Assembly (NCBI GenBank): GCA_965645245.1
Contig: OZ287069.1
Span: forward strand, 1,178,001-1,242,000
Origin: Massalongia carnosa
Lineage: Eukaryota
Reading direction: 5' to 3'
Length of the DNA stretch: 64,000 bases
Shown here: positions 1 through 64,000 of the stretch, one piece after another
Position numbering within the stretch: position 1 is the stretch's first letter
How the letters are laid out: each line of letters opens with the position of its first letter
The notes under the pieces: generated by a model
The model's database searches: none
Seen by the model: the letters and a program-made list of their open reading frames with translations, nothing else
What the model was told of the DNA's origin: nothing
Position numbers and translations under genes: made by a program

Positions 1-714
1 GCAGCAGCATTCAAGCCGACGACGAGGCACCCGAAAAGGACGAGAAACGGTCATATCAACTTAAGAGATGGGCCAGAAGCATAGCCCAGTTACACGGACT
101 CAAACTCGAAAACTTTACCACGTCTTTCGCAGATGGGAAAATCTTTCACAAGATCATAGACGAGTATATGCCTCTCATTCCTCTCCTACGACAATCAGAA
201 CACGAGCCAGACAATAAGGAAAGTAGCTTAGGGTGGAAACTCCAGGCCTTGGGTTGTACCGCATGCTTTGGTAAGGCGTTGATGTCCTCCTTGGCGGCCA
301 CTCCCTTAGGCTAATCTACCCATAGCCTCTGTTTTTAACTATTATAGAAACGAGCATGTGTTTAGTAGCGGCTTCACAATAGCCCTTTTGGCTTTCTTGT
401 GCTCGCGGCTTCTTGCAGCATCCCGAGACAGTCGAGCCGCAACGATAATCCAGCGCGCCTACCAACGTTCAGTCATTAGAAGAAGCTTGCGACGGCGGTG
501 CATACTTCAACGACTCGCTTATGATTGCCAGACCGTCTTCTTAACTCGTTCTAGAGTGGTCGCCGCAAGCCAGATAATTCAGGAAGCTTGGAGAGACTAT
601 TCGAGGAAGAAGGCTGGTAGAGTGAGGATGCACCTGGAGAATGGGCAGAGTGGCGAGGTTGCTACGCCTTGTCCAGGAACGCAGGAGGAAGAGGTCGATA
701 TCTGGTTGCAATAG
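1..714 (+). CDS. 3' part of calponin-homology + IQ-motif protein (ASPM/Sha1-like calmodulin-binding protein); exons <1-270, 326-714
   Basis: Exon 1 reads LKRWARSI...LENFTTSFADGKIF (CH-domain motif). GTAAGG intron 271-325 with GCTAAT branch and TAG acceptor keeps the frame. IQ-like motifs IIQRAYQR and IIQEAWRDY. Confidence 0.75.
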
Positions 715-2098
715 GCCAAAGGAGGGCCATCCACACTTTTGGCGTTGACTAAATGAATAATGATTAAGCGATGGACCTTTGGACGTTAACGATAATCAAT
801 AATGATCAGTAATGATAACAATGTCTGGAGCGACGGTAGAACCTGTCGGGTAGGTTTGCCGAATATGACTCACTCTCGTCCTTCGATTTGTACGGGACCA
901 ATCAGAGTGGTGCATATTGTGTGCTGGATAATCCTTGTTCCATGCCGAGCTTGGCTTAATGACCCCTTTCTTTGCGACAGACGCACTCGTGACACTTCGG
1001 AGTCGCTATGAAGCGGTGCATCTGGCGAATGCGAACAATAGAAAGAAATATCATGTCGTGGCATCATAAGTTTCATCGAGACTGTTTGTCAGTGTGAACA
1101 TCAGTTCCTTATATTGGTCAGATCTTCGGGTCATCTGGATAATTAACATCCAGTCTTTCCGTAGCGAAGCGAATGCGAGTGATCCGCCTGGGCCCTTCCA
1201 GGCGGCTTCGGGAATAAACAATTCTCGCTTTAGTTTTGCGGTTGACTGTTGTACTCTGTACTCCGTATTCTGTATCAAGTTCCGTTGAGTGTGCTGAGGT
1301 TATCTAATCAATCTCGTGGCTTATGCACACGCGCTCCGTTCCGGTGCAAGACACGACCATCTCGTTGCCGCGTAAGTTTACCGTTTTCGCCACTTTAATA
1401 ACAGGACCCTTCTTGGCCATGGTCCCCGCCACCCAACACCCGACCAACTGCTATCTATTTTCGCCGATTTGTATGATTTGATGGCTTGTTTGATCCACCT
1501 CGGCTATCCTCCAGCTCAACTCCACGAGCCCACGGCAGTTGGTATCGGGAAACGTTTGGTCTAGGCCCTGGGGCGAGGCCCCCAAAACCTTGTGCATATC
1601 TTTGTCCGATGTCTCTGTTGCACTACTGGCCTTTCAAGGCTACATGACCTCTCGAAAGACAATATGAAAGTCTGGAATTCTGTCCATCGGCTTCATGGGC
1701 CGTTCCGTTGAGCGCGTGTTCTGATTGTGCTACGGCGTGGTGCGAAGGAAATGATCGCCGGAGATCCTATTCCGTCTACTGGTGTGTGGCCATGGGGATT
1801 TACCACCCTTGACGGAAATACTTAAGGAGATGGCCTTTCCAGCTGGAGTGAAGGAGACATTGACTCTACGCCTTGTAAGTGATCGTGAGTCTGCCCCCTG
1901 GTCAGCGACTCTTCCCCTGGCCCATCGCTTTCACATACCTAGCCCGGCTGCTTTATATATCGGAAACCATCATCGGGACCACAGCCGGACATACATCCGC
2001 CAGCTCAGTCTTCTCTTGCTTTCATCCTTCGAGCCCCTCCTACTGCAGCGATAAGCAAATCTTACTTCCATTGCTCGCTAATTTCCAAAGATCCCATA

Positions 2099-3076
2099 AT
2101 GCCCGACCTTGCATCCCTGCCTCCAGAGATAATCCGAGAAGTGGTCTCCTATCTACCAGTTCCGTCTCTCCATGCTTTTGGCTTAACGTCGAAATACAAT
2201 CATGGTGTTCAGCTTTGTTCGTTGACGACTTTACGGTTGGGTGTGTTTCCATCAAGGCTTGCTGGCATGATATCCCTTATGGAAGCCGCAGCGGACAGCA
2301 GCTCCACCCACAGCGTGCAGATGGTATTACCGAAAAGTGATTCCACGTCGAAAGAGATGATCATTCGAAATCAAAACGCGGCGGTCCGGGAAGTTGTTGA
2401 AAACCACAAGCACACCCTGCGAAATCTTGAAATCGCTCTCTGGGACCTTCAGCCTTGTGGCGCAAAGCCGGTAGTTGGATTAAACAATCTACGCGCGTTG
2501 GCCATACGGCTTGATCACCCTCACACAAGACATCTTAGTGTGGATCGCCATTTCTGGGACACCTCGCCACCGTCCACGGTGTGGAATAGCTTTTTTGCGA
2601 GCCCGAACGAGAAAGGGGTATTAGGCCGTCTACAGAGCATGACTTTAGAGCGAGCAGGCATCACGGACTTCCAGCTACAGCAGATGCTGAAGGAAAACCC
2701 GATGATTACGAATTTACGTCTGCGAAAATGCCTTGTGCTTACGCGCGAGACATTTGAGTATCTGGGTGAAAACGACATCGGCGGCCGGCTAGAGACGTTT
2801 CACTTCACAAGCCATGCAGGCGGTGAAATTGACGATGGCGTTCTTGATTATATTGACAATCTGGTTAAATTAAAGGTATATCTAGCCGTACAAATCAGAT
2901 ATACAAGGCGTTAACAGACTTTGCCACAGTCCCTGTCATTGCATGGATGCAACAAAATCAGCAGCGACCTGGTCAAGAAGCTTAACAACGACCGCTGGCA
3001 CGTCCGTGACGTCGTGTTGCCTTATGACAGCGAGAATACGGAGAAGATTCTCGAAATTGACCCCAACTATAAATAA
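2099..3076 (+). CDS. F-box protein with LRR-like C-terminus; exons 2099-2875, 2930-3076
   Basis: N-terminal LASLPPEIIREVVSYL F-box motif; LxxLxL repeats; intron GTATAT 2876 to CAG 2929 gives in-frame exon 2 SLSLHGC...EIDPNYK*. Confidence 0.8.
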
Positions 3077-3862
3077 GGACGCTTTCAATGCGGTTGGTAT
3101 ATCCGCTTTGGGTGCAGAATAGGGCGTTTCAGGGGTTTCCACTAGGTACTTGTAACTTAAAGTTCCGTTTGGGAGCATCATCGGGACGCGCGTTTATGGC
3201 GCTTGGCGTTGGCCTCATGGTCTCTGGCGCAAAAATGTCTCAAACTAGTCGGTTATACTCGTTTCTCTTTGCGGAAAGATTTTGCGAGGGATCAAAGGGT
3301 TTTTAATTTGGGGTTGAGGGGTATAGGGGTATGGGGTCCGGAGTTAGCACCCGAAGTGTTTGGGCTTATACCCCCTTTATCTATCTTAGTTTCGGAAGAA
3401 CGGCGTTCCCCTTTCAGTCTTTCTTGCGCGTGGATCATGTTAGTCCATTTCTCACGTCAGTGCTCTCTATTGCACCAAAACAATAATAAAAAAGCGCGCT
3501 ATATCTTCTAATGGGCGTTGAATTTCGGATCTAGCTTGCAGATTCTTATCATATCTTGGTGCGGTGTGTAGACGTTTCTCCCAACCTAACCTTTTTAAAG
3601 CCTAGAGCTGGCAGGGGCATGCATGCAGAGAGATGTCTTTCCCCTTCAGCCTTCTCCCTCCTTTTTTACATTCCTCTTATTTACTGCCGTTGTATTCTTT
3701 CCTGTCATTGTTGTAAGAACTCGACATAAAATATCCCGAGCTAGAGTGAGAGAGGGGGTCATTACGAAACTGGCTTTAATCCTGATTGATTGATTGGTTG
3801 GTTAGGTAATATACATAGGTATTGTGTACAATGCGTAAAATGAGCAGGGGGGAGAGACAGAC

Positions 3863-3883
3863 AGAGAGAGAGAGAGAGAGAGA
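3863..3883. repeat. (AG)n microsatellite
   Basis: About 10 AG units read directly. Confidence 0.9.
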
Positions 3884-5132
3884 TCTCCTGGGGCATGTTT
3901 TATTCCTTTGGGGAGGGGGGGTTTTGGCTGTCTGACTGACTGTCTGTCTGTTTTTCAGAATGGAGGAAGAAGGGGAAAAAGTGTTGAAGCTGCAGAGCAG
4001 AGCAGACCCCATGACAATATCAAACTTCCCTGTTCTCTAAACTCAACATCAATCCCTATTGACCAGCCTCCCGTTAAGAGTGTCGAGAGAGAGAACTTTC
4101 GCAACAATAGGTTCCCCCCCAACTAGGGTATAAAAGCCCCTCTTCTTGTTACCTAGTTCCTTCTTCTTTCTTCCAACCATCTTCCTTGATTTGCTCCGTC
4201 TCTTAATAATCGGCTTCATTCTCTCTCTCTCTCTCACGATCATAGCTTTTACTCATTCGATTCCAGCTTTACCTAGCTCTCAATTCGCCTCCTTCTAGGG
4301 TTGCATCATCCACAAAGAAAGAACCATTACCTGTCGAATCTGGCTCTTTTTATCATTCTCATCGTCTCAGTCATCAATTCTCGATACAGCATATCTTTGA
4401 AGACCCTAGCCCCGCAGAAGAGAAGAGCCATTGTTCCTTGGAGAGATATAATCCTTGGCGCCTGGTCTTTTTCTCAGCTCATTTCACCTTTGAGCTCAGC
4501 TTCTTTTTAATCTTTAAAGACTGAACAGAACATTAGCATCAGAAATCTTTAGCGTGAACCCAGAGAGCAGCAATAATCCATCAGGGAAGGTAGGTCTCTT
4601 CTCAGCAACCCGTTTGTTGCTGCTTTATGCAACTCGAAGCTAGAGTTGATTTCGAATACCAAGCAAGATTTTGCAGCACATCGCAGTTCTAATTCACCTT
4701 ATTCTTAAGACTTCAGCATTGATAAAGAAGCCATTGGCTATACTTCAAAGCAAGAACTTCCTTTTCGTTACTGCTCTATTGCGACTTGAATCTGATATCC
4801 TTGTGAAACGCTTTTAGCATCGAAAAGAGAGAGATTAGCTTGCATATCTATCAAGCTTTCACCATCTGTCCCATCTCGCTGCAACCATACCTTTACTTCC
4901 TCTCGAAAGGCTTTTAGCATCGAACCAAAGACCAACCTCGGCTTTCTAGCAAGGGTTTGTAACAGCTTAACTCCACCACCTTTTCAAACGTTTCCAGCAT
5001 CGATCAGGAGACTAGCTTCAGCAATCAACCAGCATACTTTTCTTTGGCCGCAATCTCCCTTACCTTGTCTTCTTCTTATATATTAGGACGATTCCATCGT
5101 AAAACAAAAATCGCTGGGATCGCCTATTCAGA

Positions 5133-6346
5133 ATGGATACCCTCGTTCTCGCAATTGGCAAGCCAAAGAGTTCAGGGTTCAATGGAGCCAAAGAGATCCA
5201 TTCCGTACAAGGTAAGATCTTAAGATTGTCTTCCACTTCTTTCTTAGAGCCTAAGCTGACAACCGTGCTTCAAAAAGAGACGATTGATATCATGCGGACC
5301 ATAACATCAGCAGAGAGCAAGACCGCATATAACATACGCATTATCTCGGAGCACCTTACCAAGGCAGGTAGAGCGATCAATCCCAAGGATCGTTATTCAT
5401 GAGCTCCTCAGTAGAATCTGGGTACTCCCACTATTTTTAGAAGCTTACCCACGGCCCGGACGACCTCCCTTTCTACATCCGCCGGACAAGCAGCATCTTC
5501 TTCAAAGATCTAAGGCAAGTCACCATGCACGACCTGGGAGAACTCGAAGACTTGTACTACGCGGCGTGCGACAAGCTCAAGGAACTTCTCGACACGGTCG
5601 AGATTTTTCTTGCAAATAAGTTCCGAGCGCCCGAAGACGAGTACTTTACCTTCAACAGCAAGTCTTTGGAGATCTTGGGCCTAATTAAGGTAGTAGAGTT
5701 CAAGAACGGTCGTCTGATGTAGCAAGGAATGCTTTATGACCCACAAATGGTGGGCGTGATGGACCAGGCGGTCAGAAGGAAGAACCGTCGTGAGCACGTT
5801 GTGGGCTTGGCCGATACAGGACTCGAAGACGCGCGCCACAAGCCTTTCGGGCTTGTTTTTGGAGCCCTGAACGAGAAGTATCGAGGGATTCTTCAAAAAG
5901 AGCGGTCTGAGACCCTCCAGAGGCAATCAACTTGCACCCACCTGGAGGAACACGCTCCCAAATTCGAGATGTCTGGACGTAACCCTCTGTCTCGCACCCA
6001 TCCCGATGCAGCCGACCATTTCAACGGAGTGGAAGGAAAGGCTCCGGCTCCGTTCTCACGGAGCGACCATTGGTATGACATGGCCTACAGCAGCCGGACC
6101 GCCCACTTCGTTGAAATCCACGTCGAGACCCGCAACGGCCCAAGGCCGTGCCTGATCCGGAGTCGCCATGCCTATTTACAACGGCTCCTCGATCGTGACG
6201 AGAGAAGTAGACATGGGCTGAATAAGGGAGACTCGGTAATAGGCACCGTTCAGGAGCATTGGGTACATCCCACGGGAACTATAGGCATCCTTGATGTTGA
6301 CGGATGGTCTATTATAGAGACCACTCCGTCGCATTCGAGCGATTAA
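5133..6346 (+). pseudogene. Hypothetical-protein gene, probably pseudogenised
   Basis: ATG 5133; plausible introns 5212-5277 and ~5368-5414. One frame then runs to TAA 6346 but is broken by in-frame TAG at 5438-5440 and 5720-5722. No recognisable domain. Confidence 0.45.
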
Positions 6347-7116
6347 CAGGATGACGAGAAGACGAAAGGTATCCTGAGGAATTGATCGGAGTTGGGATTT
6401 CATGCTTTCTTCTTTCAGTTGGTTTACCTCGTTTTGCTTTGCTTCCGTGCGGCTTCGCATTCGTTTTTCACTCTCACGCATGCTTTTTATATCTATAGTT
6501 ATTTTATTTGAAATTAGTAAAGATCGTTCGGCTTCATGACATCCAGTTCGTTGTTTGAGGGGACGTCGGTATGAAGTAACAAATCATCATAGTGATCCCA
6601 TCTTCCATCCAATCTCTTAAGAAACGATTGTCGCGATTGGTCACGCGTGGCTCTAAGATTGTCGCTCTAGTAGTGAGTGAGTGGGTAGAAATCCCCCGAA
6701 TCAGGGAAATCAAATTACACGCATTAACCGCGGGAACCTTAACTGGATTAAATCCCAACCCCAAAAAGGAACGAAGCTACAAGTCCTCCACCCAGCCCTT
6801 CTTGCATGTAAAGCTATCTGGCCATCTACCCCGTGATTCTTGAAGCATGCATGCACAACTAGGCCCTCTTTCTTTCGACCCCCCGCAATAGTTCGATATG
6901 CCTATATAACTACGATAGCTCTTGCCTGATAGGAACGAGAGATATTGAAACAGTGAAAACTACCATCATCGTAAGGTGGAGAAGGTGAAGACGGTAGTTA
7001 GCGACCTATGTGTCTATCTCAGCACTGGGAATGCCCCTCCGAGTCAGGCAACTGAGATTGATCATGCTACCACTCGGTACCAGCACCACTCTCGGCACTT
7101 ATCGTTCAGCCAACTC

Positions 7117-7167
7117 GGAACTGGGAACTGACAGGGACTGGGGACTGACAGGGACTGGGGACTGACA
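7117..7167. repeat. 3 x 17-bp tandem repeat (GGGACTGGGGACTGACA)
   Basis: Units at 7117, 7134, 7151. Confidence 0.85.
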
Positions 7168-7642
7168 CGGAGCCACTATTCTTTGTCCGTCTCATAGGAG
7201 TTCGTCCAATGTACTAGCTCGAGCCGTTTGCCTTTCCTTTCTACAGGCTTGCCCAGTCTCCTTGTTCAGTGAGTCCTTGGGGCCGTACACGAACGGCAAA
7301 GCGCACATTCGATGGAGGATCCTTGAGTCACGTTCACGGTAGTCGGAATAGAAAGTACTCCGAAAAACCGACTTGAACGGTCTTTTACTGCTGGTAATGA
7401 TTGGACCGGACCTTTTCCATATGATTCTTTACAGAATTGCTCAACGTTTGGGTCTCGCTGAAAGTAATCTTACGTCATTGTTCATCGGGGTTGATATCAG
7501 ATCAGGCATGATCGATCGCTTAGCTGGGGTGATGTTGGGCGTGTGACTTCGCGTTCGGAAACCTCTTGAGACAACACAACAATGTAGTAGCTCTTTCACA
7601 TATGTCGTTGTGACTGGTGGTGCATTCTTTCAATCATTCAAT

Positions 7643-7706
7643 CATACAACCATACAACCATACAACCATACAATCATACAATCATACAATCATACAATCA
7701 TACAAT
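7643..7706. repeat. 8 x 8-bp tandem repeat CATACAA(C/T)
   Basis: Three CATACAAC units followed by five CATACAAT units, upstream of the gene at 7817. Confidence 0.9.
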
Positions 7707-7816
7707 CAATAGTCATATAGTCAATATTCATACAGTTCTTTGTTCATTCTTCCCATCTTACAGCACAGGTTGAGTGATTGTTTCTCCCTCCTTTGCATAT
7801 TCTCCAACCACGAGCA

Positions 7817-9430
7817 ATGACAGATGTCCAGCGTTGGCGGCAGACAATCCCCTTCGCCAGGCATTATGCTGGAGACTCGACGTCGAGTGATGGTCAAGCT
7901 GATGCTCAAGATAACACTTTGACCCAAGCAATTGCGTTGTCCACACCCGTCATTCCAGGACAGCCCAAGAACCGAGTGCGGCCAAGGAGTAAGTTCAGTT
8001 CATATCTAAGCACCCCTCGCACGTCACTTGCCCCCAACACGCCGGACTGCTCGACCTCTCATTGGCGAGAATCCATTGGCAAAAACAAGGTCTATAAACC
8101 GGACCCGGAACAGATGTGTAGCACCATCCTTGCCCACCTGTTGACGGACCCCACCAAAGGATTGCCAGCACAGTACAACGGGCTTCTCTTGCACATAGTA
8201 GAATCTCACCGGCAGCTGACGATCGACACACGCATCCGGCATGACGAGCTGGCAGCAGAAATCGAGAGCCATCAAGCGGATGTTGAGCAATTCCAGCAGG
8301 CCGTCGCATCTTGGTCCAGTGAAAAGGAGCGGTATGTGCTTAGTTTAGCCGCGCTGGAAGCAATAGTTGCCAAATGCCGGAATGGAATGACGTCTCTAGT
8401 AGGCAAGCAGCATGAAGGAGCGCTAACCAATGTACCCCCCGAACGGCCACATCGCAGGTCAGAGCGGAGGACGACGAGAGAAGCCACCCTGGCTACGGAC
8501 AACACAACTCCTCGTAAGTAGCCTGCAGTTCTGAAAGAATTTGGGCTAAGTTGCCCAGGATTGCCCCTGAACGCCCGACCATCGCTGCCGTCGTTAAAAA
8601 CGTCTTATCTGAGCGGTGACCGGTACGCTGGGGAGAGTAGAGAGGACGCTAAATTACCGCTCGCCTCCCCACTGAGTTCGAGGTTTCCTGACAGCGACCT
8701 ATCGAGTACGGAAGGTGACTTGCTTTCGGATGAGGAGGAGCAAATCCTGACGTCCGCCATGAGAAAGTCTGCGTCGAACGATAATCTAAAGATTGCAGTG
8801 CGACTTACCAAGTGGCTCGCACGATGCACCGGCAGATCCCAAGAAGATGTGTTCAACGAGATTGTTGGGCTATTCCTGGGAAGATCTTTCGCAAACACGC
8901 CTCGTGTGCGAGCCTTGAACCTCAAACCTCTACCGTGTATTCCAAAAACTGATAACGATTCCGATCTAATGAAAGACGTTACAGCTCCGACCCAGCCGCT
9001 GGACTCGAAAGAAAATGAACAGGAAACTAAGAGCACACGAGGCCACCGGCGGGAGTTTTCCTTCAGGCCTGGCGATGATGCTAAGAATAGAATTCCAATC
9101 CTAGCAACTAACGTTAAGCCGGTGCTATCGCAACTCAACGCGAGGAACGACGAGACAGCATTTCCCCAGGACCATCTCGATGATCGTCTTGATTTCCAGG
9201 AATGGATAGATCGTCAATCATCGAGTACGAAAGGTAGCCTGCGGTTTGAAACTACCTCAACACCTTGCACTCAAGATACACTGCCGATCAAAGCGGACTC
9301 GCCCAGGAAGCCGCACCGCGATGATTCCGGGCGAAGCGTGTTGACCGTAATCCGGAACGGCCCAGGCAAGCGCTTAAGCTCGTCCACGAAACTCTCCGTT
9401 GAAGCGCACGACGACGGCGATACCACCTAG
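7817..9430 (+). CDS. Hypothetical protein with coiled-coil segment; exons 7817-8513, 8559-9430
   Basis: Two long ORFs joined in frame by the intron GTAAGT 8514 to CAG 8558 (GCTAAG branch-like site); Ser/Pro-rich; function unknown. Confidence 0.65.
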
Positions 9431-10746
9431 ATTTCACGCAGCCGTTTTCGGGGGTAATCGATCCTGCAGCGCTAGCAACTATCGCCGACATGGATACGAA
9501 AGCAACAGGAGAGAGCACAGTCAAAGTCGACCGAGAAGAAGAACAAGAAGAAGAGGTAGAGGGATGGATGGATGATTAAGCCGGAGGCTGTGGTCGAAGA
9601 TTGGGGTTTTTTCCCCCGAGGGGCCTTGGTAGGGGGGAGGGGAAGGGGGAAAGAAGGGTTTATGGATGGACACTGTAGGTAGGTAGATAGATAGATCTAG
9701 ATATCCGCATACATCTACACCAAATAAGTCCAGGAGCAGTAATTTGAGGGCTATAAAAAAATAAAACCGTAGTTTGCGAGGAATTTAACGCAAAAGCGTT
9801 TGAAAGCTGGCGATTCCGTTTTCGGCACTAAAAGTCGGAAAGGGGAAACCGGAGATACATAAGATATCTAGCTAGTTATGTGAGAGAATTTCCCCGTTTG
9901 GCCCTGTTCTTTTGTCGGCTTTGATTCCCTTACCATTAACCGAATCATCAACCGCTTCGTCACATTGCATGTAGAATCGGGAGACTGAAAAATTAAGTAT
10001 GATTGAGCGTTTTAGACAAAATTAGTACAAACGTCGCTGACATATATAACTGATTAAGCATTTTATTAACGAGGAAAAAAAAGGGCAGCAAGGCTTTGCC
10101 TTTATTGGTTAATCTTTTGGAGACCTAAACTATGTATCTATAGTTAGCGTAAGGACAAGGGAATTTACGGCTCCCTGGTAATTTGATGCGAGGACTTGTA
10201 GTAATATTAGTGGTTAATTTCCATTCCCGTGTTCTTTTGAAGCTGACAATTCTTAGCGCTTTGCCTTCTACCATCCGTTCATGTCACCCCTCATCGTCTT
10301 TCTGATCCCCCTAAATTTATCTAGTTTACCAACTCACAATCTAGCTTCCCCTCTCCTAACAGAGCTTCGCTCTAAGGAAAATAAAAATAGAAAGGACGGT
10401 GGTGGAGGGGGGAGGAAGATAGAACGGTCAATGAGGAAATAGGGAGGACGAGAGGTTTAAAAAAGCGAAATAGACCGATGGTGAGAGGATAAGCAGACAG
10501 ATTTGCGTACTTCTACACTAACATGCAAGTCGACGGTAGGGGACTATAAATCTTGGTTTTTGAGTGGTATGGGAGTTAAGTACTGTACTATTATCATACA
10601 TTTCCCTTATTGAGCATATGGCTAGTAGATATACTAGCTATTAGCACACTCAATGGTTTAATTATGAGTAACGTACTTAAAAACGCAAGGAGTAGTCAAG
10701 CATACCCTCGTATCATTCTTGGAGCGTAAACGTTGTTACGTTGTCT

Positions 10747-11949
10747 CTAAGTTCGCCCGCACTCTTTTGCTCGGTTTCTCCCGTCTTCGCCTCGTTCTAA
10801 AGCATCTGCTTTCCGTGAAGAAAACTCCTTTTCAAGCGCGCCGATTTGATCGTTGAGGTATGAAACCTGTCCAGAAACAATATCTGTCGTATGATCATCC
10901 ACAACTTCGTCAAAGATCGCGTTTAGGCTGTCTTCCCTATTTTTTAGATCTTCCAGCTTGGACTGCAACAGTCTTGTTTTATTGCGGAGTTCGAGAGCAT
11001 CTTTGTATTGAGCCTCCCCGCCAAAGCAAACCTTGAACCCATCGCAATAGCATATATGTTCTGCTGGGCAATTAACATATCTCCTGGTGAATATAAACTG
11101 CCACGAGTACTCCCAGATTCTTCCTGATATGTAATCACTAAGAGGAGTCATCAAAATCCAATTTCGGTAAAACAAGAATTGGCTGAGCGGTATCGAGAGA
11201 ATTCGTTCCTTTGATATCGCGAACTGTGCACAGCAAGTCTGAGCAAGGAAAGCAGGGAGCGGATCGAAAGGAAATAATTCACCCCAGCACCTGGCCAATA
11301 CCACCTCCTCTTGTTTTCCTAGGCTCTCTTGTAAATTGGTAGGATGCAGCCACTTTGGACACCCGGGATCCCATTGACACCTCATATTCACATATCCTTC
11401 TCGGAAAACATGTTCGTCGTTGAGCCGTGAGATCATCTGGACAGCGTCATTGTCAAGCAGGTCGTTATTATGGTGGGTCCAACGATGTGCATGCATAAAT
11501 AATATGATGTCGGGTAGATTGGCGTAATTATCAATGATGTAAGTCAGGTATATCATGACTTCATGCCCCTTGTTCTTCGGAGGATATAGTGATGCTGCAG
11601 AATCATTGGCAACATAGATTGCAAGGTCAACTTCCGGTAATTCTTCTTTAATCCAAGATACTTCAACCGCGTTCATACAGGGAAGCACTACAATCCGCGA
11701 ATTCTGGGTTCCCTTGGGTTTGGAAGTCCCATGTTGAATGGTATTGGATGCTGAAGGATGGGTTGAGTGCACAGGTGCCTCAACACGGCTGGAGTACTCA
11801 AGAAAAGAGTTGGTAGAAATCTTTGATATTGTTACTTCATTGCTGGTAATGGAGTGGTTTCGGTCCGGTAAAAGAGTAAGGATCATAACGATTGCGGCAA
11901 CAGCGATGATCTGAACAGGCCTTTGGGATGCATATACAATAAGCACCAT
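10747..11949 (-). CDS. DUF3431 family protein (start uncertain)
   Basis: Motifs PKNKGHEVMIYLTYIIDNY, FMHAHRWTHHN, GYVNMRC, CCAQFAISKERI, SGRIWEYSWQFIF; N-terminal hydrophobic segment. Confidence 0.85.
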   Translation of the reverse strand: MVLIVYASQRPVQIIAVAAIVMILTLLPDRNHSITSNEVTISKISTNSFLEYSSRVEAPVHSTHPSASNTIQHGTSKPKGTQNSRIVVLPCMNAVEVSWIKEELPEVDLAIYVANDSAASLYPPKNKGHEVMIYLTYIIDNYANLPDIILFMHAHRWTHHNNDLLDNDAVQMISRLNDEHVFREGYVNMRCQWDPGCPKWLHPTNLQESLGKQEEVVLARCWGELFPFDPLPAFLAQTCCAQFAISKERILSIPLSQFLFYRNWILMTPLSDYISGRIWEYSWQFIFTRRYVNCPAEHICYCDGFKVCFGGEAQYKDALELRNKTRLLQSKLEDLKNREDSLNAIFDEVVDDHTTDIVSGQVSYLNDQIGALEKEFSSRKADALERGEDGRNRAKECGRT

Positions 11950-12682
11950 CGCAAGTGGCTTTCTAGGAAGACCGCCCGTTACGAAAAGGTTCTGCCTGAT
12001 GTATTTCAGCAATGCTTGCCAACACAAGTAGCCCTTATAGGCATATTTGCCTCATTATGTATCGAAAGGTCTTCTTACTGAGGCACACTATAGGTCTTGG
12101 GATACAGTTGCTCAGTGGTCGCTCCTGAACCTCAGCTGCATATGATACGTTACAAAGGTTGGGCCTCCGATGAGTAGAATAGCTGAATAATAAGTGCGAC
12201 TACCTTCAAAGAAATTGATGCGTAGAGAGGCCTAGAAATCGATCATTGCTGTAGACACTTCTGCAATGTATGTTTCCACTTTGTGTTGGTCTCAATACAC
12301 ATTTTCCAGGATGATTAACAAGAACGCTAGCTTTGGACTTAGGGCTAATATTATCCACGCCCCGGGGCAAGGAGTTTCTACCATAACTACTCACTTAAAC
12401 CGAAATATGTTCAGGACGTAACCTTGTAGTAACTGTAGGACACTAAAACGAAATGATTCTGATAAAGCTAAAATAATACAAAACTGCACCCAAACGGAAA
12501 TGACAACATGAGAAAGAAAAGCAAAGGGTAGATCTTGATTCCGACACTGTCTACGCATTAAGAAACCCAGCAGTTGGAGCATAATCAGATAACGACAGTA
12601 GAATAATGAGTCTTGATTTTTGGGGTGGCGAAAATGCTTATGGAAAGGGGTAAGCATAACTTAAATCGGTGGATCGGAGACT

Positions 12683-12808
12683 AGGCGGGGTGACAAAATA
12701 AGTGGCAGTTAGGTAAGCTAGGTTCCCGCCAAAAGTAAGGGAGTTTTGATAGGACATTTTGGCCGCGACCTAGATTACCTGACTGCCACTTATTTTGTCA
12801 CCCCGCCT
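12683..12808. mobile_element. MITE, 126 bp, 40-bp TIRs
   Basis: AGGCGGGGTGACAAAATAAGTGGCAGTTAGGTAAGCTAGG and its inverted copy (38/40); GAGACT on both flanks (12677-12682, 12809-12814). Confidence 0.85.
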
Positions 12809-13252
12809 GAGACTCGCAAGAGACTTTATTAATCTAAGATTTACACCTTTGCACAAAGCTACTAGCTTGTTGCTCATCGGTTGAGTGGCATTCGTGAAAG
12901 TATTCTCCAGCGATCGCTTTGATCCTAGGAGCACATTGCCGTCATGGTTCATAGGTTTAGCGTCCTCAAATCATGTGTGCATTCCATGAGAGTTAGGGAG
13001 GAACTTATAGAGTACTCAAAGCTATCATTGACAGCTTGAGAGGTAACGAATCCGTAAGAGGTTCAGAGCCACCAGCAAACTAGATTACTTTGGTCTCTTG
13101 TAAGCCAACGCGTCAGCCAAAGCGGAAAGAGCAATAATGCCTCACATAACAATATCTGGGACAATGATAATATGCTGCAGCTTTTTGTCCTTCCTCATAG
13201 TATGGTAAATTTGAAAGCAAGTTATGCCAGCATGTGGACTGTGAGTAGGCTA

Positions 13253-15595
13253 TCAATAAATCCGTACTGAGTTCGGCGATGTAGAGCGGAGAGACGAGCC
13301 TCCAACTGGGTTGATTCCAGTATTGGTATGCCCCCTGACCCTGTAGTGGGCCCGTAAGGACCCAGCTCCGCTTCCATCGCCTGTTGCAGAATCATCATTA
13401 CTTCCCATAGGATCACGTCCATCGTGAGATGGCCCATAGACCTTTCCACGATGGGGACCTACGGGAGGGGCTTGCTTCCACCTTCGGCTAAGCTCTTGAT
13501 CGTCGTCAACAAGGACAACCATCCAGACACCAATCTGACCGTTGCTACCTAGTAACGGAGTGCAATGTATCCAGCGATTTCTACCTTCCTCATCGGCTTT
13601 TGCGATCCAGCGGACTTTGGCAGTAACACCACGACCTTCTGCGAGAGCCGCAGTCAACTCACCTTGAACTCGTGTAGAGCCACCAATTTTGTTCATAAAG
13701 GGTGATTGGAGAATTCCGGGAACACGGAGTGTTGGAGAAGCGAAAAGAATTCTTAGCGAAGGGTAAGGCCGAATGAGCAAATACTAGTCCTTGATTAGCT
13801 GATTTGCCTATTAGGACTTTTCTGAGCCCGAAACCTACATTCTGATAAATGCCGCCTAATCTTCCACTCCCTTGATCGCTCATGTTGTATATTCCGCTGG
13901 TAGTTGCAACGGGCTCCTTTAACAACAATCTGGGCATATGCTGTGGACCGTTGCGGGAGCTATCGTCCTCATCATCTTGATATTCCCTATGCATGCGGCC
14001 ACCCCATTTCCTGACTGTATCTAATTCTCCAATGTTCAACATTTCGCTGAGATCTTGAAACTCATCCCCTTTAAGTTGCGTATCAGCAGGAATGTGGCTA
14101 TCGTAAGGCTGCAGTTGGTTTTGGCGAAGAACTAATTTCTGCAAAGACTCCAGGTCTGTGCAATCCTTGACAAGACCACTAACGTCCACTTGAGCCCCAA
14201 TGTGATACCGTATTTTGCCGCGGCTGTCACATAGAGGGGCGATCATTAGCAAGTTCATGAAGGGTGATCCATCACGGCGACTGCTAGTCATTAGCTTTAG
14301 AAAGTTGACTACGAAGTAACTTCTCACTAATTAAGAAACACCTCGCAATGCTCTTTACCTGCTTGAACTGATTCACGCAGCCTTTTTACGCTTAAAGGAT
14401 TTGTTTTTGGACCTTGAAGAAAACGACAGTTTCGCCCAATAACATATCCTGTACCATACTGTGTTGTTCGGTGAAACTCTGAAGGTCACGAGATTAATAA
14501 ATTCCAAGCTCGGGATGAACCGATGCTTACCCTCCGAGGTGAAAACAATAGGATTATCAGGCCTGGAAGGATCTGTAAGGCAGAAAACTTCTGCAAGACC
14601 TTCAGATGCTTCCCGCAGGTGAGGAGCCAGCGTTCCCGTGACTCTTTGACATATACTTAGACTGACTATTTGGATGTAAAGTTGGGTAATATACGCTGGA
14701 AGATCATTTCTTACAAGAACATCGAAGGCTTGAGCAGCCTTCTCCTCAAGTGCGCTATTTGTAGTGGATTTGGCTGGATTGGAGGTGAAATCATGCCCAG
14801 CTATTGGACTCAATGCTTCGGCGATTGCATTAGCGTATCTGATAGCTTTTAGAGCCTTTAAGGCATCCAAGTAGTAAATCAAAAGAGGAACAGATTGCGG
14901 TCGGTGAGTGCTTAGAAAGGCTGTAAACCTAAGGAGCAACGATGGATCCGAAAATACTACCTCAAGGTGTTCGCGAGAGAAAAGGAGCTCTGAACGAGCC
15001 TCCAAGGAGAACGATTGATGACCATGGTCGGCAGCAGCGACAAGATCGAAAGAGCCTGCAAGATCGCCTGATAAGGGCCTCATTTGGTCTGACGTTTCTA
15101 AAGCAGACTTGGTCTGCAAGGCAGGAAGTTCTAATGAAGTTGCTTGTGTCTCATATGTCTCGTTTGAGAATGTGGCTGAGATAGGGGATGGGCTGCGGGA
15201 AGCATTTTGCTCGCACGAACCGGTTATAGGCCGGGCAGAGTTCTTACTATGATTGGAAATAATTTTAGTTCCACGAACTTCAATGTTCAATTTATGATAA
15301 CTAACCTTGGAACTGTAGAAGTATTCTTCCAAGGCGGATGGTTTAAACCTGGCATTGGAGGAGCTCCATTGGCATCACGTTGTGTAGAAGTAACGAGCTT
15401 CGGCGTGCTTGGCCTTCTACTTGGTGTCCAGTGATGCGCTGTTTGAAAGTCATGGACGTTTACAGGTATTTGACGATCCGAGATGTAAGAGTTATGTTCT
15501 TGATTATGAGGCGGAGTTTCATGTCTAGGAAGCCCTTCCGCTTGACGTATTGATTGCATTGATGGATACTGTCGAAGTAAGTGGTTGATCGGCAT
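13253..15595 (-). CDS. Fungal RGS-LOV-type blue-light photoreceptor; exons 15595-15306, 15246-14531, 14478-14328, 14280-13839, 13783-13253
   Basis: Four GT-AG introns join the ORFs in frame. LOV core FCLTDPSRPDNPIVFTSEEF...IGRNCRFLQGP...NYRRDGSPFMNLL...IGAQVDV, with the photoactive Cys in 14411-14437. RGS-like helical region upstream; C-terminal PAS-like/DUF region. Start codon uncertain. Confidence 0.88.
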
Positions 15596-16245
15596 GATCA
15601 CGAATTCATTGAATAGAAAAGAGGTGAGTTAGGATTAGGGGCTAGCAAACACAACGGAAGACAACGAGCAACGTTGAAATATCAACATATTACAATGGTT
15701 TAATTAAGTACAAACTCAATTTTAGGGAATACACCTTCCTGCTCAATCGTACAAGCCATTATAAGTAAATTTGGATCGTTAGCCCGGGCCGCCATGTCAC
15801 TTTAAAGCATAGCTTGTGACAACGTACAAGGAAGCAGACATTAGTTTCGATAGAGGGCACCCGTTAGTTTCGATAGAGAGCACCCGACGATGATAATTGT
15901 CTATTGGAGCACTTTCATATCTAAAGTAGCTCACACTCGATGATTGTTAAGTTTTTTTTCATTGTAGTCAAGGATCACAACATAGAAAGCAATATATTAA
16001 GTTGTGCTTATGCAGCTCACGTAGAATAAAAAATATAGATATGTAGTCACTGGAGAAACCATGTTGCTGCTCAAGTATGACTTGTCAAACTAATATAGTG
16101 TTGCGCCACGAGCTAAAGCGGGATCCCGAAGCCGCCTTTCCCCTTTCCCGGAATTACATATTTAATCTAGCCAAGGAAAGGGAAAGACAAGTCTTTGTAC
16201 TCGGTATATACAATGCATCCTGATCCTAAAAAAAATAAGCAAGTC

Positions 16246-16610
16246 TGTCACAGTTAAATTTTACTTCTACTCATCTGACCTGTTAAAAATCCGACTTTGA
16301 TAATCATGCTTGATATATTTCGATTCGCGACGTTACGATCCGTCTTCGGATACCGTAACGAGCTTAATTAGGCCTAGCGCCAGATGTTAGCCTAACAAGC
16401 TATCGAAGACACAACTACTCTGACATCGAGCACAGAACGAGTCGAGAACATACGATTCGATAAATAAGCGATAAAAACACGAAAAGAATAAAACGAAGAA
16501 TTTTATTGAATATTATAAACACATCAACGTTGATTGAAAAAAACTATAATTTAATCGTCGGCCTCGCTTAGCTGCCTCCATGCGAGGTGTACCACCTCAC
16601 GCGCGTGACA
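16246..16610. mobile_element. Possible solo LTR without matching TSD
   Basis: TGTCAC...GTGACA inverted ends, 365 bp; flanks AAGTC and GAAAC differ. Confidence 0.35.
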
Positions 16611-17860
16611 GAAACAGGCGGACATCAAAATAAGCGAATATCATCAAATTTGAACTTACTACCATCTATAAAATAATTACCATCTAGTCATCTTGCCATT
16701 CATGTCTAAAACGTCATCTATTCTTTTAGGCATTGGTTCGATCCATTCATTGATCGTTTCCTGAGAAAGACTGACCCAACCCGCCTTAATTGCAGCTATT
16801 GTGGTGTCATCATCCCAATGAGGTTGACGACCTACCCGTTGTTTGGGCACCTGCCAGCAATTTTCGATAGGAGAGAGATCAGGAGAACGAGGGCAGTTGA
16901 AGTAGTATTTTAGCCCATGATCGTCCTTCCCCGATCCATGTCCTGAATCGCCATCTTCTTCCAACACGAAATTCGGGTCTGTTTCGAGCCATGTTTTTAC
17001 TACCGGTTCCAGAACGAAGTCAATATACACCATCTGACTCATCTTTCCATTCGAATTGCCGGGAACCTCATAAAAAATCAGCTTTGATTTGAAGTTCCAC
17101 CCCACAGCAGCCCAACAATGATATCGTTTCTGTTTTTTGTCCTTCTCTTCAGGCTCATGTTGTTCCTGAATGCAATCCTGACACGTACGCTCGCCAGGTT
17201 TTCGAATGATGCGTAGTCTTCGTTGAGGTCCTCGTCCGAAATGAACTTCATCGGAAAAGCGAACTCTTTTCCAATCATTCAACAAGTATGTGTTTCGTTT
17301 GTTCCAAGCCCAGTCCTTTCGTGCAATCATCAAATCTTTCGGGACGTAGGTTTTTGTGCGTGCGAGACATTTACGATAGTTTCGTTCATGCATCGCTCGT
17401 TGTATAGTACGCCAGGAGACGGAGGAAGTCTCAGCAGCTGCACCCAGTTGATTCCAGGTCAGTGATCTTCCCTCCAAGCCCCAGGTTTGCAATATTTCAT
17501 CCATACGATCTATCTGCTTCTTTGACAATTTGCGAGGCTGACCACGAGTCTCCCATTTGTTTGTATGATCATGCCGTCGATTAGTTTCTTGATCGTTGAG
17601 TATTTCATAACCTCGAGTATGTCCCACGCCGAAAAACTCGAAAACCTCTCGCTTTGAACGCAAAATCCCTTTCGCCTTGGTAGGAGTGGTATGCTCAGTA
17701 TTTATAGTGATTCGTGACTCTAGAACAGGCTCCATTGCTTATAAAGAATTGATAAATGTGTGTATGTACGATGTAAAAATTAAAAAACTAAGGTGTGGGT
17801 GGTGTGGGGAAATTTTGGTGACCGCTTTCCCCGACCGAGATGCTTAAGGACAGAACTCTA
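16611..17860 (-). mobile_element. Tc1/mariner DNA transposon, one terminus visible
   Basis: Transposase ORF; probable TIR ...GAGATGCTTAAGGACAGAACTCT(A) followed by TA at 17861-17862; no inverted copy found at the other end. Confidence 0.7.
16677..17735 (-). CDS. Tc1-like DDE transposase
   Basis: FSDEVHF, LEEDGDSGHG and SPDLSPIENCW catalytic motifs; N-terminal HTH-like region. Confidence 0.88.
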   Translation of the reverse strand: MEPVLESRITINTEHTTPTKAKGILRSKREVFEFFGVGHTRGYEILNDQETNRRHDHTNKWETRGQPRKLSKKQIDRMDEILQTWGLEGRSLTWNQLGAAAETSSVSWRTIQRAMHERNYRKCLARTKTYVPKDLMIARKDWAWNKRNTYLLNDWKRVRFSDEVHFGRGPQRRLRIIRKPGERTCQDCIQEQHEPEEKDKKQKRYHCWAAVGWNFKSKLIFYEVPGNSNGKMSQMVYIDFVLEPVVKTWLETDPNFVLEEDGDSGHGSGKDDHGLKYYFNCPRSPDLSPIENCWQVPKQRVGRQPHWDDDTTIAAIKAGWVSLSQETINEWIEPMPKRIDDVLDMNGKMTRW

Positions 17861-18137
17861 TACTTGTCAGCGCGAGATGCTTCTGCTAAGCGATACCTCC
17901 CGACACGCTAAATGTTTTAGGTATCGCGTTAGCCTTAGTGGGGAGCTAACCGCATTCAGGTAAGGAAATGGGTTCCGGGAGTTATATGGAAGATCTTTGC
18001 AGCAATTGATGCTTTCTTCCTTGTGTTCGTCTTGTCTATCTAGTATAGTCATAGCTAGCAATGCCACTACCTTCACCACCTGAATAGGCCCCCCCGTTGC
18101 CGCCTCGTCACATTACGAACACCTCACCCGTGTTCAG

Positions 18138-19418
18138 GTGGTGCTCCGTTCCTCGTTTCTCATTCACCTCTTTAGTATAGCTTCCAGTTCCTCGTCCAAG
18201 ATAGCCACGCCCCGTTCCGAATCAAGTCCTGGCCTTTCTCCCCCAAGCTTCGATGACGAGGATTGTCTCGCCCCTCATGTTGCATCTATTGAGGCCTGGA
18301 GTCAATCGGTCCAAAAATTCCCTCATGAATGGTATCATCAAGCCATTCAGTCCGCCAACCGATCAGCGACCCTTCAGGGCTTTCTAACGGAAAAATCAAA
18401 TCAGTATGACTTTCTGGAAGCTGGAGCATAATAATATCCGTAGCCAGTTGCAGACCTCCAATAACGAGAACATCGCCTCTCGAGCCACCATCGCCAGCCT
18501 CCGTCAGCAGATCAGTGACCATCATCATCAACCCGCCGCCCAGCGCGAGGCGCGCTCAGAGAAATTGCCGGACATCCCGAAGTTTTCGGGCAAGAAGGAC
18601 GAATTGCGCGAGTGGGTCACCCAGCTTAACATGAAGCTCTTTGTGAATCAAGACCGTTTCACGAATCCCAAAGCCGGCCTTCTGTACGCCATCAGCCGCT
18701 TAGAGGGTCGTGCCATGGCGCAAGTGCAACCCTACGTCAAGTCTCACAACGAAGTGAGTATCCCCGATGTGGTAGGGTTATTGGCTATGTTGGAGAGGGC
18801 CTTTGGGGACCCGGACAAAAAGGCCACGGCACAGCGGGAACTGCGGTCTCTGCGCCAGGCCAACAAGAATTCCATGTCTACCTCTCGGACTTCCAGCGTA
18901 TTGCCCCGGATACCAATTTCGACGAGGAGGCAATGCGCTCGGCTCTGCTGGAAGGCATCAGTGACGAGCTGAAGCAGCTCATGGTTACCCAAATCACTCC
19001 CGAGGACCTCGACGAACTGGTCACTCTCCAAAGGCTAGACACCCGCCAACGGAATGTCAATGCTTCCCTCCGGAAGCCATACTCCCCCCGGTCCGCCCCA
19101 CCTTCTTCTGGTGTGGGGACCCCCCCTAATAACCCCCTGTCGGGAGGAGTCGCCCTCCCCCGATCGGTCTCTTCTTCCGCCGCCTCCCGGTCTCCCCTTC
19201 CGGCCGCCGAGCCAATGGACCTCTCCGCCACACACAGAGGTAAGTTACCTCAAGCAGAAGTCACCCGTCGGATGAACGAAGGGTTGTGCCGCTACTGTGG
19301 GGGGTCAGGACATTTTGCGGCCGTCTGCCCTCGAAAGGGAGAAACCAAGCCGCGAACCTCTCGGCTGAACGAGTCCTCTCTAGCTGAGGTCTCGGAAAAC
19401 GCTTCGTCTTCGGGCTAA
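18138..19418 (+). pseudogene. gag: G1 gag, frameshifted
   Basis: Three fragments in different frames; PMDLS and CRYCGGSGHFAAVC zinc knuckle. Confidence 0.88.
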
Positions 19419-22400
19419 GTCGCCCCTGAAGACGTTCAGAAGGGGTCCCTGTGTCGATTTCAGCCTTTTCTCTCTCAGAAGATTCGTTAGACGGTAGACA
19501 TTGTGTCATATCTATAGCACTCTCTGTGGAAAATCGGGTTATACACACCCATGCTTTGATTGATTGCGGTGCCTCGGGCTACGGATTCATTGATTCATCC
19601 TTCGCGCGAAACAATTCCCTGCCTTTCACCCCTCTTGTCCGTCCTCGTATCTTCGAAGTAGTCGATGGTCGCCCCGCGGCGGCCGGAAAACTCACTCATC
19701 TGATCAAGTCAAGGATGCGAATAAACCGTCATTCCGAGCAATGCTCGTTCTTAGTTACCCAACTGGGTCATTATCCTGTCGTCCTGGGAGTCAAGTGGCT
19801 TCAAATTCATGACCCCTCCGTCAGCTGGACTGAAAATACCCTGACCTTCTCGTCCACGTACTGTTTCCAGGAGTGTTTAGAGAATAAACACGTCCCTCTT
19901 GTCATTTCTGGCTTTCCTGATCCATCTGAAGGGACTCCTGAGTCCGCTTCGTCTCTGTCCTTGAAAACCGTCGAATCACGCAAGAACGAGGTCTCTTGTA
20001 TGAAAACTCCTGAAACCCTGAAAGTCAGTGAGAACAAGGTCTCTCGCTCGACTCCTAGAACTCTCGAAGTCAGTGTATTAAACGCTCCTTCAAGTCCTGA
20101 ATCCCGAACACTTCTTGAACCACAGATCTGGAACGCACGACCAATGACGGTCTGCACGGAATCTCCCGATCCCTCACCTATGAGCATTTACATGGTTGGA
20201 GCCGCTCCATTCTCGACCCTGATGAAGGACCGGAAGAACGAAATCTTCACCGCTTCCATGTATGAAATTGACAAAGCCCTTGAACAACTCAGAAATCCGA
20301 GAGAGAAATTCAATCTCTCCGCCTCGTCCCTCGAAGATATCGCCAAGTCCTTGAAGCCCAAGAAAATCATCGATCCCGCCAGTATAGTGCCCGTGGAATT
20401 TCACGATCTTCTAGACGTCTTCTCCAAGCAAGAAGCCGATAAACTACCCCCGCACCGCTCCTACGATCATAAAATCGTTCTCAAGGAAGGAGCCATACCC
20501 TCGTCAGGCCCGCTGTACAAGATGTCAGCTCCTGAACTACTAGTCTTGCAGAAATACTTGAAAGAAAACCTAGCCAAAGGATTTATTCGTGCCAGCTCCT
20601 CGCCCTGCTCCTCGTTCGTGTTATTCGCCCGAAAACCGTCGAGAGGACTGCGTTTCTGTGTAGACTATCGAGCTCTGAACGCGATCACGATCAAGAATCG
20701 CTATCCAATAACACTGATTCAAGAAACACTAGATCGTCTTGCCAAGGCCATGATTTTCTCTAAGTTTGACATCATCGCGGCTTTCAACAAGCTACGAATG
20801 CAGAGCGGGCAAGAATGGATGACCGCTTTCAAGACCAGGTACGGTCTCTTCGAATATGAAGTATTGCCTTTCGGACTTTCAGGGGGGCCCGGCTCCTTTC
20901 AGCACTATATCAACGACGTTCTTCGAGAATATTTAGATGCCTTTTGCACCGCCTACATCGACAACATTCTTGTATACAGTAAATCAAAGAAGGAACACAA
21001 GATTCACGTAAGAAAAGTTCTTGAAGCTCTGAGATCCGCAGGTCTGCAACTGGACATAGAAAAGTGTGAATTCTTCGTCACGGAAACCACTTACCTGGGA
21101 CTTATCATTTCGGAAAAAGGAATCAAGATGAACCCACGAAAAGTTCAGACGATCAAGGACTGGATAACACCCAAGAACATTAAGGATATTCTAGCTTTCG
21201 TGGGCTTCGCAAACTTCTACAGACGCTTCGTCAAGGGTTTCTCAGCCATTGCCTCGCCCCTGATCAAACTGACGAAAAAGGGGACCGTGTTCTCTTGGAA
21301 CTCCGAGTGTGAGGCCGCGTTTCAAAGGCTAAAAAATGCTTTTGTTAGCGATCTCATTCTGATGCAAAAGAAATCGTGGTAGAAGCTGACGCTTCCGACT
21401 GGGTAGTGGGGGGTGTACTCTCACAGTACGATGACGAGGGAGTTCTACGCCCTGTAGCCTTCTTCACGAAAAAACACGCCCCCGCGGAAATCAATCACGA
21501 GATCTATGACAAGGAACTCATGGCCATCATTCGAGCTTTCGAGGAATGGAGATCCGAGCTCGAAGGAGCCGCCTTTCCCATTCAAGTCATTTCTGATCAT
21601 AAGAATCTCGAATACTTCATGACAACGAAACAGCTCAGTCGTCGTCAAGCACACTGGTCCGAGTATCTCTCCCGCTTCGATTTCTAGATCATGTACCGCC
21701 TAGGGATAAGCGGTGGAAAACCTGACGCCCTGACTAGAAGGTCTCAAGACCTAACGAAGGGGGAGGATGATCCACGGATAAAAATTCAACATCAAGTGGT
21801 CTTGAAATCTCGAAATCTTGAACTTCTAGCGAACGGATTAGCAGATGAACCTCTCGAAGAAAATGTTGAAGCCTCGGAACAAAGTGAACCTCTGGAAATC
21901 GCCTCAGATCAGGATGAAATCAAGACCTTGGAAGAATTATGGCAAGAAGCATTGGAAAAGGACCTCTTTCCGATGAGAATTCTGGAATTATTACGATCAG
22001 GTGCTAGACACTCCAAGGAAATCTCGCTGGCAGAGTGCACAGAGATGGATGGCCGACTGCACTATCGAGGAAAGATATACGTTCCGGACTCACACGCCCT
22101 GAAAATGAGACTTTGCAAGTCCGTTCACGATAGCCCTGTAGCCGGTCATCCCGGTCGAGCCAAGACCTTTGATCTTCCGCAACGTCACTATTACTGGCCA
22201 CGATTCTATCAGTTCGTAGCAAGGTACGTGCAACATTGTCAAGTTTGTGCAAGAAGCAAGCCCCCTCTCGTCAAGGAAAAATGGAAGTCTTGAAACCATT
22301 ACCCGTCCCGGAGCGCCGCTGGCAAGATATTTCGATGGACTTCGTGACTGGGCTTCCAGAAAGTAGTGGGTTCGACGCCATATTAGTGGTGGTCGATCGT

Positions 22401-23366
22401 CTATCGAAACGACGGCACTTCTCTCCATGCCTCACCACGATCAATGCTCAGGAACTGGCTGAACTCTTTCTTCGAGATATTTGGAAACTACACGGGTTGC
22501 CGAGCACCGTAGTATCGGATCGTGGAGTGCTCTTTGTATCGGAATTTTGGAAAAAGCTCTGTCAACTACTGGGTATCAAGAGCCTGTTATCAACGGCCTT
22601 CCATCCAGAAACGGACGGTCAAACCGAGCGAGTAAACGCCTCCATGGAACAATACCTTCGAAGCTACACGGACTATCTTCAAGACGATTGGGCAAGTTGG
22701 CTACCCATGGCAGAACTCACAGGGAACAATGTAGTGTCCGAGATGACTGGGTGCAGCCCATTCCTAGCCGAGATGGGATTTGAATCGATTGAGCCATCTC
22801 GATCCCCAGCCAGTCTAAACGCAGGGGAGTTCGCCAAGAAGATGCAAGCTATCTCGTCCGTGCTACAGGAAGAGATGAAGTTCGCGCAAGCCAGGTACGA
22901 GACTGGAGCCAATGAACATCGTGTACCAGCACCAAGTTACCAAGCAGGAGACGAAGTATGGTTGAGTACTAAGAACATCCGTACTCAAAGACCTGCTCGA
23001 AAGCTCGACTGGAAAAATCTGGGTCCATTCAAGATATCTAAGGTGATAAGCAAATACGCGTATCAACTCGAGCTGCCCCCCGGCATGAAAATTCATCCTG
23101 TGTTCCACGTATCACTTCTCTCGCCCGTGCCGCAACAACCTCATCCCGATCACATTCCCCCTCCCGCACCACCTGTTGAAGTCGAAGGCGAAGAAGAATA
23201 CGAGGTTGAAGAAATTCTCGACTCCAAGAAATTCCGAAACCGCCTAAAGTATCTGGTGCAATGGACGGGCTGGAACGACCCCACCTAGGAGTATGCTTAG
23301 TATGTTACTAACGCCAAGGAAAGGGTAGCAGAATTTCATCAACGATACCCAGCCAAGCCACGATAG
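19394..23366 (+). pseudogene. pol: G1 pol, disrupted
   Basis: LIDCGAS protease; RT motif mutated to YIDN; RNase H EADAS; integrase HPETDGQTER; chromodomain YEVEEILDS. Frameshifts near 21370 and 22260; TAG stops at 21685 and 23286. Confidence 0.92.
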
Positions 23367-24340
23367 CTCACACCGTCCTGAAGCTATAAAGCCTGCGTGG
23401 AAGCAGGCCTTGAAGGGGAGCTACTGTCATGGAGTAAGCTTCTGCTAAGCGATACCTCCCGACACGTTAAATGTTTTAGGTATCGCGTTAGCCTTAGTGG
23501 GGAGCTAACCGCATTCAGGTAAGGAAATGGGTTCCGGGAGTTATATGGAAGATCTTTGCAGCAATTGATGCTTTCTTCCTTGTGTTCGTCTTGTCTATCT
23601 AGTATAGTCATAGCTAGCAATGCCACCACCTTCACCACCTGAATAGGCCCCCCCGTTGCCGCCTCGTCACAATACTAGTAAACAGCTATTTTACTATTCA
23701 TCTAGGGTGCGTACAAGCTAACCGTGCGACCGAGGTAAATCCGATGGACCGCACCCGGAGCTACGCTCCAGGTGCGGCTCACCTCTATGACGCTATCATC
23801 TCCATGACGCATTTTTAAAAAATTTCTATCATCTATCATCAACCATTTATTATTCAACCAAATCATGTCTGATTCGTACAATAAACGAGAGGCTAATATT
23901 GCAAAGGCCTTAGATGCATTTGCAAAGAACACATATAAATCAGCCGCAGCCTATGCCAAAGAATTCGATATTTTACCTTGTCTATTTCAAAGAAGACTAC
24001 ATGGATATAGTAAGCGAAAAGCAGTCAATATAAGGCTGTCTGCTGCACTAGAACTAGCCCTGAAGGAATATATTGAATTTTTTGATGATATTGAATTATC
24101 AATAAGATTGCCATTGATTCGCGGTGCGACTAATTATTTGTTGCAATTGCAACATCCTTCCTCGTCTTCAACTTCTCTCACCCGCGTAGGAAAATGCTGG
24201 ACCGGACGATTCTTGAAAAGAAATCCCCAATTTTTCATGCAAAAAGGCAAGCCATTAGCAGCCGAAAGGAAAAACGCTCACAATGTTACGGATATTTGAA
24301 CTTATTTCTCTTCATTTCAATCGACTGTAGCCCTTCTTGA

Positions 24341-24459
24341 TGTCGGAATACTCGCTTAGCCCCATTAGATCTAGCTCAGCCCTGCAGGCTGCCATGACTG
24401 CTATAAGCAATCAACTCCGTAGTAATTTCAACATTATACCGTCAACTGTTTATTTAACA
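24341..24459. mobile_element. 119-bp solo LTR
   Basis: TGTCGG...TTAACA, TSD CTTGA; removing it restores the transposase frame (ALLDITPDDI). Confidence 0.85.
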
Positions 24460-24679
24460 CTTGATATAACTCCAGATGATATATAGAATATGGATAAGAT
24501 AGGCTTTCGAGTTGGCTGTGGGGTAACCCATTTGGTGGTGACACTATCATCACATAAACGAATTATGATCGCTGATCCAGAAAATCGAGACTATATAACT
24601 TCAGTCGAATGCATCAATGGAGTTGGCGGAAGCGTTCTATCCTTTTTGATTTTGAAAGGGGTCAACATACTTCACAAAT

Positions 24680-25240
24680 TGTAACGGTTCGACCAAGCGT
24701 GGTGCGGTCGGCAGGACCTACAGCGAACATAGCAGGAGTCCCCGTTATAGTAGAATAGAGCTTGGTCTGCGGACTAAGTATTGTGCCTTTTGGTCGGGAA
24801 GGACAGGTGGCGCAATGGTAGAAATCTATCGCTTCGTCACAGAATACTTAGTCATCAATCGGTATACCAGTCGTGAGTTCGATTCCTGACCTGAGTTCCT
24901 CGCTTTTTCGCCTTGCTTCGACGGACTGAAGCTAGGACGAAACGGGAAAGCGTTGGATAAAAATTCTCTAAGTCGGATCGGCGAGGGCAGTACGCTAAGA
25001 AGAGCCCATTCTTCGGGGCTAACTATAACTGGAAGCGGCTAGGGGCTAGCCGCAGCTAGACGGGCGGTAGTGTAACGGTTCGACCAAGCGTGGTGCGGAC
25101 GGCAGGACCTACAGCGAACATAGCAGGAGTCCTAGTTATAGTAGAATAGAGCTTGGTCTGCGGACTAAGTATTGTGCTTTTGGTCGGGAAGGACGGGTGG
25201 CGCAATGGTAGAAATCTATTCACTATCTCGCTTCGTCATA
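24680..25240 (+). mobile_element. TRIM (miniature non-autonomous LTR element) with tRNA-derived sequence; LTRs 24680-24841 and 25071-25240
   Basis: Direct repeats of 162 and 170 bp, TGTAAC...GTCA(C/T)A; 229-bp noncoding interior; TSD CAAAT; removing it restores the pogo frame. Confidence 0.93.
24801..24896 (+). promoter_or_regulatory. tRNA-derived Pol III internal promoter (A box 24808-24818, B box 24875-24886)
   Basis: TGGCGCAATGG starts at tRNA position 8 if G24801 is position 1; GAGTTCGATTCC; CAGG pairs in register with CCTG 24890-24893. Confidence 0.65.
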
Positions 25241-27003
25241 CAAATAGGCCCTAGAGAATGATTTGAAAGATGATATCGTGTTGACTACAAGCGATAGCGG
25301 CTATTCGATTGATTGTCTAGCATTAGAATTGTTAAAGCGTTTTAATGCTCATTCAAAAAAGGTTCAAAAAGGAGCGTTTAAGCTTCTTTTGTGGGATGGA
25401 TATGGATCTCATCTAACGTAAAAATTTTGGGAATATTCGAAAGAAAATAAGATCTGTTTATTTAGATTACCCCCCCATTCAACCCATTTGACGCAGCCAT
25501 TAGACGTTGGTATTTTTCAGCCAATGAAACATTACTATGCTGAAGAGGTTGACAACGCCATTCGGTTGGGTGACGTTATCTTCAATCGTCTGGGTTTTCT
25601 AGCCGCATGCAATTAATTTAGTACAAAGGCATTCAAATCATCTATTATCGAATCAGCCTGGGAAAAAACTGGGTTGATACCTTACAATCCGGAGGTAGTC
25701 TTGACTAAAATTCGTGCTTTAAATCCGGCATTACCACTACTACCAATATTATCTTCGGAGACAATAATCCTACCTCATACCCCCAAAAAGCCCAAAGACG
25801 TTGCTAAGGAAGGGGAAAATATTATTTAGCGAATGAATAATAATAAAGAAATTACTCCAGAAAGAATGCGACGTTTTATCAAAGGGTCGGTTGCAAACGC
25901 TAATTTACTAGAATTGACGCAACGCGACTTACAAGGTACAAATATAGCTGCATTAGCTAAAAGGGCCCGAAAAAAGCTTGCTGGTACTGTTGTTCAGAAG
26001 GGAGGAATCGTTACCGTTGGAGATGTGAGGCACAATCACCTAAATCGTACCCAAGAAGAGGTGGAAAGGGAGGAGGGTCGTCAAAAGCGTGCTGAGACGG
26101 CTAGACAAAAGAAAATATTTCTCTATGGAAAAGCGATAGCTAAACGGTTTGGCTTGGTGGGTAAAAAGGCCGAAAGCTGGATAGATGAACGTCAGCCTTT
26201 GATTTTGAATAGCTTCAATTTGAAAGGGTCAATCAATGGATATAATGTAAATAGTTTGAGAAATGCGTCATGGAGATGATAGCGTCATGGAGGTGAGCCG
26301 CACCTGGAGCGTAGCTCCGGGTGCGGTCTATCGGATTTACCTCGGGCGCACGGTTAGCAGCTATACTACGAAGTACGTATTACAGTCAGATCGGGTTATA
26401 AGAAACTCCAAAATCGTAGCATCTAGGTTTCTTGTTAGGCGAGGTTTCTAATATCAAATTCTTGGCATATTTTCAAGACTATACATATCGACTATCTAAT
26501 GACAAAGAAATCCGTCATTACAGCTTGCCTAGAGCTTATCGCCATTGAGGTCTTGATATCCCACTCTTTACGATTCAGACGACGTATCAATTTATCGTCA
26601 CCGACCTCTCGTTGCTCCTTATATAACCGTAACGTTTCAAGAGCTCGTAGAGAGTCCTTGTTTTAGACTCGTGATGTCACGGTGCGAGGTCAGGTAGGAA
26701 TTCAGGTGGTGCAAACGTATTACTTGATTGTCTAGCTAGGTGGACAAGACGTTCGACAAGGAGAAAAGAATCAGAAAATCAAACGTGGGCGAGTATAAGA
26801 CTCTGGCGAACGGAACTAGTCCCGATCCAGCTATTGATCCAATTTCCCTCGAGTCCCTGGCATGACACTATCGCCATGACACTATTGACGGCCGGAACAC
26901 CTACCGTTGCCCTAACTGGTCCGGATTAAGCTTAGTTCCTTTCGGACCGGCTAACCGGTTAGTGTGGCAGGTGCCCAGTCACTCCATGACAGCAGCTCCC
27001 CTT

Positions 27004-30000
27004 TTAGGTCCGAGCTCCGCGAGGACCACCAGGCTTGTTAGGCCTCAGTCGATGAAAGTCTTCCAGTAGGTCGGAGCAGTGGGTGACGTCCTTAGCTTCG
27101 GTCCAGTCGGGTGCGTCCCAACCAGTCCACTTGATCAGGTACTGTAAGCGTCTTCGGAAGAAACGAGAGTCCAAAATTTCCTCGACCTCCCACTCTGTTT
27201 CACCTTCAACTTCGACAGGAGGGGAAGGAGCGGGTATGTGGCCGACGTGAGGGTGTTGAGAGACAGGCTCTAGAAGGGAGACGTGGAATACAGGATGAAC
27301 GTTCATGGAGGCGGGAAGGTCTAACTCGTATGCGTACTTGCTGACAACTTTCTTTATAATGAACCTTCCAAGCTTTTTCCAGTCCAACTTTCGCGACGGC
27401 CGTTTGGTCTTTATATGTCTAGCGTCCAACCAGACCTCGTCACCGATCTGAAATTTGGGAGCCGGGGTCCTACTTGCATTAGCAGATGCTTCATAACGTG
27501 CTTGAGCTAGGCGCATTTCGTCTCCGAGGTGTTCACTGATACTTTGCATTTTGGAGGCGAATTCATCAGCGCTAATGACATGTGCATTGGGGGAGTCGCG
27601 ATGAACAGGTTCAAAACCAAGACGGGGGTGGAAACCATAGTTGGCAAGGAACGGGCTGACGGACGTTGTTTCGGAGTCGGAGTTATTACTAGCGAACTCA
27701 GCCATGGGTAGCCAGTCGGTCCAATCATCTTGTTGATAGGACACATAGCCTCTGAGGTATTGTTCCATGACTGCATTATAACGTTCCGTTTGACCGTCAG
27801 TCTCCGGATGAAATGACGTAGATAGCCGACTGTTGATCCTTAGTCGTTCACAAAGTGCTTTCCAAAAGTCAGCTATGAACTGGCCTCCTCGATCCGACAC
27901 AATGGAGTCAGGTAGGCCATGAAGTTTCCAGACATGTTCAACGTATAGTCTAGCCAAGGCCTTAGCGTCGGTGGTCTCTCTGCAGGGAATAAAATGCTTC
28001 ATCTTGGTTAGCCGACAAACAACGCTTAATACGGCGTTTTTATCACTACTTTCGGGTAGGCCGGTGACGAAATCCATGGATATGTCCTTCCATCGTTGTT
28101 GGGGAACGGGCAAAGGTTTCAACACTCCGTACTTAGCATGATGAGAAGCTTTACTGCGAGAGCATGTATGACAGTGTTGGACATAGCGAGCAATGAACTG
28201 ATGATATCGGGGCCAGTAGTAGTCTCGCGCCATTAGACTAAATGTTTTAGATCTGCCTGGATGACCGGCGACTGGACTGTCATGATATTCTTTGCATAGT
28301 CTCATTTTTAGTTCATGCCAGTCAGGGACGTATAGCCTTTCCTTGTAGTATAGTCTTCCATTCCTGTCTTCACATTCGGCTAGGGTGATGTCCTTGCTGT
28401 GTCGAGCACCGTTTCGGAGAAGGGTCAGGATTTTGTTAGGCGTGGGGTCATGTTCATATCCTAGATCAATGAGTTCGTCTATAGATTTCTCTTCCGAGTC
28501 GAGGGCAGGGGCGAGGTTCGATGGTTCAATAGCGATGTCAGGTGCGATGTCAGGTTCAGAGTCGGACACGTCAGTCACACGAGGCACGTTGTTAGCATGA
28601 AGTTCAAAATTATGCGGTTTTAATACCACCTGATTCTGATGTTCCAGTCTCACGTCCCCTTCTTTAGGAAGATCTCCTGATCTTCTAGTCAAAGCGTCAG
28701 GTTTTCCGCCTAATTTGCCGGGTCGATACGTGATTTTGAAGTCGAAACGTGAGAGATATTCTGCCCAACGGGCCTGTCGCCTACTTAGCTGCTTGGTGGT
28801 GGTGAAATACTCCAGGTTTTTATGGTCAGTGATTACTTTAACCGGGTATGCAGCTCCTTGAAGTTCTGGTCTCCATTCCTCGAAGGCACGTATTATGGCT
28901 AATAGCTCTTTATCATAAATCTCGTAATTGCACTCCGCCGGGGACAAACGTCGCGAGAAAAAGGCTACGGGGCGAAGGACTCCATCGTCATCATACTGCG
29001 AGAGGACTCCGGCATTGACATAATCAGAAGAGTCAGTTTCAACCACGCTTTCCTTATCGGGGTCAAAATGCAGCAGAACAATGTCACTAGTAAACATAGA
29101 CTTCAGATCCTCGAAAGCATTGGCGCAGTCATTGGTCCATACGAATGGTGTCTTCTTTTTTGACATAGCTGTCAGTGGTCCAGCTATGCGAGAGAACCCC
29201 TTGACAAATCGACGATAGAAATTCGCGAATCCTATGAAGGCCTGCACGTCTTTTAGGTTCTCTGGAGTGTTCCAATTCTGAATAGTCTCAATTTTCTTGG
29301 GATCCATTCTTATGCCGTCTTTGGATACTATCATTCCTAAATAAATGGTCTCCGTGACATGGAATTCACATTTCGAGATGTCAAGTTGTAATCCGGCTTT
29401 TTCTAGGGCCATCAGTATTTTTCTCACATGATCCTTGTGCTCTTTCAGGGAGTTGCTGTAAATCAATATGTCATCGATGTACGCGGTGCAAAAGATGTCT
29501 AGATATTCACGAAGCACATCATTAATGTACTCCTGAAACGAGGATGGGGCTCCACAGAGTCCAAACGGCATGACAAGATATTCGTATAATCCATAGCGTG
29601 TTCGAAAGGCAGTCTTCCATTCCTCTCCATGAGCTACACGGAGACGGTTGAAGGCCGCGACAATATCCAGCTTAGTAAAGATAACTGCCTTACTCAAGCG
29701 ATCCAAGGTTTCTCTGATCAAAGGTAGGGGGTATCTGTTCTTGATCGTTATCGCATTTAATGCTCTGTAATCAACACAAAAACGCAGGCCTCCGCCTGGT
29801 TTTCTAACGAACAACACCGGGGACGCAGCAGGGGAAGAACTGGACCGAATAAAACCCTTCTTCAGGTTTTCCGTCAGGTACTTCTGCAGAACTAACAGTT
29901 CATCTCGACTCATGCCATATAACGGGCCATACGTGGGTTCCTTTCCTTCCATCAACGGAATTTTATGATCATGGCTACGTCGCTCTGGAAGTTTATCAGC

Positions 30001-30960
30001 TTCTTTCTTGGAAAATACATCAAGAAATTCATGATATTCCGACGGCAACACGGTAGCAGGATCAACTTCCGGCTTGGGGTTCAAGGCATGTTCAATATCT
30101 CGCATGTTCACGGTAAAGAGCTCACACTCCTTCTTCTTCGCTAAACGGGTAAAGGGGGCTGCCCCTATCATACATATGCTCAATGGTGGATTCTTATTGG
30201 TCGGCGTCGGAATGAGCGAGAACGGGACGAACGGGGACGGAACGGGCAAGGTCGCGGGCAAGATAGGCGAGGGGGTGGCGATCGCTGGATTAACGCGCCG
30301 ATTTAACCGGCTGGGCCTGTCAAATCTAACCGCTTCGGGACTAGAGTCTTCGGTGATTGCCGCTGTCGAGTCGGGACTAGCGCTACTTTCAACGACGAGG
30401 GGTTTTTCAGCGCGGAGTTCTGGAACATTGGTTATGCCGATGACCGTGTTTGACTCGGAGTTGTCAAGGCAGTGCTGACGACAGTAAGGTGAGTTGAAAG
30501 TGAGAGAGTTCGTGGCCCATCGTATGCTGACGTCGTGAATTTGCAGCCATTTAATGCCGAGAACGATGGGGTAGTGGCCGAGGCTGGTGACGAGAAGGTT
30601 AGCGGGTTCGGAATGCGAGGCGATGTCAAGGTTCAGACGTGCGAGGTGAGTAAGCTTTCCAGACGACACGGGACGGCCGTCTGCGAGTTCAAGAATACGG
30701 GGTTTCTTCATGGGGGCGAGGGGTATGCGATGGTGGTGCGCGAACGAGGAATCAACAAAGGCAAATCCAGATGCTCCACAATCAATCAATGCATAAGTCT
30801 TGATTTTGATTGTTCCTATGGAAACAACAAGAGACACAACCAAATGCCTTCCATCCAGATCTTCTTCGGACAGAGGTTCTTTGGACAAGGAAAATGCCGA
30901 AATCGAAATAGCTTCTTTTTGTCTTCGGCCGCGACTTAGGCCGAAGACTGAACTTTTCCC
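27004..30960 (-). CDS. pol: G2 pol (PR-RT-RH-IN-chromodomain), -1 frame relative to gag
   Basis: LIDCGAS, YIDD, ETDSS, HPETDGQTER, WEVEEILDS...YLIKWTGW; no stops. Confidence 0.96.
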   Translation of the reverse strand, partial: GKSSVFGLSRGRRQKEAISISAFSLSKEPLSEEDLDGRHLVVSLVVSIGTIKIKTYALIDCGASGFAFVDSSFAHHHRIPLAPMKKPRILELADGRPVSSGKLTHLARLNLDIASHSEPANLLVTSLGHYPIVLGIKWLQIHDVSIRWATNSLTFNSPYCRQHCLDNSESNTVIGITNVPELRAEKPLVVESSASPDSTAAITEDSSPEAVRFDRPSRLNRRVNPAIATPSPILPATLPVPSPFVPFSLIPTPTNKNPPLSICMIGAAPFTRLAKKKECELFTVNMRDIEHALNPKPEVDPATVLPSEYHEFLDVFSKKEADKLPERRSHDHKIPLMEGKEPTYGPLYGMSRDELLVLQKYLTENLKKGFIRSSSSPAASPVLFVRKPGGGLRFCVDYRALNAITIKNRYPLPLIRETLDRLSKAVIFTKLDIVAAFNRLRVAHGEEWKTAFRTRYGLYEYLVMPFGLCGAPSSFQEYINDVLREYLDIFCTAYIDDILIYSNSLKEHKDHVRKILMALEKAGLQLDISKCEFHVTETIYLGMIVSKDGIRMDPKKIETIQNWNTPENLKDVQAFIGFANFYRRFVKGFSRIAGPLTAMSKKKTPFVWTNDCANAFEDLKSMFTSDIVLLHFDPDKESVVETDSSDYVNAGVLSQYDDDGVLRPVAFFSRRLSPAECNYEIYDKELLAIIRAFEEWRPELQGAAYPVKVITDHKNLEYFTTTKQLSRRQARWAEYLSRFDFKITYRPGKLGGKPDALTRRSGDLPKEGDVRLEHQNQVVLKPHNFELHANNVPRVTDVSDSEPDIAPDIAIEPSNLAPALDSEEKSIDELIDLGYEHDPTPNKILTLLRNGARHSKDITLAECEDRNGRLYYKERLYVPDWHELKMRLCKEYHDSPVAGHPGRSKTFSLMARDYYWPRYHQFIARYVQHCHTCSRSKASHHAKYGVLKPLPVPQQRWKDISMDFVTGLPESSDKNAVLSVVCRLTKMKHFIPCRETTDAKALARLYVEHVWKLHGLPDSIVSDRGGQFIADFWKALCERLRINSRLSTSFHPETDGQTERYNAVMEQYLRGYVSYQQDDWTDWLPMAEFASNNSDSETTSVSPFLANYGFHPRLGFEPVHRDSPNAHVISADEFASKMQSISEHLGDEMRLAQARYEASANASRTPAPKFQIGDEVWLDARHIKTKRPSRKLDWKKLGRFIIKKVVSKYAYELDLPASMNVHPVFHVSLLEPVSQHPHVGHIPAPSPPVEVEGETEWEVEEILDSRFFRRRLQYLIKWTGWDAPDWTEAKDVTHCSDLLEDFHRLRPNKPGGPRGART

Positions 30961-32084
30961 TCCTCTTCCGGAGTCACCGTGCTCAATTCATATGTCCTCA
31001 CTCTAGGTTTTCCCTTGGAGGCTGGGCAGGAATTGGCGAAATGTCCTGACCCTCCGCAGTACATGCATAGTCCTTCGTTCATGCGGCGTGATCTTTCCGC
31101 CGGGGTGATGGGACCGCGACGCCTGGAGGTCGACAGGTCCATGGCATCCGTATCTGCAGGTGAGATGGGAGCGGGGCGAGGAACGGGAGTGCTGGGGGTG
31201 GAAGAGGTTTTAGTAGTCGGAGTGGACGGAGCGGAGGAAGAGCGAGATGAACCATATGAGAATGGTTTGCGGATGGAGGCCTGGACGGAGCGGAATCGAT
31301 TGTCGATTTTCTGGAGAATTTGGATGGTGTCGTCCAACGAGGTGGGTAGGTCCACTGTGATTAGGGCGGATTTTAACTCATCGCTGAGACCGTCCAGAAG
31401 AATAGAACGTTTGGCTTCATCGTCGAAGCCGGTGTCGGGAACAAGGCGTTGATAGTCGGAGAGGTATAAGTAGAACTCTTTGTTCTTTTGTCGAAGCTGT
31501 CGCAGTTCCCTTTGTGCGGTTGCTTTTCTATCGGGGTCACCGAAGGCCAACTGCAATTTGGTATAGAACGCTTCCATATCAGCAAGAGCGATGTTTCCAT
31601 CTTTTTCCAGGTACGGCTGCAGTTGTTCCAATGCTCTCTCCTTCAAGCGGCTTAGTGCATAAGCGAGCTTGCTTTGTTCGGTAGGGTAGTGGTCCTTGTT
31701 GATGTTCAGTTTAATTCGGAGTTGTGTCATCCATCCTCTCAGTTCTGCCTTATCGCCACCAAAGGAAGATGGGTCCGGATGCTTGGTGGAACGGTGCGAT
31801 TTAGACTGCGAGGCATCGGCCAGATTGGTGCGGAGTTCGTCCATGACTGCTTGTCCAGCGGCCATGGTGACTGCATTCTCGGACAGAGTGGCATTAGCCT
31901 GTTCGAGGGAAGATAGTGCGGATGCTTTGTCAGTCTCTAAGCTGGTAATGATTTCCTGAGCATTAACCGAGAAGTTGGTGACGCGAAGGAGGAAGTCGAG
32001 CCATGCCTGTGGCTGTTGCTGCACTGCAGTGCTCAGTTCGTCGGCGTTGGAAACGGAGGTAGGGGGGTCGAGGTTGATGGACAT
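30936..32084 (-). CDS. gag: G2 gag
   Basis: Open frame from M(M)SINLDPP; AMDLS and CMYCGGSGHFANSC knuckle. Confidence 0.93.
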   Translation of the reverse strand: MSINLDPPTSVSNADELSTAVQQQPQAWLDFLLRVTNFSVNAQEIITSLETDKASALSSLEQANATLSENAVTMAAGQAVMDELRTNLADASQSKSHRSTKHPDPSSFGGDKAELRGWMTQLRIKLNINKDHYPTEQSKLAYALSRLKERALEQLQPYLEKDGNIALADMEAFYTKLQLAFGDPDRKATAQRELRQLRQKNKEFYLYLSDYQRLVPDTGFDDEAKRSILLDGLSDELKSALITVDLPTSLDDTIQILQKIDNRFRSVQASIRKPFSYGSSRSSSAPSTPTTKTSSTPSTPVPRPAPISPADTDAMDLSTSRRRGPITPAERSRRMNEGLCMYCGGSGHFANSCPASKGKPRVRTYELSTVTPEEEGKVQSSA

Positions 32085-33530
32085 GATGATGATGCACCAG
32101 GTGAATAGGCTGGTCGAACGTAGTGTCACGGTGCGAGGTCAGGTAGGAATTCAGGTGGTGCAAACGTATTACTTGATTGTCTAGCTAGGTGGACAAGACG
32201 TTCGACAAGGAGAAAAGAATCAGAAAATCAAACGTGGGCGAGTATAAGACTCTGGCGAACGGAACTAGTCCCGATCCAGCTATTGATCCAATTTCCCTCG
32301 AGTCCCTGGCATGACACTATCGCCATGACACTATTGACGGCCGGAACACCTACCGTTGCCCTAACTGGTCCGGATTAAGCTTAGTTCCTTTCGGACCGGC
32401 TAACCGGTTAGTGTGGCAGGTGCCCAGTCACTCCATGACACGTGATACAATGACCTCCTTCTCCTCCGTCTCGTATTCCCTTTCATAGCCATCATATATA
32501 GCAACGATGTGATCCTTCAAATCCTCTTCGGTATCCTCTACCACCTCTTCAACAGGGTTCAGAGTATGCGACCAACGCCACAATAGCCAACTAAGTACAG
32601 AGACACCGCACTGATGCAGCAACAGTACCCTCGATTTTGATACTCTGAAACTTTCGCATTAGATTCTACCCATCTTTCTCATTCATTTGATCCCCTCTTG
32701 AATAACTACCTATAGTGACAGTACGCGACAGTCAGCACCTATCAAAACACAAATACCGCAACTTTTGATACTCTATAACTTTAGCAGTCAATTGAGCCTC
32801 TATTTCTCAGTCATTTGAGCTCCTCTAGAGCAAAAACGCTCTCAGATTGAGTGTAGGAGAGCTCTAGCAAAGCTCCAGCAGAGTTTTTCTGCTGATCGTA
32901 CGCGACCGACGTGATAAAGCGCGCTCAAGAAGTTGAAAAAACAACAAATACCAACAACATCACCAAAAATCGCTCTTTTTTCTTGTTTTCTTCTGTTCTG
33001 TTGTCGCAGGACTTTCAATTATTACTATAAGAATTATCTACAAAAAATATCTACTCTCGCGGGACTGTATAACAACTGTCGCGACGTCAAAGTCTTCTGA
33101 AGTTCATTCCTCATTTAAGGTTACGGGAACTTCCGCAAGCACAAATTTTCACAGCATATTTCACGTATAATTTTTGCACATTCCATTTTTGGCTTTATCG
33201 ATCTTCGTTGAACGGCCGGTCAACAGATCACTGAAAAGAAGGAAAAACGTCTGGAATAGGATTATACCAAAGGTCCTGTTTCAGATTAATCAGAATAGGA
33301 AGTCTCGTATTGTCTTACATTGCATTAAATCCATCTCTATGACCCTTATCGGTTGCCGTTACCTTCGCTTGCGCTGGGGGGGGCTTTTAATTGGATGAAT
33401 TGATTTGAATGCTTGAATTTGATTGGGCATGGGAACGACACAGGTCAGCCCGGGCAGGCCTAGGCACGTGACTCGGGGTCGGTGCTGAGGTGAGAACCTC
33501 ATCTTCTAGGCCCGAGGCGTCTGCTGACGC

Positions 33531-34742
33531 TCAACGATCCGATAGATGATGCCCGACGGCAGTGCCCGACGGCGATGATCTAGATAGAGGTGCCCAGCGG
33601 CGCTCCGTATCGATCCCTGGTTGACCTGTACGCCCAATGGAATGCCCAATTGAGTAGGGGTAGGAGTTTGTAGGATTCGTCTCGGCGACGACAGCACGTG
33701 GGACTGCCAGAGGGATGCCTTTTTGAAAACTGAGGTTCAAATTGAATAGTGAGGCCTGGGACGTCTGAAAGTATAGCTGAAACGCGTTTGATGACCATCT
33801 TCCGAGTCTCTGAATACTCTCATCCAGCATCCCGTGGTCGGCGGCGTGTTGTGCTGCTCCTTTTCTGAAGCTGTGTCCCGAGTATGCCGAGTCGTTGATG
33901 CCGGCGGCTATCAGTCTCTTTTTCAGGGATGCTATGACGGAGGCTCTGGTGAATGCGGTGCCGAGACGAAAAAGCGGGGATGTAGATGGCTGAGGATCAT
34001 TTCTGAAAAGACGCCGTAGTGCTGTCACGGGGCAAGTGCTCTCATTGGTCGCTGCCAGCACTATCTGAACTCCTGAGTGATTTGTGTCTGTTTTGCTTCT
34101 TTTGAGACGTAATGTCGCGTATTGATCGTTCTCGGCGAATGAGATGTCACATCGTGTAGGTTTCAATCTCTGAAAAGATGTCTTCTTACGATCGGCGACA
34201 GTGTAGGTGATTTCCCCGAGTCTGAGGAACCCTGCCCATGCAACTTTGAATGTCGCGTCGATGTTGAGGTCTTCGGCCGAATGAGCGGGAATACTGGTGA
34301 TTTTTGTCAGTAATTCTTTTGAAATGGGTAGGCGTCTTCTTTTTGTCTGAGAAAAGATCCTTTTCCCCCCTTTCAGCATCAATTGAAGTCTCGGCCCCTC
34401 GAATGGGGTGAGGCCGTATCCTCGGTCTACATGGTATGATCTGAGGCCGGCGAGGTAGCTCGCTGCCGTCTCTGGTTTTATCTTTCCCTGCTTGGGTGTG
34501 CCGCCCCCGTATAGTCGACCGGCTAGCCATTCCTCGAGGGACTCGGTTGTTGCAGGCCACGACGTGCGTCCCGTCGTCGCGCAGAATGCCTCGTATGAGT
34601 CGATCGCCGTCCCGTACCCTTTTCTCGTGTCCGCCGAGTGTCCGTGCCAGACGAGGCGTTTTACCAGGGCTGACCCTGGTGTGGAGGATAGGTAGGTGGA
34701 GGGAGGTTCATCGAATTGTATGGGTTCTGCCAATGAGGGCAA
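33531..34742 (-). CDS. Tyrosine recombinase (DIRS/Ngaro type)
   Basis: GFLRLGE (R), KRSKTD (K), HSFRKGAA (HxxR), LGRWSS (W), FQLY (Y). Confidence 0.93.
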   Translation of the reverse strand: MPSLAEPIQFDEPPSTYLSSTPGSALVKRLVWHGHSADTRKGYGTAIDSYEAFCATTGRTSWPATTESLEEWLAGRLYGGGTPKQGKIKPETAASYLAGLRSYHVDRGYGLTPFEGPRLQLMLKGGKRIFSQTKRRRLPISKELLTKITSIPAHSAEDLNIDATFKVAWAGFLRLGEITYTVADRKKTSFQRLKPTRCDISFAENDQYATLRLKRSKTDTNHSGVQIVLAATNESTCPVTALRRLFRNDPQPSTSPLFRLGTAFTRASVIASLKKRLIAAGINDSAYSGHSFRKGAAQHAADHGMLDESIQRLGRWSSNAFQLYFQTSQASLFNLNLSFQKGIPLAVPRAVVAETNPTNSYPYSIGHSIGRTGQPGIDTERRWAPLSRSSPSGTAVGHHLSDR

Positions 34743-36364
34743 AAGTTAGCCAATCTTTCATCATCAAAACGTGACAGGGCATCTGCTAGTCCATTGGAAG
34801 TGCCACTGATCCATTGACAACGTAGTACGATGTCCCACTTTGCAGCTATGGACAGTATTTCTCGTAGAGGCGCGTTGGCCGGTCCCTTGAGGGTTAGATT
34901 CGTGAATACTGTGTATGCTGTGTTGCTGTCGGTAAAGACAAGGATCTGTCGATGTCGCCATGTCGGCGCCCATTTCTGAAGGATTAGAAGGATAGCCTCG
35001 ACTTCTCGGACGTTTATGCTCGGTGATTCTTCCTGATTGAGGACTAGGACTCGGGCCCTACATGCGTTTTTTTGATTCACGAGCTCGTTGTCTTGTTGAA
35101 AATAGCCTCCGAGACCCGTGAGGCATGCATCCGTATGCACCTTGATCGTGTCTCGTGTTGACGTCTCGAAGAAGACAATACCGTTGAAGTCCACTAAAAG
35201 TTTGTTCCACCAGATGAGATCCTGTCTGACCCATGTGGGAATTCTTCTTTTGACCCGACGATGACTGCCCGAGGGAAATGAGGCTATAAAATTCCAGAAT
35301 AATCGTAAGAAGACTCGGCCCAATTTGACTGCCTGTGCGCAGAAGCTTAGGAAGCCCGCTATTGACTGCATGTCGCCGAGGCTGATTGTCGTCTCGTTTA
35401 GTGCCTTTGTAGTGATGATTCTCGCTTTTTCCAGCTTGTCCGCTGGCAGACGAATAAGACTGTTGATGGTGTCGACCTCGAGTCCGAAGACTGTCGCTGT
35501 CGTTCCCTCGGCGTCTTTTGAGTCGTTTCTCGGGATGCCGAGAATGTCGGTGAGAATGTTGTAGGCTTTTGTTTCTTGGTGCAATCGTTCTGACGATGTC
35601 TCGGATGGGAAAATTGCAACGAAGTCGTCTAGATAGTGATGTAATCTCCATTGTAGAAAGGATTCCAAAATCCAATAAAAGCCTTCCGCAAAAAGATTGA
35701 AGATGAACGGGGCCGTCGACAGTCCGAACGAAAGGCATGTCTCGGTGTAGAATTCGTCATTCCATCCGAAACCCAGAAGCCATTGATGATGAGGTGCGAC
35801 GGGAACGTTTCGAAAGGCGTCTTTGACGTCTCTTTTCACTATGACAGCACCTTTGCCCTCTGACAGAATCAATTGAATAATGTCGTCGAGTCTGGCGTAT
35901 TGTAATTTGGATGCCTCTTCTGGAATGTTGTCGTTGACTGATGTTTGATTGGGATGAGACAGATGATGAATGCGTCGCCATCCTCCGTCATGTTTCGGGA
36001 CCAAGCCGAGGGGGGAGGCCACAAATGGCTGACTCGGGGCGGCTATTCGTCTGACTCGGCCCTTCCTGAGGTCCTCTTGAAGCTTATTCTCGATCGTTTC
36101 CGGGTCCTCATTCGCTGATGTCAGATTTTTTTCGATCCGAAGGATGTCTGTGGGGCCTTCGTATCCGATTTGTACTCCGAAACGAAGGATCATGGGCAGA
36201 TGGACTCGGAGGGGGCCCGGATACTCTTGAAGTAGGGTTGCCCATGCGGACGGTACGAGGGGAGATGGGCTGTCTTTCAAACGCTGACGAGATGCGTCTA
36301 CGAGTTGAAACGAAGGGATTATATTTGGTCTGATTGGTGCAGGTAAGCAGGGATGGGACGTCAT
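34661..36364 (-). CDS. Reverse transcriptase + RNase H (DIRS/Ngaro type)
   Basis: SPLGLVPK, RRIHHLS, DVKDAFR, FGLSTAP, YLDD; RNase H TDAC, EVEAI, TDS, NGLADALSR. Confidence 0.93.
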   Translation of the reverse strand: MTSHPCLPAPIRPNIIPSFQLVDASRQRLKDSPSPLVPSAWATLLQEYPGPLRVHLPMILRFGVQIGYEGPTDILRIEKNLTSANEDPETIENKLQEDLRKGRVRRIAAPSQPFVASPLGLVPKHDGGWRRIHHLSHPNQTSVNDNIPEEASKLQYARLDDIIQLILSEGKGAVIVKRDVKDAFRNVPVAPHHQWLLGFGWNDEFYTETCLSFGLSTAPFIFNLFAEGFYWILESFLQWRLHHYLDDFVAIFPSETSSERLHQETKAYNILTDILGIPRNDSKDAEGTTATVFGLEVDTINSLIRLPADKLEKARIITTKALNETTISLGDMQSIAGFLSFCAQAVKLGRVFLRLFWNFIASFPSGSHRRVKRRIPTWVRQDLIWWNKLLVDFNGIVFFETSTRDTIKVHTDACLTGLGGYFQQDNELVNQKNACRARVLVLNQEESPSINVREVEAILLILQKWAPTWRHRQILVFTDSNTAYTVFTNLTLKGPANAPLREILSIAAKWDIVLRCQWISGTSNGLADALSRFDDERLANFCPHWQNPYNSMNLPPPTYPPHQGQPW

Positions 36365-36409
36365 GAATTCAGCTATTGAAGCTATTCTACTGCCTCCTGC
36401 ACCAACCCC

Positions 36410-37422
36410 CTATTTCTTCGTTGGGCATGTCTTCTGGCCATGCCCAGCCGCGCCGCACGATTTGCATTTGTGCTGTCGGTAGCACGACGGCCAGGTGCAG
36501 GTGCCGCTGTTGTACTTGTCGCAGATTTCCCCCGCTGCCTTCTCGGCCCTCTCGGCCCTGTCTCCTCTCGGGGTCGGTCGTCGGGACGGCGGGGATCGTG
36601 AGCGGCGACGGCGTAGGACTGTGAGGGGGGTGCAGAATCGAGCTTGGAATTCGTCGGGCATTTTCCATTGGGATGCGTCGGATGGCTGAGACGCGATGAT
36701 GTAGGTGTGGGTTTCGATGGCGAGGGGGAGGACTGCTTCCTGCCACTCGTACACCTTGGCCAGCGTGAGGATTTTTCCGTGGAATGCCGACATGGTGGCG
36801 TGAAGCTGTTGACTCGATTTCCCGAAAAGACTGACCATGATCGAGGTGTAGTTGATGAAGCTCTCGGTCCAGACGTCATGAACTGTCTTTCCGAAATCTT
36901 TGTAGGTCCCAAATGCCTTTCTCAACCTCAAGGCGCCGTATTCGATGCCGATGCGGTCTTGATCCTTGTATGACTCGTATTGCATGCCGTGCATGTGTCG
37001 GAGGCGGGAGAGGTTGATGGCTTCGAATTTATTTGAAAAGATCTTGATGATCTCGTCCTGTGGTAGGCCCGCGAAACGGGGTGCTATGCTTCTTACTTCG
37101 AGAGGGATCTCACCTAGGTCCTCGTCGTCATCGCCGACGACACGACTCGGCTTGCCAGCAGGAATGACGGCCGCTATTCGGGCGTCAGATTCTCGGCGCA
37201 TGCAGTCGATTTCTAGCTGCATTTTTCCACCTCCTTCTCGGCGACCAATGCCTTGGACTCGGCAATTCTAGCCTCAGCCTCGGCCGCCTTCGCTTCCGCC
37301 TCGGCTTTCTTCTTTTGTAGGGCGAAGATTTGATTGGATTGGGCCTGCGTCAATCCGACAATCTCCTGGGGGTCGGGGACTATGTCGTCCATCAAGGTGC
37401 TTTGGGAACGGGTGTTCGTCAT
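36410..37422 (-). CDS. Gag-like ORF1 of the YR element, with one frameshift near 37222
   Basis: Coiled-coil N-terminus; C-terminal CDKYNSGTCTWPSCYRQHKCKSCGAAGHGQKTC zinc finger. Confidence 0.8.
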
Positions 37423-37429
37423 TGGGAGT

Positions 37430-37548
37430 TAGGGGCACCGAGACAACGTGAGGTCGACGACGAGTCAGTGAGATTGGAAAAGCAGCAAGCACTGACAGCG
37501 AGGTAGGGGCACCAAGACAACTTGGGGTCGACGACGAGTCAGTGAGAT
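37430..37548. repeat. Two 45-bp direct repeats in the YR element leader
   Basis: 37430-37474 and 37504-37548, 42/45 identical. Confidence 0.9.
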
Positions 37549-38381
37549 GGATGAGGCCGAGTGAGAAGAAGTGAATGAGGAAAGAATTTTCAGAGGGTGA
37601 TTCTTAATTTACTTTGACTCAGGGGCCTCACGTGACATAGAACTATCTCATTTATTGAAAAAAATCAAAAAAAACTTTCATTATTTTCACCTATTGTAGT
37701 GTCTGGTAAAGGGTTAAATCAGACTTACTGCCTTAGCGAGGAACGGTCTATTTTAACCCGATTAGCATTTATTTGACGAGTTATAGTTAATAAAATAGGG
37801 ATAGGAAAGAAAGAGTCATTTGACCAGTAAACAGGTGTAAATTCTATTCTGACTAGTACGTCCGGGGAACGTCAGAATAAATTATTTGGTGGCGATAAAA
37901 GGGATATTGCAAAGGCAAAAAACACTATGCTCAATCGAAGGTTTAACCCGATGGGTCATAGACCAAATCGATTGATACCATCAACTCCACCCCCAGGCCC
38001 CCCTCCGAAACATCTATGGGTCCCCCCGACTACGCCCCCGGGCCCCCCCCCCCCAACAGACTCCCCCACGCCATCTTCGGTAGCGATAATTGGGAGCACC
38101 CCCCCAACCGTAGAGTCCACGGAGGCCATGGACCAAAGGCGAGGATTCTCGCCCGCACCGTCCACACCCACCCCAAAAGCCAAATCTTTTGTCGCGCCAT
38201 CTGGTGAATTCAGTACTAATCTGCCCATGCCATCATTGAATTCTGATATTCGACTGAGTCCACTAATTAAACGCAACATTTGACGAACATTTGACAAACA
38301 TTCGATTGAAAGTCAAGAAGTCATCAATCGAACAAAATCGATTCAACTATTGAATACGGCAACAAATGCATTATTAAAGTC

Positions 38382-38820
38382 TGTCATGAAATAAAGTTTG
38401 AGTTAAAACCTAATTGATTACCCCGAACCGCCAAGCGGCGATCGAGGTAAAAGCCACCTGAAAGCCTATTCAGATTCATCCTCGGTATGAGTCTGAATAA
38501 ACCCCTTACTCCACTCCCAATCTCCTCACTCCACTAAACCCTCTTATCGCTAGAACGATCACATCCACTGGCCCACTTATCGCTCCACCTTATAGCCGCC
38601 ACTATCACCAAAATATCTCATCTAGGGTGAAGGTAAAACATGAGAAAGAAGGGGCTGGCTCAGGTATGAAAAGAGGACATATCCAGTAGATAGCTGACTC
38701 CTCGTCCGACGTCTTGTATAGCAAACCACCTCCTAGCTATAGCCTCATTAATAAAGACATCTTGATCATCCAATCCAATTCCTAGGAGCATTAGTTCAAT
38801 TCCCAACCCAGTCCTTGACA
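38382..38820 (+). mobile_element. Solo LTR of the G3 family (439 bp)
   Basis: TGTCATG...TTGACA; TSD AAGTC; inverted copy starts at 39757. Confidence 0.95.
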
Positions 38821-39756
38821 AAGTCATTCGTTCTAGATCAAAATCCTGAAACGGCTATTGTCATTGATCACGTCAATTCTCTCCTGGCAAAGAAATCGAT
38901 CAAGCCTAAACCAACGTTAGATATGATTGATTGGAAAATTGAATAGGGTGCTAGAACAAACTAGCAAAATTCCAGAAACAAAGAGACAATTGGTGCGACC
39001 TATACAGACAAGTTCAGATGGAAATTCGAATTTGAATATAAAAACGTCGACCCAACAATTCGGAGTGGAACCGCCGGGGTCCCGGGGCCGCTGGTCAATG
39101 ACACAGCTAGAACATGGAGCCAAATGCTTAGAAAAGCGACTGTTAATTCCGAAAATTGGACTACCGTTCCTCGATCTAAAAAAACAAACAACAATAACAA
39201 TAACAACAATTCGAATGCGAACAAATTCGATAATACTGACGATTTCAAGGCGATCAAATCTCGACGGTTGATAATTACACCGAAAGCTAAAATCGGCGAT
39301 ATCAACTCACTGTTGCTTCGAAACTAAATCAATTCGCTTTTTAAAGACGCGAAGTTAACTATCGTTGTTAATACGGTCGAGAAGTCCAAAACGGGTCAAA
39401 ACATTGTTCTACCTACTAGCCCTGAAAATACTGCTGAAGATTTATTGAACAATAAATCAATATGAGAGCATTTATTTGACCCACGAATAGTTCGAAAGGA
39501 CGAATCGTAGTTTAAAGTCGTCGCATACGGTGTAAACATTGCAATATTTGATGAAAACATGCAATATTTGCAAGACGAAATTCAAAAGTTCAATACGAAC
39601 ATGCAATTATGCGATGTTCCCAGATGGCTAGCACGTAATCGTCATAACAAGATCAAATCATCCGTTTTCTTGACATTCAACGATCGAAATATGGCCTTGA
39701 ACGCGTTAAAAGGAGTCAATATCGCGGGCCGACATTGTGACACGGAAATATTTACC

Positions 39757-42700
39757 TGTCAAGGACTGGGTTGGGAATTGAACTAATGTTCCTAGGAATT
39801 GGATTGGATAATCAAGATGTCTTTATTAATGAGGCTATAGCTAGGAGGTGGTTTGCTATACAAGACGTCGGACGAGAAGTCAGCTATCTACTGGATATGT
39901 CCTCTTTTCATACCTGAGCCAGCCCCTTCTTTCTCAAGTTTTACCTTCACCCTAGATGAGAGATTTTGGTAATAGTGGCGGCGATAAGGTAGAGCGATAA
40001 GTGGGCCAGTGGATGTGATCGTTCTAGCGATAAGAGGGTATAGTAGAGTGAGGAGGGGTTTATTCAGACTCATACCGAGGATGAATCTGAATAGGCTTTC
40101 AGGTGGCTTTTACCTCAAGCGCCGCTTGGCGGTTCGGGGTAATCAATTAGGCTTTAACTAACTTTAACGTAACTTACTGGGCAACGGGACAAACTGGGCA
40201 ACGGGACTAAGTAATTCCGAAATCATCACTTTTTGACCACTCTAGATGATGAAGCCTTCATTACATATATTTTATATACAAATTCAGCTTCAGACATCAC
40301 AGTAGATTATATTCATCATTTTGAAACTTTATAATCATAGGTGTAGGTAAAAAAACCACCTCCCACAAGACCTCCATTCCTTCATATTTTCACCCCACCT
40401 CTACCTATCAACAACGATTACAGTCAGCCTTTTTGGCCTGGAAACAGGCCGATGGAGCTCTTTCCATTACGAAGGCAGCTTTCTATATGATGTTTTAAAG
40501 TCTACCCTTCATGCCCGCATTCACGGTCGTCAATCACGATTTACGTCTGATCAAACTAAACAACTGCTGACCCCCGAGGAGGAAGACGCTTTGAAGAACT
40601 GGGTTTTACAACTGTACGCCTGGGGCTGGCCTGCTAAAATAGCTCAGCTACGTCAGATAGCTATAGAATTACTACGAGCAAGGGCGAATCATACTGTGCT
40701 AGGAGTCAATTGGTAACAGTATTTTTACATCGTCATCCCGATCTGCAGGCTAAATACAGTCGCACACTAGATCAAGAACGATTATTCGCTGAGAATGAAG
40801 AGATATTTCAGCACTGGTTTGACCTTTTCCTCTCCATGAAAGAAAAGCACGGAATTCTTGATGAAGACATCTACAATATGGACGAAAAGGGATTCATGAT
40901 GGGGGTAGCTGCTAGTGCTAAAGTAGTAATTTCTAAGCACGAAAAGCAAGCCTTTTCAGCACAGTCAGGTAATCGAGAATGGGTGTCATTGATCGAGTCC
41001 ATTTGTACTACCGGTCGAAGTTTACCTCTTTTCGTCATCTTCAAAGGAGTCAACGAGCAAAAGGCCTGGTACGATGCACTGGAGGTCATTGACACCGAAA
41101 TAGCTACCAGCGAAAACGGATGGACAGACAATGAACTAGGTCTTGATTGGTAGAAAAAGTGTTTTGAACCTGCTACTGCAAAATATCTACACGGTTAATA
41201 TCGACTTCTTATAGTAGATGGTCATGCTTCCCATATTTCTACCGAATTCATCAAGTTTTGCAACGAAAAGAAAATCTTTCTTTTATGTCTACCTCCACAT
41301 ACTACCCATATGTTGCAACGTCTGGACGTGAGTGTTTTTGGGCCCTTATCACGGGAATATAAAAAACAATTAGAGGTCGGCACCCGATTCAACGTCTGTT
41401 TAGTGGACAAGGTGGATTTTCTGAAGATCATTCAAAAAGCAAGAAAAGAAGCAATCAACACAAAAAACGTGCTGACTGCATAGAGAGCAACCGGATTAGT
41501 ACCATACAATTCGTCATCAGTTCTTCAAAAACTCACTAATATACAATCGGTGTTGCGAAAGACTGATAGTATCATCACCACCACCACTATTACTACCACT
41601 ACGAATATCACCTCCTCTCATCCTAACACTCCGACAACCCTTCAAAACTCTCACGAAATTGAAAAGACACCTGCAAATATCGATCAAATAAATCAACTGA
41701 TTCGTCGAATTCGAAATGATGAAGAATCAGACTCGACTCCCGTTCGAGCGCTAAATAAATTGATAAAAGGCGCTAAATATGCCTTCGCAGACTCTACCTT
41801 GCTACGTATCACCAACAACGAGCTTCTTCAGGCCAATGTACGGCGCCATCATCGAGCCAATCGTAGCGAGGCTCACTATGGAGGAAAGGCTCGAGTTCTA
41901 AGCCTTGAAGACGTTCAACAAAGACAGCAATGGGCCAAAGATAAACAAAAGGTGAAAGACGAAAAAAAGAAGGCCGCTCAGCTAAAACGAGCTGAGCAGG
42001 ACCTTATCAAAACTTTCAGGGAAATGTGTCGATTTGGACCTGATTTACTAGGACAAACGTCTACTGCATCTTCGACGAAAAGTCCTCAGAAAAGTCCTCA
42101 GAAAGCACCTGATAGTTCACAAAGTAAGCCTATTTGTTCTTTTCCAAGACGATTGCTACCTCCTCCCGTGCTTCAACCAATGACAGAAGAGGTAGAGGGG
42201 GTAGAGGAGGTGAAGGTAAGTGGGGGGGTAGAGGTAGAGGTGGAGGTGGTGGAGGAGGTGAAGAAGGTTCAAACTACCAGACGGGGTCGTATTGTACGTC
42301 AACTACGTAAAATGTGATTAAGTTGCATGCAGACAAAATATCAATTTCACGTCTAATAGACATTGAAGCCGAATTTGTATGTAAAACGGGTGAGAGGGAG
42401 GCTGTAGAAATTAAGCGAAATTTAGTTAGTCCCGTTACCCAGTTTGTTCCGTTGCCCAGTGAGTTACGTTATTTCATGACAGTAGCTCCCCCTTCGAAGG
42501 CTGAGCTCCCGCGATGCTGGTTCAGTCATGACACTGATATCGAGGAATGAGACAAGGGATTATGTGAGGCCCTATGGCATTAGGGTAAGCTTCATGAAAT
42601 TTATCGATTGCTTGCTGACAATTGGTTAGCAGGTTAAAAGGTTCCCATGTCGTAGGATGTCCTTCCCAATTCACAAGATATTTGAGGAGCGGTGGTTGAT

Positions 42701-45700
42701 AACGTCGATCCGTCTTTGAGTTGAGAATACTGTGGACATACTACTCGCGTTGACCGTCTGTACCGACTATAGGGTTTCGAGGTTCGTAAAGTTGGCCAGG
42801 AAGAGGATCGTCTGCATCGTGCTACAGAAGGTTGACATGAAAAACGGGATGAACTTGTAGCGTGTCGGGAAGTTCAAGCTGAACGATAAGAGGATTGGAA
42901 TATACTTTGGTGACCCTATAAGGGCCGGCGTGTTGATCATTTAGTTTCGCTGCCGGTCGGGCTATCTGAATATTTCGAGTATTTAACCATACCATATCAT
43001 CCACGAGATAGCGGGGGCACGGGCGACGATTCTCGTTAGCGGTGGCTTCTTAAGAGGCTTGAGCGATTAACATTTCGTCATAAAGATGAGCATATACATC
43101 CTTCATCTTATCCACGAACTGATAAGCGGCAACTAGGTTGGCTCTTCCTTGAGCAGTCAGATCATGGGGTAGAGGTTCTTCGGGCTCGAATCCTACTCGA
43201 GGATGTTGTCCGTGATTGGCTAGGAAGGGAGAAGCGAGGATACTGGAGGAGTCGGTATTGTTGCTAGCGAATTCAGCACCTAGTAAGTACTGAGCCTAGT
43301 CGTCTTGCATATAATTGAAATAGGCTCGAAGATAGTGCTCCATGGTCGCATTAGCCCTTTCGGTTTGGCCGTCGGTTTCAGGGTGAAAGCTGATTGATAA
43401 CCTAGCATCAATCTTAAGACGTTTACACATGAGTTCCCAGAAGTCGGAGGTGAACTGAGTGCCTCGATCGGAAGTCAAGGCGTCGGAGAGTCCGTGTAAT
43501 TTCCACACGTTCTGATAGAAGGAGTTGGTAGCTTCTTCTGCCTCATGGAGGTAGTGGGGACAAAGTGTCGCATCTTAGAGAGACGGTCGATGAAGACTAG
43601 AACATATCGATAGGTGACACCTATGAAGGTACTAGGAGGCAGTAGTCCTACATAGTCTATAGAGATATCACGCTATCGACGTTCAGGCGGGGATAGAGGG
43701 CGCAGCCAGCCTTAATATCGTTGACGGGACGGTTTGGATCGCTTACAGGTGTGACAGTTGCGAATGAATCTTTTTACGGTTTGATGCATATTGGGCCACC
43801 AGTACGATCGACTCATCAACTCATAACACTTGGAGCGGCCAGGATGACCACCCGCTACACTGTCGTGGGCATGCTGGATGAGACGAAGTCTCAGGCGATC
43901 TGACTTGGGTACGTACTTGCGATCGCGAAAATAAAGAACTCTATCTCTATTCTCACACTCGGCTAGCTGAATTTTAGGATGATACCGGACGTTTTTATAG
44001 AGTGCGTCTAGGGTTTTTGATGGGAATTGATCTCGAAGTTGAGCCTGTTCCCATACCAGTTTAGTGGGGACATCTAGAGGGTCTTGATCGGGATCGACTT
44101 GATTGGTAGGTTGATCCAACTAGGGTTCGATGAACTCAGGATCGGGTTCAATGAACTCGGGGTCGGGTTCGATAAACGTAGGGGCTAGCATTATGGTGGA
44201 GAGGAAGCTTGCTGCAACTTTACCATCTAGGTTGTGGGTTTTCAGTATGGTTTGATTCTGGTATTTTTGTCTTTCGTCGGTTTCATCCCCCTCTTTAGGG
44301 AGATCTCCTGATCGACGAGTTAATGCATCTGGCTTTCCTCCAGCTTTTCCGGGTCGATATACTATTTTAAAGTCAAAACGAGACAAGAATTCAGACCAAC
44401 GGGCCTGTCTGCGACTGAGCTGCTTGGTGGAAGCGAAGTATTCCAAGTTTTTATGGTCTGAAATTACGCTAATAGGAAAAGCAGAGCCTTCCAACTCGGG
44501 TCTCCATTCTTCAAAGCAACGGACGATGGCCATTAACTCTTTGTCGTAGATCTCGTAGTTGCATTCGGCCGGATTGTGTTTTTTGGAGAAGTAGGCGATG
44601 GGGCGCAGCACGTTTTCATTATCATATTGCGAGAGAATACCAGCGGAGACATAATCGGAAGCGTCAGTTTCGACGATGATAGGTTTGTAAGGGTTGAAAT
44701 GCAGAAGCACTTTTTCGGAGGTTAAGGCCTTTTTGAGAGTATTGAAAGCTTGCTGACATCGATCAGTCCAGTTGAACTCGACTTCCTTCTTGGTTAGATT
44801 CGTTAGTAGACCGGCTATATTACTGAAGCCATAGATGAATCTTCTATAGAAGTTAGCGAATCCCAAAAAGCTTTGAACATCCTTCATGTTGATCGGGGTT
44901 GGCCAGTTGGTTACGGTTTCGACTTTGGCAGGATCTATTCTGATACCCTCGATAGTTACGATTAATCTTAGATATGCAACTTCTTTAACGTGGAATTTGG
45001 ATTTAGTGATGTCGCATTGTAGCCCGTTTTCTATCAATTTGTTGAGAACTCTTCTGACATGGATCTCGTGTTCGCCTTCGATTTCACTATAGATAAGGAT
45101 ATCATCGAGATAGGCTGTACAGAAATCGTCAAGAAATTCTCGAAGAATGTCGTTGATGAAATGTTGAAAAGAGGCGGGTCCGTTGCACAGACTAAAAGGC
45201 AAGACCAAGGATTCGAATAGGCCGAAACGAGTTCGAAAGGCGGTGAGTTCCTCATCCCCTCTTTGATTCGAAGGCGATTAAAGGCTGCAATGATATCTAA
45301 CTTGGTAAATATCTTGGCCCTGGCTAATCGATGCAGGGTTTCAGCAATCAGGGGAAGTAGATATCGATTTTTTACGGTAACTGCATTGAGACCTCGATAG
45401 TCCACGCAAAAGCGAAGTCCTCCTCCCGGCTTTTTTACGAACATAACCGGAGACGCGGCGGGGCGATTTGCTCGCTCGAATGAAACCTTTAGCCAGGTTC
45501 TCATCCAGATAGCGACGAAGTTCTTGAATCTGATCACGGCTCATGCCGTAAAGAGCTTGGTTGGGAGCCTGAAAGCTTTCTTTTAGCTTGATGGCATGGT
45601 CATAGGGTCGATGATCGGCTAAGACGTCAGAGTCTTTTTTGGAAAAGGCGTGCAATAGGTCGTGGTATTGCTTGGGAAGGAGGAGCGCTGGATCGACGTT

Positions 45701-48020
45701 TTTCTGCTTGCGATATTCGTCTAATTTCTTGGGAGGTCACTGATGTCTGCAGTGTCAGGGCTTGGTTCATGCGAAACAGGGCTAGATGAAGTTCCTTTTC
45801 ACTAGAACTGTTACGCGGGTTGGGTTGATAGGTTGGTTTCGGTTTATTCAGACTACTATGGCGACTGAATTCGGTTGCGGATTGGATTTCGGTTTTAGGT
45901 TCGGTTGGGGTCTCTCCGAGGAAGCGATCGATTTCTTTCAAGGAGAGACTAAACATCTCGTGGTTTTCTTCGCGTCCGAGACAATTGAAGTTCATGGCGC
46001 TTATCTCGCAGATTTCCATGACTGAGAATTTGATTTTTTGCTGAGCAGCGCGTCTTTCGACCAAAGTTCGTTTGGAGGAGGGGCTTCGGTATCGAATTTT
46101 TGGTGGGTTGCCTTGTTCAATCCCTTTTTCAATGCGACTGACCTCTTTTATCTCCTCCTTCACGGAGGTCTCCTGGCCGACGTTTTCGGGCGTGATTGTG
46201 ATTGTTGAGGTTTCAATTGAGGTTTCAATTGAGGCTGGATTTATTTCCTCGGATTTCCACACCTCCTGACTTTCAGCAGGCGAAAGAAATTCTTCCTTAG
46301 TATGAGCTTATACTTTGACCGGACGAGGACAGCAGTGAGCGAGGGCAGAAAGGAGACGCCAATGATAGAGATTTGGTATTGAAATCGATATGGGCTTGAT
46401 GCCGACGCAGCCACGGGTGTCCGAGAACAATGGGGTATGTTTTCAATCCAGTTACGAAGAGATACATTTATTCCGTGAGTCCGTTTAGATCCATGATTAC
46501 TTCGGCCGCATAAGTGATGTTTCCAGTCAGGGCCGGTTGACCGTCAAAACCTTCGAGGCGTCGAGCGTATTTCAGAGGATGAAGAGGGATTTGATTAGTT
46601 TGCGCGAATTTCTTGTCAATGAATGCATAGCCGGATGCACCACAGTCAATCAAACTAAGAGCTTGAAGTCGAGATCTACCGAGACGTAAAGTACATGAAA
46701 CCACTAAGTGGCTATCTCTAAACGCCACTTCAGACTCAAATTGCTCCAAAGCGGTTGCTGCAGAAAAGCGAGTGTTTGATCGGAGGGGGGGAGAAAAAGA
46801 ATTGGCTAGCAGACAAGAAGAAATGAGAAATGGTTCCTGCGCGCGACGATGCGCAGGACCTAGGCTTTTTTCGAGTCTTCGAGCTCGGAAAGGAAGGTCG
46901 TATCAGATGAGCGAAGACTGGTTTTCTTATTAGGACAGTCGATGGCTGTCTTCCCCGGGTGTTTTTGCTTGCAATAATGGCAGAGATTCCATTTATCACA
47001 GATATCCCTCACCCCTTCCGTTTTCAGAGATTTACCTTTGACGGCTGCTATAGCCTGGCTCAGGTCCATGGGATCTCCGATAGAAGAAGTTGGGACTAGT
47101 CAGGAAGGGATATCCGGTGTGCGAGCAAGGGGTGCGGCGAGAGTGATAGCCGCGTCATCCTTTCGCTAAGACGAGGTGGTTATGGATGTCGGGATAGTCC
47201 TGTTGTTGGGAGCCAGGTGTTTGATCTGGCGAATTTTCTGATCGGTATTCAACCACATTGCGACATATTGATCGAAGCTGATTGGTTCCAGGTTGGTTCC
47301 GGGGACTCGATAGAAGACGGCGGCGGCTTGAATGACATAATTGATATTGGACTTCATGGCATCAATTAGAGAAGCATTCTCCATTTTGGAGCGATACTTT
47401 TTCTGAGCGAATAGGTTATAGTACTCTTCGAAACTCAGAGTACCCTGTTTAAGGGTTTCGCGAAGATACTTGCGAGCATCTTCCTGCTCGAAAGGGTTAC
47501 CGCAAGCCTTACGAAGAGCGGTACGCCATTCGAAGAAGGTCTTCAGCGTGCAGATGCCGTCTAATCGATAGGCGTTCATGAGGTTGTGGGCTCTTTTCCC
47601 AATGGTGAGTCGGTTCTCTGCATAGGCGATCTTGGCGACATCGGTTGGATAACGATCATGATTAACATGCATTCGTTGGATCAGGCTTTGTTCCCAGGAG
47701 TCCAATTTGGCTTCCTCACCATTGTATTCGGAGATGTCATGGAGCTTCTCGGAACGGATTTCGACGGTTTTCTTGGCTAAGAGGATCTTCATCATCTCAG
47801 CCAGCTGAGAGTCCAAGGTGGGATTGATAGCGGGAGCGGGGACGGGAATGGGGACTGGAGCCTGAGTCGACAAAGCATCGATTCGTCGATAAAGTTCCGC
47901 ATTCTCGGCTTGCATGCGAGCGATGCTATCAACGAGTCCTTGAGGGTTGTCGTTGATATATCCTTGAAGATATTCTGCGGCGGTTTGAGTTGATTCGGTA
48001 TCCATTTGATCAGTCATGAC
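39757..48020 (-). mobile_element. Ty3/gypsy chromovirus G3, degenerate; 3' LTR 39757-42481 split by pogo; 5' LTR not in view
   Basis: PPT GAAGGGGGAGCTAC next to TGTCATGAAA; gag from ATG 48017; pol fragments LIDCGAS, YLDD, ETDAS, HPETDGQTER; many frameshifts. Confidence 0.93.
40167..42469 (+). mobile_element. pogo/Fot1-type DNA transposon with ~44-bp TIRs, degenerate
   Basis: ACGTAACTTACTGGGCAACGGGAC... inverted at both ends; TA TSD; YNMDEKGF, SENGWTDNE, DGHASH, LPPHTTHMLQRLDV. Confidence 0.95.
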
Positions 48021-50936
48021 GTAGCTATATTTGTCACAAAATGCAATCCCAAACTGCAATGCACGCCGAAAACGAATCTTATTAACGATTCCGATATGCA
48101 AATTATTGAAATTACAATTGATGAAGTTCGAAAAGTGCAGATTTTCAATATTATAACGAAAAAAGTCAAAGTGATCGAGAAACATACACGATCGATCGAC
48201 TTTTAACCAAATATCAACCTACATCAACTGATCAATCGTCATATGTGGAGATTTCAATGCACATCATAACTGGTGGAATTCGAAAATTCAACAAGCAATT
48301 CGATCAGAAAATGTAGTAAAATGGTTGAAATTAAACAAGTGTAGCTTGATAAACACACCTGATTTATGCACATACTACGCCTATTCTGGAAGTTCTTCAT
48401 TTGTTATTGATTTAACATTTGCAAATTTTAAATTCGAAAATGCAATTACAAATTGGTCTATATATGAAAACGCAGCAGGTTCTGATCATGAAGTCATCGG
48501 ATTTGAACTAATCGCATCTTTCAAAAATTTGACGTCACATGCAACCGCATTATCGAATAATACAATTGTAATAAAGCCGATTGGGACAAGTTCGCGAAGT
48601 TTCTAGACGAAAATTCAATCATCTACGAATCACAAGTTCAAAGTTTATTAAATAATCATCAATTCGACGAAGCAGCGATATATTTGCAAAATATTATCAA
48701 AAACGCGGCTGAAATGTTTATTCCGAAAACAAAAATATGTGCAAAATCGAAAAATTGGTGGTCGCAAGATTTACCCGAACTTCGAAAAACCATTTGCAGA
48801 TATCGTCGAGAATGGAAGAATTATCCGTCCGATTTTAGTCTTCGAACGTTTAAACATAGTCGAATCGAGAATTATCATGCAATTCGAAAAAGCATAACAA
48901 TAAACATGGTTAACTTTTCTAGAAAATGCAGCAAATAAAGATGTATTTACCGCGTATAAATACACTAATCCGCGCATATTCGAAAAGATACCGCCGATTC
49001 TACATGAAAACAAGCTAAATATTGAGTTCTCTGATAAATGCGATGTATTTGTGTTAGCAATGTACACAAAAAACCTATTTATAGACGATAATTTCGAAGA
49101 TTTATCAAATCAAGACTGCGAAAATGACGATAATTGGCCAGATTTGACCGATAACGTGTTGAAAAATTCGATTAATTTATTTAATCCGAAGAAAGCATGT
49201 GGACCTGATGCAATCAATTTTTCAATTGTTCAAAAATTGTTTCAATCGTTGAAAAAGGTGTTTTTCATGATTTATTCGAAATTCATTCGAATCAATTATC
49301 ACCCGTTATGCTGGCGTACAGGACTCGGTACAGTTCTGAAAAAACCTAATAAATCGGACTATTCGCTATCAAAATCATATCGAATTATCGAATTACTAAA
49401 TTGTCTTGGTAAAATTGCTGAGAAAATCGTTGCAAATCGACTAGCCTACCTCGGTGAAAATTCGAATTTACTAGATATCGAAAAGATGGGCGGACGCAAA
49501 AATCATTCTGCAATTGACGCAGTAATGAACGATGTTCATGACATCGAAATTGCAAATCGAAATAAAAACGTCTTATCATGTTTATTACTCGATGTACAAG
49601 GCGCATTTGACTTTGTCTCAATTAATCAACTGCTAAATGTCATGAAAAAGCTGAAATTATTTCTCATAATAATTCAATGGGTCAAGCATTTCACGACAAA
49701 ATGATCGATCAATTTGATATTTGATGAAAACAAAAGCAAAACATATTATGTCGAATCAGGAATTCCTCAAGGCTCACCAATCTCGCCTATTCTATTTCTG
49801 ATTTACATTCGTCCCTCGTTTCCGAGAATACGAATTAAATTCAACGCACATTCTCCTAGTTTTATAGACGATGTTGCAATATATGTCGAAAATAAAACTG
49901 CAAAACAGAATTGCAAAGAAATCGAAATAATAGTCAAAACAGCCTTTGATTGGGCCGCATCGAATAATGTCAAATTTGATGACGATAAATCCGAGCGGAT
50001 TTACTTCGAAAAGACAAGAAATATATCTAAAGTCACATTGGAATTACCAAACGGGACAATACTAGAACCGAAAAATGTAGTCAAATGGTTGGGCGTCTGG
50101 CTAGACCGAAAACTAAATTTCAAAAAACACGTCGAAACGCCAATCTCTTCTGCGAATCGATCGTTTTTTGCAGTTCAGAATTTGATGAAATTCGAATGGG
50201 GTCTGAAACCGACCGCATGCAGACAGCTCTATTTGTCATGCATTATCCCTATTTCGGATTACGGCTCAGAAATTTGGTATAATGGTCAAAAGAAATATGA
50301 AAAACTATTTCAGAACCTACAAAATCGAATGATTCGAAAGATTTTAGGAACTTTCAAAACCACACCTATTCAGGCGATGGGAATTGAATCACATATTTTA
50401 CCAGTCAAACTTCGATTACTAATAAAAAATCAAAAATACGCAATTCGATTATTGAAGATTGCCGAAAATAACCCCCTTTGTCAAAGAATTCCAAAACATA
50501 TATTCGGTAAAATCGGAGAACATCGGTTTTGATACTAGTTCATGGAATAACAGATATGCCGAATGGAACGAAGACGAAAAATAAACAAATTAACGCTTTC
50601 CTAGTCAGCTTATTCGCGTTCTTCATTCCGTTTCCAACCTAGTTCACAAAACTTATGAATTTGAACAATCAAATCATTTTATTAAACCTTGGAAATCGTC
50701 TTGCAAAATCGAATTTCGAATCGAAAATACAAAAGAATCTGCAAAATCGAGTTATTATTCGACCTTATCCAAAATTCAATCAATGAACTCCGATAAATCC
50801 AGAGTTTTACTTTATACGAATGGATCAAAAATCGAATTTGCAACTTCTGCAGTCACATTTACGCCAATTATGCGGAATTGGAGTAATTTTATCAATAGTT
50901 TTGATCGATTTATCTAAAAAGATAGTCTGATCAAGT
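48021..50936 (+). mobile_element. Tad1-like LINE copy B, truncated and frameshifted ORF2
   Basis: Endonuclease GDFNAHH and GSDH; RT GIPQGSPISP and FIDD; ends inside RNase H. Confidence 0.92.
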
Positions 50937-51142
50937 TGTTAGAATGTAAAAATCAGGCAACTTCATTTCAGCCGCACTCACCTTCTACCGCACGAGTATG
51001 GCGCACGCTAATGGCTACACGTATCGCTAGTCTAATACTAGCATACCGTACATTGTCTATAAATCTAGCTATTCTACAATATAGAACAATAGCAAGCGTT
51101 CTATCCCAAAGCACCACCGCAATAGAACAACAACAAGAAACA
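50937..51142. mobile_element. Probable solo LTR (206 bp)
   Basis: TGTTAG...AAACA with CAAGT on both sides; TATAAA inside; right boundary ambiguous. Confidence 0.55.
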
Positions 51143-52011
51143 CAAGTACCGCAACTTTTGATACACTATAACTTTAACAGTCAATTGAGCCTCTAATTCT
51201 CAGTCATTTGAGCTCCTCCAGAGCAAAAACGCTATCAGATTGAGTGTAGGAGAGCTCTAGCAAAGCTCCAGCAGAGTTTTTCTGCTGGTCGCACGCGACC
51301 GACGTGATAAAGCCCGCTCTAGAAGTCGGAAAAAACAACAAATACCAACAACCTCACCAAAAATCGCTCTTTTTTCTTGTTTTCTTCTGTTCTGTTGTCG
51401 CATGACCTTCAATTATTACTATAAAAATTATCTACAAAAATTATCTACTCTCGCGGGACTGTACAACAACTGTCGCGACGTCAAAGTCTTCTAAAGTTCA
51501 TACCTCATTTAAGGTTACGGGAACTTCCGCAAGCACAAATTTTCATAGCATATTTCACGTATAATTTTTGCACATTCCATTCTCGGCTTTATAGATCTTC
51601 GTTGAACGGCCGGTCAACAGATCACTAAAAAGAAGGGGAAAAACGTCTGGAATAGGATTATACCAAAGGTCCTGTTTCAGATTAATCAGAATAGGAAGTC
51701 TCCTATTGTCTTACATTGCATTAAAATTTATCTTTATTGAAAAAAGCAAAAAAAAACTTTCATTATTTTCACCTACTGTGGTGTCTGGTAAAGGGTTAAA
51801 TAAGACTTACTGCCTTAGCGAGGAACGGTCTATTTTAACCCGATTAGGATTTATTTGACGCGTTATAGTCAAATAAATAGGGATAGGAAAGAAAGAGTCA
51901 TTTGACCAGTAAACAAACAGGTGTAAATTCTATTCTGACTAGTACGTCCGGGGAAAGTCAGAATAAATTATTTGGTGGCGATAAAAGGGATATTGCAAAG
52001 GCAAAAACACC

Positions 52012-53670
52012 ATGCTCAATCGAAGATTTAACCCGATAGGTCATAGACCAAATCGATTGATACCAACAACTCCTCCCCCAGGCCCCCCTCCACAACATCT
52101 ATGGGTCCCCCCGAGTACTCCCCCGTCCCCCCCCCGAACCGACTCCCCTACGCCATCTTCGGTAGCGATAATTGGGAGCAACCCCCTAACCGTAGAATCC
52201 ACGGAGGCCATGGATCAAACGCGAGAATTTTCGTCCGCACCGTCCACACCCACCCCAAAAACGAAACCTTTTGTCGCGCTATCTGGTGAATTCAGTACCA
52301 ATCTGCCCATGCCATCATTGAATTCTGATATTCGACTGAGTCCACCAATTAAACGCAACAAAAGACGAACATTTGACGAACATTCGATTGAAAGTCAAGA
52401 AGTCATCAATCGATCAAAATCGATTCAACTATTGAATACGGCAAAAAATGCATTATTAGAGTCACTCGTACTAGATCAAAACCCCGAAACGGCTATGGTC
52501 ATCGATCACGTCAATTCTCTACTGGCAAAGAAATCGATCAAGCCAAAAGCAACGTTAGAAATGATTGATTGGAAATTGAATAGGGTGCTAGAACAAACTA
52601 GCCAAATTCCAGAAACAAAGAGACAATCGGTGCATCCTGTACAGACAAAATCGAAGGGAAATTCAAATGTAAATTCGAATTTGACTAAAAACATCAACCC
52701 ACAAATTCGGAGCGAAACCGCCGGAGTCCCAGGGCCGCAGGTCAACGTTACAGCTAGAAAATGGAGCCAAATGCTCGGAAAAGCGACTGTCAATTCCGAA
52801 AATTGGACTACCGTTCCTCGATCCAAAAAAACAAACAAGAACAACAACAATAATTCGAATGCGAACAAATTCGATAATACTGACGATTTCAAGGCGATCA
52901 AATCTCGACGATTGATAATCACACCGAAAGCTCAAATCGGCGATATCTATTCACTGTTGCTTCGAAACCAAATCAACTCGCTTTTTAAAGACGCGAAATT
53001 GACTATCGTTGTTAACACGGTCGAAAAGTCCAAAACGGGTCAAAACATCGTTCTGACTACTAGTCCTGATAACACTGCTGAAGATTTATTGAACAATAAA
53101 TCAATATGGGAGCATTTATTCGACCCACGAACAGTTCGAAAGGACGAATCGTGGTTCAAAGTCGTCCCACACGGTGTAAATATTGCAACATTTGATGAAA
53201 ACATGCAATATTTGCAAGACGAAATTCAAAAGTTCAATTCGATCATGCAATTATGCGATGTTCCCAGATGGCAAGCACGTGATCGTCAAAACAAGATCAA
53301 ATCGTCTGTTGTTTTGACGTTCAATGATCGAAATATGGCTTTGAACGCGTTGAAAGGAGTAAATATCGCGGGAAGACAATGTGACACGGTAATATTTACC
53401 TCCGTTCGACCAAATACGCAAAGCATCAATTGCCAAAAATTTGGCCACAAGCATTATCAATGCAAAAATCAAGCGAAATGCAATATATGTGCACAAAATC
53501 ATGAAACTCACAATCATGAATGCACAACTTGCAAATCCAAAATCGCGTGTGCACATGTCGTCGTCAAATGCGTCAATTGCAATCTAAATCATCAGTCAAA
53601 TGATGAACGATGTGAAATGATTGCATTGTTAAACGTTCGAAAATCGACTGACGAATTGTCCGTGTTGTAA
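52012..53670 (+). CDS. LINE ORF1 (gag-like, zinc knuckles)
   Basis: 552-aa open frame; CQKFGHKHYQC, CNICAQNH, CVNCNLNH. Confidence 0.9.
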   Translation: MLNRRFNPIGHRPNRLIPTTPPPGPPPQHLWVPPSTPPSPPRTDSPTPSSVAIIGSNPLTVESTEAMDQTREFSSAPSTPTPKTKPFVALSGEFSTNLPMPSLNSDIRLSPPIKRNKRRTFDEHSIESQEVINRSKSIQLLNTAKNALLESLVLDQNPETAMVIDHVNSLLAKKSIKPKATLEMIDWKLNRVLEQTSQIPETKRQSVHPVQTKSKGNSNVNSNLTKNINPQIRSETAGVPGPQVNVTARKWSQMLGKATVNSENWTTVPRSKKTNKNNNNNSNANKFDNTDDFKAIKSRRLIITPKAQIGDIYSLLLRNQINSLFKDAKLTIVVNTVEKSKTGQNIVLTTSPDNTAEDLLNNKSIWEHLFDPRTVRKDESWFKVVPHGVNIATFDENMQYLQDEIQKFNSIMQLCDVPRWQARDRQNKIKSSVVLTFNDRNMALNALKGVNIAGRQCDTVIFTSVRPNTQSINCQKFGHKHYQCKNQAKCNICAQNHETHNHECTTCKSKIACAHVVVKCVNCNLNHQSNDERCEMIALLNVRKSTDELSVL

Positions 53671-56600
53671 TGGCAGGACAACATTCGTTGACAAACATAG
53701 AAAATACACAAAATGTCAAATTTATTCAACACAATTGTGCAAAGTCAACGAATGCAATGATTTCGTGTCTGGAATACGCAGTATTAAATCAAATTGATAT
53801 TGTTTTATTTCAGGAACCTTGGACACGCGATCAAAAAACTATTTCTCATCCGTCATTCACATGCATTATGCCGAAAATAGCAGCTTATCGCTCGAGAGTA
53901 GCTGTATTTGTCACTAAATGCAATTCGAAACTACAATGCACGCCTAGAACGGATCTTATTGACGATCCCGATATGCAAATTATCCAGATTACAATTGATG
54001 ATATTCGAAAAGTACAGATTATCAACATTTACAATGAAAAAAGTCAAAACGATCGGGAAACATATACAATCGACCGACTAATAGTCAAATATCAACCTAC
54101 ATTCAATGATCAATTCGTAATTTGTGGAGATTTCAATGCACATCATAACTGGTGGAATTCGAAAATTCAGCATGCAATTCGATCTGAAAATCTAGTGAAA
54201 TGGTTAAAATCAAAAAAGTGTAGTTTGATTAATACGTCTGATTTATGTACATTTTACGCCCATTCTGGAAGTTCTTCATCTGTTAATGATTTAACATTTG
54301 CAAATTCTAAATTCGAAAATGCAATAACAAATTGGTCAATCGATGAAAACGCAGTCACAGGTTCAGATCATGAAGTCATTCGATTTGAATTAATCGCATC
54401 TTTCAAGAATTTGACGACACATGCAACCGCATTATCAAACAAATACAATTGCAATAAAGCCGATTGGGACAAGTTCGCGAAGTTTTTAGATGAAAATTCA
54501 ATAAACTACGAAACACAGGTTCAAAGTTTATTGAATAATCATCAATTCGACGAATCAGCGATCTATTTGCAAGATATTATTAAAGACGCAGCTGAAATGT
54601 TTATTTCGAAGACCAAAATATTTGCAAAATCAAAAAATTGGTGGTCGCAAGATTTAACTGTACACCGAAAAATTATGTCTAGACATCGTCGAGAATGGAA
54701 GAATTATCCCTCCGATTTTAGTCATAGAACCTTAAAACATAGCCGAATCGAATATTTTCATGCAATTCGAAAAGCAAAACAACAAACTTGGTTGATTTTT
54801 CTAGAAAATGCAGCGAATAAAGACGTATTTACAGCGTATAAATACACTAAACCGCGCATAGTCGAAAAAATACCACCAATTCAATATGAAAATAAGTTAA
54901 ATGTTCAATTAGATGACAAATGCGATGCATTTGTTGCAGCAATGTACACAAAAAACCCATTTATAGACGATAATGTCGAAGACTTATCGAATCAAGACAA
55001 CGAAGATGACAATAAGTGGCCGGATTTGACCGAAAACGAGTTGCAAAATGCGATTAGTTTGTTTAATCCGAAAAAAGCATGTGGCCCTGACGCAATCAAT
55101 TTTACAATTGTTCAAAAATCGTTTCAATCGTTGAAAAACGTGTTTTTTATGATTTATTCAAAATTCATTCAAACCGGTTATCATCCGTTATGCTGGCGGA
55201 TAGGACTCGGTGCAGTTTTGAAAAAACCTAATAAATCAGATTATTCGCTGCCAAAATCATATCGGATTATCACTTTACTAAACTGTCTTGGTAAAATTGC
55301 TGAGAAAATCGTTGCAAATCGCCTTGCCTACTTCGGCGAAAATTCGAATTTATTAGACATCGAACAGATGGGCGGACGCAAAAATCACTCTGCAATTGAC
55401 GCAGTAATGACCGTCGTTCATGATATCGAAATAGCGAACCGAAAAAAGAACGTTTTATCATGTTTATTACTCGACATCAAAGGCGCATTTGACTTCGTAT
55501 CGATTAATCAGCTGTTAAATGTCATGAAAAATCTGAAATTATCTCGCATAGTTATTCAATGGGTCAAAAATTTTATGACAAAACGATCGGTCAATCTAAT
55601 ATTCGATGAAAATAAAAGCAAAACCTATTATGTCGAATCAGGAATTCCACAAGGCTCACCTATTTCGCCTATATTATTTTCGATCTACATTCGTCACTTA
55701 TTTCCGAAAGTACGAATGAAATTCAATGCACATTCTCCTAGTTTTATAGAAGATGTTGCAATATATGTCGAAAATAAAACTGCAAAACAGAATTGCAAAG
55801 AAATCGAAATCATAGTAAAAACTGCATTTGATTGGGCCGCATCGAATAATGTCAAATTTGATGACGAAAAATCCGAACTGATTCACTTCGAAAAGACAAG
55901 AAATGCATCGAAAGACACACTGCAATTACCAAACGGAACTATACTGGAACCGAAAAATGTAGTCAAATGGTTGGGAATCTGGCTAGATCGAAAACTGAAT
56001 TACAAAAAACACGTCGAAACTCGAATTTCTTCTGCAAATCGGTCATTCTTTGGGATTCAAAATTTGATGAAATCAGAGTGGGGTCTTAAACCGACTGCAT
56101 GTAGACAGCTTTATTTGTCATGCATCGTTCCTATTTCGGATTATGGTTCAGAAATTTGGTACAATGGTCAACAGAAATATGAGAAACTATTTCAGAATTT
56201 GCAAAATCGTATTATTCGAAAGCTTTTAGGAACATTCAAAACCACACCTGTTCAGGCGTTGGAAATTGAATCACATATTCTACAAGTCAAACTACGATTA
56301 TTGATGAAAAATCAAAAATATGCTATTCGATTGTGGAAGATTGCCGAAAATAATCCCATTTGTCACAGAATTCCAAACACATATTCGATGAAATTCGAGA
56401 ACATCGGTTTTGATACTAGCTTATGGAACAACAAATATGCCGAATGGAACGAAGACGAAAAACAAACAAATAAACGACATCCTAGTTAGCTTATTCGTGT
56501 TTTGCACTCCCTTTCGGACATAGTTCACAAAACTGATGAATTCGAACAATCAAATAACTTCATAAAACCATGTAAGTCGTCGTGTAAAATCGAATTTCAA

Positions 56601-57683
56601 ATCGAAAAGTCAAAAGAAACAGCAAAATCAAGTTATTATTCGACTTTGTCCAAAATTCAATCTATGAATTCCGAAATATCACGAATATTACTTTATACGG
56701 ATGGATCAAAAGTAGAATTTGCAACTTCTGCGGTCACATTCGCACCAATTATGCGAAAATGGAACAATTTTATCGATGATTTCGATCACTTTATCGAAAA
56801 AGATTGCATTATCCAACATCATACAATTTCGAAAAGCTGGAAATTGAGCAAACAGTCAAGCATTAAAAATGCTGAACATCATGCAATTTTACAAGCAGTC
56901 AAATGGGTATACAAGTTAACGAACGAGAATATATTATCGAATTTAGAAAAAACAATATGGATTTTTTCCGATAGTTTGAACGTGATAAACGAAATTCAAC
57001 ATTTAACAAATCATATTTATGCGAAGCAAATTCGAAAGATTGCAAAATGTTTATTCGAAAACAACTATCAGATAATTCTGCAATGGATCCCTAGTCATTC
57101 GAAAATTATCGAAAATGAAATTGCAGACAAAACGGCGAAAGCAGGACACAGTCAAATCATAGCGGAGTCCTCGGCGATCACATTTGACTACTTGAAAAGT
57201 CAAATTCATCAAAATACGCTAAACACATGGACGAATCAATGGCAACGATGCAGGTCAAAAGGCAAACATTACGAGAAATTTAATATGCAACCTGGCAAAT
57301 CGAGCTTTTATCATTTGTCAAACAATTGTTCGAAAATGATATTTGCTACCATTATGCAGCTGAAATTTGGACACGGTTATTTTCGTTCATATCTATATCG
57401 ATTGAAAGATTAAAATTCGTCAAAATGCACGAATAGATGCAACGAACGTCAAACGCCAGAACATCTATTGTTGAACTGCAATCACTATTTTGAAGAAATT
57501 CAAATAATGAAACAAAGTATCGATACTACAATCAATTTGAACATTTTATTCAATACCAAAATTGGAAATGACATTTTGATAAAGTTTATTGCCAAAAACA
57601 AAATCGCTACTAGAAAATGGATACTAGGTCAGCTAGAAGACGAAATTGTCGAAACGGGAGGTTGGGGAGAGATCGAACAGTAA
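53670..57683 (+). pseudogene. LINE ORF2 (APE endonuclease-RT-RNase H) with two in-frame stops
   Basis: QHNC, FQEP, GDFNAHH, GSDH; RT motif mutated to FIED; RNase H YTDGS, FSDS, WIPSH, NEIADK; stops at 56487 and 57411. Confidence 0.92.
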
Positions 57684-57922
57684 AATCAGAATTGATTTAT
57701 CCTGAAACACTTACGAACTTTACAAAGACAAATTGTAAAATCGAAAATTCGATTACTATAGGTTGTTACTAACACGGAGTAAAAACGGGGAAAAATTGAA
57801 GATTCATAGATGGGTTATAAAGTGTTGACTTATTTGTATTATAGAAATATATCTTAAAATAGTTTAGTGTCATAACCTTAGGTTGAATACACTCAATGAA
57901 TAATAAAAAAATAAAATAAAAA

Positions 57923-60900
57923 TACTATGCCCATTCTGGAAGTTCTTCATCTGTTATTGATTTAACTTTTGCAAATTCTAAAATCGAAAATGCAATTACA
58001 AATTGGTCAATCGATGAAAACGTAGTCACAGGTTCTGATCATGAAGTCATCCGATTTGAACTAATAGCATCTTTCAAAAACTTGACGTCACATGCAACCG
58101 CATTATCGAATAAATACAATTGCAATAAAGCCGATTGGAATAAATTCGCGAAGTATCTAGACAAAAATTCAACCATCTACGAATCACAAGTTCAAAGTTT
58201 ATTGAATAATCATCAATTCGACGAATCAGCGATATATTTGAAAAACGTTATCAAAAACGCGGCTGAAATGTTTATTCCGAAAACGAAAATTTGTGCAAAA
58301 TCGAAAAATTGGTGGTCGCAAGATTTAACGGAACTTCGAAAAACCATGTGCAGACATCGTCGAGAATGGAAGAATTATCCGTCCGATTTTAGTCATCGGA
58401 CGTTTAAACATAGTCGAATCGAGTATTTTCATGCAATTCGAAAAGCAAAACAACAAACATGGTTGACTTTTCTAGAAAATGCAGCAAATAAAGATGTATT
58501 TACCGCGTATAAATACACTAAACCGCGCATATTCGAAAATATACCGCCGATTCTACATGAAAACAAGCTAAATGTTCAGTTTGATGACAAATGCGATGCA
58601 TTTGTGTCAGCAATGTATACAAAAAACCCATTTATTGACGATAATGAGGAAGATTTATCAAATCAAGACATCGAAAATGATGATAATTGGCCAGATTTGA
58701 CCGAAAACGATATGAAAAATGCGATTAGTTTATTTAATCCTAAGAAAGCATGTGGACCTGATGCAATCAATTTTTCAATTGTTCAAAAATCGTTTCAATC
58801 GTTGAAAAACGTGTTTTTCATGATTTATTCGAAATTCATTCGAATCGGTTATCACCCGTTATGCTGGCGGACAGGACACGGTGCAGTTCTGAAAAAACCT
58901 AATAAATCAGACTATTCGTTTCCAAAATCATATCGAATTATCACATTACTAAATTGTCTTGGTAAAATTGCTGAGAAAATCGTTGCAAATCGACTAGCCT
59001 ACTTCGGCGAAAATTCGAATTTACTCGATATGGAACAGATGGGCGGACGCAAAAATCATTCTGCAATTGACGCAATAATGAACGTTGTTCATGATATTGA
59101 AATTGCAAATAGAAATAAAAACGTCTTATCATGTTTATTACTCGATGTCAAAGGCGCATTTGACTTTGTCTCGATTAATCAACTGCTAAATGTTATGAAA
59201 AAGCTGAAATTATCTCGCATAATAATTCAGTGGGTCAAGCATTTCATGACAAAACGATCGATCAATTTGATATTTGATGAAAATTTAAGCAAAACATATT
59301 ATGTCGAATCAGGAATTCCACAAGGCTCACCAATCTCGCCTATTCTATTTCTGATTTATATTCGTTACTTGTTTCCGAAAATACGAATGAAATTCAATGC
59401 ACATTCACCCAGTTTTATTGACGATGTTGCAATATATGTTGAAAATAAAACCGCAAAACAGAATTGCAAAGAAACCGAAATCATAGTCAAAACTGCTTTT
59501 GATTGGGCCGCATCGAATAATGTCAAATTTGATGACGATAAATCCGAGCTGATTCACTTCGAAAAGACAAGAAATGTATCGAAAGAGACATTGGAATTAC
59601 CAAACGGGACAGTACTAGAACCGAAAAATGTAGTCGAATGGTTGGGCGTCTGGTTAGACCGAAAACTAAATTTCAAAAAACACGTCGAAACGCGGATCTC
59701 TTCTGCGAAGCGATCGTTTTTTGCAATTCAGAATTTGATGAAATCCGAATGGGGTCTGAAACCGACCGCATGCAGACAGCTCTATATGTCATGCATTATT
59801 CCTATTTCGGACTACGGCTCAGAAATTTGGTATAATCGTCAAAAGAAATATGAAAAACTATTTCAGAACCTACCAAATCAAATGATTCGAAAGATTTGAA
59901 CTTTCAAAACCACACCTGTTCAGGCGATGGAAATTGAATCACATAATTTACCAGTTAGACTTCGATTATAAATAAAAAATAAAAAATACGCAATTCGATT
60001 ATTGAAGATTGCCGAAAATAACCCTATTTGTCAAAGAATTCCAAATACATATTCGATAAAATTCGAAAATATCGGTTTTGACACAGGTTTATGGAACAAC
60101 AAATATACCGAATGGAACGAAGACGAAAAACAAACAAATAAATGACATCCTAGTGAGCTTATTCGCGTTCTTTATTCCGTTTCCGATATAGTTCACAAAA
60201 CTGATGAATTTGAACAATCAAATCATTTTATTAAACCTTGGAAATTGCCTTGCAAAATCGAATTTCAAATCGAAAATACAAAGGAATCTGCTAAATCAAG
60301 TTATTATTCGACCTTATTCAAAATTAAATCAATGAACTCCGATAAATCCCGAGTTTTACTTTATACAGATGGATCGAAGATCGAATTTGCAACGTCTGCA
60401 GTCACATTTGCGCCAATTATAAGGAATTGGAGTAATATTATCAATAATTTTAATCGATTTATCGAAAAAGATTGTCTGATCAAGTATCATACGATTTCGA
60501 AAAGCTGGAAATTAAGCAAACAGTCAATCATTAAAAATGCTGAACTGCATGCGATTTTACAAGCAATGAAATGGGTATATAAATTGTCGAATACTAATAT
60601 TTTATCGAACTTAGAAAAAACGATTTGGATTTTTTCTGATAGTATAAACGCGATAAACGAAATTCAGAACTTGACAAATCATATTTTCGCCAGACAAATT
60701 CGAAAGCTCGCAAAACTCTTATTTGAAAGCAATTTTCAGGTGATTTTGCAATGGGTTCAGAGTCATTCAAATATTACCGAAAACGAATTTGCAGACAAAA
60801 TAGCAAAGACGGGCCATAATCTTATCCTAATCGAGTCCTCGGCGATAACATTTGATTATGTAAAAAGATCAAATAAATCAAAATATGCTAACCACATGGA

Positions 60901-61589
60901 CGAATCAATGGCAACAATGCAAATCAAAAGGAAAATACTACGAGAAATTCGAAATGAAACCTGGCATGTCGAGATTTTATTATTTATCAAACAACTGTTC
61001 CAAATTGATGTTTGCTACTATTATGCAATTAAAATTCGGACACGGCTATTTTCGATCATATTTACAGCGATTGAAAGATTATAATTCGTCAAAATACACA
61101 AATCGATGCAATCAACGACAAACGCCAGAACACTTGTTATTGAATTGCATTCACTATTTCGATGAAATTCAAAACATGAAACAAAATATCGATACTACGA
61201 TCAACTTGAATATGTTGTTTAATACAAAAATCGGAAATGACATTTTGATTAAATTCATTGTCAATAACAAAATCGCGGCAAGAAAATGGATACTAGGTCA
61301 GCTTAATGACGAGATTTTCGAAACTGGAGGTTGGGGAGAGATCGAACAGTAAAATCAGAAACGATTTATGCTGAAACATTCACGAACTTACAAAGACAAA
61401 TTTTAAAATCGATATTCTTCGATTACTATAGGTTGTTACTAACACGGAGTAAAAATGGGGAAAAATTGACAATACATAGATGGATTATAAAGGGTTGATT
61501 TATTTGTAATATAGAAACATATCCTAAAATAGTTTAGTTTCATAACCTTAGGTTGAATACACTTAATGAATAAATAAAAAATAAAAAAA
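57923..61589 (+). mobile_element. Tad1-like LINE copy D, lacking its 5' part, with A-rich tail
   Basis: ORF2 starts inside the endonuclease; RT FIDD; frameshifts after 59899; tail 61568-61589. Confidence 0.93.
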
Positions 61590-64000
61590 TATCGGAAAAA
61601 ATCCATATTGTTTTTTTCTAAATTTGATAATATATTCTCGTTCGTTAACTTGTATACCCATTTGACTGCTTGTAAAATTGCATGAAGTTAAGCATTTTTA
61701 ATGCTTGACAGTTTGCTCAATTTCCACCTTTTCGAAATTGTATGATGTTGGATAAGGCAATCTTTTTCGATAAAGTGATCGAAATCATCGATAAAATTGT
61801 TCCATTTTCGCATAATTGGTGCAAATGTGACTGGATAAGTTGCAAATTCTACTTTTGATCAATCTTTATAAAGTAATATTAGTGATATTTCGGAATTCAT
61901 AGATTGAATTGTGGACAAAGTCGAATAATAACTTGATTTTGCTGTTTCTTTTGAGTTTTCGATTTTAAATTCGATTTTACACGACGACTTCCATGGTTTT
62001 ATGAAGTTATTTGATTGTTCGAATTCATCAGTTTTGTGAACTATGTCCGAAAGGGAGTGCAAAACACGAATAAGCTAACTAGGATGTCGTTTATTTGTTT
62101 GTTTTTCGTCTTCGTTCCATTCGGCATATTTGTTGTTCCATAAGCTAGTATCAAAACCGATGTTCTCGAATTTCATCGAATATGTGTTTGAAATTCTTTG
62201 ACAAATGGGATTATTTTCGGCAATCTTTAACAATCGAATAGCATATTTTTGATTTTTCATCAATAATCGTAGTTTGACAGGTAGAATATGTGATTGAATT
62301 TCCATCGCCTGAACAGGTGTGGTTTTGAATTTTCCTAAAATCTTTCGAATCATACGATTTTGCAAATTCTGAAATAGTTTTTCATATTTCTGTTGACCTT
62401 TGTACCAATTTCTGAACCATAATCCGAAATAGGAACTATGCATGACAAATAAAGCTGTCTACATGCAGTCGGTTTAAGACCCCACTCTGATTTCATCAAA
62501 TTTTGAACCCCAAAGAATGACCGATTTGCAGAAGAAATTCGAGTTTCGACGTGTTTTTTGTAAATCAGTTTTCGGTCGAGCCAAATTCCCATCCATTTGA
62601 CTACATTTTTCGGTTCCAGTATAGTTCCGTTTGGTAATTGTAGTGTGTCTTTCGATGCATTTCTTGTCTTTTCGAAGTGAATCAGTTCGGATTTTTCGTC
62701 ATCATATTTGACATTATTCGATGCGGCCCAATCAAATGCAGTTTTAACTATGATTTCGATTTCTTTGCAATTCTGTTTTGCAGTTTTGTTTTTGATATAT
62801 ATTGCAACATCGTCTATAAAACTAGGAGAATGTGTATTGAATTTCATTCCTATTTTCGGAAACAAGTGACGAATGTAAATCAGAAATAGAATAGGCGAGA
62901 TTGGTGAGCCTTGTGGAATTCCTGATTCGACATTATAGGTTTTGCTTTTATTTTCATCGAATATTAGATTGACCGAGCGTTTTGTCATAAAATTTTCGAC
63001 CCATTGAATAACTATACAAGATATCTTCAGGTTTTTCATGATATTTAACAGCTGATTAATCGATACAAAGTCAAATGCGCCTTTGATGTCGAGTAATAAA
63101 CATGATAAAACGTTCTTTTTTCGGTTCGCTATTTCGATATCATGAACGACGGTCATTACTGCGTCAATTGCAGAGTGATTTTTGCGTCCGCCCATCTGTT
63201 CGATGTCTAATAAATTCGAATTTTCGCCGAAGTAGGCAAGGCGATTTGCAACGATTTTCTCAGCAATTTTACCAAGTCAGTTTAGTAAAGTGATAATCCG
63301 ATATGATTTTGGCAGCGAATAATCTGATTTATTAGGTTTTTTCAAAACTGCACCGAGTCCTGTTCGCCAGCATAACGGATGATAACCGGTTTGAATGAAT
63401 TTTGAATAAATCATAAAAAACACATTTTTCAACGATTGAAACGATTTTTGAACAGTTGTAAAATTGATTGCATCAGGTCCACATGATTTTTTCGGATTAA
63501 ACAAACTAATCGCATTTTGCAACTCGTTTTCGGTCAAATCCGGCCAATTATTGTCATCTTCGTTGTCTTTATTCGATAAGTCTTCGACATTATAGTCTAT
63601 AAATGGGTTTTTTGTGTACATTGCTGCAACAAATGCATCGCATTTGTCATCGAATTGAATATTTAACTTATTTTCATATTGAATTGGTGGTATTTTTCTG
63701 AATATGCGCGGTTTAGTGTATTTATATGCTGTAAATAGGTCTTTATTCGCTGCATTTTCTAGAAAAGTCAACCAAGTTTGTTGTTTTGCTTTTCGAATTG
63801 CATGAAAATATTCGATTCGGCTATGTTTAAAGGTTCTATGACTAAAATCTGAGGGATAATTCTTCCATTCTCGTCGATGTCTAGACATAATTTTTCGGAG
63901 TTCAGTTAAATCTTGCGACTACCAATTTTTTGATTTTGCACATATTTTGGTCTTCGGAATAAACATTTCAGCTGCGTCTTTAATAATATCTTGCAAATAG
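61590..64000 (-). mobile_element. Tad1-like LINE copy E, ORF2 fragment running off the window
   Basis: Reverse-strand RT and partial RNase H, cut at WIFSD by the tail of copy D. Confidence 0.93.

Follow-up and report, generated by a model that had tools for sequence, protein, structure and literature searches.

A non-coding LTR retrotransposon with an apparent self-priming site and tRNA-derived pieces on either side of its LTR boundary

Anatomy and copies of the element

The DNA analysed here is a 64-kb stretch of a fungal genome (hereafter the window). At 24680–25240 it carries a 561-bp non-coding LTR retrotransposon, a TRIM, nested inside a degenerate transposon of the pogo/Tc5 type. Two Tf2-like chromoviruses, G1 and G2, are its neighbours. 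The features of the TRIM are as follows.

24675..24679, plus strand: left target-site duplication, CAAAT, read directly; the identical 5 nt stand at 25241–25245
24680..24841, plus strand: 5′ LTR, 162 bp, TG...CA; direct repeat of 25071–25219
24746..24752, plus strand: TATA-like motif (putative role), about 20–26 nt 5′ of the inferred Pol II start
24772..24782, plus strand: candidate self-primer, probably the initial 11 nt of the genomic RNA (R start); exact complement of 24843–24853
24801..24821, plus strand: tRNA-derived 5′ piece, tRNA positions 1–21; A box at 24808–24818
24842..25070, plus strand: interior, non-coding, 229 bp
24843..24853, plus strand: primer-binding site (PBS) of the self-priming type, beginning 1 nt past the LTR end
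24870..24895, plus strand: tRNA-derived 3′ piece comprising the T arm and the first part of the acceptor 3′ strand (profile positions 45–70); B box at 24876–24886
24904..24908, plus strand: TTTTT, Pol III-terminator-like, 5–9 nt past the tRNA-like 3′ end; read directly
25058..25070, plus strand: polypurine-tract-like run, 10/13 purines, abutting the 3′ LTR; read directly
25071..25240, plus strand: 3′ LTR, 170 bp, with 9 extra nt at about 25220–25228; terminus TA, not CA
25241..25245, plus strand: right target-site duplication, CAAAT

A preliminary description of this locus had called the element a TRIM, and its anatomy agrees. The LTRs are short, the 229-bp interior is non-coding, a PBS and a polypurine tract are in place, a 5-bp target-site duplication flanks the 561 bp, and there is evidence of transposition. 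TRIMs have direct terminal repeats of about 100–250 bp that end TG..CA, within a total length below about 1 kb. Aligned by blastn as a direct repeat, the two LTRs (24680–24841 and 25071–25240) are 96.7% identical over 150 nt. Frames in the ORF listing that cross the interior span 50–77 aa from stop to stop, and none is confined to it. The terminus of the 5′ LTR is TCGTCACA, similar to the LTR ends of G1 and G2, and the position of the purine-rich run matches that of GGGGAGCTAC and GGGGAGCTGC ahead of the 3′ LTRs of G1 and G2. An element on the opposite strand was considered and rejected, since the purine-rich run and the primer/PBS pair are compatible with the plus strand only.

Other copies were sought in Logan contigs of public sequencing runs, in which repeats are collapsed, so contig counts are not copy numbers. 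The TRIM-bearing runs are labelled as lichen metagenome and as several coded organisms; none of the 18 runs listed is an RNA run. The TRIM has transposed and is multi-copy. Its empty site is seen as a joint from 24673 to 25240 that skips 566 nt (561 + 5), present in three contigs of run X1, one of X2 and two of X5. Flanks at the LTR start are diverse (29 + 11, 16 and 8 loose ends, among the loose ends listed), and so are those at the LTR end (27, 13 and 8, again among those listed). Agreement of the loose ends is just 0.42–0.53 among those listed (23 of 286), a low value that would be expected of numerous insertion sites and solo LTRs. Multiple copies of the interior exist too: thirty-three X1 contigs cover position 24864 (majority letter G). 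The 9-nt insert of the 3′ LTR also occurs in the 5′ LTR of other copies, as shown by a joint from 25227 to 24829 and by loose ends at 24829. Within the window, blastn matched the TRIM to its own two LTRs and to no further copy. A 24-mer of the LTR had zero loci in metagenome contigs and zero in genome contigs, and a 26-mer of the 3′ piece had zero loci in viral contigs.

The primer-binding site and the neighbouring chromoviruses

The preliminary description had missed the priming mode. The PBS does not appear to be a tRNA-type site: among the sequences compared, its best complement is the TRIM's own LTR, over 11 nt. An 11-nt stretch following the 5′ LTR is exactly complementary to LTR positions 93–103 (24772–24782), and a match of at least 11 nt arose in 5 of 20,000 LTR shuffles. 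The fold predicted for 24772–24853 has an energy of −29.4 kcal/mol, against −17.1 ± 2.6 for shuffled sequences (z −4.72; 0/200 shuffles as stable), and the primer:PBS duplex closes this minimum-energy structure. Between primer and PBS, the prediction gives a structured U5 with a stem-loop resembling a U5-IR. Over the longer stretch 24772–24910, the fold as a whole has z −1.15. Self-priming, in which an element has a PBS complementary to its own mRNA 5′ end, is described for Tf1, Tj1, Maggy, Skippy and others in the accessible text of two sources (PMC4600332, PMC6934838). The PBS of the TRIM appears to be of this Tf1 type, judging from its sequence, and a primer internal to a tRNA is formally possible.

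Both neighbouring chromoviruses encode a Tf2-1-like SH3 domain and a chromodomain integrase. The gag and pol of G2 are unbroken, and its LTRs are 100% identical. G1 and G2 have a primer/PBS pair at the homologous place of the LTR, with sequences that are different yet matching (GTGTTCGT/ACGAACAC and GTCGAACGT/ACGTTCGAC). These complementarities are short (8 and 9 nt) and of modest significance, equalled in 378 and 98 of 20,000 shuffles. Their primer-PBS folds have z −2.62 and −2.88, and TATA-like motifs stand about 40 nt 5′ of the primer sequences. The TRIM shares LTR termini, the position of the polypurine tract and the 5-bp duplication with G1 and G2. An alignment of the 5′ regions shows similarity over about 13 nt where the LTR ends and over a few nt where it starts, and because this similarity is so limited the true helper may belong to another family. 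Neither tRNA profile used in the window search (see below) found tRNA-like pieces in G1 or G2.

The TRIM would be copied in trans by chromoviruses of the Tf1/Tf2 type, an intact one of which, with identical LTRs, lies 1.4 kb away. We infer that Pol II transcription would begin at about 24772, that the initial 11 nt of the RNA would fold back on the PBS at 24843–24853, and that the RNase H of a helper would cut the RNA to leave a free 3′ OH, from which reverse transcription would proceed as in Tf1.

The tRNA-derived pieces and their possible roles

Sequences resembling the two ends of a tRNA gene flank the LTR boundary, much as the preliminary description had laid them out. The 5′ piece at 24801–24821 is present in both LTRs; its repeat in the 3′ LTR (25191–25211) has one difference, a G at 25195, where most other copies have A. 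The T-arm-like 17-mer at 24870–24886, which includes the B box, is a single occurrence in the interior, and blastn found no second one in the window. The 3′ piece lies 49 nt 3′ of the 5′ piece on the same strand. Between them comes the PBS, preceded by the final 20 nt of the LTR and followed by 16 further nt, so that the LTR end and the priming site occupy the place of the anticodon arm. TTTTT stands downstream of the B-box piece at 24904–24908.

The 15-mer at 24807–24821 corresponds to positions 7–21 or 8–22 of an ARAGORN-called tRNA at sixty-nine of the 120 metagenome loci that contain it. When a profile of fifty-eight such tRNAs was run against the 64-kb window with nhmmer, the 5′ piece matched by construction (hmm 6–21), the tRNAs having been picked by the 15-mer. 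The top non-constructed match was 24870–24895 (E 0.36), and the next had E 5. A profile of eight tRNAs that lack the 15-mer again ranked the 3′ piece first (E 0.6), and the 5′ piece of the 3′ LTR came third (E 3.2). The similarity to tRNA that had been proposed is therefore above chance at the level of sequence, by the 15-mer loci and by two tRNA profiles, and at that level both pieces are of tRNA origin.

A chance resemblance would mean that strings like an A box and a B box, unrelated to tRNA, flank the PBS fortuitously. The whole-window E-values of the 3′ piece, only 0.36 and 0.6, would fit such an accident. ARAGORN called zero tRNA genes in the 64-kb window, and Rfam gave no match at E ≤ 10, to tRNA or any other family, on 24000–26000 or on 24785–24915; both results also fit. 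So does the search for a source among sixty-two unique reference tRNAs, where the 3′ piece was matched best by tRNAs of mixed isotype (Leu, Asn, Arg) with a poor acceptor match, and none was chosen. Yet two independent profiles put the best match to a tRNA 3′ half in the 128 kb searched just 49 nt 3′ of a bona fide D-arm 15-mer, and the pieces are on the same strand and in the right order, followed by T5. With the search confined to 141 nt around the 5′ piece, the E-values of the 3′ piece become 3.9e-4 and 6.6e-4. We regard chance as improbable.

Apart from this, the 5′ piece resembles a eukaryote-type tRNA-Trp (3/6 acceptor positions plus the 15-mer), which we note as a lead only. We also considered that plus-strand synthesis had read through a primer tRNA, and rejected this origin: it would give antisense tRNA sequence, and the pieces are sense.

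Because ARAGORN and Rfam find no tRNA, no cloverleaf survives. An A box, a B box and a downstream T run are present, and a cloverleaf that tRNA finders could call is absent. The acceptor pairing suggested earlier holds in part. C24890, C24891, T24892 and G24893 can pair with G7, G6, A5 and C4, but the following two positions are mismatched, and a run of just four pairs is non-significant. In the predicted RNA, 24807–24812 of the 5′ piece pairs with the LTR end at 24835–24840. Run X6 has two changes in these segments, 24809 G>A and 24838 C>T, a hint of a paired change that is seen per run rather than per copy.

These pairings also bear on the idea that the pieces mimic a tRNA as RNA, folding into an acceptor/T-arm-like shape around the PBS that would be read by a helper reverse transcriptase of tRNA-primed ancestry. 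The pieces do bracket the PBS, and partial acceptor-like pairing is available in two registers, with four consecutive pairs (24890–24893) or 6/7 pairs (24885–24891). The T stem, however, cannot form, with one Watson-Crick and two G-U pairs out of five. The fold of 24801–24908 is not above shuffles (z −0.72), the Rfam tRNA model has no match there, and in the best fold the partner of the 5′ piece is the LTR end rather than the 3′ piece. G1 and G2, moreover, lack the tRNA-like pieces. Mimicry of this kind seems to us very improbable indeed.

The promoter boxes have fared better than the stems. The Pol III consensus is TRGCNNAGTGG for the A box and GGTTCGANNCC for the B box. The A box of the TRIM, TGGCGCAATGG, and its B box, AGTTCGATTCC, have one mismatch each to the consensus. 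Every invariant position of both boxes is kept, as is the T5 run; of the rest, the D stem has lost its 3′ strand, the anticodon arm is missing and the T stem is unpaired. Boxes left intact among decayed stems could reflect selection on a promoter instead of a neutral relic.

If so, the split boxes might work as a Pol III/TFIIIC unit in full-length copies only, formed jointly by the leader and the 5′-LTR U5, with 3′ and solo LTRs silent. The unit would yield an RNA of about 100 nt or a TFIIIC boundary mark. The predicted RNA would run from near 24801 to TTTTT, about 108 nt, spanning U5, PBS and leader. The statistically backed tRNA derivation of both pieces and a T5 at a distance like that of tRNA genes are consistent with such a unit. 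The spacing between box starts, 68 nt in this copy and 77 nt where the 9-nt insert is present, falls within what intron-containing tRNA genes tolerate. The boxes also keep the motifs conserved in Helenus (TRGCY, YGG and one like GGTTC) as given in the accessible text of Kojima (PMC10886601). No variant falls inside either box among the variants listed (40 of 76, four runs), but the family is young and about one would be expected in thirty-three box positions, which makes the absence uninformative. T5 is one T short in a single contig of X1 and in a single contig of X6. The predicted product would also be without the self-primer, the polypurine tract and R, and so would bring the TRIM no replicative benefit; we know of no role for a U5-PBS-leader RNA of about 108 nt. 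The 5′ piece may also be retained for another reason, since it is predicted to pair with the end of the LTR within the U5 hairpin. A working split promoter is conceivable, though we doubt it.

The reading that we favour, and think reasonably probable, is a self-priming TRIM copied by chromoviruses and carrying a split tRNA-gene relic that does not drive its replicative RNA. The tRNA-like +1 (24801) is 19 nt downstream of the last base of the self-primer (24782), and a Pol III transcript from there would meet TTTTT after about 108 nt, ahead of the polypurine tract and the 3′ LTR. Such a transcript could hardly be the replicative template, because it would be without the self-primer and T5 precedes the polypurine tract. 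U5 and leader would hold both ends of a tRNA gene, first positions 1–21, which include the A box, and next the T arm, which includes the B box and is trailed by a native-looking T5. We infer the origin and present function of this module as follows. One event, a capture or a recombination at a tRNA gene or at a Pol III unit of tRNA origin, would have left the module as its relic; the 5′ piece would now belong to the U5 hairpin adjoining the PBS; and the module may still bind TFIIIC/Pol III, a putative activity, at the junction of 5′ LTR and interior.

A tRNA-gene piece, then, can straddle the U5/PBS boundary. Because that boundary is set by the priming site of reverse transcription, the layout would record an LTR boundary drawn through a Pol III gene. 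The TRIM would also widen the range of parasites of self-priming chromoviruses. Transposition of Tj1 has been assayed in fission yeast, as the accessible text of PMC4600332 describes, and the 82-nt region from primer to PBS could be tested in the assays used for Tf1 and Tj1. Should the split promoter be active, full-length copies and solo LTRs would differ in Pol III/TFIIIC binding. It would then be the third use of the Pol III machinery by a TRIM, beside Cassandra and Helenus, and the first by a self-priming TRIM that depends on chromoviruses, in a genome of ascomycete type.

Comparison with known systems

To our knowledge, the only link between SINE-like Pol III heads and LTR retrotransposition is formed by TRIMs with pieces of small-RNA genes (Cassandra, Helenus and Ajax), and in these the piece always lies in the LTR. 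The split between LTR and interior had seemed new in the preliminary description, and in the literature searched we likewise found no description of it. Nor did that literature yield a described self-priming TRIM; self-priming was merely raised as an idea for bivalve TRIMs, as far as the accessible text of PMC6934838 goes.

Cassandra, a plant TRIM that carries 5S sequence, likewise has LTR sequence derived from a Pol III gene. Its Pol III transcript can serve as a template for retrotransposition, whereas the T5 of the TRIM described here would stop such a transcript after about 108 nt. In the 3′ LTR, there is no run of at least four Ts 3′ of the 5′ piece.

For Helenus and Cassandra, the accessible text of Kojima (2024; PMC10886601) places the small-RNA sequence within the LTR, as the preliminary description had stated. 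According to the same text, Helenus (TRIMp3) has its entire tRNA-like sequence in the LTR, often called as a tRNA by tRNAscan, its PBSs match tRNA anticodon loops or 3′ ends, it appears to depend on Copia, and its reports from fungi are confined to Pucciniales and a few Agaricomycetes. The likeness, on that account, is that both are TRIMs with tRNA-derived A and B boxes, duplicate 5 bp at the target in fungi, have numerous solo LTRs and probably yield no functional tRNA. Unlike Helenus, which has both boxes inside the LTR, the present TRIM has only tRNA positions 1–21 there, with its B box in the interior (24870–24895) and no call by tRNA finders. It also differs in having a PBS that appears to be of the self-priming type, in being found among Tf2-like chromoviruses and in occurring in runs labelled as lichen metagenome.

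With Tf1, Tf2, Tj1 and elements of the Maggy/Skippy type, the TRIM shares a PBS that complements sequence of its own LTR, taken as the mRNA 5′ end, and a folded U5 between primer and PBS, here a prediction. TG..CA ends and a 5-bp duplication are further likenesses, and candidate helpers with a chromodomain integrase adjoin the TRIM. It encodes nothing, in contrast to these elements, and would be their parasite. Compared with G1 and G2, only the TRIM has tRNA-gene pieces in its U5 and leader.

Finally, tRNA-derived SINEs also have a head with tRNA-derived A and B boxes in which the tRNA fold is lost. Unlike them, the TRIM is without a LINE-type tail or poly(A), is bounded by LTRs with a 5-bp duplication, and has its two boxes interrupted by the LTR end and the PBS.

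Anatomy and mobility of the TRIM

The TRIM is a 561-bp element between direct repeats (24680-25240, + strand) and is inserted within a degenerate pogo/Tc5-type DNA transposon (23717-26358) that matches HTH_Tnp_Tc5 and DDE_1.

Features of the TRIM and its host transposon
23717-23820 and 26255-26358: terminal inverted repeats of the pogo/Tc5-type host, 104 bp, 95 per cent identical
24675-24679 and 25241-25245: target-site duplication CAAAT, flanking the TRIM on both sides
24680-24841: 5' LTR, 162 bp, TG...CA
25058-25070: purine-rich run at the end of the interior, adjoining the 3' LTR
25071-25240: 3' LTR, 170 bp, ending in TA

The two LTRs are 96.7 per cent identical over 150 nt, with nine additional nucleotides in the 3' LTR at about 25220-25228, and the 229-bp interior is non-coding. 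All the features that define a TRIM are present, and the LTRs, the CAAAT duplication, the purine-rich run, and the non-coding interior bear out the identification made in the preliminary description.

The reading frame of the host transposon is split into stop-to-stop pieces; when the TRIM is notionally excised, the frame becomes continuous, with a stop at the junction. At seventeen of twenty-five listed positions in the flanks, the window has A/T where most run contigs have G/C, a sequence pattern like that of repeat-induced point mutation.

Eighteen public sequencing runs were listed. Fourteen contain the stretch or some portion of it (a single run bears the label lichen metagenome, and the rest are labelled as coded organisms). 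Contigs of four runs were aligned to 24300-25600 at 80 per cent likeness; these are Logan contigs, and their figures are not copy numbers. A joint running from 24673 to 25240 omits 566 nt (the 561 plus the 5-nt duplication) and occurs in three contigs of run X1, one of X2, and two of X5. These are host transposon copies without the TRIM insertion. Contigs entering the LTR start at 25070/25071 number 29+11 in X1, 16 in X2, and 8 in X5, and those exiting the LTR end at 25238 number 27, 13, and 8, respectively. Their flanks are AT-rich, and consensus agreement between them is 0.42-0.53, as expected from many insertion sites and solo LTRs. Summed word depth in the Logan contigs is several times higher in the LTRs than in the interior, which is also multi-copy (33 X1 contigs over 24864, again not a copy number). 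The TRIM is a mobile, multi-copy family. The window copy differs from the majority at 24743, 24864, 24868, 25133, and 25195, and in other copies the 5' LTR includes the 9-nt insert.

Probable self-priming and the neighbouring chromoviruses

Starting 1 nt past the LTR end, the 11 nt of the PBS (24843-24853) are the exact complement of 24772-24782 within the LTR, and this complement is present in the 3' LTR too. With the LTR shuffled, 5 of 20000 trials gave a complement this long that began no more than 6 nt from the LTR end. The RNA 24772-24853 has a predicted fold of -29.4 kcal/mol, closed by the primer:PBS duplex, compared with -17.1 +/- 2.6 for shuffles (z -4.72; 0/200 as stable). In the relevant passages of PMC4600332, Tf1-type self-priming is described as pairing of the PBS with the element's own mRNA 5' end, whose cleavage then yields the primer. 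In its sequence, the TRIM has what this mode calls for, and its 11-nt complement is the signature of Tf1-type self-priming.

From about 16.7 kb on, the window is mostly transposable elements. A Tc1/mariner-type DDE_3 transposase frame lies at 16677-17738 (- strand), and a DUF3431 protein frame is found at 10747-12051 (- strand). Two Tf2-like chromoviruses, G1 and G2, neighbour the TRIM.

Chromoviruses in the window
about 17879-18116 and 23438-23675, + strand: LTRs of G1, Ty3/gypsy
26675-26991 and 32124-32440, - strand: LTRs of G2, Ty3/gypsy
27004-30987, - strand: G2 pol frame, 1327 aa (protease, RT, RNase H, integrase, SH3_Tf2-1, chromodomain)
30936-32138, - strand: G2 gag frame

The G1 repeats are 238 bp and 98.7 per cent identical as aligned, though the LTR probably begins 13 nt more to the left. 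Those of G2 are 317 bp and 100 per cent identical, with a 5-bp duplication (TCACG) and unbroken gag and pol. G2 is apparently an intact Tf2-like chromovirus that has probably been active in recent times, and it is a candidate for the helper of the TRIM. The products of both elements include an SH3 domain like that of Tf2-1 and an integrase with a chromodomain. In each, the PBS lies 2 nt past the LTR and is complementary to the homologous place in its own LTR (primer/PBS GTGTTCGT/ACGAACAC in G1 and GTCGAACGT/ACGTTCGAC in G2). Different between the elements and matching within each, these pairs form an in-window control. Shuffles matched in 378/20000 cases for G1 and 98/20000 for G2, with fold z-scores of -2.62 and -2.88.

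TATA-like motifs lie 20-45 nt upstream of the primer in all three elements, and the TRIM resembles G1 and G2 in polypurine-tract position and 5-bp duplication. Its LTR starts with TGTAACGG, compared with TGTCATGG in G1/G2, and ends in TCGCTTCGTCACA, compared with CCGCCTCGTCACA in G1 and TCGCACCGTGACA in G2. Elsewhere, the sequences are unrelated.

In the most likely replication scheme, Pol II would start at about 24772 and make a genomic RNA with the order R, U5, PBS, interior, polypurine tract, U3, R. The initial 11 nt of this RNA would fold back onto the PBS. Cutting and extension of the RNA would fall to the reverse transcriptase/RNase H of a chromovirus, provided in trans, and integration would produce the 5-bp duplication.

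The tRNA-like pieces and the Pol III question

The preliminary description proposed a tRNA-derived Pol III promoter split between LTR and interior, and every string it quoted is found where it was placed. The 5' piece with the A box (24801-24821) is repeated in the 3' LTR, and the 3' piece with the B box spans 24870-24895. ARAGORN called zero tRNAs in the 64-kb window, and Rfam gave zero matches at E<=10 on 24000-26000 and on 24785-24915. The cloverleaf is lost: neither the D-stem 3' strand nor the anticodon arm follows tRNA position 21, and the T stem retains one Watson-Crick and two G-U pairs among five.

The 15-mer at 24807-24821 occurs at no fewer than 120 metagenome loci. In 69 of the 120 loci listed, it lies within a tRNA called by ARAGORN, where it occupies positions 7-21 or 8-22 (among these, Trp 16, Asn 15, Thr 13, Arg 11, Gly 7, others 8). 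A profile built from 58 of these tRNAs was searched against the whole window on both strands (128 kb). Both A pieces match it by construction; the next match is 24870-24895, at profile positions 45-70 (6.9 bits, E 0.36), and the one after that scores 3.2 bits (E 5). With a second profile, from eight neighbouring tRNAs without the 15-mer, 24870-24891 ranks first in the window (E 0.6) and the A piece of the 3' LTR third (E 3.2). Within the 141 nt around the A piece alone, the B piece has E-values of 3.9e-4 and 6.6e-4. The preliminary description had staked its reading on tRNA similarity above chance, which both profiles detect at the sequence level. Neither profile found tRNA-like pieces in G1 or G2 in the whole-window search.

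The top tRNA-3'-half match of the 128 kb searched thus lies 49 nt downstream of a tRNA D-arm string, on the same strand and in the correct order, with TTTTT 5-9 nt past the tRNA-like 3' end. In our reading, both pieces come from a single tRNA gene or tRNA-derived Pol III unit, together with its trailer. No source isotype was assignable from 62 reference tRNAs.

Two smaller features were also seen. A partial B-box-like string, GGTTCGACC, lies at 24686-24694 near the 5' end of the LTR, upstream of the A piece and so in the wrong order; it is probably a chance likeness, since neither profile reports it. A tandem of two CCTGA units (24885-24894) directly follows the T-loop-like string, lets acceptor-like pairing with 24801-24807 occur in either of two registers, and may reflect a small duplication.

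The tRNA-like +1 (24801) is downstream of the self-primer, and TTTTT at 24904-24908 comes well ahead of the polypurine tract and 3' LTR. This arrangement speaks against the module acting like the promoter of Cassandra and against a replicative Pol III unit here. After the A piece of the 3' LTR, there is no run of four or more T. We consider it unlikely that the split module is a working Pol III/TFIIIC unit. Both boxes retain their invariant positions and persist while RNA-structure positions have decayed, and their spacing is usable, with a T run downstream. However, the family is young, and the zero box variants among the variant rows listed compare with about one expected; a single contig of X1 and a single contig of X6 lack one T of the run; and the benefit of a 108-nt RNA is not apparent. 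These last points are against the idea or neutral.

In the genomic RNA, the tRNA 5' piece would be part of U5. There, 24807-24812 is predicted to pair with the LTR end (24835-24840) in a hairpin adjoining the PBS. Run X6 has LTR contigs with 24809 G>A and a different contig with 24838 C>T; since these positions pair in the predicted hairpin, one change could compensate for the other. Of the preliminary description, the TRIM and its split module of tRNA origin are real; it missed the self-priming, and its proposed promoter is probably not the replicative one. We moderately favour a self-priming TRIM whose tRNA-gene relic is not its replicative promoter.

Origin and comparison with known elements

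The tRNA match ends abruptly, with 15/15 positions followed by 0/4 at positions 22-25, which in real tRNAs form the D-stem 3' strand. This abrupt end points to one discrete event as the origin of the module, not slow decay. Where an LTR ends on its 3' side depends on the minus-strand priming site, so anything between R and PBS turns into U5 and appears in both LTRs. By recombination or template switching with chromovirus RNA, a tRNA-derived unit may have exchanged its anticodon arm for a block made up of an LTR end and a PBS, giving the split layout. Read-through of a primer tRNA is ruled out, as it would yield the antisense orientation.

A LINE-like non-LTR retrotransposon with Exo_endo_phos endonuclease and RVT_1 occupies 48021-64000 in four or more full or partial copies, 86-96 per cent identical and one inverted. 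With LINEs in the genome, tRNA-derived SINEs could exist, and the tRNA module could have come from one of them.

In full-text literature searches, we found no TRIM with split A and B boxes, in agreement with the earlier suggestion that the layout is undescribed, though Repbase and the supplementary tables of Kojima 2024 could list such a family. The same searches yielded no paper that connects TRIMp3 to self-priming. A 2026 sugar-beet survey touches on Helenus merely in passing. The text of Kojima 2024 (PMC10886601) contains neither 'self-prim' nor 'Ascomycota'. In its passages on Helenus, fungal members are reported from Pucciniales and a few Agaricomycetes only, their PBSs correspond to the anticodon loops or 3' ends of tRNAs, and they are apparently Copia-dependent (Kojima 2024, PMC10886601). 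The LTR of Helenus TRIMs is described there as enclosing the tRNA-like sequence together with its two boxes, whereas the LTR of the present TRIM lacks a whole tRNA-like sequence, which sets it apart from Helenus.
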